Assembly (NCBI GenBank): GCA_040222015.1
Contig: JAVJWO010000064.1
Coordinates: 1 to 47,685 of the forward strand
Length of the DNA: 47,685 bases
Reading direction: 5' to 3'
Source of the DNA: Coleofasciculus chthonoplastes F2-STO-03
GTDB lineage: Bacteria > Cyanobacteriota > Cyanobacteriia > Cyanobacteriales > Coleofasciculaceae
Positions 1 through 47,685 of this stretch are shown here, piece after piece. A program made the position numbers and the translations under genes. Numbering within the stretch: the first letter of the stretch is position 1; the number at the start of each line of letters is the position of its first letter. The notes below the pieces were generated by a model that did not search any database, was not told where the DNA came from, and saw only the letters and a list, made by a program, of their open reading frames with translations.

Positions 1-591
1 AAACGGGGTGCGCTGTTTGTCTGCGATCAAATCCGATGGCGTAGCCACTCCCAACAAACAAAAGGTGAGACGTTGGTAGTCGGGATTATCGACCCGTTGA
101 TTATAGCAAGCTCGGATAAAGGCAAAAAAGTCATCTTTGAATTTAATTTTCAGGACACTATCGATTTCATCGATAAAAATAACGATGGTTTCAGATAACT
201 CAATTAACAGTACATCATCAATAAATTCACTCAACCTTTGTACTGGGGATAAAACTTCGCGATCGCGCCACCAGTTGCTAAAGTTAATCTTCCGGGAAAG
301 TCGAAACCCGCGCAACAACTCAGACACCAATCCGCCATACCATTCTTCTGGCGTCACATGACTACCAATGCGAGTCATATCAATCGCGGCACATTTAATC
401 CCTTGGGCTTTTAGCTTCTTTGTCATCTGCACCCGCAAGCTGGATTTACCCATCTGTCGAGAGTTGAGAACGTAACAGAATTCCCCATTCATTAATCCCT
501 GATACAATCGAGCATCAGCGTTTCGCACCACATAAGTCGGGTGGTGATACTCTAAACTTCCTCCTATTTTGTAATAATTGCTATCTGACAT
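1..591 (-). CDS. AAA-like (AAA_35-type) P-loop NTPase domain protein, 5' part only (runs off the window)
   Basis: Not in ORF track. Manual translation from ATG at 591 gives MSDSNYYKIGGSL...YVLNSRQMGKSSL (Walker A)...IVIFIDEIDS (Walker B)...LLGVATPSDLIADKQRTPF, open to position 1. Confidence 0.9.
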   Translation of the reverse strand, partial: MSDSNYYKIGGSLEYHHPTYVVRNADARLYQGLMNGEFCYVLNSRQMGKSSLRVQMTKKLKAQGIKCAAIDMTRIGSHVTPEEWYGGLVSELLRGFRLSRKINFSNWWRDREVLSPVQRLSEFIDDVLLIELSETIVIFIDEIDSVLKIKFKDDFFAFIRACYNQRVDNPDYQRLTFCLLGVATPSDLIADKQRTPF

Positions 592-619
592 AGAGTCATT
601 TTAGATTAGTGTAATCCCA

Positions 620-647
620 GTAGAGACGCGCCATGGCGCGTCTCTAC
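620..647. repeat. GTAG-type REP-like palindrome
   Basis: Perfect 28-bp palindrome GTAGAGACGCGCCATGGCGCGTCTCTAC; related copies at 1718-1753, 11312-11335 and about 23980-23995. Confidence 0.85.
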
Positions 648-658
648 AATTTGGGTCG

Positions 659-2227
659 CTAGAATTCATAATTCATAATTCTCTGAAAATATTGCCGATA
701 TAACTGACAACGAGGGATGACGCGATCGCGCTTTCGCTGAATCAGTCCCATACTGTATAATTGATACGCCTGCATGGTTTCGATTTGTACGGGTTCGGTG
801 GCACTGACAACCTGTTTTAGGGCGGCGGCTAATTCCGCATTTTCTCTGAGCATTCCCCAATGTCGGCGCAAATGTGCCTCATATATTCCCGCTTCGGTTG
901 GTGCATCTTGCAATAATTTGCTGAGTGTCACATTCTGACTGGCTAAGTGATACAATCCCAATCGCACTAAATAGGGATGTCCCCCTACCATCGCCATTAA
1001 CTGTAGAACTTGCGTTTCATCCCAATCCAGTTGATAGCGTTGAGCTAAATCGGCGACTTGTTGCGAGGTAAACTCTGGCAATTCTATCGGTAATCCCACA
1101 TTAAACGGCGATTGATTAATATCCAACGGTCCATAATCTTCCGTTGAATGCGCCACCACCAATCGCAATTCTTCCCAAATATCCACAGTCTTGGCTTCCT
1201 CATGCCAACTGCGTAACATAGGAAAGAATCCTTGTGCAATATCTGGGGACTGAAACACCCGATCTGCTTCATCTAATGCCAAGACTAAAGGAGAATCCAG
1301 TTGTTCTAATAAATGATCTTGGATGTAGGTTGTACAATTAACAATACTGCCCCGATCCTCATCCCAATACTTATCCAGTTGAGCATCAAGTTTAAGTTTA
1401 GAACTGATACAAACACACAACCAGCGTAAAAATCGATTCAGACTGCTAAAAACGTCTGCCTCAGCTTGTAGCAAATTTAACCGCACCGTGGCATAACCTT
1501 GCTGTTCTGCATAGTCCAGAATCCGGTCTAGCAGCGACGTTTTACCCATTTGCCGAGGTGCTTTAATCCGAATCAGCGCCCCAGGTTGACGAATTGTCTG
1601 ATAACAACGCTCCTCAATAGGTAGGCGTTCTATATAAAACTGAGAATTGAGTTTCACTGGATCATTCGGTAGTTCTAACCCATTTCCTAACGGTGGCGAT
1701 GACCGATAAATTTGCCTAGACGTGCCATGAGACGTGCCATGGCACGTCTCTACATCATGCTTCGTCTTCCGTGATTGTACGCCTGTAGTTACAGAAGGCG
1801 GTGGTGATGCACTAGGGGCGACTTGTTTTGACTTTTCCGGGCGGCGACGTTCCCACTCTAGATTAAACCGTTGCATAATCGCCTCTTTATCGTACCGCTC
1901 GTGCCAGAGTTTCAGGGTAAAGTGCCAATCATGTAATCCTTTCTTTCCCGGACGATTATCTTCTAGAATCTCGACAAAATCTGCCAGCCGTCTCAGCGCT
2001 TCCTTAATTTGTTCGCTATTTAATTTGCCTTCATAGGGATCTAATGATGTCAATTCTTGGAGAAATCGCACTTTTGTCCTGACAACCAACTGGTTCTCAC
2101 TTTGCCAGTTGACTTTTATCTGTAGATGTTCTGTATTCTCCCACTCGTCATTGGCGTAAGCCAGCAACGCTTCTAACAGGCGCTTTGCCCGTTTTTTCGC
2201 TTGAGGTCCATAGTTCGGTCTAGCCAT
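659..2227 (-). CDS. N-terminal putative winged-HTH domain + AAA_35-type NTPase
   Basis: Walker A KAPRQMGKTS, Walker B VLALDEAD, SPFNVG, GGHPYL. Start taken at MARPNYG (2227) because the paralog at 18503 starts at the same residue; the ORF track starts at 2239. Confidence 0.85.
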   Translation of the reverse strand: MARPNYGPQAKKRAKRLLEALLAYANDEWENTEHLQIKVNWQSENQLVVRTKVRFLQELTSLDPYEGKLNSEQIKEALRRLADFVEILEDNRPGKKGLHDWHFTLKLWHERYDKEAIMQRFNLEWERRRPEKSKQVAPSASPPPSVTTGVQSRKTKHDVETCHGTSHGTSRQIYRSSPPLGNGLELPNDPVKLNSQFYIERLPIEERCYQTIRQPGALIRIKAPRQMGKTSLLDRILDYAEQQGYATVRLNLLQAEADVFSSLNRFLRWLCVCISSKLKLDAQLDKYWDEDRGSIVNCTTYIQDHLLEQLDSPLVLALDEADRVFQSPDIAQGFFPMLRSWHEEAKTVDIWEELRLVVAHSTEDYGPLDINQSPFNVGLPIELPEFTSQQVADLAQRYQLDWDETQVLQLMAMVGGHPYLVRLGLYHLASQNVTLSKLLQDAPTEAGIYEAHLRRHWGMLRENAELAAALKQVVSATEPVQIETMQAYQLYSMGLIQRKRDRVIPRCQLYRQYFQRIMNYEF

Positions 2228-2250
2228 CGAAAGTCCCACCCGGTAAAACG

Positions 2251-2286
2251 TTGGGGGATTCCCCTAAGTTGGGTAACATCCCCTAA
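2251..2286 (-). promoter_or_regulatory. Putative operator: TTAGGGGA direct repeats (19-bp period) + TTAGGGGAATCCCCCAA inverted repeat
   Basis: Same motif and spacing at 18442-18477, upstream of the paralogous gene. Confidence 0.5.
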
Positions 2287-2405
2287 CGGTTTATCCCCCA
2301 TTGTAGGGAACTTCTCGCCACCAGCACAGGTAGCAGAGTTGAGGGTAGTTCCCCCGTTGGTAGTAGGCACTTTAGTGCCTCAAGCACCCCAATAAGGGAT
2401 AGTTT

Positions 2406-2437
2406 GTAGGTTGGGTAGAGCGTAAGCGTTACCCAAC
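2406..2437. repeat. GTAG-type REP-like hairpin
   Basis: GTAG followed by GTTGGGTA...TACCCAAC stem. Confidence 0.55.
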
Positions 2438-2915
2438 AGGCTATAACCCGATTGGGTTGGGTTACTCGGAAAGAAGGCTCCGCCTACGTTCCCATAGCCC
2501 CACAACGGTGATATGCTCCCGTTTAGTTGTTCTGACCCCTGCTAGCGGCTATTCGGAAAAAATTATCACAATAATTATCCAGGTTCTTGAAAAAAGCCAG
2601 TTCAGCTTGAGCGGCTTTTACTGTCCTCATTAGTCAGGAAACGTCTCGGTATTTAATATGGCTCTGTTATAGGCTGGTTCTGGCTTTGAGTAGTTTTAGA
2701 CGGTGTGGATTCAGCTTTCTTTAACATGGGGTTCAATCCCATAGGAGTGAGGGGTTGACCCAGTTCAATCTATTTTGTTTTCTGTTGGCATTAAAGGAAA
2801 TGAGATAAAACTTCTTTATTTTTTTCTAAACAAGTTCTAACTTAAGCTTGAAGTCTAAAGTTTGAGTGAACTATAGTAACGGTGGATTAATCAGAGGGTT
2901 AAGCGAACTAAACGT

Positions 2916-3119
2916 ATGTCTAGGATTACCGTTTCCGATTTACCTTTAGCTGGTTCTGACTTGTTTCAAGGTGCTGAAACTTTTCTGAGTGATCTGACAG
3001 AAAATGACCTGTCGATTACGGCTGGACTGCCATTCCCTATCATTAGATCCATCATCGTTGATACAGCTCCCATGGGCGGCGAGGATCTTTTCTTTAAGTC
3101 TATTTCTTACATGGCGTGA
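2916..3119 (+). CDS. RiPP precursor peptide 1 (cyanobacterial IxxSDL...F/ExxL-type leader ending ITAG)
   Basis: Leader resembles those at 9364 and 9977 (MxxITxSDL); AG as a double-Gly variant; lies directly upstream of the kinase and lyase genes. Confidence 0.75.
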   Translation: MSRITVSDLPLAGSDLFQGAETFLSDLTENDLSITAGLPFPIIRSIIVDTAPMGGEDLFFKSISYMA

Positions 3120-3160
3120 TGGATTGCTCGTTCCCTTATATTTAAATAGCTTCATCGGTT

Positions 3161-4336
3161 ATGACATTTCTGTTGAATTCTGATAATATTTTCGATTATT
3201 TAGTGGAGCATGGTTTTTGCCATCCCTCAGAGCTAGCTCTCAGTCAGGTTGAGCCAGTTGCTGCCAAAAACTTTAACTTATTGGTAAAATTTACTGACAC
3301 TCATAAGCTTTTGGTTAAGCAGGAACGGCACAATCAGGACGGAAAAGCGGCTGGTGAGTTTTGGGGGGAGTGGCAGATACAACTGTTCTTACAACAATTT
3401 CCAGAGGTTGAACACCTACGCCAATTTTTGCCAGACGTGCTGCATTTTGATCGGGATCATTCAATTCTTGTCTGCCGTTATCTGGATGATTACCGGGATT
3501 TAATGGAGTTCTATACGAAGGAAAATAGTTTTCCTACAGAAATTACGGTGGCAATGGGTAGGTTTCTGGGAACTCTCCATCGCGATACATTTAACTGTCA
3601 AGACTATCAGCATTTCTTTGCTCAACAGTCGGATACTCTTACAACTGAGCAAGTCCCTAAATTGATTCGGGGGTTGGAACGAATTGGACCCGAAGTTTTT
3701 GGTCAAGTGCCTGCTGATGGGTTGAAGTTTTTTGCCCTTTATCAGCGGTATGATAGTTTGGGGCAGGCGATCGCGGAATTGGGCAGTGCTTTTTCTCCCT
3801 GTTGCCTGACGCACAATGACCTGAAGTTGAATAATATCCTGCTGCACACCGATTGGGCGCAAACCGATGATAGCATTGTGCGTTTCATTGACTGGGAGCG
3901 CTCGACGTGGGGAGATCCAGGGTTTGATTTGGGAACATTGATTGCTAGCTATGTGCAAATTTGGCTGGGTAGCTTGGTGATCAGTAGTTCACTAAGTATC
4001 GAAGAGTCTCTGCAGTTAGCGGCGACACCTCTGGAACAGCTTCAGCCTTCTATTGCGGCTCTGACTCAAGCTTATTTTGACAGGTTTCCGGAAATATTAA
4101 ACCATCGCCCTGATTTCTTACGGCGGGTGGTGCAATTTGCGGGTTTTGCCTTGATTCAACAGATTCAGGCGATGATTCAGTATCAAAAGTCTTTTGGCAA
4201 TATGGGGATTGCGATGCTTCAGGTGGCTAAGACGTTGTTATCTCGTCCGGAACAATCGATGGCGACGATTTTTGGTGCGGCGGCGGTTCAATTGAGTAGG
4301 GGCACGGCACTGCCGTGCCCATCCGTGTCAACTTAA
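3161..4336 (+). CDS. Aminoglycoside phosphotransferase-family kinase (LanK/TvaC-like peptide kinase)
   Basis: LLVKQE, HNDLKLNNIL catalytic loop, IDWE motif; paired with a HopA1-like gene. Confidence 0.85.
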   Translation: MTFLLNSDNIFDYLVEHGFCHPSELALSQVEPVAAKNFNLLVKFTDTHKLLVKQERHNQDGKAAGEFWGEWQIQLFLQQFPEVEHLRQFLPDVLHFDRDHSILVCRYLDDYRDLMEFYTKENSFPTEITVAMGRFLGTLHRDTFNCQDYQHFFAQQSDTLTTEQVPKLIRGLERIGPEVFGQVPADGLKFFALYQRYDSLGQAIAELGSAFSPCCLTHNDLKLNNILLHTDWAQTDDSIVRFIDWERSTWGDPGFDLGTLIASYVQIWLGSLVISSSLSIEESLQLAATPLEQLQPSIAALTQAYFDRFPEILNHRPDFLRRVVQFAGFALIQQIQAMIQYQKSFGNMGIAMLQVAKTLLSRPEQSMATIFGAAAVQLSRGTALPCPSVST

Positions 4337-4386
4337 GCCACTACCCCCTCTCCCCCAACCCCTCTCCCACCCTGGGGAGAGGGGAG
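4296..4386. repeat. Two palindromic repeat elements (GTAGGGGCACGGCA-TGCCGTGCCC inside the kinase 3' end; CCCCTCTCCC...GGGAGAGGGG hairpin after the stop)
   Basis: Inverted repeats read directly at 4296-4320 and 4344-4386. Confidence 0.65.
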
Positions 4387-4430
4387 TAAGAGGGAAGCGT
4401 AAGTTCCAATATATTTAGTGACAAACGATT

Positions 4431-5552
4431 ATGCAATTACTCGATTTTCCTCAAACTCAGCGAACAACTGAGGCAACTGGGCGATTACTGGATGTTCTAG
4501 AGGATATTGTTAACAAGGTTGAGATTCAGTCTGATTTCTCGATTCGTCATCCTGATTACAAACCCTTTGAACTGCCTGCGGAGGTGGTTGCCCGTTTTCA
4601 GAAAATGCCTGGGGATATTCAGCGGAAATATCTGAGTCTGCAACTGCGGAGTTTTCTCTACGGGATTTATTACAATGGCTCGATACGAACCGCCCTGGCA
4701 CCAGAGGCGGATTCAAATCCTCTGCCCCTAGACCTGGAGAACAATACCATGTTGGGGGTAGATTTGGGGTTTTATCAGCGATTGCATGACAGCAATGGCG
4801 GTACTGGCTATTTTGATAGAGGTTGGTATGTTCTCAGGGAGGAAAATGATGGCAGTTTAGCGGTGACGAAGGGGAGTTTGAGGCTGCATATTCAGCGCGA
4901 TAAGCATCTTCAATCATTTGAGCAAGCTGCTGTTGTGGGTGATTCGGTGGCTATCCGGATGCCTAAGAATTTTGTGCAAAATGGCTTTTATATGGCGGTT
5001 GGCAATGTGGGGTCAAATCGTCTTGAGGATGCAAAGGGTGAGTCGGTGACGGTGCGTATCTACTTCAATTTGACTCCTGAAGGTGCAGTTGCGGTGATGG
5101 GTAGCCTGACACGGCGGCTAAATGAGAAGGCGATTCCTTTTAATTTCAAGGTTTTGTACAATCCAAAGGATTATGGGCGGCATGATTCAGGGGTGCTGTA
5201 CTTCGATAAGAGTGACTATGAGGTAGTTAGGGACATTTTGCCGGCTGTGTATGGGGAGAATCCAGCGTATTTTCAGGATGAGGTTCCTTTATTTACGATG
5301 CAGTTAGCACCGGGGTTGGGGTTGGCTGAGGAACCCGACCAAAAGTTTGCTGATCAGGAAAGCTTTGGCATGAATCGGTGTCAGATTGTGGCGAATGGGT
5401 TGCTGGAGGCTTGGTACAAAGGGGATGACTCACCAGAGGGGAAGATGACCTCTATACTTCAGCAATTCTCCCTCCTGGGAGTTGGCTTGCAGCGTGTCTA
5501 CCTCAATCCTAACTCTGAAGATATCTACACGCCAATAGACTTATGCAACTGA
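4431..5552 (+). CDS. HopA1-family protein (LanY/TvaD-like phospho-Ser/Thr lyase)
   Basis: VRIYFN, FKVL, RHDSGVLY, LAPGLGLAEEP and SFGMNRC motifs typical of this family; follows an APH kinase. Confidence 0.85.
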   Translation: MQLLDFPQTQRTTEATGRLLDVLEDIVNKVEIQSDFSIRHPDYKPFELPAEVVARFQKMPGDIQRKYLSLQLRSFLYGIYYNGSIRTALAPEADSNPLPLDLENNTMLGVDLGFYQRLHDSNGGTGYFDRGWYVLREENDGSLAVTKGSLRLHIQRDKHLQSFEQAAVVGDSVAIRMPKNFVQNGFYMAVGNVGSNRLEDAKGESVTVRIYFNLTPEGAVAVMGSLTRRLNEKAIPFNFKVLYNPKDYGRHDSGVLYFDKSDYEVVRDILPAVYGENPAYFQDEVPLFTMQLAPGLGLAEEPDQKFADQESFGMNRCQIVANGLLEAWYKGDDSPEGKMTSILQQFSLLGVGLQRVYLNPNSEDIYTPIDLCN

Positions 5553-5577
5553 TACTCCAAAATTTCTGAAGAGGACT

Positions 5578-5709
5578 TTATGTTTTATAGTAACTTTTCT
5601 CGTTCAGTCCAAGAATTCCCTTGATCTGAATTTTAAGGTCTTCTGTAGTTAGTGTGCTAAATTCTTCGTTTAATTTGCCAGAATATTTTACAGCAATAGC
5701 TGTAACCAT
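5578..5709 (-). CDS. Possible 43-aa small ORF, weakly leader-peptide-like
   Basis: MVTAIAVKYSGKLNEEFSTLTTEDLKIQIKGILGLNEKSYYKT; AGGG 5 nt upstream of the ATG; not in ORF track. Confidence 0.3.
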   Translation of the reverse strand: MVTAIAVKYSGKLNEEFSTLTTEDLKIQIKGILGLNEKSYYKT

Positions 5710-5828
5710 TTTTACCCTGCTTTTAAGATAGTTTTGAGGCACTTAAAAGCTACAGTTCCTGTGTGGTGAAATTCTTGGCTCATTAAAACTGATAGTTTAG
5801 CACACTAATTTCGGAAGAACCCTTATTA

Positions 5829-6050
5829 TTCAATTCCGGTTGAATAATTTCCTCTACAAAAATCAGGTGTACTCCTTTAGAAGTCACGATGGGTTTGAGA
5901 ACCTGCGGTGGCGTAGCCGCAAAAACAGCAGCAGAAATTTCCGGTTTCAACTCCTTACGCTGCACAAGCCGCCGATATCCCCTTTTCGGTGTAACTCGAT
6001 ATCCTGAATATATTGATGAGCCACCTCATAGAAACTCATTTGTCCTTCTT
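5829..6050 (-). pseudogene. Fragment of a second PpiC-type peptidylprolyl isomerase gene
   Basis: Closely matches about 10620-10845 (KPEISAAVFAATPPQVLKP.VTSKGVHLI.VEEII.PEL); 1-bp deletion near 5980; both ends missing. Confidence 0.85.
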
Positions 6051-6181
6051 TAAGTTTTCAATCTATATTCTATTAATTGCATTATTTTATTCTTTTTTAA
6101 ACAAACATTAAGCTTGATATTGGGGCGGCAGATATCAGACAATTAACTACAGAGCAAGTTCAAGTTAACAGGAAACTCAAA

Positions 6182-6445
6182 ATGGACGAAAATCAAAGAA
6201 AACACCACGGTCAAATTGAAATTGCTGACCTGATTAGTGAAGCTGTTTCTAACGCGGCTGCACGACGGAACCAAGTTCTAGATTCAGAAGAGCCTTTGTC
6301 ATCGTTATCTGATGCACAGGCAGAAGGAGTCGTAGGGGGTTACGGGAATTTTATCGTACCTGACAATGCTATACCTTCTATAGAGATAGATATAGTAACA
6401 TGGGGATTTCATAAAGAGGAGTTTAATGGAAAATATAACGACTAA
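6182..6445 (+). CDS. RiPP precursor peptide 2 (helical leader ending LSDAQAEGVVGG; core YGNFIVPDNAIPSIEIDIVTWGFHKEEFNGKYND)
   Basis: Double-glycine motif; AGGA upstream; first gene of the radical SAM operon. Confidence 0.75.
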   Translation: MDENQRKHHGQIEIADLISEAVSNAAARRNQVLDSEEPLSSLSDAQAEGVVGGYGNFIVPDNAIPSIEIDIVTWGFHKEEFNGKYND

Positions 6446-6866
6446 AAATACCACACTACTTTGCCCCAGTGCTAGACCAGAATCAGTGGAAAGTGTTGTC
6501 TTCGGGGTGGTCACTGGAACGGTGAAAGAACCCCGTGTAACTTATCTCAAACAGCCGCAATCTGTCACGGATGAATTGATGGCTTTGTCTAGTCCAGTTA
6601 CACCGACTGAAGTTTTTCGGATTGCAGCACCGTGCGCGACGAAAAGTTGTCAGCATTTTGATGGCAAAACTTGTCGTTTAGCGATGCGAATTGTAGAAAA
6701 GCGAGATGCTGTAGTAGAAGAATTGCCACCCTGTTCTATCCGCAGAGACTGTCGGTGGTATCAGCAAGAAGGCAAGGCAGCTTGTATGCGTTGTCCGCAA
6801 GTTGTCACGGATAACTACAACCCGTCTGAACAAATACGTCAAGTGGCGACGCCGACTGCTGGTTAA
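6426..6866 (+). CDS. Cys-rich conserved hypothetical protein (8 Cys; family often labelled 'nitrogen fixation protein')
   Basis: CPSA, CxxxxCxHF, CxxRxxCRW and CxRCP motifs; overlaps the upstream ORF by 20 nt. Confidence 0.75.
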   Translation: MENITTKNTTLLCPSARPESVESVVFGVVTGTVKEPRVTYLKQPQSVTDELMALSSPVTPTEVFRIAAPCATKSCQHFDGKTCRLAMRIVEKRDAVVEELPPCSIRRDCRWYQQEGKAACMRCPQVVTDNYNPSEQIRQVATPTAG

Positions 6867-6908
6867 GCAAAGCTACCAGATGACTTTAAGTAATGTAAGG
6901 AGAGAATT

Positions 6909-7262
6909 ATGTCATTAGAAAATGTCAAAGCTTTTTACGAAAGGCTAGCAACTGATGAGGTTTTCCGTTCTCAAATTCAAGGCGTTAAAAATAAGGATGA
7001 ATGTAGCCAAATCGTCAAAATTGCTGGCTATGATTTCACCCAGCAAGAGTTTGAGGAATATACTGTCCAGTTGTTAGAGTCAAGTATTAATAATGATGAA
7101 CTCATGGATCTAAATGAAAAAGAACTGGAAGCTGTTTTTGGTGGGGCAAGTTCAATCATAGGCAAGCCCCCTATACAGCAGATATATGGAGTTGTGTGGC
7201 AACCCTACCAGCCAATGTATGGAATTATTCAGATAGATGACATAGGTAAGGAGGCGTTTTAA
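6909..7262 (+). CDS. Nif11-leader RiPP precursor 3 (spliceotide-type, two XYG sites)
   Basis: Nif11 leader (MSLENVKAFYERL...AGYDFT...LNEKELEAVFGG); core contains IYG and MYG; AAGGAG RBS. Confidence 0.92.
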   Translation: MSLENVKAFYERLATDEVFRSQIQGVKNKDECSQIVKIAGYDFTQQEFEEYTVQLLESSINNDELMDLNEKELEAVFGGASSIIGKPPIQQIYGVVWQPYQPMYGIIQIDDIGKEAF

Positions 7263-7355
7263 GAAACCACTGTTGCTTAGGTAATAGCTCAAGTTTCTGA
7301 GAGGGACAGAAATATGTCCGCTCCCCTTCTAAAGAAATTAATTGAGGGTATTTTG

Positions 7356-8618
7356 ATGACCTATCGTAGAATGAGTTATGCGGTTTGGGAAATAACTCTT
7401 AAGTGCAATCTTGCCTGTCAACACTGCGGTTCTCGTGCTGGTCATACCAGGGCGAAAGAACTTTCCACTGAAGAAGCCCTTGATATGGTTAGGCAGCTGG
7501 CGGAAGTCGGGATTAAAGAAGTAACCCTAATTGGGGGCGAGGCTTTTTTGCGTCCTGACTGGCTGGTGATTGCCCAAGCTATTACCTCTGCTGGGATGCT
7601 GTGTGGTATGACTACTGGGGGCTATGGTATTACCCTGGATACAGCACGCCAGATGAAGGAAGCTGGGATAAGGGTGGTTTCTGTATCGGTTGATGGCTTA
7701 GAAGCGACTCATGATCGCTTGCGTGGGAGACAAGGCTCCTGGCAATGGGCGTTTAAAACGATGAGCCATCTCAAGGAAGCGGGTATTCCCTTTGGCTGCA
7801 ATACTCAAATCAATCGCCTCTCTGCACCGGAATTCCCCCGTATCTATGAGCGTATCCGGGATGCTGGAGCTTTCGCTTGGCAGATTCAATTGACTGTGCC
7901 GATGGGGAATGCAGCGGATAATAGCGACATTCTGCTGCAACCTTATGAACTACTGGATGTGTACCCAATGATTGCTCGTGTTGCCCAAAGAGCGAATCGA
8001 GAGGGGGTGCGGGTTCAGCCAGGGAATAATATCGGCTACTACGGTCCCTATGAGCGACTATTGCGGGGAGGGGATGCTTGGTCGTTTTGGCAGGGATGCA
8101 GCGCTGGACTGTCTGCTTTGGGCATTGAAGCAGATGGAGCTATCAAAGGTTGTCCCTCACTGCCTACTTCAGCCTATACCGGAGGCAACATCCGCGACCA
8201 TTCACTCCGGACAATCATCGAGGAGGCGGAGGAACTGCGGTTTAATTTAGGGGCTGGTACTCCCAAAGGAACGGAGCATTTGTGGGGTTTCTGCAAGACT
8301 TGTGAATTTGCTGAACTCTGTCGTGGTGGTTGCAGTTGGACTGCTCATGTTTTCTTTGACAGGCGAGGGAATAATCCTTACTGCCACCACCGCGCACTGG
8401 CTCAAGCAAAGCAGGGTATGCGCGAGCGAGTTGCTCTTAAGGTTCGCGCACAGGGGAATCCGTTTGACAATGGAGAATTTAGTCTGATTTCGGAGCCGAT
8501 TGACACCCCTTGGCCTGAAAATGACCCGCTTCATTTTACGGCTGAGTGCATTCAGTGGTCAGAAGGCTGGCAGGATGAACCTGATATGGTATCGTCCCTG
8601 GTCAGTTCAAGTAGTTAA
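7356..8618 (+). CDS. Nif11-class peptide radical SAM/SPASM maturase, PlpX/PcpX-type splicease
   Basis: CNLACQHC radical SAM motif, GGE, SPASM cysteines (GCSAG, GCPSL, CKTC..LCRGGC, PYC); sequence closely resembles PcpX as recalled; start at MTYRR with GAGGG upstream (ORF track starts at 7314). Confidence 0.92.
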   Translation: MTYRRMSYAVWEITLKCNLACQHCGSRAGHTRAKELSTEEALDMVRQLAEVGIKEVTLIGGEAFLRPDWLVIAQAITSAGMLCGMTTGGYGITLDTARQMKEAGIRVVSVSVDGLEATHDRLRGRQGSWQWAFKTMSHLKEAGIPFGCNTQINRLSAPEFPRIYERIRDAGAFAWQIQLTVPMGNAADNSDILLQPYELLDVYPMIARVAQRANREGVRVQPGNNIGYYGPYERLLRGGDAWSFWQGCSAGLSALGIEADGAIKGCPSLPTSAYTGGNIRDHSLRTIIEEAEELRFNLGAGTPKGTEHLWGFCKTCEFAELCRGGCSWTAHVFFDRRGNNPYCHHRALAQAKQGMRERVALKVRAQGNPFDNGEFSLISEPIDTPWPENDPLHFTAECIQWSEGWQDEPDMVSSLVSSSS

Positions 8619-8682
8619 AACTGAATGGCACCCTCAATTCTGATGAAAATCCATTCAGAGATACCATTACCCGCTATTCACC

Positions 8683-8910
8683 ATGAATGATATGTCCGTT
8701 AGTTCTATCTCATCGGTTGATACTCCAGTCATTGAGAGGACTGGCAGTAACGAGTCATCCGTTGACGATTCTCAGGCTCAGGTAGGTACTCTCCCATCTC
8801 TACTGCCTCGCTCAGCTTGGAATAGTCAGATAGCTTTCTTGAGAGTTGCTTTTAGAGCGAAGCAAGCTTTAGACCGAGTAGAGAAGGAAGCAGATATGTT
8901 GAGAAGTTAA
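8683..8910 (+). CDS. PlpY/PcpY-like splicease accessory protein
   Basis: LLPRSAWNSQIAFLRVAFRAKQALDRVEK matches the recalled PlpY/PcpY motif; small gene directly after the splicease. Confidence 0.8.
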   Translation: MNDMSVSSISSVDTPVIERTGSNESSVDDSQAQVGTLPSLLPRSAWNSQIAFLRVAFRAKQALDRVEKEADMLRS

Positions 8911-9363
8911 AGTTGATTAGCTGCAAAGACTACAGAAGTCTGTGGCTTTAGCTGGAAAGGTTTTTTCCACAAGCAAACTACCTCTACTTTTAGTTAAGTC
9001 CAGGAACTAGCGATCGCTCTTTTTTTCTCAAATTTAGTAGCGATCGCTTTTTAGCTGCATTTTTGAGCAGCACATGCAGCATTTCTGTTCGCCGTACTGC
9101 TCTGGATAGTCCAAAAGAGTCAATGATCTTGAAGAAATAATTAATTTAATTGTTGCTAGGAAAAGGCTTATATACTCTTTTAATTTGAATTAAGGGTATT
9201 GTTACTTTTCCTAAAAACAAAGAAATAAATACAATTGTTGTTTCTATAATTAAGTGATAAAAACCTTGAAATAATAGAGCAAATACCAGAACATGGTAAT
9301 GGGATGAGGCAATTCAAAGTCTAATCCCAACCGAAACAACTTTACTTAGGAGTACATTTCCAA

Positions 9364-9531
9364 ATGGCTAAGATTACAATCTCTGATCTGCATCCTGCTG
9401 AACTAAAATATGAAAAAATGTCTGACCTAGAACTGAAATCTGTCGTAGGAGGAAAAGCCCCAAAGTATAGCGTAAATCTTAAGTGGAGTCAAAAAGAGGG
9501 AGTTTCTGTTGGGTTGACTATCAAGTTTTGA
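9364..9531 (+). CDS. RiPP/bacteriocin precursor 4, 55 aa (leader ...MSDLELKSVVGG; core KAPKYSVNLKWSQKEGVSVGLTIKF)
   Basis: Below the ORF-track cutoff. AGGAG RBS, canonical double-Gly leader, same start (MAKITISDL) as 9977. Confidence 0.88.
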   Translation: MAKITISDLHPAELKYEKMSDLELKSVVGGKAPKYSVNLKWSQKEGVSVGLTIKF

Positions 9532-9647
9532 TAAAAACACAAGAGATAGTAGCACGAAAGAGAAACGTATCCTCTTAGGATTAGGAGGAAATCAGCCAGA
9601 AATTATCCTTAATTAACGCTTTGACGTTTTGGAAATCTTATTCTCTT

Positions 9648-9679
9648 TCAACCCAAGGTTTATCTTGGGTTGATTTTTT
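9648..9679 (+). terminator. Rho-independent terminator
   Basis: TCAACCCAAG-gtttat-CTTGGGTTGA followed by T6. Confidence 0.8.
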
Positions 9680-9976
9680 GTGATTCTTTTTAAGGGGGAG
9701 ATGAAGGAGGCAATTGAGGGTGAACAAAAGAGTAAAATGATTTAATTATTTTCTCAAATCATCCTAATTTTTTAGTTAATACACTCTTTTAATTAATTTG
9801 AGCTAAGGGTATCGTTACTTTCCCAAAAAACAAAGAAATAAATGTAATTATTCTTTCTATAATTAAGTGACAAAAACCTTGAAATAATAGAGCAAATACT
9901 AGAACATGGTAATGGGATGAGGCAATTTAAAGCCTGATTCCACCCAAAATAACTTTACTTAGGAAAACATTTCCAA

Positions 9977-10168
9977 ATGGCTAAGATTACAATTTCAGAC
10001 CTAGCTCATTCCCCGAATTCCGAAAGCTTTTTTACCAAGCTAAATGAGTTAACTGATCCAGACATGGCTTCGCTAATGGGTAATATCATCGGGGGCACCT
10101 GCACAACCACCACCACTTACCGCCGAAACGGTACCATCAAGAAGGAGGTTAAGGTATGTGACTGCTAG
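9977..10168 (+). CDS. RiPP precursor 5 (leader ...GNIIGG; Thr/Cys-rich core TCTTTTTYRRNGTIKKEVKVCDC)
   Basis: Double-Gly leader with SESFF motif; AGGA upstream. Confidence 0.88.
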   Translation: MAKITISDLAHSPNSESFFTKLNELTDPDMASLMGNIIGGTCTTTTTYRRNGTIKKEVKVCDC

Positions 10169-10216
10169 TAATTACCCTTAATTAACGCTTTGACGTTTTA
10201 GAACTCTTATTCTCTT

Positions 10217-10248
10217 TCAACCCAAGATAAACCTTGGGTTGATTTTTT
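10217..10248 (+). terminator. Rho-independent terminator
   Basis: TCAACCCAAG-ataaac-CTTGGGTTGA followed by T6. Confidence 0.8.
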
Positions 10249-10435
10249 ATGATTATTTTTAATTAAAGGAAACTATGAATGAGGCAATGGAGATACAAAA
10301 AAAAATAAAATACTAATAAAATCGTATTATGTTTTGGTATTAAGAAAATAAAAGCATTGAATTATGGGAAAAAATACCAGAACGAAGATGCTTTATAAGT
10401 CATAATAAAAATCCTCTGTAAGGACGTAGACCAGC

Positions 10436-10467
10436 AAAGCTATCTGATATTCATCAGATAGCTTTTT
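10436..10467. terminator. Hairpin between convergent genes, probable terminator
   Basis: 13-bp stem AAAGCTATCTGAT-attc-ATCAGATAGCTTT. Confidence 0.65.
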
Positions 10468-10508
10468 ATAGTGATTAAAAGATAGAGGCGTTGTTAGAGT
10501 TCCATAAC

Positions 10509-11264
10509 CTACGCCGCTTTGCTGTTTGATTCTATACTAGCAACAACTGTAGTTTTCTCAATTTGCTGCTTCCGCCACCCAGCAAATAAATCTGACAGAA
10601 TTTGATGGCGCAGCTTGTCATCCAACTCCGGCTCAATAATCTCCTCAACCAAAATTAGATGTACTCCCTTAGATGTCACTACTGGCTTAAGCACCTGCGG
10701 CGGTGTAGCCGCAAAAACAGCAGCAGAAATTTCCGGCTTCATATCCTTACGCTGTACCATCCCCCGATATCCCCCCTTTCGGCGTAACTCTGTATCCTGG
10801 ATATATTGATGAGCCACCTCATAGAAACTCATCTCGCCTTCTTGAATCGCATAGAAGAGTTCCATCGCCAAATCTTCATCATCCAGGACAACTTCATACA
10901 TAACAACCCCAGCATAATCCAACTGATGTTCAATAAAAAAGGGTTCAACTTTGTCCGCAAATAGATGGTGCGCCAACTTCCCAGAGATGACATTGTTGTA
11001 AATTAATTCTTCAAAATCATCTAGAGAAAGACCATTTTTTTGTAACCATGCCTTAGTTTCCTCCGCACTGTTAAGTTTGCTGATTAACCGTAGGCTGTCT
11101 GCTGCTTTCTGAAGTTCCTCTGTCTCCACTTTAATCCCTGCTTCCGCTGCAGCATCCGCAATAACCTTGCGAGTAACAATTTGCTCAACTATCTCAGGAA
11201 TCTGACACGATAGCTTAACTTGATGCAGAATATCCTCATGGGAAATCGTAATTGCTTGGGACAT
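10509..11264 (-). CDS. PpiC/parvulin-type peptidylprolyl isomerase of cyanobacterial peptide-export operons
   Basis: SurA-like helical N-terminus, FYEVAHQY..D...RRKGGYRG, GVHLILVE; follows HlyD. Confidence 0.88.
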   Translation of the reverse strand: MSQAITISHEDILHQVKLSCQIPEIVEQIVTRKVIADAAAEAGIKVETEELQKAADSLRLISKLNSAEETKAWLQKNGLSLDDFEELIYNNVISGKLAHHLFADKVEPFFIEHQLDYAGVVMYEVVLDDEDLAMELFYAIQEGEMSFYEVAHQYIQDTELRRKGGYRGMVQRKDMKPEISAAVFAATPPQVLKPVVTSKGVHLILVEEIIEPELDDKLRHQILSDLFAGWRKQQIEKTTVVASIESNSKAA

Positions 11265-11311
11265 GATATACTCCTCAATTCTAACGTTTTACGGGAAGTC
11301 TATAAACTATT

Positions 11312-11394
11312 GTAGAGACGCGCCATGGCGCGTCTGGGCGGGTTTAGTCACATCTTGGTGAAACCGAAAAGATAGTAGTAAAACCCGCCCCTAC
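11312..11394. repeat. Composite GTAG REP-like element
   Basis: GTAGAGACGCGCCATGGCGCGTCT fused to GGGCGGGTTT...AAACCCGCCCCTAC. Confidence 0.75.
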
Positions 11395-11524
11395 ATTACC
11401 AATATTCCATGCGCCACATACCGTAAAAACTAGGCTCCTCAATTAGGTTATTGATTGTCTATTTCAACCAGCCAATGTAAATCGGTTAATTTTCCGGTAA
11501 ACCCGAATCCATAGCCTCAAAACT

Positions 11525-13093
11525 CTAAAGTTCAAACCCCCCTTTTTGCAACTTCTTAAACGGGTCAAGAATAAAATCAATGATCCGACGCTGGCGGATA
11601 ATCACCTCAGCCGTTGCTGTCTGTCCAGCCGCCAAATCTATACAACCTTGTGAACTTTTAATACAAGTCTGTTTCAACTCAATTTCCAAGTCAAACGTCG
11701 CTATCTGTCCCTGCTCAGTTTCCGTCACCTTAGACGTAGGTGAAATCTGACTTACCGTTCCTTCAACTACTCCGTAATCTTGGAACGGATAAGCATCAAA
11801 CTTCATCTTGACCGGCATTCCTTTACGCAGCGTTCCACTTTCAGATGTCGCCATCTGCGCCCGCAGGATAAGGGAAGCATTCTTGGGTGCAATCTCAGCA
11901 ATTAATGTACTCGGTTGTACTACCGCCCCAGTGCGTTGAATCGGTAACTGAAAAATCGTCCCACTTACAGGAGCGCGTAACACTCGTTGTCCTAACTGAA
12001 ATTCCCAAGCTTGAATCTGACTTTTACTCTGAGAAATTTCGGCTTTAAGCGTCGTAATTTGGGTTTGCAGTTCTTTGATCTGTTCTTCACTTTTAAGCAT
12101 AGCAATATCCCCCGAATGAATCAAACTTTGATAGCTTTTTTCCTGCTCTTGTAAGCGAAGTTTGCCTTGCTCGATATCAGACTGAGCTTGATGAATAATC
12201 CTCTGATAGCTACTTTGTTGCTCTTCCTTCCGTAGCTTAGATTGCTGCACATCTGACTCCGCTTGTTCCTGTAACCGTTGCCGTTCTTGAGCCAAATCTT
12301 CCTGTTCAACTACCTTAATTTCCGGAACCACACCTTGCTCCTGAATTTGACGGTAACGTTGGACTTCTCGTTGTGCCTTAGCTAAACGAATTTCTGCTAA
12401 ATTCAAGGCAGTTTTGCTATATTCAAGGTTTTTCTCTGCCTGATTGACTTGAGCCAGTTTCTCCTCCTTTTGTAAGTTGTAAGAATTCCTGAGAGACTCC
12501 AAATTCTGCCGTGCTTGCTCCACTTGAGCCTGTTTTTCCAATGCTTGAGCCTGATTCTGTTGTTGTTGAGCGCGAACTCCCAGAAGTAATTGGTTTTTCA
12601 TCAATTCCAACTGCGCCAGCCGATTTTGTTGCCCTTCCAATCTCGTCTGAGCTTGCTGGAGTTCGCTCTTAATCTCCTCGGATTCCAGTTCTAGTAACGG
12701 CTGTTTGTTGGTAACGAATTGACCTTCCTTAACTAAAACCTTGGCTACTGTCCCCGCCACGGGTGCATCGACTTTAAACACATTTCCCTGGGGCTCAAGT
12801 CGCCCTCTAGCACTCCCAGTTTCATCTACCTTAGATAACATTGCCCAGGGTAAGATAACGCCAGCAAACACGACTAAGAAATACAATAACCCCCGCGTCC
12901 AAACTCGCGGTACAGTATCAATCAGTTCCTTAGTCAACGATGACCAATCTTCACTAATCAGTTCCGATGAATTTACCTGATTGGGTAGTGCTGTTTGAGC
13001 CGGATTATTAGTCATAATCGCTTCAGACAGTTCTTTCTCACCACTATAGTGACCATTCCGACTCCCTGGTTCCTGTGTCGATAGGTTTGGCAT
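11525..13093 (-). CDS. HlyD-family membrane fusion protein
   Basis: N-terminal TM helix, lipoyl half-motifs (DAPVAGTV..VLVKEG; RAPVSGTI), long coiled coil, DAYPFQDYG. Start may be 13093 or 13126. Confidence 0.93.
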   Translation of the reverse strand: MPNLSTQEPGSRNGHYSGEKELSEAIMTNNPAQTALPNQVNSSELISEDWSSLTKELIDTVPRVWTRGLLYFLVVFAGVILPWAMLSKVDETGSARGRLEPQGNVFKVDAPVAGTVAKVLVKEGQFVTNKQPLLELESEEIKSELQQAQTRLEGQQNRLAQLELMKNQLLLGVRAQQQQNQAQALEKQAQVEQARQNLESLRNSYNLQKEEKLAQVNQAEKNLEYSKTALNLAEIRLAKAQREVQRYRQIQEQGVVPEIKVVEQEDLAQERQRLQEQAESDVQQSKLRKEEQQSSYQRIIHQAQSDIEQGKLRLQEQEKSYQSLIHSGDIAMLKSEEQIKELQTQITTLKAEISQSKSQIQAWEFQLGQRVLRAPVSGTIFQLPIQRTGAVVQPSTLIAEIAPKNASLILRAQMATSESGTLRKGMPVKMKFDAYPFQDYGVVEGTVSQISPTSKVTETEQGQIATFDLEIELKQTCIKSSQGCIDLAAGQTATAEVIIRQRRIIDFILDPFKKLQKGGFEL

Positions 13094-13173
13094 TTTATTC
13101 TTGATTGTTAATTGTTCATTGTTCATTGGAATTTATAAGGAAAAGCCATCAGCTAACTGTGGGATAGATTTGT

Positions 13174-13236
13174 TTTGTAGTGAGGGCTTTAGCCCTCTCC
13201 AGTTATGCGTTAAAGCACTAAAGTGCTTACTACAAA
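13174..13236. repeat. GTAGT-type REP-like doublet
   Basis: TTTGTAGTGAGGGCTTTAGCCCTC...GCACTAAAGTGCTTACTACAAA; related halves at 34584-34608 and 41401-41425. Confidence 0.7.
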
Positions 13237-13365
13237 CAAAGCACTATTTTAGCTGTGCCACGCCACTACAAAGGTGATATGCTTCCTTTCTAATTAAAAT
13301 GTCAGCGTTCAAAATGACAAAGTACACTAGACAGTCTCTAATTTCCATTAGCGTTAACCGTTAAT

Positions 13366-16119
13366 TCAACCCGTCATCGTAAATTGCTGCTGATTGAGGT
13401 AGAAATACTGACCCCGTTTTGCCATTAATTCATCGTGAGTTCCACTTTCTACCAAAACCCCTCTATCCAACACCAAAATTCGGTCAGCATTGCGGACAGT
13501 TGACAGGCGATGAGCAATCACTAATGTTGTCCGATTCGTCAGAATCGTATTCAGATTAGTTTGAATAATCCGTTCCGATTCAGCATCAAGATTACTCGTC
13601 GCTTCATCTAAAATCAACAATCGCGGATTTCCTAATAAAGCACGAGCAATCGCCAGACGCTGTCGTTGTCCCCCCGAAAGCATTCCTCCCCCTTCACCAA
13701 TTTGGGTTTCATAACCCATGGGCAATTCTTTAATAAACTGATGCGCTCCCGCCTGTTTCGCCGCTTCAATCACATCATCTAACGTAGCTTCGGGATGACC
13801 CACCGTAATATTCTCCCGAATTGTACCCCCAAATAGAAACGTATCCTGGTCAACCACACCAATTTGCTGACGGAGCGATCGCAACGATAAACTGGTAACA
13901 TCATAGCCATCAATGAGAATCTTGCCTTCAGTCGCAGGATAAAGTCCCAAAACCAGCTTAGAAATCGTCGTTTTCCCCGAACCACTACGCCCAACCAGCG
14001 CCACCATTTGCCCTGGCTGCACCTCAAAACTAAGATTTTCTAGCGTATTCAGATCACTTTCTGGGTGGTAACGAAACGTGACTTGCTCAAACCGAATATG
14101 TCCGCGAATCGGGGGTAAAAATTGACGAGATGACGAGTGTAAATCTTCCTCCGGTTCAGCGTCAATCACATCATTAATCCGCTCCACCGCAATCACTACT
14201 TCCTGCAAATCATTCCACAACACAATCAGCCGCTGGAAAGGACGAATCACATTCCCCAGCAACATATTAAACGCGACTAATTGCCCAATCGTGAGTTCAT
14301 TTTGAATCACCAGCCACGCCCCAAACCAGAGTAATGCCGTCGTGACGACTGCTTCAATAGTTAAGCTAAATGTTTGCAGCGTATTACCAATCACCTGCCC
14401 AGAAAAGGACGTTTTAATCGACTTGCCAAGCAAATCCTCCCAATGCCAGCGCACCGTCTGCTCAACCGCCATAGATTTCACAGTACGAATACCTGTCAGG
14501 GATTGGATTAAGTAGCCCGTTTCCTCCGTATAAGCCCCAAAAATCTCACGGGAAACTCGCTGTAAAAAGGGTGTCGCAATTAACGCCAATAACACAAAAG
14601 GTGGTACAATAACTAACGTTAGCAGCGCCATCTTCCAACTGTACCAAAGCATCAACCCGACATAGATGAACACCGTCAGTAAATCCAGCAGAATGGATAG
14701 GGCTTCACCCGTAAGAAAACGCTGAATCTTGCGATTTTCCTGGACACGGGAAATGATGTCTCCCACATAACGAGACTCAAAGAAACTCAAGGGAAGCCGG
14801 AAGGTATGGCTAATAAAACCGACAATCAGCGCTAAATCGACTCGGTTGGCGGTATGATCCAGAAGGTACTGCCGCAAGCTAGTCATCGCGACTCGAAACA
14901 AGCCAAAGATGAGTAACCCTAACCCGACAGCGGTTAACGTCAACGTGCTGCGCTGTACAACCACCCGATCTAACAGCAATTGAGTAAATAGTGGCGTAAT
15001 CAGTCCAAAAATCTGAATCAAAACCGAAGCAATCAACACCTCCAGCAATACCAGTTGGTGGGGTTTCACCAGCTCAAAGAATTGCCAGAAGGGGGTGCTA
15101 GCTGCTTGAGCCTGTTTGAGCAGGGCTGTAGGTTGGAGTAATAAGGTATAGCCTGTCCAATCCGCTTTAAATTGGGCATAAGTTAGGCTGCGCTGACCAA
15201 TAGCCGGATCAGCCACAATCACGCGATCGCGAGTCACCTCATAAACGACAATATAGTGCTTCCCTTGCCAATGGACAATCGCAGGTAACCGTTGTTCAGC
15301 CAGTTTATTCAGACTGGCTTTTACCGGACGAGTCGTAAACCCAATACTCTCAGCAGCGGCGGCTAACCCGCGCAGTGACGCCCCATTGCGGTCAACATTG
15401 GCAATATCCCGCAGGCGATTCACACTAAACCGCTTCCCCCAATAGCGCCCCACCATCACCAGACAAGCAGCACCGCAATCCGAGGCACTTTGCTGGGCAA
15501 AGAAGGGATAGCGTCGGGTGATTCGCCCCCACCACTGACCTACTTTTACGGTAGGGTTGGGGAAGTACGCTCGACTTATCTGGGACTGGGGTTTTTGTTC
15601 CTCAGGCGGTTGAGACATGACAACTGTCTCAGACTGACTGGGAAATGCTGTAACCGAGGGGTTGTCCGTTGATTGGCTAGTGTTTGCCCCCCTCACCTGT
15701 GAATCTCGGCGTACTGCGGATGAGTACAAATGCTCTTTTATCGAAGGATACTGGCGAATGAGCGATCGCAAAACATCACCGGGAATATAGCAAAGCCTCA
15801 ACTTAACGGAAGCTCTAGCCGCATAGGGGTGAAATTCCTCCTCTGGAAACAGAGTGAGTTCACCAAATGATGCCCCTGTCTCTAGTGACGTGATTAAATC
15901 ATCTGTACTATTGAGCAGTCTGACTTTACCCGCCAAGATAATATAGAGTCCCACCGTCGCCTCTGCTGTCTCCCAGAACCGTTTACCTGGGGTTGGCTCT
16001 AGAATTTGAATCTGCTGAAAACAGTTTGAGAGTTCCCTATCTGAAAGAGCCTGTCCCAAGGTTTGGGCAAGTTGTTGACCAAGCTGTTGCTGGGAAAAAG
16101 TTGATGACTTCTGAACCAT
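13366..16119 (-). CDS. Peptidase-containing ABC transporter (cNMP-binding + C39 peptidase + TMD + NBD)
   Basis: LYIILAGKVRL/FGE cNMP-like domain; QQSASDCGAACL with intact catalytic Cys, HYIVV, ADPA; GRSGSGKT, LSGGQRQR, ILDEATS. Confidence 0.95.
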   Translation of the reverse strand: MVQKSSTFSQQQLGQQLAQTLGQALSDRELSNCFQQIQILEPTPGKRFWETAEATVGLYIILAGKVRLLNSTDDLITSLETGASFGELTLFPEEEFHPYAARASVKLRLCYIPGDVLRSLIRQYPSIKEHLYSSAVRRDSQVRGANTSQSTDNPSVTAFPSQSETVVMSQPPEEQKPQSQISRAYFPNPTVKVGQWWGRITRRYPFFAQQSASDCGAACLVMVGRYWGKRFSVNRLRDIANVDRNGASLRGLAAAAESIGFTTRPVKASLNKLAEQRLPAIVHWQGKHYIVVYEVTRDRVIVADPAIGQRSLTYAQFKADWTGYTLLLQPTALLKQAQAASTPFWQFFELVKPHQLVLLEVLIASVLIQIFGLITPLFTQLLLDRVVVQRSTLTLTAVGLGLLIFGLFRVAMTSLRQYLLDHTANRVDLALIVGFISHTFRLPLSFFESRYVGDIISRVQENRKIQRFLTGEALSILLDLLTVFIYVGLMLWYSWKMALLTLVIVPPFVLLALIATPFLQRVSREIFGAYTEETGYLIQSLTGIRTVKSMAVEQTVRWHWEDLLGKSIKTSFSGQVIGNTLQTFSLTIEAVVTTALLWFGAWLVIQNELTIGQLVAFNMLLGNVIRPFQRLIVLWNDLQEVVIAVERINDVIDAEPEEDLHSSSRQFLPPIRGHIRFEQVTFRYHPESDLNTLENLSFEVQPGQMVALVGRSGSGKTTISKLVLGLYPATEGKILIDGYDVTSLSLRSLRQQIGVVDQDTFLFGGTIRENITVGHPEATLDDVIEAAKQAGAHQFIKELPMGYETQIGEGGGMLSGGQRQRLAIARALLGNPRLLILDEATSNLDAESERIIQTNLNTILTNRTTLVIAHRLSTVRNADRILVLDRGVLVESGTHDELMAKRGQYFYLNQQQFTMTG

Positions 16120-16122
16120 GAG

Positions 16123-16695
16123 TTAGTTACTGGTCTTGATAAAATTGAGTGACCACGGGAGTTCGGACTCGCAAGCAGATTGCAAGTCCCCAATTCTGAT
16201 GCGAGAGCCTTGAGGGGTTTCCAACTCCGTTACCTCTGGTGCTGAATCAGATTTGGGTCGAGTGGAGAGTCCCATCTTCTTGAGCAAAAGGTTAACATTG
16301 CGATCGCTCACCTCAATCCCTAACTCTTTCGCCAGATGCTTACTTAACCATTGCCCGGTCCATCGCCCAAAGGAATAGCCATAATCACGAGGACTATGGC
16401 TCACCAGTTCTTTCAACCGCTCTAAATACTGATCATTCACCGTCTTCGGGCGACCAATCCGACTCTCTTGCCATTGGTGTGCCATTCCCGCACGGGCGAC
16501 GTGTATCCAATGCCGTGCGGTTGCTGGACAACACCCCAAGGTTTGACAAATTTTGGCTTGAGATATCCCTTCATCTGCCAGCAACATGATTTCAATCCGC
16601 TGGCGGTACTTTTCCGGTAAATCCTCTTGCAGACTTTTTTGCAGCAGTTTGCGCTGAAACGGTGTTAGATGCTGACCCGATGTTTTCACCGTCAT
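16123..16695 (-). CDS. HTH protein resembling the IS630-type transposase DNA-binding region (no DDE domain)
   Basis: RQRIEIMLLADEG..QAKICQTLGC, GRP, P.DYGY..GRWT..WL..HL; ends 3 nt before the ABC start, so probably cotranscribed. Confidence 0.8.
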   Translation of the reverse strand: MTVKTSGQHLTPFQRKLLQKSLQEDLPEKYRQRIEIMLLADEGISQAKICQTLGCCPATARHWIHVARAGMAHQWQESRIGRPKTVNDQYLERLKELVSHSPRDYGYSFGRWTGQWLSKHLAKELGIEVSDRNVNLLLKKMGLSTRPKSDSAPEVTELETPQGSRIRIGDLQSACESELPWSLNFIKTSN

Positions 16696-16790
16696 CTCTC
16701 CTTCTGAAATTTCAGTTATGGCGAATCACTGAGCGTCAACCATCAAGGTGATGATTTCCCCTTGCCGATACAGTCACAAGTTGGTTTTAT

Positions 16791-16828
16791 TTGTCACAAT
16801 AGTGACTTATAAGTCACTATTGTGACAA
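16791..16828. promoter_or_regulatory. Perfect 38-bp palindrome in the divergent promoter region
   Basis: TTGTCACAATAGTGACTTA|TAAGTCACTATTGTGACAA; extra AGTCACA copies near 16772, 16921 and 16947. Confidence 0.7.
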
Positions 16829-16985
16829 TTATTTCGCTAGTTGTCAATCTAGTTGCGGCAATAGACGAATACCCCTAAAGACATAGGAAAGTATGTCGGC
16901 TAGAATTGTGGAGAATTAAAAGTCACAGCCAACTCGCTTGAGTAACAGTCACAAGTGTGGATGAGCTAGCCAGCGATGAATCAGA

Positions 16986-18093
16986 ATGAATCAAAAGGAG
17001 TTCGAGGAAGCATTTAATCGGCTAACACCCCGACGCAAGCAAGTGTTACGACGAGTATTGGCGGGTGAAACCGATGGCGCGATCGCCAAGTCTCTGAAGA
17101 TTGGAGAAGCGACAGTCAGAAAACATATTGAACGGACTTGTCAAACATTAGGCTTAGACAATAACCATGCCGATGAGCGCCGCTACAAACGCTTGGAAGT
17201 CGCTAAGCTCGTGGCAAAGTACAAACCTGAACTACTCACAGACTCCACCCCTGTCACTGCCAATGAAGTGACACCCGAAACAGCCAATGCCCAAGACACC
17301 AGTGATGCTGAGAGAGGGGATACCCAAACCCTTGAGCCGACAAAATTAGCTGAACCCTCTCAAGATGAACCTGATGTCATCTGGCAGTTACCCGCCATGA
17401 CCCCACCCGTCCGCGAGCAGCTCCTCAAAACCTTCAGCCAACTGATTGACGAGGAACCCAAACGGAAGCAAATTGCTAAAAATCTCAACAAAATTGGCTA
17501 TGAACGCTACCTAGACGGGGACTTCCAAAGTGCTGCATTTTATTTACAGTGGGCAATTGAATTTAATCCCAACCTAGGCGGCGCTCACTACAACCTGGGT
17601 TCAACCTATGAAAAGCTGGAAGATGTTGAGCGTGCCTACCACCATTACCAAACAGCAGCCAACCACAAGGGACGCGCCGCCGATGCTGCCTTGAGTAACC
17701 TGGCTCGTTTAGACATTTTGGCAGGAAACAGCGCTACAGCGATTGAGCGACTCTTACCAAGAATAAACCAGGTTAAGGATGCTTCGGTGAAATCCTCTGT
17801 CCACAAAAATCTGGGTTGGGCGTATCTGCTGCAAAAGCAATATTCTGACGCCCAATATCACCTGCAAAAGGCAATTGAATTAGATAGCGAACGTGCGGCT
17901 AGTTACTAGTTACTGTTTACTGGCACAAGTGCAAGACATTCAAGGGGACGAGGAAAGCGCTCTGGCATCATGGGCAAACTGCCTTACCTATGACACCAGA
18001 GACAAGAGACGAAAAGAAGTCGCTTGGAGATCTCCGGAATTAGACTTCTGGCAGTTTCAGGCACGCGAACGCCTAAAACCTGTAGGCAATTAG
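16986..18093 (+). pseudogene. LuxR-type HTH + TPR regulator, frameshifted near the C-terminus
   Basis: LTPRRKQVL...IAKSLKIGEATVRKHI HTH followed by TPRs; a 7-bp duplication TAGTTAC (17900-17913) creates the stop, and the second frame continues CLLAQ as in the paralog at 18503. Confidence 0.85.
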
Positions 18094-18441
18094 GCAAAAA
18101 CGTCTGGACAACGAGTGACGTTTTCCGTTCCAGGTAGCGGTACTAGAGTTCGACATCAAGGATTAGGAACAATTGGCACATCATTTTCATCATCCTCATC
18201 CTCCTCCTGAATAGAGTGAGTAGACATAGAGTTACCGATGAGTGCAAAGTAATACATGGCTTTGGCAAACTAAAGTTCACAACAAATCAAGACTGCTGTT
18301 CACACTCACATCACAATCTTCATCATGCTGGCGGTGCTTGGCAGTCATTTGACCGTTGAATTTAGAATAATTGGGGGAATTGCCTTCAAACCAGCTACCC
18401 GCGCCGGACGCTAGAAACTTTCTACAATAAGCGATAGACAG

Positions 18442-18477
18442 TTAGGGGACGTTGCTAAAATTAGGGGAATCCCCCAA
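18442..18477 (+). promoter_or_regulatory. Putative operator (TTAGGGGA x2 + TCCCCCAA)
   Basis: Matches the reverse complement of 2251-2286. Confidence 0.5.
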
Positions 18478-18502
18478 CTTTCTGACAGGGTTTGACTTGG
18501 CG

Positions 18503-19561
18503 ATGGCGAGACCACACTACGGACCAGAAGCGAAAAAGCAGGCAAAACGCCTCTTTGAGGCATTACTGGCTTACGCGAATGACGAATTGGAGAATGGAGA
18601 GCATCTAAAAATTCAGGTCAACTGGCAGAATGAGAACCAGTTGGTTGTCAGGACAAAGGTAAGATTTCTGGAACAACTGACAGCCCTAGACCCCTACGAT
18701 GGCAAGTTAAATAGCAACCAAATCAAGCAAGCGCTCAAGCGGCTGGCAAATTTCTTGGGGATTTTGACAGATAACCGTCCTGGAACGAAGGGTTTACATG
18801 ATTGGCACTTTACCCTGAAACTTTGGCATCACAGGTACGAAAAACAGGCAAACCTGCAACGGTTTGATGTAGAGTGGGAGAATCGCCGAGCGAAAAAATC
18901 GTTGCCCGCGAGTCGCTCCCAGACGCTTGGCAACCTAGGGACGGTTCATCGCTTTTCACCGAGCATCTACAACGAACGCGGCGTGGACAATTACCTCAGT
19001 GATCAACTGCCACTGGTTATCAATAACTTTACCGAAGCCCTCAAATTGGAGCCAAACTTTGCAGAAACTCACTACAATCTGGGGGTATTCTACGAAGATC
19101 TCCGAGACTTTGACCGTGCCCGCTCTGAATACAGACTAGCGATGCAGGACGGTCTTGCTGCTGCTTATAATAACCAGGCACGTTTATCTATTCTAGAAAA
19201 AGACTATGCCGCTGCGGTTGACTTGCTACTGAAAGGACTGAAGTTAGCGAAACACAACGCCGAAAAATATGCGTTTTGGAAAAACCTGGGCTGGGTACGG
19301 CAAAAGCAGGGTCGCCATCGGGAGGCAAAAGATTGTCTGATTAGTGCGATTGAGCTGGAAAAGGAACAGGCATCAGCTTACTGCTTATTAGCTCAAACTC
19401 TAGACAATCTGGGAGAAAAGACCGAAGCTTATGTAACCTGGGAAAACTGCCTCAGATATGCTAGTAGTTACCGACCGGATGAGGATGCCTGGATTGATTT
19501 GGCACGCGAGGATGCCTGGATTGATTTGGCACGCCAACATTTGGCACAAACAGATAGCTAG
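18503..19561 (+). CDS. Putative winged-HTH + TPR protein
   Basis: First ~130 aa closely similar to the N-terminus of 659..2227; TPRs (THYNLG, KNLGW, AYCLLAQ); exact 27-bp tandem duplication at 19481-19534. Confidence 0.85.
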   Translation: MARPHYGPEAKKQAKRLFEALLAYANDELENGEHLKIQVNWQNENQLVVRTKVRFLEQLTALDPYDGKLNSNQIKQALKRLANFLGILTDNRPGTKGLHDWHFTLKLWHHRYEKQANLQRFDVEWENRRAKKSLPASRSQTLGNLGTVHRFSPSIYNERGVDNYLSDQLPLVINNFTEALKLEPNFAETHYNLGVFYEDLRDFDRARSEYRLAMQDGLAAAYNNQARLSILEKDYAAAVDLLLKGLKLAKHNAEKYAFWKNLGWVRQKQGRHREAKDCLISAIELEKEQASAYCLLAQTLDNLGEKTEAYVTWENCLRYASSYRPDEDAWIDLAREDAWIDLARQHLAQTDS

Positions 19562-19608
19562 AGCTAACTGCATCTTAGTTTAACAAAAGGTATGGTAAAA
19601 AATCGGGA

Positions 19609-20649
19609 ATGCACCTATCTGACTTAGACGTAACTCCCTTCTCTGATAATTCTATCGGTTGGATTATTGAATCGTCCGATGAAGTCCTGCTCAAGCGCAA
19701 GAATTGGTCAGACTATCAACCGACAGGGATTGGGACTGAGCTTTATCCGGGTGATTTATTACAACCAGCCGCAACAGCAAAAGTCTTGGTTCAATGTGCC
19801 AATGGAAGTACAATTTGGCGCGTACCCGCAGGTATGATTTCGGGTGCAGCCAATGGTTGTCCCCCAGCCGTTAAAGCTATACCGGGACGTCAAAGTAAAA
19901 TCATTCCCCCACGCGGCGGGACAAATTCACTCATTCCTTACATTATCTGTCCGCGTCGCACGTTATTACTGAATGCCTTCCCCATACTGCGCTGGAATGC
20001 TGTACCCGGTGCTACCCACTACAGAGTAAGCGTAATTGATGAGAGTGAGGACGATGTACTCTGGGAAACACAAGTGAATGCCAGCGAGGTAGTTTATCCG
20101 GGTAAACCCCTGCTGACGATGGGAGTTGATTACTCATTCATAGTGGAGGCGGATACGGGAACATCTTCTTTGCAGGAAGAAATGCCAGATTTGGGATTTA
20201 GGCGGTTAGATAAAGCTCAAGCGAAGTCAGTGTTATCAGTCTTGGAGCAACCAGCACATCGGGAATTAACTCAAGAAGCACAAGCCTTAGCGAAAGCGTA
20301 TCTCTATATAGGATATGAGTTAAGAACTGAGGCGATTGAGACGCTGGAGGCTTGGGTAAAGCAGGACAGTCAAACTGCCGCCGTTTATCGCACTCTAGGG
20401 GAACTTTATCAGGAGGTAGGACTGAATTGGTTGGCGGAAACTCACTACTTGAGAGCCTTTAAACTGGCATCTTTTGATATTGAGGGGCAAGCGGTGATTG
20501 CGGCTAGGTTAGGGGAAGTTTATCAGGCTCTGGGAAATTCTGAAGCGGCAAGGAGATGGTTTATTCAGGCACGAGATGGATATGTAGTTTTGGGGGATAG
20601 CCAATGGGTGAGTGAATTGGAGAAAAGACAGGTACAGTTGAATCTTTAA
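19609..20649 (+). CDS. Beta-domain (DUF928-like) + TPR protein, probable CHAT partner
   Basis: PRGG...IPYIICPRRTLLL...LRWNAVPGATHYRV beta-sandwich-like region; C-terminal TPRs (AVYRTLGELY, ARLGEVY). Confidence 0.65.
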   Translation: MHLSDLDVTPFSDNSIGWIIESSDEVLLKRKNWSDYQPTGIGTELYPGDLLQPAATAKVLVQCANGSTIWRVPAGMISGAANGCPPAVKAIPGRQSKIIPPRGGTNSLIPYIICPRRTLLLNAFPILRWNAVPGATHYRVSVIDESEDDVLWETQVNASEVVYPGKPLLTMGVDYSFIVEADTGTSSLQEEMPDLGFRRLDKAQAKSVLSVLEQPAHRELTQEAQALAKAYLYIGYELRTEAIETLEAWVKQDSQTAAVYRTLGELYQEVGLNWLAETHYLRAFKLASFDIEGQAVIAARLGEVYQALGNSEAARRWFIQARDGYVVLGDSQWVSELEKRQVQLNL

Positions 20650-20668
20650 AAGCCAATACTTTAAAATT

Positions 20669-23600
20669 ATGAGTGATAGCCTAGTATGTTTACCTACAAC
20701 TCGATTCCAAAAACCAACTGAGTTAATTGAATCTTATCAGAAGAAACTAACTGTTCAAAAAGAAAGAGGCGATCGCTCTGGCGAAGCTACTTCTCTAAAA
20801 GCTCTGGGCATTATTTACAATTCTCTAGAGCAATACCAGCAGGCAATTAAGTACCTCCAACAGTCGCTGATCATTGACCGGGAAATAGGTAATCAATCGG
20901 GTGAAGGGTCTTCTCTTCTTAATCTGGGCAATGTTTACTTGTCTCGCAGGCAATACCCGAAGGCAATTGAGTTATATCAGTCGGCATTGACCCTTTTCCG
21001 GGAGGTAGGTGATCGATCTAGCGAAAGTGCTGCTCTGGAAAATATGGGTAGGACTTATTTTCTTCTCAGGCAATACTCGCAGGCAATTGAGTTCTATCAG
21101 CAATCACTGACCATTAAGCAGAAAATTGGCGCTCAAAAAGGCGAAGCTGATGTTCTAGGTTGTCTAGGTGGTGCTTACAATTTTATAGCGGAATATGAGA
21201 AGGCGATTGAGTACTTTCAGCAGGCGTTGACTATTTTCCGGGAGTTAGGTAATCGCCCTAACGAAGCGGATTCTCTGACTAATTTGGGTGTAGTTTACTT
21301 TAATATATCACAATACAAGCAGGCGATTGAGTGCCATCAGCAAGCACTTACTCTTTTCCAGGAGATAGGCGATCGCTTTCGTGAAACTATAGCTCTTAAT
21401 AATCTGGGCAATGCTTACAATTATACAGGGCAATACCCGCAGGCGATTGAGTGTTATCAGCAGGTACTGACTTTTTACCAAAAAATGGGTAATCGAATAG
21501 GCGAAAGTGCTGCTCTTGACCATCTAGGCAGTAATTACAGTCATACAGGACAATACCAAAAAGCGATTGAGTTCCATCTGCGAGCATTGAACCTTGCCCA
21601 GGAGATAGGAGAGCAACAAATTGAAGCTGTTGCTCTACACAATTTAGGCGCGGCTTATAATTCTCTGGGGCAATACGAGCAGGCGATTGAGTACTTTCAG
21701 CAATCACTGACCATTGCGCGGGAAAGAGGTAATCGCACTGGCGAAGCGAGATCTCTAAACAATCTGGGTGCTACTTACGGTGCTCTAGGGCAACGTAAAA
21801 AGGAGTTTGAGTTCTATCTGGAAGCACTGACTATTTATGAGCAGATTGGTGATCGCAATGGCGAAGCGGGTTCTCTTCTAAATCTGGGCGGTGTTTGGCA
21901 ACATGTAAAGGAATACCAGCTAGCGATTGACTCCTATCAGCAATCACTAACTATTCAGCAGGAAATCGGTGATCGCTCTGGCGAAGCTGGTTCTCTTCTA
22001 AATTTGGGTCTTGCTTACTGGACTTTAGAGCAATACCAGCAGGCAATTGAGTTTTCTAAGCAGGCTTTAACCCTTTTCCGGGAGATCGGTGATCGAAAAG
22101 GCGAAGCAGCTTCTCTTCTAAAGCTGGGTGGTATTCACTGTTCTCTAGAGCAATACCAGCAGGCAATTGAATATTATCAACTCAGCATTGAAGCCAGTGA
22201 ATCCATTCAAGGCGACATCAAAATTGAAGAATTGAAAACCAGTTTTGCTGAGAAGCAAGTAAACACCTATGAACTCCTGATCAACCAATTGTGGAGAAAA
22301 AACCGCATTGAGGAAGCCTTTAACTATGTCGAGCGATCACGAGCTAGAGCCTTCCTTGACCAAATTGCCAATGGAGCGATTGACTTCCGCACAGGTGCTA
22401 ATCCCAAACTCTTACAACAGGAGGAGGCAGTCAAAGCACAAATTACAGCACTGCGGACTCAACTAAGCAATCTTTTAAAACAAGAGGCTTCACTGCAACA
22501 TGAGATTAGGGCGCTACATACTCAGCTTGTCAAACTCCGCTCTCATCCTGGTAATCAGTTAAACACAGAAGCGATCGCAGCGGTGCAAAAGCAGCTTGAT
22601 GGCTGTGAAAAAGAGCACACTCAACTCTTGACCCATCTCAAACTCACGAGTCCAGAAGTTGCTTCCTTAGTTAGCACAGACGTAGCTACTCTAGAGGAAA
22701 TCCAGAGTTTACTTGAGCCAGACACCACCCTAGTCGAGTACTTTATCACAAAAGAAGTTACTCTTGCCTTTATCATTACCCGTGAAAGTTTTGACTGCGT
22801 TGGCTTAGACGTGAGTCGGCAAGACATAACCAAGAAAATCGAAGCCTTTCGCCGCTTCACAAACCTGAAAAACCCCCATCCGAAAAGCCTGCAACACCTG
22901 TATGAATGGCTACTTCCTCCACTGAAAAAATATTTAACCACTTCCCATCTAACTATTGTTCCCCACGGTATTCTCCACTATCTCCCCTTTGCTGCCCTCA
23001 CCGACGGCACCCACTATCTGAGCGAAGATTACACCCTTACTTCCCTCCCTAGTGCCAGTGTGTTGCGCTTTCTACCAGAGAAACGCAAACCCAACAATGG
23101 TATCGTTCTCGCATTAGGCAATCCAACTACAGTTGAACCTCTGCCTGCTCTCCACTATGCTGAGCAAGAAGTCAATACCATCGCTCAACTTTATAATACC
23201 CAGGCACTCATCAGAACAGATGCGACGGAAACTACCGTCTTTTCCCAAGCCGGAAATGCCGGAATTTTGCACCTAGCTGCCCACGGCAAGTACAATCCCC
23301 ATAACCCCCTATTCAGTACGCTTTATCTCGCCCCAGATGACCAACGGGATGGACGGCTAGAAGTTCATGAAATCTACGGATTAGATTTAAGCGCCGCCAA
23401 TCTTGTCGTTCTCAGCGCCTGCCAAACACAACTCGGCAAGCTGAGCAAAGGAGATGAGCTAGTGGGACTCAACCGTGCCTTTCTCTATGCCGGAACGCCC
23501 AGCGTGATCGGCAGTCTTTGGAGTGTAAATGATCAAGCAACAGGAAGGTTTATGGAAAAATTCTACAGCTATTTACAAGCGGGAATGAGCAAAGCTGAAG

Positions 23601-23698
23601 CTCTGCGTCAAGCCCAGAATGACATACGTCAGGAGTATTCCCATCCTTACTATTGGGCAGCATTCGTTTTAACTGGAGATGGAACTTTCCCCATTTAG
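20669..23698 (+). CDS. TPR-repeat CHAT-domain (caspase/HetF-like) protease
   Basis: Twelve 40-aa TPR units; ERSRAR, LHYLPFAAL, ILHLAAHG (His), VVLSACQT (Cys), SLWSVND, HPYYWAAF. Confidence 0.93.
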   Translation: MSDSLVCLPTTRFQKPTELIESYQKKLTVQKERGDRSGEATSLKALGIIYNSLEQYQQAIKYLQQSLIIDREIGNQSGEGSSLLNLGNVYLSRRQYPKAIELYQSALTLFREVGDRSSESAALENMGRTYFLLRQYSQAIEFYQQSLTIKQKIGAQKGEADVLGCLGGAYNFIAEYEKAIEYFQQALTIFRELGNRPNEADSLTNLGVVYFNISQYKQAIECHQQALTLFQEIGDRFRETIALNNLGNAYNYTGQYPQAIECYQQVLTFYQKMGNRIGESAALDHLGSNYSHTGQYQKAIEFHLRALNLAQEIGEQQIEAVALHNLGAAYNSLGQYEQAIEYFQQSLTIARERGNRTGEARSLNNLGATYGALGQRKKEFEFYLEALTIYEQIGDRNGEAGSLLNLGGVWQHVKEYQLAIDSYQQSLTIQQEIGDRSGEAGSLLNLGLAYWTLEQYQQAIEFSKQALTLFREIGDRKGEAASLLKLGGIHCSLEQYQQAIEYYQLSIEASESIQGDIKIEELKTSFAEKQVNTYELLINQLWRKNRIEEAFNYVERSRARAFLDQIANGAIDFRTGANPKLLQQEEAVKAQITALRTQLSNLLKQEASLQHEIRALHTQLVKLRSHPGNQLNTEAIAAVQKQLDGCEKEHTQLLTHLKLTSPEVASLVSTDVATLEEIQSLLEPDTTLVEYFITKEVTLAFIITRESFDCVGLDVSRQDITKKIEAFRRFTNLKNPHPKSLQHLYEWLLPPLKKYLTTSHLTIVPHGILHYLPFAALTDGTHYLSEDYTLTSLPSASVLRFLPEKRKPNNGIVLALGNPTTVEPLPALHYAEQEVNTIAQLYNTQALIRTDATETTVFSQAGNAGILHLAAHGKYNPHNPLFSTLYLAPDDQRDGRLEVHEIYGLDLSAANLVVLSACQTQLGKLSKGDELVGLNRAFLYAGTPSVIGSLWSVNDQATGRFMEKFYSYLQAGMSKAEALRQAQNDIRQEYSHPYYWAAFVLTGDGTFPI

Positions 23699-23754
23699 CC
23701 GCCAACTATAATGCTAATCTCGCTGTTGGTAAATCTCTGGACTTTAGACCATTC

Positions 23755-23920
23755 CGCCTTTTTTGAAGTCACGATTAAGCCAGAAACCCTGTCTTTACGT
23801 CAGGGTAATAACTATTGTCCCATTCAATTGGGAATGGAGGGAACGGCTGATATTATTTCTCGGCAAGAAACGGTTATTCAATTCTTGCTCAGAAAAGCAA
23901 GATTGATGACAGATTTATAA
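23755..23920 (+). pseudogene. C-terminal remnant of a second HlyD-family gene
   Basis: FFEVTIKPE...GMEGTADIISRQETVIQFLLRKARL is a typical cyanobacterial HlyD C-terminus; the rest of the gene is absent. Confidence 0.75.
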
Positions 23921-24016
23921 GTCGGATGTTGATATTCTAAGAAAACAGGGTCAAGAATTTAAGCTCAATCACCCTTCCACAGACGTGCCATGGCATTATG
24001 GCAAGCTGGGGTAGCA

Positions 24017-24050
24017 AATGACCAATGACCAATGACTAATGACCAATGAC
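24017..24050. repeat. STRR-type heptamer tandem repeat (AATGAC[C/T])
   Basis: About 5 units; a shorter array in opposite orientation near 26800-26819. Confidence 0.8.
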
Positions 24051-24055
24051 GATAT

Positions 24056-25339
24056 TCAAGAACGCAACTGTTCCAAAAAACAATTCAACTCTTGCACTAG
24101 CCACTCCTTTTCGGTTGACTTGAGAAATTTACCGAAACGATGAGTACGAACCCCTTCGACAATAGCACAAGACCGAATGACTTGACCGTTTGAATTGTAG
24201 CGAATGTCTATCTCCAGTCTATCAATATCTGCCGTTCGTCCCTTACGCCAATATCTTAATCCCAGTATTTGCCACTGCAACTGGAAGTTTTTTTTGTTGA
24301 ATTTTAAGTAAATGTGACTGAGAAACTTGTCCCGAATGACTATTAATAAGGGTAGGATGCCGATCATAAAAGGCAAAACCCAAATTAGTCCAATAAATAC
24401 GATTAGGGAACCGACCACCACATACCATGAGAAGAAGGGAATATCTACAAGGATATAGTCACGGTGTTTTTTCAAGACGATACGATTACTTATTGATACA
24501 GACGGCTCAATGAATGAATTTTGATCAGCAAGTTTACCCTGTAACGCCATTAAAGCCTCCTGAGCCGAAGCAAATCGGTCTTCAGCAACGGGTTCGAGCA
24601 TTTTCTCTAACCAGTTCGCTAATTCTTTTGATTTTACCTGAGCGCGAACATCAATTTTGAGGCGGCGTTGAGGTAAATCGGCTGGAGAACGACGAGTCAC
24701 TAAAAATAATAATGTTGCCCCTAAACCGTACAAGTCAGACGTGACATAAGCTTGCCCTCGAAACTGTTCGGGTGCCATGTATCCATAGGTTCCGACGACT
24801 GTACTTCCTTGAGTCAAGGTGTTCCGATAAACATTTTGGACTGCCCCAAAATCGACTAAAAATGCATTTCCTTTTTGATCCAAAATAATATTTTGGGGGT
24901 TAATATCTCGGTGAATAATGGGAGGGGTTAAATTATGGAGATAGTCGAGAATTTCCAAAAGTTGTCGGGCAATTTTCCGAACGTTAGCCTCATCCGGTTG
25001 CCACCCTTGTTTTACCAACCTGGCTAGAGACGTTCCAGGCGCTAATTCTTGGACAAGATAGAACCAGTGATTCTGGGACATTTCGACCTGAAAATAATCC
25101 AAATACTTGGGAATTGCCGGATGATTTAAACGGGAGAGAACTTTGGCTTCTCGTTCAAAGAGCTCCAAGACTTTCCAGTCCGCCATTCCCACTAAAGACA
25201 ATGCTTTAAGTGCCACCTTTTGACCCGTTTTTTGGTCTTGCGCGGCGTAGGTTGTCCCCGTTCCCCCACTACCCAGAATCTGGATAATTTGATAACGTTT
25301 AGCGATACAATCTCCTGGATTATGTCCGTTCATAATCAT
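24056..25339 (-). CDS. Ser/Thr protein kinase with C-terminal TM region
   Basis: LGSGGTG, VALK, HRDINPQN, DFG, GTYGYMAPE; hydrophobic segment at about aa 300-335. Confidence 0.92.
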   Translation of the reverse strand: MIMNGHNPGDCIAKRYQIIQILGSGGTGTTYAAQDQKTGQKVALKALSLVGMADWKVLELFEREAKVLSRLNHPAIPKYLDYFQVEMSQNHWFYLVQELAPGTSLARLVKQGWQPDEANVRKIARQLLEILDYLHNLTPPIIHRDINPQNIILDQKGNAFLVDFGAVQNVYRNTLTQGSTVVGTYGYMAPEQFRGQAYVTSDLYGLGATLLFLVTRRSPADLPQRRLKIDVRAQVKSKELANWLEKMLEPVAEDRFASAQEALMALQGKLADQNSFIEPSVSISNRIVLKKHRDYILVDIPFFSWYVVVGSLIVFIGLIWVLPFMIGILPLLIVIRDKFLSHIYLKFNKKNFQLQWQILGLRYWRKGRTADIDRLEIDIRYNSNGQVIRSCAIVEGVRTHRFGKFLKSTEKEWLVQELNCFLEQLRS

Positions 25340-26762
25340 CCTCCGGTTTCAGGTGAGGATAACGCTGATGCAGGTGTTTCAGAAAGGTGGTTACTTCCTC
25401 AACCACCCACTCCCGTTCCCGTTGGGAAATGAACTGGGCAAATTCAATGCGTTGATGGGACATTTGGGTGACAAGTCGGCACTTGCGTACAGGTATTATA
25501 TAGGTTTCTGATTTTCTCATTAATTTCGTTTTTGCTCTATACTGGGTAATAATTTCGAGCCGTTTCAGATCAGCGGTTCGTCCCTGAATCGTTTTCTTTA
25601 ATCCCAATAGTGTCCACTGCAACTGAAATTTTTTTGGGTTAATCTTGAGTTGAATGTGACTGGCTGCACGCAACACAATATCTAATACCGATATCTTATG
25701 CATTGTAATCATAAGACTGATGTATAACCCGATAAAGAGCCAATAACTGCTATTGGGGATAGCAATTGTCAAAACGGCTAGTACTGTGATTGGAATTAAG
25801 AGCAAACTCCATGCTAAAGGATTTAAATAGCCGCCAGTTCCCTTAAACCCAGCCGGCGGAATGGTGATCACGAACTGTTCTTTTGTGGCGGTCAACGTAA
25901 TCTGACTTCCTGCAGGACGACGGCGATTTTCGATAACAGGTTGAATGAGGGTTTTGGGATTTTGCAAAGCATTTAATGCTGCCCGAGCGGAGAGGAATCG
26001 ATCCTCCACCACAGGTTCTAACATTTTGTCCAGCCAGTCGGCAAATTCTGGCGACACATTCACACGAGAACGAAAGTCAAGTTTTAACCGTTTCTGGGGT
26101 AAATCAGCAGGGGAACGGTGAGTGAGTAGAAATAGTAAGGTAGCCGCTAAACCATACAAATCAGAAGCGGGATAAGCTTGTCCTCGATCTTGTTCCGGCG
26201 CCATGTAACCAAAGGTACCAACCACAGTCATCCCCTGGTTACGGCGATTCCAATAGGCATGACGTACTGAGCCAAAATCCACCAGAAACACCTGTCCATC
26301 CTCTCGGCGGATAATATTTTGGGGTTTGATATCGCGATGAATAATTGGGGGCGAAATGTGGTGAAGATAGATCAGGGTTTCTAGGATTTGGACGGCGATA
26401 TCCTTGATTTCATCTTCTTGGGTATGCCAACCGCTTTGAATCCAATCAAACAGCGATCGCCCCGGGGCTAATTCCTGCACAATATAGAATAAACGGGTTT
26501 GGGGAGTATCCACCTCACAGTAATCCAGGTAATTGGGGATAGCTGGATGATTGAGGTAAGATAGCACTTGGGCTTCCCGTTCAAATAAATCCAAGTCTTT
26601 CCAGTCTTTGATCCGGCGCAAGGACATTTCTTTGATCGCTACCCGTTGATTGTTTTTTTTGTCTTGCGCCTCGTAGGTTGTGCCCGTTCCTCCCTGCCCC
26701 AGGATAGCTATGATACGATACCGTTCGGCAATGATATCCCCAGGCTGATGCGATCGCTTCAT
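25320..26762 (-). CDS. Ser/Thr protein kinase with C-terminal TM helices (tandem paralog)
   Basis: LGQGGTG, VAIKE, HRDIKPQN, DFG, GTFGYMAPE. Confidence 0.93.
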   Translation of the reverse strand: MKRSHQPGDIIAERYRIIAILGQGGTGTTYEAQDKKNNQRVAIKEMSLRRIKDWKDLDLFEREAQVLSYLNHPAIPNYLDYCEVDTPQTRLFYIVQELAPGRSLFDWIQSGWHTQEDEIKDIAVQILETLIYLHHISPPIIHRDIKPQNIIRREDGQVFLVDFGSVRHAYWNRRNQGMTVVGTFGYMAPEQDRGQAYPASDLYGLAATLLFLLTHRSPADLPQKRLKLDFRSRVNVSPEFADWLDKMLEPVVEDRFLSARAALNALQNPKTLIQPVIENRRRPAGSQITLTATKEQFVITIPPAGFKGTGGYLNPLAWSLLLIPITVLAVLTIAIPNSSYWLFIGLYISLMITMHKISVLDIVLRAASHIQLKINPKKFQLQWTLLGLKKTIQGRTADLKRLEIITQYRAKTKLMRKSETYIIPVRKCRLVTQMSHQRIEFAQFISQREREWVVEEVTTFLKHLHQRYPHLKPEDDYERT

Positions 26763-26843
26763 ACAAAACTGCCCGAATTGATATCTTTATTATAAAATCG
26801 TCATTGGTCATTGGTCATTCGTCTCAAATCTAAACAACAAGAG

Positions 26844-26908
26844 AGGGCGGGTTTTGTTGATAAGTTATCGGTATACTCATCAATTAAACGGCTAAACCCG
26901 CCCCTACA
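26844..26908. repeat. REP-like element GGGCGGGTTT...AAACCCGCCCCTAC
   Basis: Same arms as 11336-11394 and 34646-34710. Confidence 0.75.
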
Positions 26909-26993
26909 ATAGGATATAACTTTTGCCTCCTTTTACCCTTATACCTGTCATTGGTCATACTCGCTCCCTTGAGAAGCAAGCTACGTCTTTTGT

Positions 26994-27947
26994 TTAGTTT
27001 TCCGAGGTTAGAGCTGACGCTAAACGTTTGGCGAGGTCAAAAATATCGTCTTTTCTGGCAATTTGGTCACGCCAGTCTTGGGGAATTTGTTCTACTCCGT
27101 AATACAGTCCCGCTAATCCACCTGTAATCGCCGCCGTGGTATCTGTATCTCCACCCAAATTAACCGCTTTTAACACGGATTGGGCATAAGATGTACTGGT
27201 TAAAAAACACCAAAGCGCGGCTTCTAAGCTATGTATAACATAACCACTCGATTGAATCGCCTCCATAGTAAACTGGGCGATTTCTCCCTCTAATACTCTG
27301 GCAAATTGATCCAATTCTGAGGTGTAGGGCGGTTGATTGTAGAGTTTCTGAATCTTTTGAATTCCTTTGAAATAAGCGGGTTCTGGATCATCACCGTCTA
27401 GTAATTGAATCGCGATACTGATATAAATCCCAGATGACATCTGAGAACGGAGATGGGCATGAGTAATCGCAGAAACCTGATGGACTCGATTAATTAATTC
27501 CGGGAATTCTATGGATTTATAATAAAAAGCCATGGGTAAAATTCGCATCAGTGACCCGTTGCCATTACTCCTTTCATCCCGACTCCCTGATTCTAAGGGT
27601 GAAACCTGATCCCAACGCAGGCGACGCAGGGCGGCTGCTGTCGTCATGCCAATATCAAAAACCGTTCCGTGAGGTGTCCAATAGGCTTGATCATGCCAAC
27701 GACAAAAGGATTGTGCGATCGCGTCGAGGGAAAATCCCTGACAGAGGCTTTCGGCTAAACAGAAGGTGAGAGAACTGTCATCTGACCAGGTTCCTGGGGG
27801 TTGATTGTAGGTACCATAGCCCTGCATAGAGGTTACAGGCGATCGCAGGAGTTTCTCCCTCGTGGTAAATTCAACAGGTACACCCAACGCATCGCCCACA
27901 CAGACTCCCAGGAGTCCGGCGAAGACTTGAGATTGGCTGGTTTCCAT
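26994..27947 (-). CDS. ADP-ribosylglycohydrolase family protein (DraG-like)
   Basis: GDALG.PVEF, WSDD, GNGSLMRI, GGDTDT; start METSQ preceded by GGGGAG. Confidence 0.93.
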   Translation of the reverse strand: METSQSQVFAGLLGVCVGDALGVPVEFTTREKLLRSPVTSMQGYGTYNQPPGTWSDDSSLTFCLAESLCQGFSLDAIAQSFCRWHDQAYWTPHGTVFDIGMTTAAALRRLRWDQVSPLESGSRDERSNGNGSLMRILPMAFYYKSIEFPELINRVHQVSAITHAHLRSQMSSGIYISIAIQLLDGDDPEPAYFKGIQKIQKLYNQPPYTSELDQFARVLEGEIAQFTMEAIQSSGYVIHSLEAALWCFLTSTSYAQSVLKAVNLGGDTDTTAAITGGLAGLYYGVEQIPQDWRDQIARKDDIFDLAKRLASALTSEN

Positions 27948-27974
27948 GAACAACTTCTCCCCACTTGAGACAGC

Positions 27975-27998
27975 AAAAAAAGGTGGGCTACGCCCACC
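27975..27998 (-). terminator. Rho-independent terminator after the SPFH gene
   Basis: GGTGGGC-gta-GCCCACC followed by T7 on the minus strand. Confidence 0.75.
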
Positions 27999-28036
27999 CG
28001 AAAACGATGACAAATAACAAATGATCCTTTACCAGG

Positions 28037-29035
28037 TTAACGGTTATTGTGCGACTCAAAATTGAACGGTTCCGAATCCAACGATTCGCGATCGCCTACC
28101 ATGGATCGAATCCCCTCAATCGTAGCTGGAATTGCACGGGGGTCCATAAACATTACCTTGCTACTATCGCTACTGCCAATCTCTTTACCCATATCCAGAT
28201 AATTCTGTGCCAGTAAGAACTGCAGGGCATCACGGGCAACAGGATCACTCTTGAGTGTCTTCGCCACAATTTGCAGCGCCTCTGAGGTAGCTTGCGCCTT
28301 GAGAACGGACTGCTGGCGTTCGGCTTGGGCTTTGAGGACAATCGCCTTTTGTTGCGCCTCTGCGTCTAAAATCGCCGCCTTTTGTCGCGCTTCTGCATCC
28401 AGCACTTGGGCTTCCGCGTTCCCTCTGGCACTATTCACTGCCGATTCCCGTTCCCCTTCAGAGGTGAGAATTGCCGCCCGTTTGCGCCGTTCGGCTGACA
28501 TCTGCAACTCCATTGAGTCTTGTACCGCCTTGGATGGCACAATATCCCGCAATTCCACCCGTGTCACTTTCACGCCCCAAGGATCAGTCGCAATATCCAA
28601 TTCCCGCAGCAAGGTTTCATTCACTTCAGAACGCGCCGTAAAGGTTTGATCGAGTTCCAGTTTGCCCATTTCTGAACGAATCTGCGTCAGCACTAAATTC
28701 ACCATGGCGGCTTGCAGATCTTCTACCTTGTAGTAAGCTTTTTCCATATCCATGATCCGCCAATAGACCACGGCGTCCACGCTGATGGAAACATTATCGC
28801 AAGTGATGCACTTTTGGGGAGGAATGTCAAGCACTTTTTCCCGAATTGTTTCCTTATACACGATGCGATCGAGAATCGGAACCATAATATTCAATCCCGG
28901 TTCCAGTTTTTTGCCACTGTATTTCCCCAATCGTTCCACTAACGCTTCATTTCCTTGATTAACAATCTTAATGGAGCTAGCCATCGTGGAACCGCCAAGC
29001 ACCAAAATAATCAGCCAAGCGAATGGATTTATCAT
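28037..29035 (-). CDS. SPFH/Band 7 (stomatin/paraslipin-like) protein
   Basis: ERLGKY...[32 protein letters not shown] before MINPF. Confidence 0.95.
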
Positions 29036-29104
29036 GGTATTACCTCCTAGAATTTTGATACTATGCAACCCGCCAAGAGTAGCCAGCGTGTTTCAACGGA
29101 AAAT

Positions 29105-29533
29105 TTAATTTATGAGAGTCTGGGGAACAACAATGAGTGTGTTACCTTGACGGCGGACAACATAAACCTTTTGGTTGGGTGCGATCGCCGCCATTTCATC
29201 ATCACAACGCGCTTGCCAGGAATTGCCTTCATAGAGGATGCGTCCCGTTTCTCCAGGGGGAATTTCGGTCAGGGTGCGAGCTTCCACCGCATCGAAACGC
29301 TTAGCGATCTTGGCGGCTGGGAGAATGCGACGAGATGCGATAACCAGCGCTGTGGATAGCGCCAACCATAGCACAACTTGTACCGGAAACAGGGGAATCA
29401 TTAACGCCACCAGCGCCACGATTAAAGCGCTAATTCCCATGGTAAAGGCAACAAACGCCGTCGGCACGAATAGCTCCACCAGACAAAGCATTGATCCTGC
29501 CAGGAGCCAGAGTAGGGAAGGATTGAGTGACAT
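29105..29533 (-). CDS. NfeD-family membrane protein
   Basis: Three hydrophobic helices + OB-fold GRILYEGNSWQA; canonical NfeD-SPFH gene pair. Confidence 0.92.
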   Translation of the reverse strand: MSLNPSLLWLLAGSMLCLVELFVPTAFVAFTMGISALIVALVALMIPLFPVQVVLWLALSTALVIASRRILPAAKIAKRFDAVEARTLTEIPPGETGRILYEGNSWQARCDDEMAAIAPNQKVYVVRRQGNTLIVVPQTLIN

Positions 29534-29848
29534 ATAAAAATCCAGTGTATCCTGGGTTGAAAGAATTTTCTTCTAGTTTAATTCGTTATAAAGGGGCATA
29601 CATCACCACGGACACCTACTATTAGCCTGTGGTACCAGTTGGCACGCCAGTCTGGTGGGAAAATACTCATTCTCAATAATTAATAGTAATTGATATATGC
29701 TTTGTCCGGCTTTGTTTTCGGCATCTCTTTTTACATCGAACTCGGGTCAGTTAAGTAATTTCGTTGCCTTACTTGGAGTGGGAATCGCGCCTCTGATATT
29801 CTAGGAGTCATTAATTTATAGAATAAGCCAAGACATCCTAGAGTTCTA

Positions 29849-30826
29849 ATGCATATTCACACTCTTGAACAATGGCAACATTCTCACGACTTCTCTATTA
29901 ACCAGTATCATGCCGAGAAAAATACCAAGATAGTAATGTTTCTAACAGCAATCATTGTGACTGCTGAAATTGTGGCAGGAACTATTTTTGGTTCAATGGC
30001 GTTGCTTGCGGATGGTTGGCACATGGCAACCCATGTTGCAGCATTCGGGATTACAGTCTTTGCCTATCAATATGCTCGAAACCATGCAACTGACCCTAGA
30101 TACACCTTTGGAACAGGTAAAGTCAGTGTTCTTGGAGGTTTTGCTAGTGCTGTTGCACTTGCGGTAATTGCTTGTGTTATGGCATTTGAATCAGCCGCAC
30201 GTCTTTTTCAGCCTCAAGCGATTCAGTTCAATGAGGCAATCGGTGTCGCCATGCTTGGGTTAGCCGTTAATTTAGTCAGTGCTTGGTTATTGCAAGATAA
30301 TCATGATCACTCCCACAAGCACCATGATCACGGTCATAACCATCATCATAGCCGGGATAACAATCTTCGTGCTGCTTACCTGCACGTTTTAGCAGATGCG
30401 CTAACGTCTGTTTTGGCAATTGTTGCCTTATTCGCGGGAAAGTTTTTAGGTTGGGTTTGGCTGGATGCAGTGGTGGGTTTGGTCGGTGGAGGAGTCATTG
30501 CCAGATGGTCTTATAGTTTGGTTACTGACACGGGTTCAATCTTGCTTGATGGCTCGATTGATCAGCAAATCAAGGGAGATATTATGACCGCTATTGAGGA
30601 AGATGCTGATAATCGTGTGACCGACTTACACGTTTGGTATGTTGGTCAAAATCATTTAGCGGCAACAATTTCACTCGTTACGCATTATCCTCAAGCACCA
30701 GACTATTACAAAAAATTACTCAGTTATATTCCATCTCTTTCTCATGTGCTGGTTGAAGTTAACCACTGTCACAGTGAGCCTTGTGTAGAATCGCCACCTA
30801 ACCAGTCGTTATCGGTAACCCGTTGA
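29849..30826 (+). CDS. dmeF: CDF-family Co/Ni efflux transporter (DmeF-like)
   Basis: SMALLADGWHM, His-rich loop, NLRAAYLHVLADA, DLHVW. Confidence 0.85.
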   Translation: MHIHTLEQWQHSHDFSINQYHAEKNTKIVMFLTAIIVTAEIVAGTIFGSMALLADGWHMATHVAAFGITVFAYQYARNHATDPRYTFGTGKVSVLGGFASAVALAVIACVMAFESAARLFQPQAIQFNEAIGVAMLGLAVNLVSAWLLQDNHDHSHKHHDHGHNHHHSRDNNLRAAYLHVLADALTSVLAIVALFAGKFLGWVWLDAVVGLVGGGVIARWSYSLVTDTGSILLDGSIDQQIKGDIMTAIEEDADNRVTDLHVWYVGQNHLAATISLVTHYPQAPDYYKKLLSYIPSLSHVLVEVNHCHSEPCVESPPNQSLSVTR

Positions 30827-30935
30827 AGAATTGGGCGATTAGTTCAAAAATCTTTGGCTTTATCAATAAAACTTAATTGCCCTCGAACTTAGGGGAAGTT
30901 AAGCTAATAGCGTTTTTCATCTAGAGGAATAGAGA

Positions 30936-32387
30936 GTGAGCAAATCCATACTATCGCGTTTCCGTCACGCCTTAATTATCGGAGTTTTGACCCTAGCCAT
31001 CATGGGGTTGACGGCTCAATGGGCTTTGGCTCAGGAGTACCCACGCGCTGCCACCCTGTTTGAGAATGTGCAGATTTTCGACGGCACCTCAGAAGAACTG
31101 TCTGAAAAAACCAACGTGCTGGTAGTTGACAACATCATTAAGGTGATTTCGACTGAGCCCATTATCCCGAAATATTTGAGTGTAACCACCATCAACGGCG
31201 AGGGGCGGGTGCTCATGCCGGGACTAATCGACGCCCATGTGCATTTGTACATGGCTACCCTCCCGCCTGAATTGAGCGTCTCTCCTGATATGATGACTCC
31301 AGAGGAGCTGGAGCAAAATGCCGAGAAAGCAGCTACCGATACGCTGATGCGCGGGTTTACTAGCGTCCGTGATATGGCAGGTCCGGTTTTTAATCTGAAG
31401 CGGGCAATAGATGCCGGAAAAGTAGTCGGTCCGCGCATTTATCCTAGCGGCGCGATGATTTCCCAAACCAGCGGACATGGCGACTATCGCACCCCAGCAG
31501 ACCTACCCAGAACCCCAACATCTCCCCTCAGCCCTGCAGAAGAGCTGGGAATTGGCGCGATCGCCGATGGCGTCCCGGAAGTGCTCCGTGCGACTCGGGA
31601 GCAACTGATGAAAGGAGCCAGCCAGATCAAGCTTGCCGCCGGGGGTGGAGTCTCCTCCAACTACGATCCGCTGGATGTGAGCCAGTACACCGAAGCCGAA
31701 TTCAGCGCTGCCGTTGAAGCAGCGGAAGACTGGGGCACCTATGTCACCGTTCACGCCTATACCCCTCGCGCCATCCAGAAAGCCATTCGGGCTGGGGTCA
31801 AGTGCATCGAGCACGGTCAGCTGATGGATGAGGAAACCGCGAAAATCATGCAGGAAAAGGATATCTGGCTCAGCCTACAACCTTTCCTGGATGACGAAGA
31901 CGCCAACCCCCAAGAAGGAGAAAAGCGGGAAAAGCAGCTCCTAGTGGCCAAGGGCACCGACATTGCTTACAATCTGGCGAAAGAGTACAACCTCAAAACC
32001 GCCTGGGGTACTGATACGCTGTTCTCTGCCAAGCTGGCCGCTCGCCAAGGAGCAAAACTCGCCAAATTGGAGCGCTGGTACACCTCAGCAGAAGTATTGA
32101 AAATGGCCACCAGCACCAATGCTCAACTGCTGGCAATGTCGGGTCTTCGCAATCCCTATCCCGGCAAGCTGGGAGTCGTGAAACCTGAAGACGCCCGGGC
32201 GCTGGGAGTCGTGAAAGAAGACGCCCTGGCTGACCTACTGTTGGTGGATGGTAACCCGCTGGAGGATATTAAGCTCATTGAAGACCCAGCCCAAAACTTC
32301 GTCGTGATTATGAAAGATGGCAAAATTTACAAGAATAAACTCCCTGCTAGCGATGAGGGTGATAACTCCGGCGAACAGGTTGATTGA
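30936..32387 (+). CDS. Secreted metal-dependent amidohydrolase family protein
   Basis: Signal peptide (ALA-Q); MPGLIDAHVH, QIK, VHAY, IEHG, GTD, ADLLLVDGNPL. Confidence 0.9.
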   Translation: MSKSILSRFRHALIIGVLTLAIMGLTAQWALAQEYPRAATLFENVQIFDGTSEELSEKTNVLVVDNIIKVISTEPIIPKYLSVTTINGEGRVLMPGLIDAHVHLYMATLPPELSVSPDMMTPEELEQNAEKAATDTLMRGFTSVRDMAGPVFNLKRAIDAGKVVGPRIYPSGAMISQTSGHGDYRTPADLPRTPTSPLSPAEELGIGAIADGVPEVLRATREQLMKGASQIKLAAGGGVSSNYDPLDVSQYTEAEFSAAVEAAEDWGTYVTVHAYTPRAIQKAIRAGVKCIEHGQLMDEETAKIMQEKDIWLSLQPFLDDEDANPQEGEKREKQLLVAKGTDIAYNLAKEYNLKTAWGTDTLFSAKLAARQGAKLAKLERWYTSAEVLKMATSTNAQLLAMSGLRNPYPGKLGVVKPEDARALGVVKEDALADLLLVDGNPLEDIKLIEDPAQNFVVIMKDGKIYKNKLPASDEGDNSGEQVD

Positions 32388-32465
32388 AGGCGGAGCTTTT
32401 CCACCTAAATCGCCAGGATTCCCCATCCTCAAAGCGGATGAGCGTACAGCTACAGTTTTAAGGTT

Positions 32466-34445
32466 ATGAGTACTGATCAGCCGCAAACTAATCGTTATCT
32501 GTGGGCAGTAGGTGCAACGGCTGCATCGATCCCAGCGGGGGAAATGGTTGCCGAACGGTATCAAGTCGTTGCCCCTCAAATTTGGCTGGATCTGCACCCA
32601 GAGGAGTTACCTCAGGCTCCCGATCGCATAAGTGGCATATTTCTCCCCTATCTACGCCTGTATCCCCATCGTTTGCACGTTCCAGAGGTTTATGGCGTTT
32701 GTTCCGGGGCAGACTCTCAATCGACTACGCCGATTATTTTGCTGGAAAATGTCCCGATTGACAACAACGGCGAACTCTATCCGGCGATTACTTCACAATG
32801 GTCAAAAGCCTCCCCTGTGCGTCAGATTTATTGGTTATGGCAAATTTTAGAGTTATGGCAACCCTTCGCTGAATTAGGTGTAGCCGCTACCCTGGTTGAT
32901 CCCGAACAGGTGCGAGTCGAAGGCTGGCGGGTGCGACTGCGGGCACTGATTAGGAATGGAACGACGGATTCTGATCCCGCACCTGTTCCAACGTCAATCA
33001 GCCGTGACAAAAAAGACTCATCAACAGGTACATCTGGAGGTACAACAACCCTACCCCACTCCCGAACTCAGGCGAGTCTGCAACAGCTAGGAAAATGTTG
33101 GGAATCTTGGTGTCGCACAGCATCCGTGGTGGTGGCGGATCAACTGCGAGATATCGCCCAGCAAATGCAAACGCCTAACCCCTCCTTTGAGGCAATTGCC
33201 GTTCAGCTTAATCAGCTTCTGTTGGCTCAATCTTCGCAACAACCCTTACGTTTAGAAGTCGCTGGACTCACGGATACTGGTCCGTTACATGACCACAATG
33301 AGGATAGCTGCTATCCCCTGCGATCGGATTTGACCCCAGAACCTGATCCCCTGATTCCCCATCTCTCCCTCGTCTGTGATGGGATTGGCGGACATGAAGG
33401 CGGCGAAGTCGCTAGCCATATCGCCATGCAGTCGGTGAAAATTCAGGTGCGGGCGTTGCTAGCTGAGTTACTTGAAGATCCGGAACTGATGAGTCCGGAT
33501 TTAGTGGCACAACAACTATCGGCAATTGTTCGAGTTGTCAATAATCTTATTGCCTCCAAGAACGACCAACAAGAACGAGAATCCCGGCGGCGTATGGGTA
33601 CAACTTTAACCCTAGCCCTACAATTGCCGCAAACGGTGATTCAAGCGGATAGCGAAGGCAATAGTCACGAACTCTACATTGCCAGTGTCGGGGATAGTCG
33701 TGCCTACTGGATCACTCCCGACTACTGCCAACAGCTTACTGTCGATGATGATGTGGCAACGCGGGAAGTCAGGATGGGTCGAAGTTTTTACCGTCATGCC
33801 TTACAGCGCCCAGATTCTGGCGCATTGACCCAAGCCGTAGGAACCAAGGATGCGGAGTCTCTTTATCCCCATGTACGCCGCTTGATTTTAGAGGAAGATG
33901 GTTTATTGTTGCTCTGTTCAGATGGGGTAAGTGATAACAATTTGCTAGAGTCTGTTTATGCGGATTTTGCCAAAGATGTGTTCAATGGCAAGCTATCTCT
34001 AGAAGCAGCGGTACGGTTTCTGGTTGATCAGGCAAATCAACGGAATGGGTATGATAACGCCTCGGTTGTTCTCACCTATTGTGGTGTTTCTCCACAATAT
34101 CCGGTGGTGTTGAATCTGGACGGATTACAACTGGAAAATAATGCCCAGACTATCGAGTTAGAGACTCAATTGCCAGCCACAGAGGAACCTGTTGGTGAGG
34201 AGGACGAGGAAATGTCCGAACCTATAGACGTTGAAGTCGCATCCTCTAGTCAGGATTGGTTCAAGATCATCTTAGGAGTTTTTGGGATACTGGTGATTAT
34301 CCTCTCGGCGGGCGCTGCTGTGTTTATTGCCCAGTGGTTACTCAATCCCCAAGCATTCAAACAAATGCGCGATCGCTTTTCGCCTCCCCAACCGATAGAA
34401 CAGCCTGAGCCTATCCCTGATTCACCACCCACATCAGAGGAGTAA
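32466..34445 (+). CDS. PP2C-family Ser/Thr phosphatase with N-terminal kinase-like region and C-terminal TM helix
   Basis: NEDS, CDGIGGHEGGEVAS, MGTT, VGDSRAY, LCSDG, GYDN. Confidence 0.92.
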   Translation: MSTDQPQTNRYLWAVGATAASIPAGEMVAERYQVVAPQIWLDLHPEELPQAPDRISGIFLPYLRLYPHRLHVPEVYGVCSGADSQSTTPIILLENVPIDNNGELYPAITSQWSKASPVRQIYWLWQILELWQPFAELGVAATLVDPEQVRVEGWRVRLRALIRNGTTDSDPAPVPTSISRDKKDSSTGTSGGTTTLPHSRTQASLQQLGKCWESWCRTASVVVADQLRDIAQQMQTPNPSFEAIAVQLNQLLLAQSSQQPLRLEVAGLTDTGPLHDHNEDSCYPLRSDLTPEPDPLIPHLSLVCDGIGGHEGGEVASHIAMQSVKIQVRALLAELLEDPELMSPDLVAQQLSAIVRVVNNLIASKNDQQERESRRRMGTTLTLALQLPQTVIQADSEGNSHELYIASVGDSRAYWITPDYCQQLTVDDDVATREVRMGRSFYRHALQRPDSGALTQAVGTKDAESLYPHVRRLILEEDGLLLLCSDGVSDNNLLESVYADFAKDVFNGKLSLEAAVRFLVDQANQRNGYDNASVVLTYCGVSPQYPVVLNLDGLQLENNAQTIELETQLPATEEPVGEEDEEMSEPIDVEVASSSQDWFKIILGVFGILVIILSAGAAVFIAQWLLNPQAFKQMRDRFSPPQPIEQPEPIPDSPPTSEE

Positions 34446-34583
34446 GAGTTCCACTACTTGGATTATTTTGTTACCAATAGATCGAAACAATTGCAGTTCC
34501 CGCGCCAGTTACGGGTTCTCTAGATTCAGTGCTTCCGGTTCTTTTGATTTGAGTGCGATCGCGCCTGTTTGAGGAGTTCGTTC

Positions 34584-34710
34584 GTAGTCAGGGCTTTAGC
34601 CCTAGATTGTTAAGAGGAAGTGTGCTACGCCATTACCTTTGAATAAGGGCGGGTTTTGTTGCTCAGTTATTAATAAAAAGCTAGCTTGAATGGCTAAACC
34701 CGCCCCTACA
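34584..34710. repeat. Two REP-like elements in the intergenic region
   Basis: GTAGTCAGGGCTTTAGCCCT (34584) and GGGCGGGTTT...AAACCCGCCCCTAC (34646-34710). Confidence 0.7.
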
Positions 34711-34953
34711 ATTAACTGGCTTTGCCCGATTTGGTATTGGACAGTACCAGGTAATTGCTCTTTAGCTCAAAAGTATATATGATAAAATTGTCACAACAAG
34801 CGTCAGCCTTCTGGAAGATTACTTTAGTTCAGGGCTGACTGGAGCGTGACTCCATTATTTGGGTCATGACACCTTTGAATGTGTGCTTTTATCCATAACG
34901 TTAGAAATTGCTCTAAAATCGATCTTGACAAATGGCAAAACTAAGGTGAGACA

Positions 34954-36579
34954 GTGCCGACTCTTAAAGCCTCTCAATGGGGACTCGCTAAAATCAAGCA
35001 AGCCAGAAATGAAAAGGGGTGGAGTTGGAGTCTTGATGATGACGACACCTGCTTGCTTGAGGCTAGTCGAATACTGGAACCGGATAAACCGTGGTATACT
35101 GGCGGACCTTATGCCACTGGACTCTCCCAAGGGACATGGAAACGGTTTTTAGCCGGAAGACAACCCATTAGTGCTCATGCCTTTAAAGCATATTGTCACG
35201 TTCTAGGACTCAACTGGGAAGAAATTGTCGATCAAGGCAAGACGACACCCTCCAATAGTCGTAGCCGCCAAGATTGGGGAGAAACCATTGACATCTCCAT
35301 CTTTTACGGTCGCACGTCGGAACTGAAACAGCTAGACCAATGGATTGTCAAAGAACGCTGTCGTATCGTAGCACTCCTGGGAATGGGGGGAATCGGTAAA
35401 ACCGCCCTGGCAGCGAAGGTAGCTGAACAGGTACAATCTTCCTTTGAATATGTGATCTGGCGATCGCTACGTCATGCTTCACCCCTGGGTGATCTCCTCA
35501 CTGAGATAATCGACTTTTTATCGGAGGGTAAGGAACTAGAATCACCTGATACCGCTAACGGTCAAATTTCGCGACTGATGGACTATTGCCAACGCCATCG
35601 CTGTTTGTTGCTCCTCGATGATGTGGAAACTATCATGAGTAGTGGCAGGTTAGCCGGACATTATCGAGACGGGTATCAAGACTACGGGGAACTGATTCGG
35701 CGCATGGCTGAAGAACGCCATCAAAGTTGCTTACTATTGATTAGTCGGGAAAAACCGATAGAAATTGCCTCATTAGCGGGTACAAAACTCCCTGTTCGAG
35801 AACTCAAACTCAAAGGCTTAAGTGCGGAGGATGCCAAACGCATTTTAGAAACGAAAGGATTTTCCTCCTTAAAGTCAAGTGCTGATGCCCTGATTCAGCT
35901 TTATCGCGGCAATCCGTTAGCCCTAAAAATTATGGCGACAACGATCCAAGAAATATTTGACGGAAATATTTCGGAATTTTTAGAGCAAAGTACATTAATT
36001 ATTGGTGATATTCTACCGAATGTTTTTAATCAACAATTCCAACGTTTATCTCCTTTAGAACAGGAAATCATTTATTGGTTGGCACTGGAAAATCAGCCGC
36101 TTTCAATTTCGGAATTCAAAGAGGCAATGAAGTTTTCGGTGACATCCTTATCGAAACTCCTGGCGGCGTTGGAATCCCTCAAACGCCGATCGCTGTTGGA
36201 GAAAGAACCCAATGCCGAAGCCAATGAAGCGATTTTCACCATTCAGCCGGCTCTGTTGAAGTATGCCACCAATCAATTTATCGACCAGGTGTGTCAGCAA
36301 ATTTCAACTGTTTGTCAAACAAAATCCGTAAGTCAACTGGGGCTACTCAGGAGTCATGCCTTAGTCAAAGAACAGGTATCCGATGATATGAAGACGCTAC
36401 AAATTCGCCTAATTCTTACTCGCGTCAGGGATCGATTGTATGTGTTAAAAGACACAGATCGCCTAGATGATCAACTTAAAGCGATTCTTTCTATACTAGA
36501 AGGAACATCTGACCAAATGGTGGGATATGCACGACTTAACACGATCAACTTATTGGATGCGATTGAAGGCAGATTGTAA
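34954..36579 (+). CDS. HTH-like N-terminus + NB-ARC (STAND) NTPase without C-terminal repeats
   Basis: QDWGE..D...FYGR, GMGGIGKT, LLLLDDVE, GNPLALK; GTG start. Confidence 0.88.
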   Translation: MPTLKASQWGLAKIKQARNEKGWSWSLDDDDTCLLEASRILEPDKPWYTGGPYATGLSQGTWKRFLAGRQPISAHAFKAYCHVLGLNWEEIVDQGKTTPSNSRSRQDWGETIDISIFYGRTSELKQLDQWIVKERCRIVALLGMGGIGKTALAAKVAEQVQSSFEYVIWRSLRHASPLGDLLTEIIDFLSEGKELESPDTANGQISRLMDYCQRHRCLLLLDDVETIMSSGRLAGHYRDGYQDYGELIRRMAEERHQSCLLLISREKPIEIASLAGTKLPVRELKLKGLSAEDAKRILETKGFSSLKSSADALIQLYRGNPLALKIMATTIQEIFDGNISEFLEQSTLIIGDILPNVFNQQFQRLSPLEQEIIYWLALENQPLSISEFKEAMKFSVTSLSKLLAALESLKRRSLLEKEPNAEANEAIFTIQPALLKYATNQFIDQVCQQISTVCQTKSVSQLGLLRSHALVKEQVSDDMKTLQIRLILTRVRDRLYVLKDTDRLDDQLKAILSILEGTSDQMVGYARLNTINLLDAIEGRL

Positions 36580-36669
36580 GCAGACCCTAGAGGTTTGGCA
36601 TAAGTGGCGAAGCAAAAAGAGATAAGTGATACTGCGACATAGCCAAGATTACTGTTTCTAACCCCCCTC

Positions 36670-38526
36670 ATGATATACCCCAACCTGTTGCTTCAAAACC
36701 GTTATCGAGTCCTGCGAACACTCGGTAAAGGTGGGTTTAGTCAAACCTTTGAAGTCGATGATCAGGGAATTGCCAAAGTTCTGAAAGTTCTGAATCTGGA
36801 TCGGTTCTATAGCCATGATGCGAAAGAAAAAGCTATATCCCTCTTTCAGCGGGAAGCCACAGTCTTGAGTCGGCTTCAGCATCCCGGTATTCCTAGAGTT
36901 GAGTCAGATGGCTATTTTGTCTGGTCACAGGGGACAGAAGTCTCCCTGCACTGCATAGTCATGGAGAAAATTGAGGGGCTTACGTTAAAGCAGTGGCGAT
37001 CGCGTCGGAACAAACCGCTTCTGAGTCTAACTCAAAACCAGGCGATCGCGTGGTTGAAACAATTGGTCGATATTTTAGAACAACTGCACCAACAAGAGCT
37101 AATCCATCGAGATATCAAGCCCTCTAATATTATCCTGCGACCAAATGGACAACTAGCATTAATTGACTTTGGGGCAGTGCGGGAGATCACCGAAACCTAC
37201 TTACAACGGCAAAAACAAGATGAAACAGGCACCGTGATTATCTCCAGTGGGTATACACCACCGGAACAAATGGAAGGTAAAGCCGTGGCGCAATCGGATT
37301 TTTTTGCCCTAGGTCGCACCTTTGTCTATTTATTCACAGGCAAATCCCCCAACGATTTTGAGTCTCATCCCCGGACGGGCAAATTGCAATGGCGAGAGAG
37401 TGCGCCGCAAGTTAGCAAAGAATTAGCGGATTTAGTCGATTATCTGATGGCGACGTTTCCCGGTCAACGCCCGCAAACCCCAGCCATGATTCGCCGTTGT
37501 ATTGAAGAAATTATTGCGCCCACCCCCTCCTTGCCGCCACCAGCACCGATTCCGATCAAGAAGCGATCGCCAATTCAGTCCAAAGCCAAAGGACTGATGT
37601 CTCTAATTACTCAGTTATTGCCCATTTCCACCTCACCCAATCCCTGGGAAAAGGTGAAACTGCGTCGGACTCTTTCTGGACATACAGATGAGATTCGTGC
37701 CATTGCTATCAGTCCAGATGGTAAGACGTTAGTCAGTGGCAGTTATGATAAAACGATTAAACTGTGGGCATTACGCCTCGGCAAACCTTTGCATAACGTG
37801 ACTGGACACAGCCATCGCATCACTTGTATTGCGATTAGTCCAGATGGTCAGATTTTAGCCAGTGGCAGTTATGATAAAACCATCAAGCTGTGGTCACTTA
37901 GCACCGGAAAACTGCTCAATACCCTGGTCAGTCGTGCGGATCGGGTGCGAGATATTGTATTTAGTCCTAACGGTCAGATCCTCATCAGTAGTGGGGACTG
38001 TGAAATTAAACTCTGGGCGGTACGGACGGGCAAACTGCTACGTATTTTAGCCGGAAACTCCAATTCAGCCCGACATATTGCCTTTAACCCCGATAGTCAT
38101 AGTTGTGCCGTGGGCAGTTTGAATGGCACCCTAGAACTGTGGAATCCTCATAATGGTAAACCGCTAATCACGTTTACCAATCAATCGACGAGCATTACTT
38201 GCCTAGAATTTAGCCCAGATGGTCTGATCCTTGCCAGTGGTAGCAGTCGGGCGATCGCACTCTGGAATCCCCAAACGGGTAAATTATTACGGACGTTTGC
38301 CCCCGAGTCACCAGGGGTAGCGGCTTTGGCATTTAGTCCTGATAGTCAAGTTCTCGCCAGTGGAAGTGGTGCGCTAATTGAATTGTGGGATACTCAAAAT
38401 GGTCAACGATTAACCAAGCTGTCAGGACATACCCAACCCGTTCGTTCTCTAGGGTTTAGTCCCCATGGGGATATTCTCGTCAGTGCGGGGAGCGATCGCA
38501 AAATTAAGCTTTGGCAGTCGGTTTAA
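36670..38526 (+). CDS. Ser/Thr kinase + WD40 repeat protein
   Basis: LGKGGF, HRDIKPSN, DFG; about 7 WD40 units (GH...SPDG..L.SGS.D..IKLW). Confidence 0.94.
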   Translation: MIYPNLLLQNRYRVLRTLGKGGFSQTFEVDDQGIAKVLKVLNLDRFYSHDAKEKAISLFQREATVLSRLQHPGIPRVESDGYFVWSQGTEVSLHCIVMEKIEGLTLKQWRSRRNKPLLSLTQNQAIAWLKQLVDILEQLHQQELIHRDIKPSNIILRPNGQLALIDFGAVREITETYLQRQKQDETGTVIISSGYTPPEQMEGKAVAQSDFFALGRTFVYLFTGKSPNDFESHPRTGKLQWRESAPQVSKELADLVDYLMATFPGQRPQTPAMIRRCIEEIIAPTPSLPPPAPIPIKKRSPIQSKAKGLMSLITQLLPISTSPNPWEKVKLRRTLSGHTDEIRAIAISPDGKTLVSGSYDKTIKLWALRLGKPLHNVTGHSHRITCIAISPDGQILASGSYDKTIKLWSLSTGKLLNTLVSRADRVRDIVFSPNGQILISSGDCEIKLWAVRTGKLLRILAGNSNSARHIAFNPDSHSCAVGSLNGTLELWNPHNGKPLITFTNQSTSITCLEFSPDGLILASGSSRAIALWNPQTGKLLRTFAPESPGVAALAFSPDSQVLASGSGALIELWDTQNGQRLTKLSGHTQPVRSLGFSPHGDILVSAGSDRKIKLWQSV

Positions 38527-38530
38527 AAAA

Positions 38531-38547
38531 AGGGTGGGTTTCACCCT
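38531..38547. terminator. Short hairpin after the kinase-WD40 stop
   Basis: AGGGTG-ggttt-CACCCT flanked by A and T tracts. Confidence 0.45.
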
Positions 38548-38582
38548 AATTATTTTTTACAGTAGTGAATGGAGGATGAAAA

Positions 38583-38768
38583 ATTTTTCCAACGGCAGCC
38601 CAGGCATCGAAGTGTTACTTAGTTTGTTATGCTTTAACCATGATGTACCAGCCTATTTTCCTCGTTCGCATCGATGAACGCACAGGCAATCTGTTTATTC
38701 TGGCTGGGGACGATATAGAAATATTAATTGACCCTGATGGTGAGTTAATTTATGACGATGCAACCTAA
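38583..38768 (+). CDS. Small DUF6888-like protein (start uncertain)
   Basis: Not in ORF track: (I)FPTAAQASKCYLVCYALTMMYQPIFLVRIDERTGNLFILAGDDIEILIDPDGELIYDDAT; overlaps the next gene. Family assignment is from recall. Confidence 0.65.
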   Translation: MFPTAAQASKCYLVCYALTMMYQPIFLVRIDERTGNLFILAGDDIEILIDPDGELIYDDAT

Positions 38769-39258
38769 TTTTCAGACAATGAGCAAAAAGGAATTACGCT
38801 CCTATTTGCTGGCTCATCGAGATGACGATAGCGCTTTCTATGCTTATGCAGATAGAGTCTATGACTCGGTAGCAACAGTAGAAGCAGCCGTTTTTGAGTG
38901 GTTAAAGCGTCAGAATACTCACCAGGATATTACCAAGGTTCCGGACAAGCGTTTAAGGTTTAAAATGACAGATGAATACGAAAAAATTAAGAGAATAAAA
39001 GTGCATATAATGACTTCTTCGATAGCTAATCATAAAACCCTATTGGAGATGAATATCAAAGATATTGCTATGGATAGCAAGAAAGATGAAGTTGATTTAT
39101 TTCTAGTTTTTGTTAGTGAAAATTATCAAAATGCACTGAATTTAGAAAGAGAGCTAACAGAAGTATATTCCAACAGTATTACTAAATCTTCACGAGTTGT
39201 TGGGTATGTTGACTCGGATGGAAAATTTAAGGCAATTGAAAACCTAGATTGCATCTAA
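38752..39258 (+). CDS. DUF6887-like N-terminus with C-terminal extension
   Basis: PNFQTMSKKELRSYLLAHRDDDSAFYAY motif (recalled family) plus about 130 extra aa. Confidence 0.65.
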   Translation: MTMQPNFQTMSKKELRSYLLAHRDDDSAFYAYADRVYDSVATVEAAVFEWLKRQNTHQDITKVPDKRLRFKMTDEYEKIKRIKVHIMTSSIANHKTLLEMNIKDIAMDSKKDEVDLFLVFVSENYQNALNLERELTEVYSNSITKSSRVVGYVDSDGKFKAIENLDCI

Positions 39259-39293
39259 AATTGCTACTATCAGTTCAATTTATAGTTTGAATT

Positions 39294-40511
39294 ATGGGTA
39301 TAGATATAGAGGCGGTTAAAAAGGCAATCAAAATTCCTGAATTTAAGCATACGGAATTGCTTGAAGTTGCTCTGACGCATCCTTCATATATCTATGAAGA
39401 TCGTAACTTAGATAAGCAGCAACAAGTCAAACAGGAGCGTGATTACAGAAGGCTGGCAATTCTGGGCGATGCAATTTTCAATGCTGTTGTAATTGACTAT
39501 TTACATAAAAATGACTCTACTCTAAATCAAGGTAAAATTACTGACTTTAAAAATAACCTGGTGAGTCGGGAAAAAGCTTGTGAATTTGCACACAAGTTAA
39601 ACTTAAGGAATATCTGTAGACTTGGAGGAAGTGCAAAAGATAAAGATATAAGCGACCAAGTCAGTCTATTTGGTGAGATGTTCGAGGCATTAGTAGGCGC
39701 AATATACCTGAATTTTGAGCGCAACTTGTCTCCTGCCCGTGATTGGTTAGTTAATCACTTTATCAAACCGTCTGTGGATGAGCTGAAAGAACTGGGAGTA
39801 ACCGAAAAAGAATCATCCGAAGATAGTTCACAGACAGCTAGTACCGTAAACGCTGGCGAAGCCACTTTATGGCAAAAGAAAGCAGAAGCTGATGCGCTAA
39901 TAGCTAACAATGAGAAATTACAAGAACTTCTTACGTGGGTATATAAAAAATCTCTTCAAGTTGAACCTGATTACCAACCCGTAAAAGTCCGAGCATTTTA
40001 CCTGGCTCTCATTCGGTTGCTTGGGATTACATTTGCCCGTAAACTTGACCCTAATTGTTCTCCGGGTAAAGCTCGTCAATTTTTCTCTTGCTTTAATCGT
40101 GCCTGTGACGTTGTTCTTGATATTGCCTTTTTTGATAACCCTAATACTGATCCAGCAAATGTTATCGTTTCTGTCTTTGCCCTTGACTTTGAGCCTGAAT
40201 TGAAGCAAGCATTACAACAAATTAAAGCTGAACTGCCTGACCTTGATGAAGAGAAAGAACGTTTTGAAGATTGGCGGCAAAATAATGGTCAAGACTGGAT
40301 TGATAAAATAAAGAATATTTTAGGTCACGATTTACAGTTGAACAACGAGCAAAGGAATTTACTCAAGCAATATTATAATGCCAATAGATGTCTGTTGGAG
40401 CAGCTGAATAGCAATTCTAATGTAACTGTAACTCCCACAGTCAGAGAGGAAATTAAGAATAAGCTGTTCGGCATTGAAACCTTAATGTCAAAAACTGCAA
40501 AACCCTTGTAA
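39294..40511 (+). CDS. RNase III-domain protein fused to a NACHT-associated C-terminal helical domain
   Basis: ALTHPSY, RRLAILGDA, FEALVGAIY; C-terminus EKLQELLTWV..KS...VRAFY...W...NGQDW...GHD...QYYNAN..L..L as in cyanobacterial NACHT proteins. Confidence 0.8.
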   Translation: MGIDIEAVKKAIKIPEFKHTELLEVALTHPSYIYEDRNLDKQQQVKQERDYRRLAILGDAIFNAVVIDYLHKNDSTLNQGKITDFKNNLVSREKACEFAHKLNLRNICRLGGSAKDKDISDQVSLFGEMFEALVGAIYLNFERNLSPARDWLVNHFIKPSVDELKELGVTEKESSEDSSQTASTVNAGEATLWQKKAEADALIANNEKLQELLTWVYKKSLQVEPDYQPVKVRAFYLALIRLLGITFARKLDPNCSPGKARQFFSCFNRACDVVLDIAFFDNPNTDPANVIVSVFALDFEPELKQALQQIKAELPDLDEEKERFEDWRQNNGQDWIDKIKNILGHDLQLNNEQRNLLKQYYNANRCLLEQLNSNSNVTVTPTVREEIKNKLFGIETLMSKTAKPL

Positions 40512-40652
40512 TGCGTTAAGCGAAGCCATGCCGCAGGCTTTGCATCTTGCTCGCTACCCATTCCCAATTTAAATGCGTGACAGCTCACCTTGTTTTTACC
40601 CAAAAGATAAGTAAAATAAGACACAATGGTTATATCAATTGCTGTCGTCTCA

Positions 40653-41216
40653 CTATTTGCCTCTCTTTAACCAAGCAAACACCTGAGCAACAGTTAGATT
40701 TAATTCCAAAAACTCCGGTACAGGTAACGGATCATCACCTGTCATTTCTAAGGGTTGTTGTCCCGGCAGGAATACAATGATCAACCGTTCATCCGGGTCA
40801 ATAAACCATCCTAACTGAGTGCCGTGTCTTAGACAATGGAGAATATTTCTGATCACCTTAGTCGCATTCTGATCGGGAGAGAGAATTTCAATCGTCCAAT
40901 CGGGATGAAGCGCGAATACATTCTCTATTTCACCGTCAGCGTCAACGGGGATGCGTTCCCATTGAAAGACGGTAACATCAGGTACGATTGAACGCCCACC
41001 AAACGTGCAGCGCAGTTCTGGGAAAGCGAGGGCAATTTGCGACTCTTCAGCGACTTGGTTGATCGTATTGCAAAGTTTAAGCTGTAGCCGGGAGTGTTTG
41101 CCTTGGGGCATTGGTTTTTGGTAGATGCGACCATTGATAAATTCACTGGCAGGTTTTGTCTCTGGTAGTTGGAGGAATTGGGTTAAGGTAATGGTTTGAT
41201 CTAGTGTGGTTGTCAT
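40653..41216 (-). CDS. Uma2-family putative endonuclease
   Basis: KPMPQGKHS, PELRC, VPDV, PDWTIEILSP. Confidence 0.93.
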   Translation of the reverse strand: MTTTLDQTITLTQFLQLPETKPASEFINGRIYQKPMPQGKHSRLQLKLCNTINQVAEESQIALAFPELRCTFGGRSIVPDVTVFQWERIPVDADGEIENVFALHPDWTIEILSPDQNATKVIRNILHCLRHGTQLGWFIDPDERLIIVFLPGQQPLEMTGDDPLPVPEFLELNLTVAQVFAWLKRGK

Positions 41217-41454
41217 CGTTGTGCGATCGCGTCAGTGTTAAGTTTAGAGTGCGACAATGCCGATCAGATTTTTCACCCGTTTTAAGGGGCACAAGTGCTT
41301 AGCCTGTAGACAAAGTAGACGCTTAACTCATGATGGGGGCATGACACAGCTACAATGGTGGAATAGATTGTCAGTTAGGTCGATGCCTTCTGCCCAACCT
41401 AATCTAGGGCTAAAGCCCTTACTACTAACCTGTATGTCAAACCATAAAACCGCT

Positions 41455-41997
41455 CTAAGCTAGTTTGTATTTAATTGTTTGTTGGTCTAGGTATTGACGT
41501 ACTCCCTCACTCATCTGTAGCAGGTTTGGTTCAACTTTTTTGCTTAGAAAATCCTCAACCACTGATGCAACCTGGTTTTTTAACAATGGTGGAACTCCCT
41601 GAATCCGCTTAGGATCAATCCTGATTTCGCCACGACTTTCAATCAACGTCTGACCATGATCATTCAAAAAGCGATTCTTGCCAGCGCAGTGGACAGCTTC
41701 AGTAAAGGCGTGAGTCTGGATACTCCATACCAGAGTATAATCTGACTCATTCCAGGTATTATATTCTGTCCACTTGAGCATATCTTTGCTCAGCAGTGTT
41801 CTAACGGCGGCTGGAATCTCGCCACCACCGTGCCACTCGTTGACGGCGTGAATACATGCATTGTCTTGATGACGGGACTTCACCTCGATGCTCCGAACAT
41901 TCGTCATATAGGGGATTAACTCCATTAACCTATCACGGTAGGTCGCAAAAACAATGGAACGAGAAAAGGGAATCTGGATATCGGTAGAGATAATCAT
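41455..41997 (-). CDS. Conserved hypothetical protein, probable START/SRPBCC fold
   Basis: 180-aa ORF with a helix-grip-like pattern of beta strands and a long C-terminal helix. Confidence 0.65.
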   Translation of the reverse strand: MIISTDIQIPFSRSIVFATYRDRLMELIPYMTNVRSIEVKSRHQDNACIHAVNEWHGGGEIPAAVRTLLSKDMLKWTEYNTWNESDYTLVWSIQTHAFTEAVHCAGKNRFLNDHGQTLIESRGEIRIDPKRIQGVPPLLKNQVASVVEDFLSKKVEPNLLQMSEGVRQYLDQQTIKYKLA

Positions 41998-42425
41998 ATA
42001 TAGCTTTGGGGGTTAATTCTTCATAAATTGTAAGAGTAAGTGGCTAGAGCTAACCTCTCCTATAGGACTTATTTCCATGCGTCAGTTCAAAAATATCTCT
42101 GGGCTAATCGCGCAACTCACTTGGGGATGAAACGCGATAGGATTTAGCCCAGTGTTAAGATTCAACATTGGTGATTGGTGACCAGCAATCTGATTATTAA
42201 GCCTTTATGAGGTTTTTATGAAGCGTTGATGAAGCTTGTGTGAAACCCTGGATAACTCTTGACACTCCCATCTAAAAATTTGTAGTCGTTAAGAGAGGAG
42301 GTTTGATTGTTCCTCGCATCACAACCCAGTCGCCAGTCAAAATGAGAGTGGAGAGACAGGCATAAGTCTTATCAGTCCTAGGAACACAAACTATCGCTCA
42401 ATCGAATCTACCCTGGTGAGTTATT

Positions 42426-42650
42426 ATGCTTTTGGTTTTACTGATAACCTTAACAATCACCTTCGCAGCAGTTTGTGTGGTTGTTAACACGACAGAAGAA
42501 ATCGTCCAACTTGCCGCCGCGTTTACCGCCATGATTTGCCTGTTGGTTAGCCTGGTGCTTGCCCCTGTGTGGCTTAAGATGTTAATTGTACTCGCACCAA
42601 TGGTGATCAAAAAACTCGCGATCGCGGGTATCAGCTTCACACATTTATAA
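42426..42650 (+). CDS. Small hydrophobic membrane protein
   Basis: Two to three TM segments, EEIVQL loop, LVLAPVW; GGTGAG upstream. Confidence 0.6.
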   Translation: MLLVLLITLTITFAAVCVVVNTTEEIVQLAAAFTAMICLLVSLVLAPVWLKMLIVLAPMVIKKLAIAGISFTHL

Positions 42651-43276
42651 GTCTGATGCCTTAGGCATAAGCCTGTTGGCAGAGAGGCTGATATCTTTCA
42701 CAAGGATACTCCGTAAGGAATACCTGCTGCCATTCCTCTTAAGTAGAGCTGGCTGCAAAAACTGGAACCCCTTAAAAAGAAAGGGTTTAAGGACAATTAA
42801 AGGTTCATAAAGTGCAATAAATAAGCCTCGATAAATAAAAACTCCGACAAAATAGCGAGCCAGACGCTCGCACGACAACCGCTTCCCGTTCCCTATCCTC
42901 ACCCCAACCCTTATTCAGCAACGCCTCAGTAGGCAGAAGATTGAAGAGATTAGTCTAAAATCTTATATCTCTTCAATAAAAAATTAAACTATTGAAAATT
43001 AAAGACATATTTAAGCCACAAATAAAATAAGACTTTGCTTTAAAAATAGGATGATAAGATATTCGTGTAAAGTTAACGATCACGGCTGGATTCACCGGAA
43101 AATAAAATCACCATAAGGCTCAAAGATAATGTTAAGATTGAGCCAACAAGCTTTCCGGCTTTAGTCTCACGATTAAAACTCGTTTCCTGAAAATGGCTTT
43201 GGTGATTTTAGGCTAGTGACTTGGGAATAATAAACTCAAGCGGGCTGCTAATCCATTTATTTTAATAGTTTGACAG

Positions 43277-43876
43277 ATGCAATTTAAGAAATTAGCGCTG
43301 ATCTTCATGACAGTTACCCTACTCGTAAGCTGTTTACTGAGTATACTATCCGTGCGTTCGGAAAGTACGGATGCCAATCGTTCGGACAAAATCGCCACTA
43401 AAACCTCACCCCCCGTCATTCCACCCCCTCTGGAAACGGCGCTTGAGGAATTGCGTGTGATCCAAATCAAAATTGAAGGTGATATTCATCCCAAAGAGTA
43501 CGGCGAAGATATACGTGATCTGACACCTATCGTCGAAAATGCCTACGGGGATGCTGAGATTCTAGCCACCGTTAAATCAGCGTTAGCCGGACACCAATTA
43601 GCGGTTCAATTCTGGGAGTGCGATCGCGTTTTTGGCTATGACGAACTTTTCCAATGCCGAGATCAAGTTCTCCAAGCCGTCTTCCAAAAATATCCCGATA
43701 TCGCCGCCCAAGCCCAGGCAATCATGGCTAGCGAAAATATCACTTACATTAGTGCGGAACTGGATGAAAATTCTTTGTTAGAGGCAATTTGGGAAAAGAC
43801 GGGTACGGATACGAAAACGGCACTGCAAATGAGTAACCCAACGTCCTTGACTGCAGATAATCACACTCAAAACTAA
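43277..43876 (+). CDS. Hypothetical exported or membrane-anchored protein
   Basis: Basic-hydrophobic N-terminus; 199-aa ORF. Confidence 0.7.
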   Translation: MQFKKLALIFMTVTLLVSCLLSILSVRSESTDANRSDKIATKTSPPVIPPPLETALEELRVIQIKIEGDIHPKEYGEDIRDLTPIVENAYGDAEILATVKSALAGHQLAVQFWECDRVFGYDELFQCRDQVLQAVFQKYPDIAAQAQAIMASENITYISAELDENSLLEAIWEKTGTDTKTALQMSNPTSLTADNHTQN

Positions 43877-43963
43877 TCAGCTGTCATGCATTTAAATGTA
43901 AGTAGTCGGACACAATTAAAGTTGAGTATGAGGACAAGGGAACAGGGAATAGTAAAGAATGTC

Positions 43964-45157
43964 CTAACCTGCCTTGGTACTGCTATACTTCCCCAAAGCC
44001 AGGATTGCATTTTGCCCCCCAAAACCAAAACTCCAACATAATAGCTGGCGAACCTTGTGCCTACGGGCTTGGGTCACCAAATCTAAATCAAACGCGGGTT
44101 TGCCCAATCCTACACAAGGCGGTAATATCTGATGCTTGAGTGCCATCAAACAAAACGCGACACCGATCGCGCCCGATGCACCTAAGGTATGACCCGTGGC
44201 TCCCTTGGTTGAACTTACCGCTACTCTATGGGTAAACAAATCATCCATTAACTGGGCTTCATTTTCGTCGTTTAATCGAGTCCCTGTGCCATGAGCGTGA
44301 ATATAGTCAATCTCAGTGGGGGAAAGATGACTTCGATCTAAACATTGCTGGATTGCTGTTATCGCACTCTTGTTGCTTGACTTTGGCGTTGTAACATGGT
44401 ATGCATCACAACTGAATCCAAAACCTAATAGTTGCCCATAAATTGGCACATCACGACTTAAGGCTAATTCTGCTGACTCCAAGACCAAAACCGCTCCCCC
44501 TTCACCCAACACTAAACCCTCTCGTCGTTGGTCAAAGGGATAAGCCCCTGTTTTTGCCAAAGCCCCCATTTTGTCAAATCCTGCCAACGTTAATCGGGTA
44601 ATCGGGGCTTCCAACGCACCCGCAACAACCCGTTGACATTGACCGGTTTGGATGAGTTCAAATCCCCGTGCGATCGACCAAATTCCCGTGGCACAAGCTG
44701 CCATTGGTGCGAATACAGGTGCCATCGAGCCAATTTGCCGAGCCGCTGCGATCGCGGCTTGATGTGGCAATGTCTCTAACCAAGCCTGGGAACTAGAAAA
44801 TAGCTCCCCTATTCCGCCGCTCCCTTGTTCCCCTGCGGCTCGTATCAACTCTTCCCAAGACGCCTGACAGCCACGACTGGAGCCAACCACCACACCACAA
44901 TTAGGCATTGGTGTCTGAAGATTGGCATCAGCCAGAGCCTCGGTGACGACGACCTGAGTCAACCTCGTTAATGAACTTGGCACGGAATCGATTAGCGCCA
45001 AGGGTCGAACGGGTAGTTCTGGAAAGGGTTGAGAAGACCGAATCCCTGACTCACCATTAAGCAGTCGGAGCCAACTTTGTTCTAAACCACCTAATGCTGA
45101 GATTAGACCAATTCCTGTAACAACAACCGAATGCAAACCCAAATTTTGACCCTTCAC
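43964..45157 (-). CDS. Beta-ketoacyl-ACP synthase (FabF-like)
   Basis: VVVTGIG, MAACATG (Cys), HAHGTGT, TGHTLGA, SFGFGG. Confidence 0.92.
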   Translation of the reverse strand: MKGQNLGLHSVVVTGIGLISALGGLEQSWLRLLNGESGIRSSQPFPELPVRPLALIDSVPSSLTRLTQVVVTEALADANLQTPMPNCGVVVGSSRGCQASWEELIRAAGEQGSGGIGELFSSSQAWLETLPHQAAIAAARQIGSMAPVFAPMAACATGIWSIARGFELIQTGQCQRVVAGALEAPITRLTLAGFDKMGALAKTGAYPFDQRREGLVLGEGGAVLVLESAELALSRDVPIYGQLLGFGFSCDAYHVTTPKSSNKSAITAIQQCLDRSHLSPTEIDYIHAHGTGTRLNDENEAQLMDDLFTHRVAVSSTKGATGHTLGASGAIGVAFCLMALKHQILPPCVGLGKPAFDLDLVTQARRHKVRQLLCWSFGFGGQNAILALGKYSSTKAG

Positions 45158-45203
45158 TTCCTGCGGTTAGCTTTGCTCCCCCAGATCCCCTTGCCAAGAT
45201 GAA

Positions 45204-45986
45204 CTAGGGAGATGCTTCTGCTTCAGATTCAGGTCGTTTCAGATTTTCCAGTCCCTGGGTGACTTCGGCTGACTCGATGCGATCGCCCACTTGGATATTA
45301 TCTACCACATCCATGCCATTTTTAACATAGCCGAACACCGCATAATTTCCATCGAGAAAAGGCAGATCCGATAGCGCGATATAAAACTGGGATGAGGCGG
45401 AATCTGGCATCGATGAGCGTGCCATCGCCACAGCACCACGAGTATGCTGCAACTGGGGAGGAACAGAAATTCCAGCTTGCTCCAACGTTTTGCTATAGAT
45501 GGGAACCTCGGCATCCTTTGGCTTTATTTCTAAAGGAATGTAACGAGGCTGGCCTGTTTTCGGGTCAGTAAAACTCCCGGTTCCCAGACGCTCTACCGGA
45601 ACATTGGGGTCTTTCCCTTGGGGATCACCTCCCTGAACCACAAAGGGTTGGGGTTCACGCACGACTCGGTGAAATACTAAGCCGTTATAAAAACCCCGAT
45701 CGACCAGATCGACAAAATTCCCGGCTGTAATCGGAGCATTTGTGCCATCGACCTCAATGGTAATCGGAGCATCTTTAACCGTTAAAACAACCGTCGCTTT
45801 TCCCTCTAATTGGGGTAAGCTGCTAATTTGAGGATTAGTGACTTGAGCTACCGACGTTCCTGTTGTTGCGACTGTTGAGGAATCCGTCGTGTTTTTGGAT
45901 GCCACCTTTAACGAACTACAAGCTCCGAGACTTAAGCCAACAATTACTACCACAACCAGGAACCAGCGCCGGACGATTACTTGCAT
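45204..45986 (-). CDS. Cyclophilin-type peptidylprolyl isomerase (lipoprotein)
   Basis: LGAC lipobox; APITAGNF, FHRVV, QGGDP, AMAR, SQFYI, YAVFG. Confidence 0.93.
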   Translation of the reverse strand: MQVIVRRWFLVVVVIVGLSLGACSSLKVASKNTTDSSTVATTGTSVAQVTNPQISSLPQLEGKATVVLTVKDAPITIEVDGTNAPITAGNFVDLVDRGFYNGLVFHRVVREPQPFVVQGGDPQGKDPNVPVERLGTGSFTDPKTGQPRYIPLEIKPKDAEVPIYSKTLEQAGISVPPQLQHTRGAVAMARSSMPDSASSQFYIALSDLPFLDGNYAVFGYVKNGMDVVDNIQVGDRIESAEVTQGLENLKRPESEAEASP

Positions 45987-46094
45987 ATTTATTAACCTAC
46001 CTTCTTGTAGCTGACGCTACTTAATCATTCTGCCTTAGAGCCTTCTGCCCTCTGCCTTTTCTCTACCCAAGAGATAGTTAACCGGGATTTCCGA

Positions 46095-46661
46095 TTACAT
46101 GCCTTCTAGGGGGACAGCGAGGAAACGAGCCAGTTCTGCACCTTGGTTTTCCAGTTCCGATAGGGGTAAAGGCTGTCCCACGCGAGTGAGTGGAACCTCC
46201 CGGCGATCTTTGACGCGCAGGTAGAGAGTGCGGTTGGGATTAAGCCCTTCTTTGATCTCAACTTTAATCGATTGCACATCTTGCAGGCGGCAGCTAAACT
46301 CAACCTGGCGGTTTTTGCCAGGAAAGCCCCAACGGAACACTTTAACCATTCCAGTTTCCTTGTTGAACTCATTGTATCCACCGCCAACATCCCAAAGGAT
46401 AACCAGCCAGAGATAGAGGGCAAAGAGCAAGCCGGCAATCCCGTAAAAGCTCATGGCGATGCCTTGAGGGATAAACTGTAAACCTCTGGTATCGCCAACA
46501 GGCAAGAGATCGCGTTGAAAATAACTGGAAAGTCCAGCTAAAAGAAATCCCGTACCGCCGATTGAGGCGACAACTGCCCACCAGTAGTTGCTGAACCGCC
46601 GAGAACCTAGAACAGATTGACGGAGTACGCGGTTCTCTTGTTGGGTTTGGGTGGCTGTCAT
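46095..46661 (-). CDS. ycf4: Photosystem I assembly protein Ycf4
   Basis: [49 protein letters not shown]. Confidence 0.98.
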
Positions 46662-47295
46662 ACTATCCTGTTCCTTCACTCTCTAAAATATGCCATTTTT
46701 GTTCTGCGCTACATAAAAGTCTACCCAATAAAGTCAAAATTTTTGAGAATTAGTTATCATGCCATTTTTGGTTCCCCCCGTGCCGCTCAGGGGCAATTCT
46801 GAGTCAGATGTATCAGTTTGTAAATTTTCCAGAGTTGATTACTATGGTATTGAAGCACTGAATCCCCTACTCTCCCTAGCGAAAATCGAGGATTCGTGTA
46901 AAACTATGATAGTTTAAGAAAAATTAAGTCTACGCCAGTTAAATTATAAGCTGGTGACGCTAGGGTGCTTGACACACCCTGTATTCAGGCAAAGTTAGTC
47001 AAATCGGCTGACTTTCTCACAGTTAAGGTACGCCGGGACTCGGCGAAACCCAAGCCGTGAAGGTTTGAAACGCCCAACCCTGAATTAACAGGGGTTAGGA
47101 GATAACACGATGCCCCATAAGGCTTTCCGTCGTGTGCCTGGGAACCCGTTCATCGGGATATATGGAACGAAATTTCCATTTCCATAGAATCTCCCTTCTT
47201 CTAGAAGGGAGATTGTCAAAAATTCCCAGTCTATCGCTGTGGAACTGTCAAGGAAAAAATCCTTGTAAACCCTTAATGTAAGAGGATTTGAAACG

Positions 47296-47685
47296 ATGAC
47301 CATAGCTGTCGGACGCGCTCCCAGCCAAAGAGGATGGTTTGACGCACTCGATGACTGGCTAAAGCGCGATCGCTTTGTATTCATCGGTTGGTCAGGTATA
47401 CTCCTGCTCCCCTGCGCCTACTTGGCGGTTGGAGCTTGGCTAACCGGTACAACCTTTGTTACCTCGTGGTATACCCACGGTTTAGCCTCTTCCTACTTGG
47501 AAGGCTGTAACTTCCTGACTGTGGCGGTTTCCACCCCCGCCAACACCTTCGGTCATTCCCTACTGCTACTGTGGGGACCTGAAGCCCAAGGCGACTTCAC
47601 CCGTTGGTGTCAAATCGGTGGGCTTTGGAGCTTTACCGCCCTGCACGGTGCATTTGGCTTAATTGGCTTCATGCTGCGGCAATTT
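47296..47685 (+). CDS. psbD: Photosystem II D2 protein, 5' part (runs off the window)
   Basis: Not in ORF track: [34 protein letters not shown]...[26 protein letters not shown]...[12 protein letters not shown]. Confidence 0.98.

Follow-up and report, generated by a model that had tools for sequence, protein, structure and literature searches.

The closest described relatives of the locus analysed here are the type I spliceotide systems PcpAXY (Pleurocapsa PCC 7327) and PlpA3XY (PCC 7319), which encode a radical SAM/SPASM enzyme X, a separate helix protein Y and a Nif11-type precursor that has two XYG sites, MYG being one of them, and for which excision of tyramine by PcpX/PlpX, leaving alpha-keto-beta-amides, has been demonstrated. 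Adjacent APH kinase and PF17914 lyase genes are known from CaoK/CaoY for cacaoidin, a class V lanthipeptide, and from TsaC/TsaD of the thioamitides, and for the actinobacterial CaoK/CaoY pair phosphorylation of Ser/Thr followed by elimination has been shown. In Cyanobacteria, HopA1/phosphotransferase clusters were described by bioinformatics only as 'Family 1A' (570 peptides, 183 clusters), with cores reported to be variable and without conserved Ser/Thr/Cys (PMC8153245). The Rheinheimera multi-BGC loci (graspetide plus spliceotide; PMC11626197) show that a spliceotide cluster can lie together with other RiPP clusters, and their spliceotide products inhibit proteases; unlike the locus here, they combine a type II splicease with a different partner chemistry.

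The window, that is, the whole stretch of 47,685 nucleotides, is contig C64 of the 7.7-Mb genome of Coleofasciculus chthonoplastes F2-STO-03. All ORFs named in a preceding sequence-only reading were found in place by ORF check and Pfam/NCBIfam profile searches, and the five precursors of three leader types that it described were recovered with HMMs built here as Family-1A (2916, 9364 and 9977, each named by its first position), the 6182 type and Nif11. The features, with functions as predicted, are:

2916 to 3119, plus strand: Family-1A-type precursor; 30-aa core with 4 Ser/Thr, Gly-Leu cleavage site, degenerate leader motif
3161 to 4336, plus strand: APH-fold Ser/Thr kinase (LanK-like); PF01636, with K53, H218-x-D220-x-K222, N225 and D244 present
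4431 to 5552, plus strand: HopA1-family phospho-Ser/Thr lyase (LanY-like); PF17914, 198 bits, with R209, K240, R250 and Y257
5637 to 5821, no strand: dispersed repeat of about 185 bp abutting the ppiC remnant; hit 9 times within its genome, 5 of these hits being 150 bp or longer
5822 to 6053, minus strand: truncated second ppiC copy (3' part), a recombination scar; 84% nucleotide identity to 10614-10846
6182 to 6445, plus strand: third-module precursor; leader helix and GG site, atypical core, frame running 20 nt into the next gene
6426 to 6866, plus strand: Cys-rich protein of 146 aa, candidate maturase of 6182-type peptides; 8 conserved Cys, 3 invariant or near-invariant Arg
6909 to 7262, plus strand: Nif11-leader spliceotide precursor; PF07862 and TIGR03798, core with I13-Y14-G15 and M24-Y25-G26
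7356 to 8618, plus strand: type I splicease X (radical SAM/SPASM); TIGR04103 above cut-off, ORF open from 7314
8683 to 8910, plus strand: splicease activator Y; similar to the PcpY helix region, with homologues in related loci
9364 to 9531, plus strand: short Family-1A-type GG precursor; leader without the F-x-D-x-E-S-F stretch
9977 to 10168, plus strand: GG precursor of the Family-1A type, its core containing 7 Thr and 3 Cys
10509 to 11264, minus strand: PpiC/SurA-like peptidyl-prolyl isomerase, mosaic gene; profile match and block identities to locus L082
11525 to 13126, minus strand: HlyD adaptor; TIGR01843 above cut-off
13366 to 16119, minus strand: cNMP-C39 peptidase-ABC exporter; C215, H288, D304 and Walker motifs present
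16123 to 16695, minus strand: HTH protein whose N-terminus is IS630-like, leading the exporter operon; loci L082 and L083 have it at the corresponding position with 98-99% identity
16791 to 16828, no strand: candidate operator, a perfect palindrome of 38 bp lying upstream of the exporter operon; it occurs at one locus of the genome

Our preferred reading, to which we assign a probability of roughly 0.72, is that three independent precursor/enzyme modules, with the chemistries proposed below, have accumulated in a variable cargo slot that adjoins a conserved export operon. The slot next to the HTH-C39/ABC-HlyD-PpiC operon would have gathered modules that each bring their own leader and carry a common double-glycine export tag, C39 would cut at GG and export the mixture, and no core would routinely be modified by two modules. 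Apart from a short IxIxDL start common to Family-1A and 6182-type leaders (hhalign probability 79-92%), the only part that the three leader types have in common is the C-terminal C39 recognition stretch.

The splicease module is close to a characterised system. The radical SAM protein scores 845 bits against TIGR04103 (cut-off 725) and carries the CxxxCxxC motif as well as seven further Cys in the SPASM region. Read from 7356, which is probably its start as it is that of PcpX, it agrees by eye with PcpX, in the sequence given in the PMC11414181 supplement, at 63 of its first 70 residues, and the 8683 ORF agrees by eye with the PcpY helix region from that supplement at 20 of 29 residues. Among the best 80 of 233 related splicease loci, the Nif11 precursor occurs in 79 and a Y homologue in 78. 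By homology, the three genes are an ordinary type I spliceotide set near PcpX/PcpY, with sequences that are close by eye, which supports the splicease chemistry proposed earlier: X, activated by Y, would remove tyramine from both Nif11 core sites, I-Y-G and M-Y-G, to give alpha-keto-beta-amides. The locus differs from PcpAXY and PlpA3XY in that one site is IYG and in that a kinase/HopA1 pair and a Cys-rich module adjoin in place of the PlpD epimerase. The small helper assigned to the radical SAM enzyme by the sequence-only reading stands as the Y protein at 8683-8910, but the second small gene, the Cys-rich one at 6426-6866, belongs to a separate family that it had not listed as such. The genome holds one close splicease gene only.

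In the kinase, the active-site residues given above are conserved in 88-96 of 98 homologues, and the protein reaches 94 bits against the LxmK model, below its cut-off of 315. The HopA1 protein aligns to PDB 9dk1_B, 'Lyase' (E 4e-9), and of 104 homologues, 94 retain its R209, 98 its K240, 100 its R250 and 94 its Y257. The spacing of these residues (31/10/7) places them in register with CaoY R187/K219/R229/Y236 (32/10/7), the residues tested in PMC9486802, by motif spacing and not by direct alignment to CaoY. Both enzymes thus appear intact, as had been suggested. The pair is, judged by its sequences, a member of the cyanobacterial 'Family 1A' clusters, and the leader type is the same as in the clusters of PMC8153245, including the Tolypothrix PCC 7415 locus around AVH79456. 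A literature search returned no test of any cyanobacterial Family-1A kinase/lyase. In contrast to the CaoK/CaoY and TsaC/TsaD clusters, this locus combines GG leaders with C39 export and is devoid of cyclase, decarboxylase and YcaO genes: the ORFs of the window that were scanned include neither LanC, LanX or LanD, as cyclase or AviCys machinery of class V lanthipeptides, nor a flavin decarboxylase, in line with the absences reported before, and the cluster lacks the YcaO/TfuA genes of thioamitides. LanC-like and YcaO genes of the same genome lie on other contigs (YcaO on C40 and C193 only). Since the locus has no cyclase, decarboxylase or YcaO, the expected products would be linear dehydro-peptides, formed by phosphorylation of Ser/Thr in Family-1A cores by the kinase and elimination by the HopA1 lyase; the three Cys of 9977 could add non-enzymatically to dehydro-residues.

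Substrate features follow the HopA1 gene across the family. Family-1A cores near HopA1 contain 17.7% Ser+Thr compared with 11.5% elsewhere (210 vs 43 cores), with any Ser/Thr in 207/210 vs 36/43 and at least three in 177/210 vs 22/43. The leader motif F-x-D-x-E-S-F occurs in 158 of 219 leaders with HopA1 and 10 of 44 without, where the pattern was picked after the consensus had been seen, the genomes are related and not independent, and 'without' means none within the fetched flank. Of the window's Family-1A leaders, that of 2916 carries a variant of the motif, that of 9977 a part and that of 9364 none, so that 0/3 match it as written. The GG/AG leader assigned to 2916 by the sequence-only reading does not hold: its 'AG' is out of register, and with Leu at -12 and -7 the site is Gly-Leu, as in 3/99 Family-1A leaders, whereas eight full-length relatives with the same core Ser pattern have GG there. 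The window's own Family-1A substrates therefore look partly degenerate, with a Gly-Leu site in 2916 and no exact leader motif match. Candidates for dehydration are 2916 and 9977; 9364 is probably not a kinase substrate and would stay unmodified. The 9977 unit duplicates the 9364 unit in tandem and carries another core (their upstream regions agree at 87.5% over 224 bp), and a hairpin terminator lies beside the 9364 precursor at 9648-9673.

The pair of peptide 6182 and Cys-rich protein 6426 was not recognised as a module in the sequence-only reading. The only automatic label of the protein is 'nitrogen fixation protein'; it has no Pfam/NCBIfam match and no PDB sequence match, 123 family members searched against Pfam gave nothing beyond scattered weak matches, and atlas searches returned only unnamed or automatically named clusters. 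The family comprises 1096 clusters at 50% identity. In 123 diverse members the eight Cys are kept in 122-123, R65 and R106 in 123, W111 in 122, R122 in 120 and H77 in 107. A structural model from a diverse alignment is confident (pLDDT 93.9, pTM 0.86; pLDDT 61 from close relatives only), and it found no match with Foldseek at E 0.001 in PDB or viral models and none with VIA-align at Z 2 among 48,161 chains, which is no proof of a new fold. Pfam and fold searches detected neither the PqqD/RRE fold nor the Y helix of RRE/Y-type helpers, and no characterised RiPP maturase family was matched by sequence or by fold. A literature search whose coverage fell short of Morinaka 2018 (Science) and Scott 2022 (Chem) with their supplements, which may label the gene, found no paper on the family.

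The gene is closely tied to its peptide: a 6182-type ORF lies at most 1.5 kb upstream in 92 of 97 cases, while the Cys-rich gene occurs without the radical SAM gene in 17 of 80 HopA1 loci and, in a 401-genome phylum sample, without a splicease in 6 of 25 other carrier genomes. Twenty non-cyanobacterial loci were labelled Alpha- and Gammaproteobacteria, Acidobacteriota, Chloroflexota and Longimicrobium; L214, labelled Rhizobium and with cyanobacterial-type genes, was kept out of this set. Directly upstream of the Cys-rich gene, all 20 carry a short ORF, picked by eye, with a helix and a hydrophobic x-Gly motif, a loose pattern also present in 104 of 740 other short ORFs of these loci. An HMM of the 20 peptides retrieves the cyanobacterial 6182 family with weak scores (105 of 127 hits at E <= 10; hhalign probability between the two groups 62%), and the x-Gly motif is found in 103/138 cyanobacterial 6182-type cores vs 30/210 Family-1A cores. 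The 20 loci have no common third gene, and none of the window's other genes was matched there. One locus (L219) encodes five peptides and two Cys-rich genes; in another (L205) a similar helix is fused to the N-terminus of the Cys-rich protein, beside a nitrile-hydratase-leader precursor with an x-Gly motif. In the window itself the core of 6182 departs from the family motif, and in most relatives of 6182 the stop lies some 28 nt ahead of the Cys-rich gene.

This linkage, as read from the genes, is RiPP logic: a constant leader, variable multi-copy cores and one dedicated protein. We tentatively propose that these two genes make up a minimal RiPP class not described before and present in five or more phyla, in which a Cys-rich protein with a fold not in the PDB, recruited or activated by the leader helix, may modify the backbone at hydrophobic x-Gly, and that Cyanobacteria may have grafted the pair onto double-glycine export beside spliceases, whose XYG would be the same motif with Tyr. 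From gene linkage and conservation, the protein would bind the 6182-type leader helix and act at or next to the Gly, and a metal-dependent maturase with two Cys4 sites is slightly likelier than a binding or carrier protein. Two related ideas were discarded: the 6182 leader helix is not detectably homologous to the Y helix (hhalign probability < 1%), so the parallel with Y is one of functional analogy only, and chance probably explains the G-Y-G seen at the cleavage site of 6182, 2 of 138 family cores containing YG.

The alternative that survives best, a real if somewhat lesser possibility, is that the Cys-rich protein, rather than catalysing a reaction, binds hydrophobic x-Gly cores, and possibly spliceotides too, as a metal-stabilised partner with a chaperone, carrier or self-protection role. 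Its small size, the lack of a known catalytic fold, the resemblance of the 6182-family motif in the consensus lines to a splice motif minus Tyr, and the position of 16 of the 26 Cys-rich copies in the phylum sample at most 3.5 kb from a splicease (hand count) would all suit such a role. The stand-alone two-gene loci and the several divergent peptides per Cys-rich gene argue for a maturase, as do the invariant Arg65 and Arg106, the near-invariant Arg122, Trp111 and His77, and the helix fusion of L205, which mirrors maturase-activator fusions in PMC11414181.

All three modules adjoin one exporter. C215, H288 and D304 are its putative C39 catalytic triad; together with the ABC motifs they are intact, in agreement with the C39 exporter named earlier. 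GG stands in register in four of the five leaders and GL in 2916, so GG or GA is not common to all five. Export of the three leader types through this exporter is likely from their recognition stretches, and the other C39-ABC exporters of the genome count against export by this operon exclusively. The HTH protein is a probable regulator; promoter and terminator counts in the window are at chance level (29 vs 24.2 and 13 vs 13.6). The closest HopA1 loci are Coleofasciculus records (92% and 89% identity). In L082 and L083 the HlyD, ABC and HTH genes are 92-99% identical to those here, and different cargo occupies the hopA1-ppiC slot. The 5' 150 bp of the window's ppiC are identical to L082 at 144/150 positions and internal blocks at 107-121/150, and this mosaic, together with the truncated copy and the adjoining repeat, fits repeated exchange at the cargo slot. 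When the remnant and the intact copy were compared for ancestry, the values were near-equal (187/232 vs 187/233 and 194/232 vs 193/233). Remnant and repeat sit between hopA1 and 6182, and the repeat has many copies in same-genus genomes. L083 retains short pieces matching 6843-6915 and 8744-8791, which by their similarity are scars of a lost cassette, and a DNA search found no match to the cassette in 8/8 same-genus genomes searched.

Another reading is that the locus has partly decayed in this strain, with only the splicease module at work and 2916, 6182 and the ppiC remnant as relics. The rare Gly-Leu site of 2916, the 6182 frame that reads into the next gene, the ppiC copy truncated at the repeat, and the cassette's deletion in L083 and lack of matches in the genus would fit, but we consider this unlikely: the enzyme ORFs are all intact with their catalytic residues, and near-identical kinase, Cys-rich/Nif11, radical SAM and exporter pieces occur in contigs of the mat metatranscriptomes X1 and X4, which attest presence only. 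X1 and X4 contigs cover all 30 bins of the locus, and a single X9 contig spans 6458-8953; contigs from these RNA libraries are evidence of presence in other populations only.

How often the modules meet was assessed in the best 80 of 233 confirmed splicease loci, of which L072, a duplicate of L071, was dropped; because the best 80 were taken, the remaining 79 lean to close relatives. Kinase and HopA1 genes are present in 32 of these 79, the Cys-rich gene in 58 and all three modules in 29, and among the 47 loci of this best-80 set with full flanks the numbers are 22 for kinase plus HopA1 and 20 for all three. The phylum sample contains 25 close splicease genes in 23 other genomes, eight of the 25 with HopA1 within 5 kb (a hand count that broken assemblies lower), and a HopA1 match in 59 of 401 genomes. 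The survey across cyanobacterial genomes that the sequence-only reading had suggested thus reveals repeated co-occurrence, and rarity of the combination is not supported. The three leader types and Y were, moreover, already tabulated beside HopA1 genes in the supplement (2021) of PMC8153245 (Family-1A; 6182 type, network 3; Nif11-YG, network 4; Y, network 7), which has 28 Nif11 rows and among whose entries are Tolypothrix PCC 7415 and Nostoc punctiforme PCC 73102, and the main text mentions neither splicing, splicease nor Nif11. No paper on the combination was found in a literature search that fell short of Morinaka 2018 and Scott 2022 with supplements, which may already draw the architecture.

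The arrangement is loose. Four gene orders and orientations occur (24, 7, 2 and 1 of 34 loci), the one here, with the cassette downstream of hopA1, being rarer (2/34). The Tolypothrix PCC 7415 record presumably stems from the 2018 splicease work. Spearman correlations of pairwise identities, which are descriptive as pairs are not independent, are high for kinase-HopA1 (0.86), rSAM-Cys protein (0.77) and rSAM-HlyD (0.73) and low for rSAM-HopA1 (0.19) and HopA1-HlyD (0.23), so that the single hybrid pathway of the sequence-only reading finds no support as an evolved unit. In the 2916 subfamily, the rSAM and Cys-rich genes are present in 9/9 loci, which, with the correlation of 0.77, indicates that the splicease and Cys-rich modules travel together and may be functionally tied. 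The cross-modification suspected from the ASS start of the window's Nif11 core left no signal in composition: cores starting ASS number 8/56 with HopA1 nearby vs 11/79 without, Ser+Thr make up 8.5% vs 8.6%, and Ser/Thr in the first three residues occurs in 38/56 vs 50/79 (p 0.71). Since the modules reshuffle independently and the Nif11 cores bear no selection signal, the data point to co-location and not to hybrid chemistry. Doubly modified products, with the N-terminal Ser residues of the spliceotide core dehydrated by the kinase/lyase as well, are highly improbable despite the ASS start, the 32/79 co-occurrence (from the best 80 of 233) and the splicease promiscuity suggested by PlpX working without its leader (PMC11414181), given the matching cores, the rSAM-HopA1 correlation and a HopA1-linked motif seen in Family-1A leaders, with which the Nif11 consensus has only the C39 stretch in common.

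The super-cluster brings known and predicted chemistries together in a multi-module locus that recurs and whose parts already stand in public tables; the window adds one example to a cluster type that is modular and common. There are many kinase/HopA1 clusters in Cyanobacteria, and their substrates are indicated by the leader motif and by the subfamily with conserved Ser described here. The lead worth following is the pair of 6182-type peptide and Cys-rich protein, which is more novel than the kinase/splicease combination: this family of small proteins is widespread, mislabelled and tied to variable peptides, and, should its members prove to be enzymes, theirs would be a new maturase fold. The genome also holds a second kinase/HopA1/exporter cluster, on contig C15, with two Family-1A precursors and an aldo/keto reductase and without a splicease.

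The export operon opens with a conserved gene for an IS630-like HTH protein, and between this operon and the divergent LuxR-TPR gene lies a palindrome:
16123-16695, minus strand: IS630-like HTH protein
16791-16828: perfect 38-bp palindrome
The HTH gene, reached in 22 of the 80 splicease loci (the best 80 of 233 confirmed), looks like a domesticated regulator. The palindrome, which occurs at one locus only in its own genome, is a candidate operator. On its two sides, at 659-2239 and 16986-23698, the cluster is bordered by EAD4-AAA_35, LuxR-TPR, EAD4-TPR and TPR-CHAT genes.

Inside the cluster, we found one tandem duplication and four dispersed intergenic repeats (blastn hits in the genome in brackets):
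4337-4395: repeat (80)
5637-5821: repeat (9)
9170-10311: tandem promoter-leader-terminator units
11311-11395: repeat (485)
13140-13300: repeat (35)
The duplicated units are those of precursors 9364 and 9977, the cores of which are unrelated.

Chimeric leaders upstream of a Cys-rich gene in two loci (L172:4633-4851 and L214:2246-2464) join a Family-1A start, the type linked to the kinase/HopA1 pair, to the helix and GG site of the 6182-type precursor. Furthermore, some Cys-rich proteins (L205:4052-5423, P0121, P0122 and P0183) carry N-terminal extensions containing a leader-like helix, and the extended gene in L205 adjoins a nitrile-hydratase-leader precursor. In the gammaproteobacterial locus L166, the Cys-rich gene is closely followed by genes for a small peptide ending in Cys and for a radical SAM protein (3572-4574).

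The cargo slot of L082 holds a nested second precursor-kinase-HopA1 set (1920-4479) with a Cys/Thr-rich precursor core. The genome studied here also encodes a second kinase/HopA1/exporter cluster (G000 contig C15, L001:6969-14283), comprising two Family-1A precursors, a second PpiC-like gene and an aldo/keto reductase. This reductase, also present in L099, L145 and L161, might act on an N-terminal keto-acyl group that remains after dehydration, reducing it.

Elsewhere in the window, two further genes were recorded:
39294-40511: fusion of RNase III and NCH2 domains, encoded 3' of a DUF6887 gene in a region of low GC content
43964-45157: lone beta-ketoacyl synthase gene, whose neighbours are a lipoprotein-like hypothetical ORF and, on the other side, a cyclophilin

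Follow-up and report, generated by a model that had tools for sequence, protein, structure and literature searches.

The window analysed here, i.e., the whole stretch of 47,685 nucleotides from Coleofasciculus chthonoplastes F2-STO-03, contains at 9364–9531 (forward strand) a real gene, P0001, which encodes a 55-residue double-glycine precursor whose core is predicted to form an amphipathic beta-hairpin and ends in a motif resembling the beta-signal of outer-membrane proteins. A secreted beta-hairpin peptide of the bacteriocin type, as proposed by the first-pass annotation, is supported by our analyses, and BamA is a plausible target by analogy with known ligands. The reading that we favour, with a probability of roughly one in three, is that the core is an unmodified, microcin-like beta-signal decoy acting on the BamA/Omp85 of rivals. 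The leader would be cut after Gly30 and the core exported as such by the neighbouring C39/HlyD system, then fold into the predicted hairpin, in which the first strand would keep the last one in shape. This last strand, imitating the final strand of an outer-membrane protein, would pair as a decoy with strand 1 of BamA/Omp85 in competing Gram-negatives and stall barrel assembly in their cells.

Precursor gene, cassette and neighbourhood

Translation of 9364–9531 on the forward strand reproduced the initial reading of the gene, i.e., a 30-residue leader ending in Gly-Gly (9364–9453) and a 25-residue core (9454–9528), the last eight codons of which (9505–9528) form the beta-signal-like tail. The leader has the ending of double-glycine (PCAT-exported) precursors, reaches 15.3 bits with the bacteriocin signal model TIGR01847, just below the cut-off of 15.7, and is common to many unrelated cores. 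An AGGAG ribosome-binding site lies at 9348–9352, 11 nt before the ATG, and a scan for sigma-70 promoters stayed at chance level (5 found vs. 5.2 expected). P0001 has four close alleles (P0002, P0003, P0005 and P0006). The label “unannotated” given at first could not be confirmed: NCBI, UniRef and Logan already record the protein sequence, though without a visible name for the proteins of the window.

Four RNA libraries from four studies, all labelled biocrust, yielded contigs of a close allele across 9308–9599, which indicate presence in these libraries rather than transcript ends or level, as such libraries can include DNA. This allele is of the P0002 type, with a Leu end. Compared to the window, one record (X8 record 23) has an unchanged 90-nt leader and a 75-nt core with six residue-changing substitutions and a 6-nt deletion; constant in its leader and changed in its core, this one allele gives a weak hint of a diversifying warhead. 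Moreover, many RNA-library contigs share the upstream and leader-start stretch (9300–9400), then diverge into different sequence, which is consistent with one cassette head placed on many cores. The 20 sequencing runs listed shared at most 0.15 of words.

The window itself holds a duplicated cassette. The upstream and leader-start block (9170–9389, forward strand) has a second copy at 9779–10002 (87.5% over 224 nt), while the block 9595–9693 is repeated at 10164–10262 (88.9% identity); an intrinsic-terminator-like hairpin (9648–9673, forward strand) recurs at 10217–10242, i.e., two such hairpins were found vs. 0.7 ± 0.8 in shuffles. The second copy of the unit does not encode the P0001 core: it forms a sister cassette (9977–10168, forward strand) with a shared leader start and an unrelated Thr/Cys core. 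Part of the upstream block is also kept ahead of unrelated cores in relatives of the source genome.

The P0001 cassette sits between a Nif11/TIGR04103 radical SAM operon and three genes on the opposite strand. These encode a C39 peptidase/ABC transporter (13366–16119; PF03412, PF00664, PF00005), which has the Cys-containing C39 motif and is the likely exporter and leader protease, an HlyD adaptor (11525–13126; TIGR01843, 212 bits vs. a cut-off of 208.65), and a PpiC/SurA-like rotamase (10509–11264; PF00639). Such a rotamase is typical of clusters of this kind, which are described in PMC3140520. With the one TolC-type gene found elsewhere in the genome (contig C218), the exporter set of class II microcins is present. 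No adjacent small membrane immunity gene was seen in 8900–10500, nor any small immunity gene beside the family members of loci L197–L200, where non-precursor ORFs were listed from 120 residues upwards.

Three further features of this neighbourhood deserve mention. The Nif11 precursor (6909–7262), which bears Tyr-Gly motifs, lies ahead of the TIGR04103 radical SAM enzyme (7314–8618), and we take the two to be a splicease-type pair. The 75-residue ORF at 8683–8910 (forward strand) matches neither Pfam nor NCBIfam; relatives keep its C-terminal half behind the TIGR04103 gene (L217, L218, L220 and L222; 76–80% DNA identity), and it is not tied to the P0001 core. The stretch from the HopA1-family gene to the radical SAM operon contains a short minus-strand fragment (5783–6050) that resembles the C-terminal part of the rotamase and is perhaps the scar of a cluster fusion.

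The gene is patchily distributed. A profile of the family matched none of the 51 other genomes of the source's own family and 19 of the 351 genomes of another family, 4 of them over full length. At four loci of other genomes (L201, L202, L204 and L206), a like slot before the rotamase is filled by other short cores, in three cases directly after the radical SAM gene.

A family of hairpin cores and its leader group

As first described, the core is Cys-free and ends in Phe. It was also described as cationic, which is right for P0001 (net charge +4) but not for its family, in which net charge ranges from -3 to +6 across all 21 members, most of them near neutral. The AlphaFold2 model of P0001 (20-row alignment) places strands at 34–42 and 46–54 with modest confidence (pLDDT of 60–67 in the core blocks and 54.9 overall). 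Given these strand limits, a hairpin would gather Y35, V37, L39, W41, V47, V49, L51, I53 and F55 on one face. Foldseek found no match for the model in the PDB at E-values up to 0.001, the ESM Atlas gave no usable match, and no family or model covering the core was found in Pfam, NCBIfam, the PDB or the Atlas. NF038167 (CTB family bacteriocin) and PF10439 (Blp class II) do not match P0001 at E-values up to 0.1; five of its relatives score 12–16 bits with NF038167 (cut-off: 32), in the leader region only.

A direct protein search with P0001 found only four proteins, while a profile search across 1.84 billion representatives returned 40 matches, most of them on the leader. With P0002 and P0003 set aside, 38 matches remain, of which 11 end in Phe or Trp (F/W) and 4 in the strict beta-signal motif, for shuffle means of 2.3 and 0.09, respectively. 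As a check for search bias, cores were shuffled: the leader would carry 27 of the 38 matches over the threshold in at least 90% of shuffles, and 6 of these 27 end in F/W. To avoid selecting for the tail, another profile was built from 18 precursors having cores devoid of the beta-signal motif. It recovered 144 proteins, of which 103 were analysed among the 120 matches listed, once 15 query members, P0001 and P0002 had been dropped. These 103 proteins form 48 core clusters, still among the matches listed, with F/W ends in 18, hydrophobic-x-aromatic ends in 16 and the strict motif in 3 (shuffle means: 3.9, 2.1 and 0.12). Ten of the 103 have hairpin-type cores whose turn, aromatic-[SN]-[QE]-x-x-Gly, resembles the one in P0001 (the aromatic is missing in one of the ten), and a further search added P0136–P0138. 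The family hence recovered from unrelated-core seeds alone consists of about 20 related cores, two of them with tandem hairpins. Cores are 22–28 residues long (53 in the tandem forms), and the named sources are Nostoc, Anabaena and kin.

Other searches were less productive. Across 41 genomes, a single-protein search retrieved the gene itself only, five matches at E-values of 0.3–0.7 being dismissed as chance; scans of metagenome and genome contigs gave mostly leader-only matches; tblastn against plasmids found no match, and the PDB sequence search with the family profile returned none. P0004 was rejected as a core homolog, its similarity being limited to the leader.

A core HMM was computed from 14 hairpin cores, with P0001 and its four close alleles excluded. 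It ranks P0001 4th among 283 other cores (7.5 bits), a score reached by none of 500 shuffles, and by 5 of 500 once the last three residues are removed. The tail register was examined in 16 non-redundant cores among the 21 members, selected by eye and lined up on the stop codon (P0002, which ends in Leu, was left out as redundant). F/W at -1 and hydrophobic residues at -3 and -5 occur in 16/16, counts that are inflated because the members are kin and were picked by eye; hydrophobic residues at -2, -4 and -6 occur in one, none and none of them. Lys occupies -2 in 7/16. Gly is found at -6 in six members and at -4 in another six, hence at either position in 12/16. Homologs had been expected to share a G-x-x-hydrophobic-x-F end: all 16 keep a hydrophobic-x-aromatic end and strand alternation, but only those six keep Gly at -6.

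To place this tail among double-glycine precursors at large, we compared it with a contrast sample of 143 precursors, mostly with longer leaders, at 110 loci that represent most matches to a leader-only profile (five training peptides being dropped). None has the strict motif, and F/W ends are mildly enriched (18 vs. a null of 9.6). F/W enrichment is far stronger in the short-leader clusters (18/48 vs. 18/143; Fisher p = 4e-4, for samples drawn differently), and therefore the tail feature belongs to the short-leader group. Within this group, P0009, P0038, P0042, P0080 and P0036 combine a P0001-type leader with unrelated bodies and a similar kind of tail, while hairpin-like cores on the same type of leader lack the aromatic end in L201, L202, L204 and L203; therefore, the aromatic end is needed neither for export nor for the hairpin.

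The leader group holds other recurrent features. In a second core family, on P0001-type leaders (P0045, P0046, P0048, P0054, P0059, P0083, P0139, P0140, P0144; L203:7829-7987), cores share a DxDGDGxxD motif, which presumably resembles calcium-binding loops. The tandem cores, P0037 (L200:7208-7459) and P0017, have 53 residues resembling two hairpins in a row; the family core HMM finds two units in P0037, and P0017, at 2.8 bits, is counted by pattern only. In the ESM Atlas, the best matches of P0037 residues 31–83 are unnamed viral clusters (0.85) and gloverin/attacin clusters (0.81), values below the reliable range that serve as a lead only; no attacin-BamA link was found in the literature at hand. 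Finally, a GNAT protein of about 295 residues, with two GNAT stretches in most cases, neighbours short-leader precursors at 5 of 8 loci and at further ones (L167:6266-7147, L168:1370-2266, L169:6355-7230, L172:6669-7562, L173:4546-5427, L197:6859-7785, L203:8633-9532). Many cores near it begin with Lys, and, by analogy, the enzyme could acylate Lys1 as in the nostolysamides or give self-protection.

Likeness to barrel ends and to known BamA ligands

The last eight residues of P0001 match polar-x-G-x-x-hydrophobic-x-hydrophobic/aromatic, the beta-signal consensus given in PMC10945584, which bears out the fit noticed from the sequence at the outset. Such strict ends are rare in the genome: 21 of its 29,666 small ORFs have them, 3 of 29,666 with full alternation as well, compared to 3 of the 3,968 ORFs of at least 200 residues. 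Moreover, the register of the family tails follows LGLGYRF, the terminal consensus of prototypical barrels (PMC10629564), except at -3, where I/L/F stands.

The last ten residues of the family were turned into a profile, with which the 3,968 host ORFs were ranked; Pfam defines 18 barrels among them (9 of the Omp85 family and 9 OprB). Twelve of these 18 reach the top 100, nine of them the top 40, an autotransporter outside the list ranks 10th, and three Omp85-family barrels fall below rank 2000. Compared with 248 other F/W-ended ORFs, the host barrels stand apart on this profile (p = 9e-5, paralogs not being independent). Conversely, a host-barrel profile gives P0001 a score of 3.2, within the top 0.5% of other ORFs and the top 4.4% of F/W-ended ones, yet below 17 of the 18 leave-one-out barrel scores. 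On these profiles, the family tails come nearer to the barrel ends of the host than do other F/W-ended proteins.

Two ORFs with barrel-like ends and no Pfam barrel match, G000:C117:38805-40238 and C195:59218-60906, come 1st and 11th when ranked by the tail profile; they may be porins that have gone unrecognised, and one of them carries SLH domains. Another type of core (P0009, P0038, P0042, P0064, P0020 and P0036) has a helical-looking or low-complexity body and a short hydrophobic-x-Phe tail, in which Pro frequently occupies -2; Pro-Phe is also the end of three host Omp85-family barrels.

Compared to the terminal beta-hairpin of prototypical barrels as described in PMC10629564, the family has in common the alternation, Gly at -6 or -4, a basic residue at -2 and an aromatic one at -1. 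It differs by being a stand-alone core with a type I export leader and no Sec signal, and by I/L/F rather than Tyr at -3. No homology to barrel families was detected in Pfam.

Among known toxins, the bacteroidetocins are GG-cleaved ribosomal peptides for which resistance mapping points to BamA and whose producers are self-sensitive (PMC8546649). P0001 shares with them ribosomal origin and a double-glycine precursor, its own BamA role being proposed. However, they have 42–53 residues and conserved Cys, are class IIa-like and come from Bacteroidetes, whereas the P0001 core is cyanobacterial, Cys-free and only 25 residues long. Resistance to them was mapped to an Asp in exterior loop 3, and the term “beta-signal” is absent from the text of PMC8546649 at hand. 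In lectin-like protein antibiotics (Llps), which include the L-type pyocins, a hypervariable C-terminal peptide with a hydrophobic-x-hydrophobic dyad pairs from outside with BamA strand 1 (PMC13463100; bioRxiv 10.64898/2026.09.25.754295). Their tails keep only the dyad, which is never terminal, contain Gly in 6/246 and never have a terminal aromatic residue (bioRxiv 10.64898/2026.09.25.754295). Llps dock on loop 6 through beta-lectin domains, while the P0001 family has no docking domain and ends on an aromatic residue; as a 55-residue precursor without Pfam match, P0001 does not belong to them.

The bamabactins (darobactin and dynobactin) are described as RiPPs offering BamA strand 1 a beta-strand that is rigid, which is what we propose for the P0001 core, except that their rigidity comes from radical SAM cross-links and that of P0001 would come from the hairpin. 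A DarE/DynA-type maturase was not found next to P0001: the radical SAM neighbour belongs to TIGR04103 (845 bits) and scores 59 bits with the DynA model, for a cut-off of 450. The closest likeness in organization is with the class II microcins (PMC12219008) and the cyanobacterial C39 clusters (PMC3140520), which share with the locus a double-glycine leader, C39, HlyD and TolC, a small core and several precursors. In contrast, verified microcins have an adjacent membrane immunity protein, according to PMC12219008. A RiPP-associated GNAT acyltransferase, as in selidamides, was not found in this genome with five queries. With the leader and exporter of class II microcins and no visible immunity gene, P0001 is placed here among microcin-like double-glycine precursors, in a family that has no name. 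No description of it was found in the literature at hand on beta-signal/BamA bacteriocins, cyanobacterial double-glycine precursors and class II microcins, although table S3 of PMC3140520 might include members.

What the hairpin may do

Several lines of evidence argue for the decoy: the recovery of the family from unrelated seeds, the tail register, the likeness to host barrel ends, the similar tails found on unrelated bodies, and a charge that is not conserved, which would be unlike a generic cationic lytic peptide. The apparent lack of an immunity gene may also fit, by analogy with the self-sensitive producers of bacteroidetocins (PMC8546649), and the beta-signal of OmpC, given as a peptide at 0.1 mM, inhibits BAM in vitro (PMC10945584). 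On the other side, free 11- and 17-residue tail peptides of Pyocin L1 failed to restore killing to the truncated protein (PMC13463100), which by analogy would weigh against a core having no docking domain when the pyocin requires one. Because proven mimics such as the Llps keep only the dyad, the close fit of P0001 to the substrate consensus may point to a substrate or a membrane strand instead of an inhibitor. Furthermore, an amphipathic strand with an aromatic anchor would by itself yield much of the tail signal. Self-resistance through a changed BamA strand 1 was considered and dismissed: in the barrel gene that we take to be BamA (L024, beside an LpxC-like gene), this strand is ordinary among 29 aligned sequences, resembling that of the 28 other cyanobacteria, so that no altered-strand self-protection is visible. 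If right, the decoy would work like bacteroidetocins, Llp tails and darobactin while lacking the defining features of each.

A wider idea, possible though doubtful, is that cyanobacteria secrete free-standing outer-membrane-protein units of one or two hairpins, which would enter the BAM of their neighbours as minimal substrates and there lock a hybrid barrel or form oligomeric barrels. If true, such hairpins would parallel darobactin as gene-encoded but unmodified products, besides giving a present-day example of the supposed ancestral hairpin of barrels.

It is unlikely that the hairpins are building blocks of a barrel pure and simple, four two-strand units (or fewer four-strand ones) assembling spontaneously, or via BAM as true substrates, into an oligomeric beta-barrel pore in the outer membrane of a target cell. 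The predicted face would be fully hydrophobic, with aromatics at both ends and strands of 8–9 residues, P0037 has two family units in tandem (P0017 being similar by eye), the tail is nearer to the substrate consensus than are the tails of known inhibitors, and barrels are thought to arise by hairpin repetition (PMC10629564). Nevertheless, P0017 and P0037 have no Pfam barrel match at E-values up to 1, the family profile has no sequence match in the PDB, and the single-sequence fold of P0037 is unusable (pLDDT 43.8). Type I export moreover bypasses the periplasm, from which BAM takes its substrates, and an outer-membrane pore alone is seldom lethal.

Also improbable is a generic membrane-active microcin or a peptide signal, in which the terminal Phe would serve as lipid anchor or receptor contact (e.g., for a PDZ protease sensing barrel tails) and the beta-signal match would be a by-product of an amphipathic strand. 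The mild F/W enrichment of the contrast sample speaks for it, as do the helical and Blp-type (PF10439) cores borne by the P0001-type leader, and two family members adjoin the tandem GNAT, many cores beginning with Lys (cf. the Lys1-acylated nostolysamides). Yet this would leave aside the far stronger enrichment of the short-leader clusters and the greater nearness of these tails to barrel ends compared to other F/W ends; most members are near neutral, and the genome has no such GNAT that we could find.

Alternating strands are amyloid-prone, and the hairpin might instead stack into fibres or films on the cell surface as a matrix or sheath peptide, which we hold to be rather improbable. The absence of any visible immunity gene near P0001 and the presence of a close allele in biocrust RNA libraries would suit such a role. 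There are precedents: EbfG1-3 of Synechococcus elongatus, cyanobacterial GG peptides with a tested function, form amyloid (PMC9981879; GG motif in PMC4997328), and microcins of Acinetobacter baumannii self-assemble into fibres and promote biofilm (PMC13188072). The likeness of P0001 to these small secreted microcin-type proteins (EbfG1-4, PMC9981879; MccAB1, PMC13188072) is by description only, and a fibre gives no clear reason for the aromatic chain end in 16/16, nor for a patchy gene (0/51 genomes; 4 full-length matches in 351) whose slot swaps with unrelated cores.

Last, a core modified by the enzymes of the cluster, so that the mature product would not be a plain hairpin, is very unlikely: an LxmK-like kinase (94 bits, below cut-off) and a HopA1-family protein encoded further upstream might dehydrate its three Ser and one Thr, or the TIGR04103 radical SAM enzyme might act on it, but these genes adjoin precursors of their own (2916–3119 and the Nif11 precursor, respectively), none of the three is seen among the ORFs listed across about 15 kb around the members of L197–L199, and the core lacks Cys and has Ser/Thr positions that vary in the family.

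BamA is a prime antibiotic target, for which the known ribosomal inhibitors described so far in our sources depend either on cross-links made by a radical SAM enzyme, as in darobactin, or on a docking domain, as in L-type pyocins. Apparently unmodified hairpins of 22–28 residues, available as natural variants, would be cheap to synthesize and would show whether a pre-folded hairpin alone blocks or enters BAM. If the decoy holds, some of the many double-glycine peptides that are still orphans in cyanobacteria would gain a first mechanism, and cyanobacterial Omp85 would gain natural probes; if these peptides form barrels or fibres instead, they would be natural minimal beta-barrel or matrix modules.
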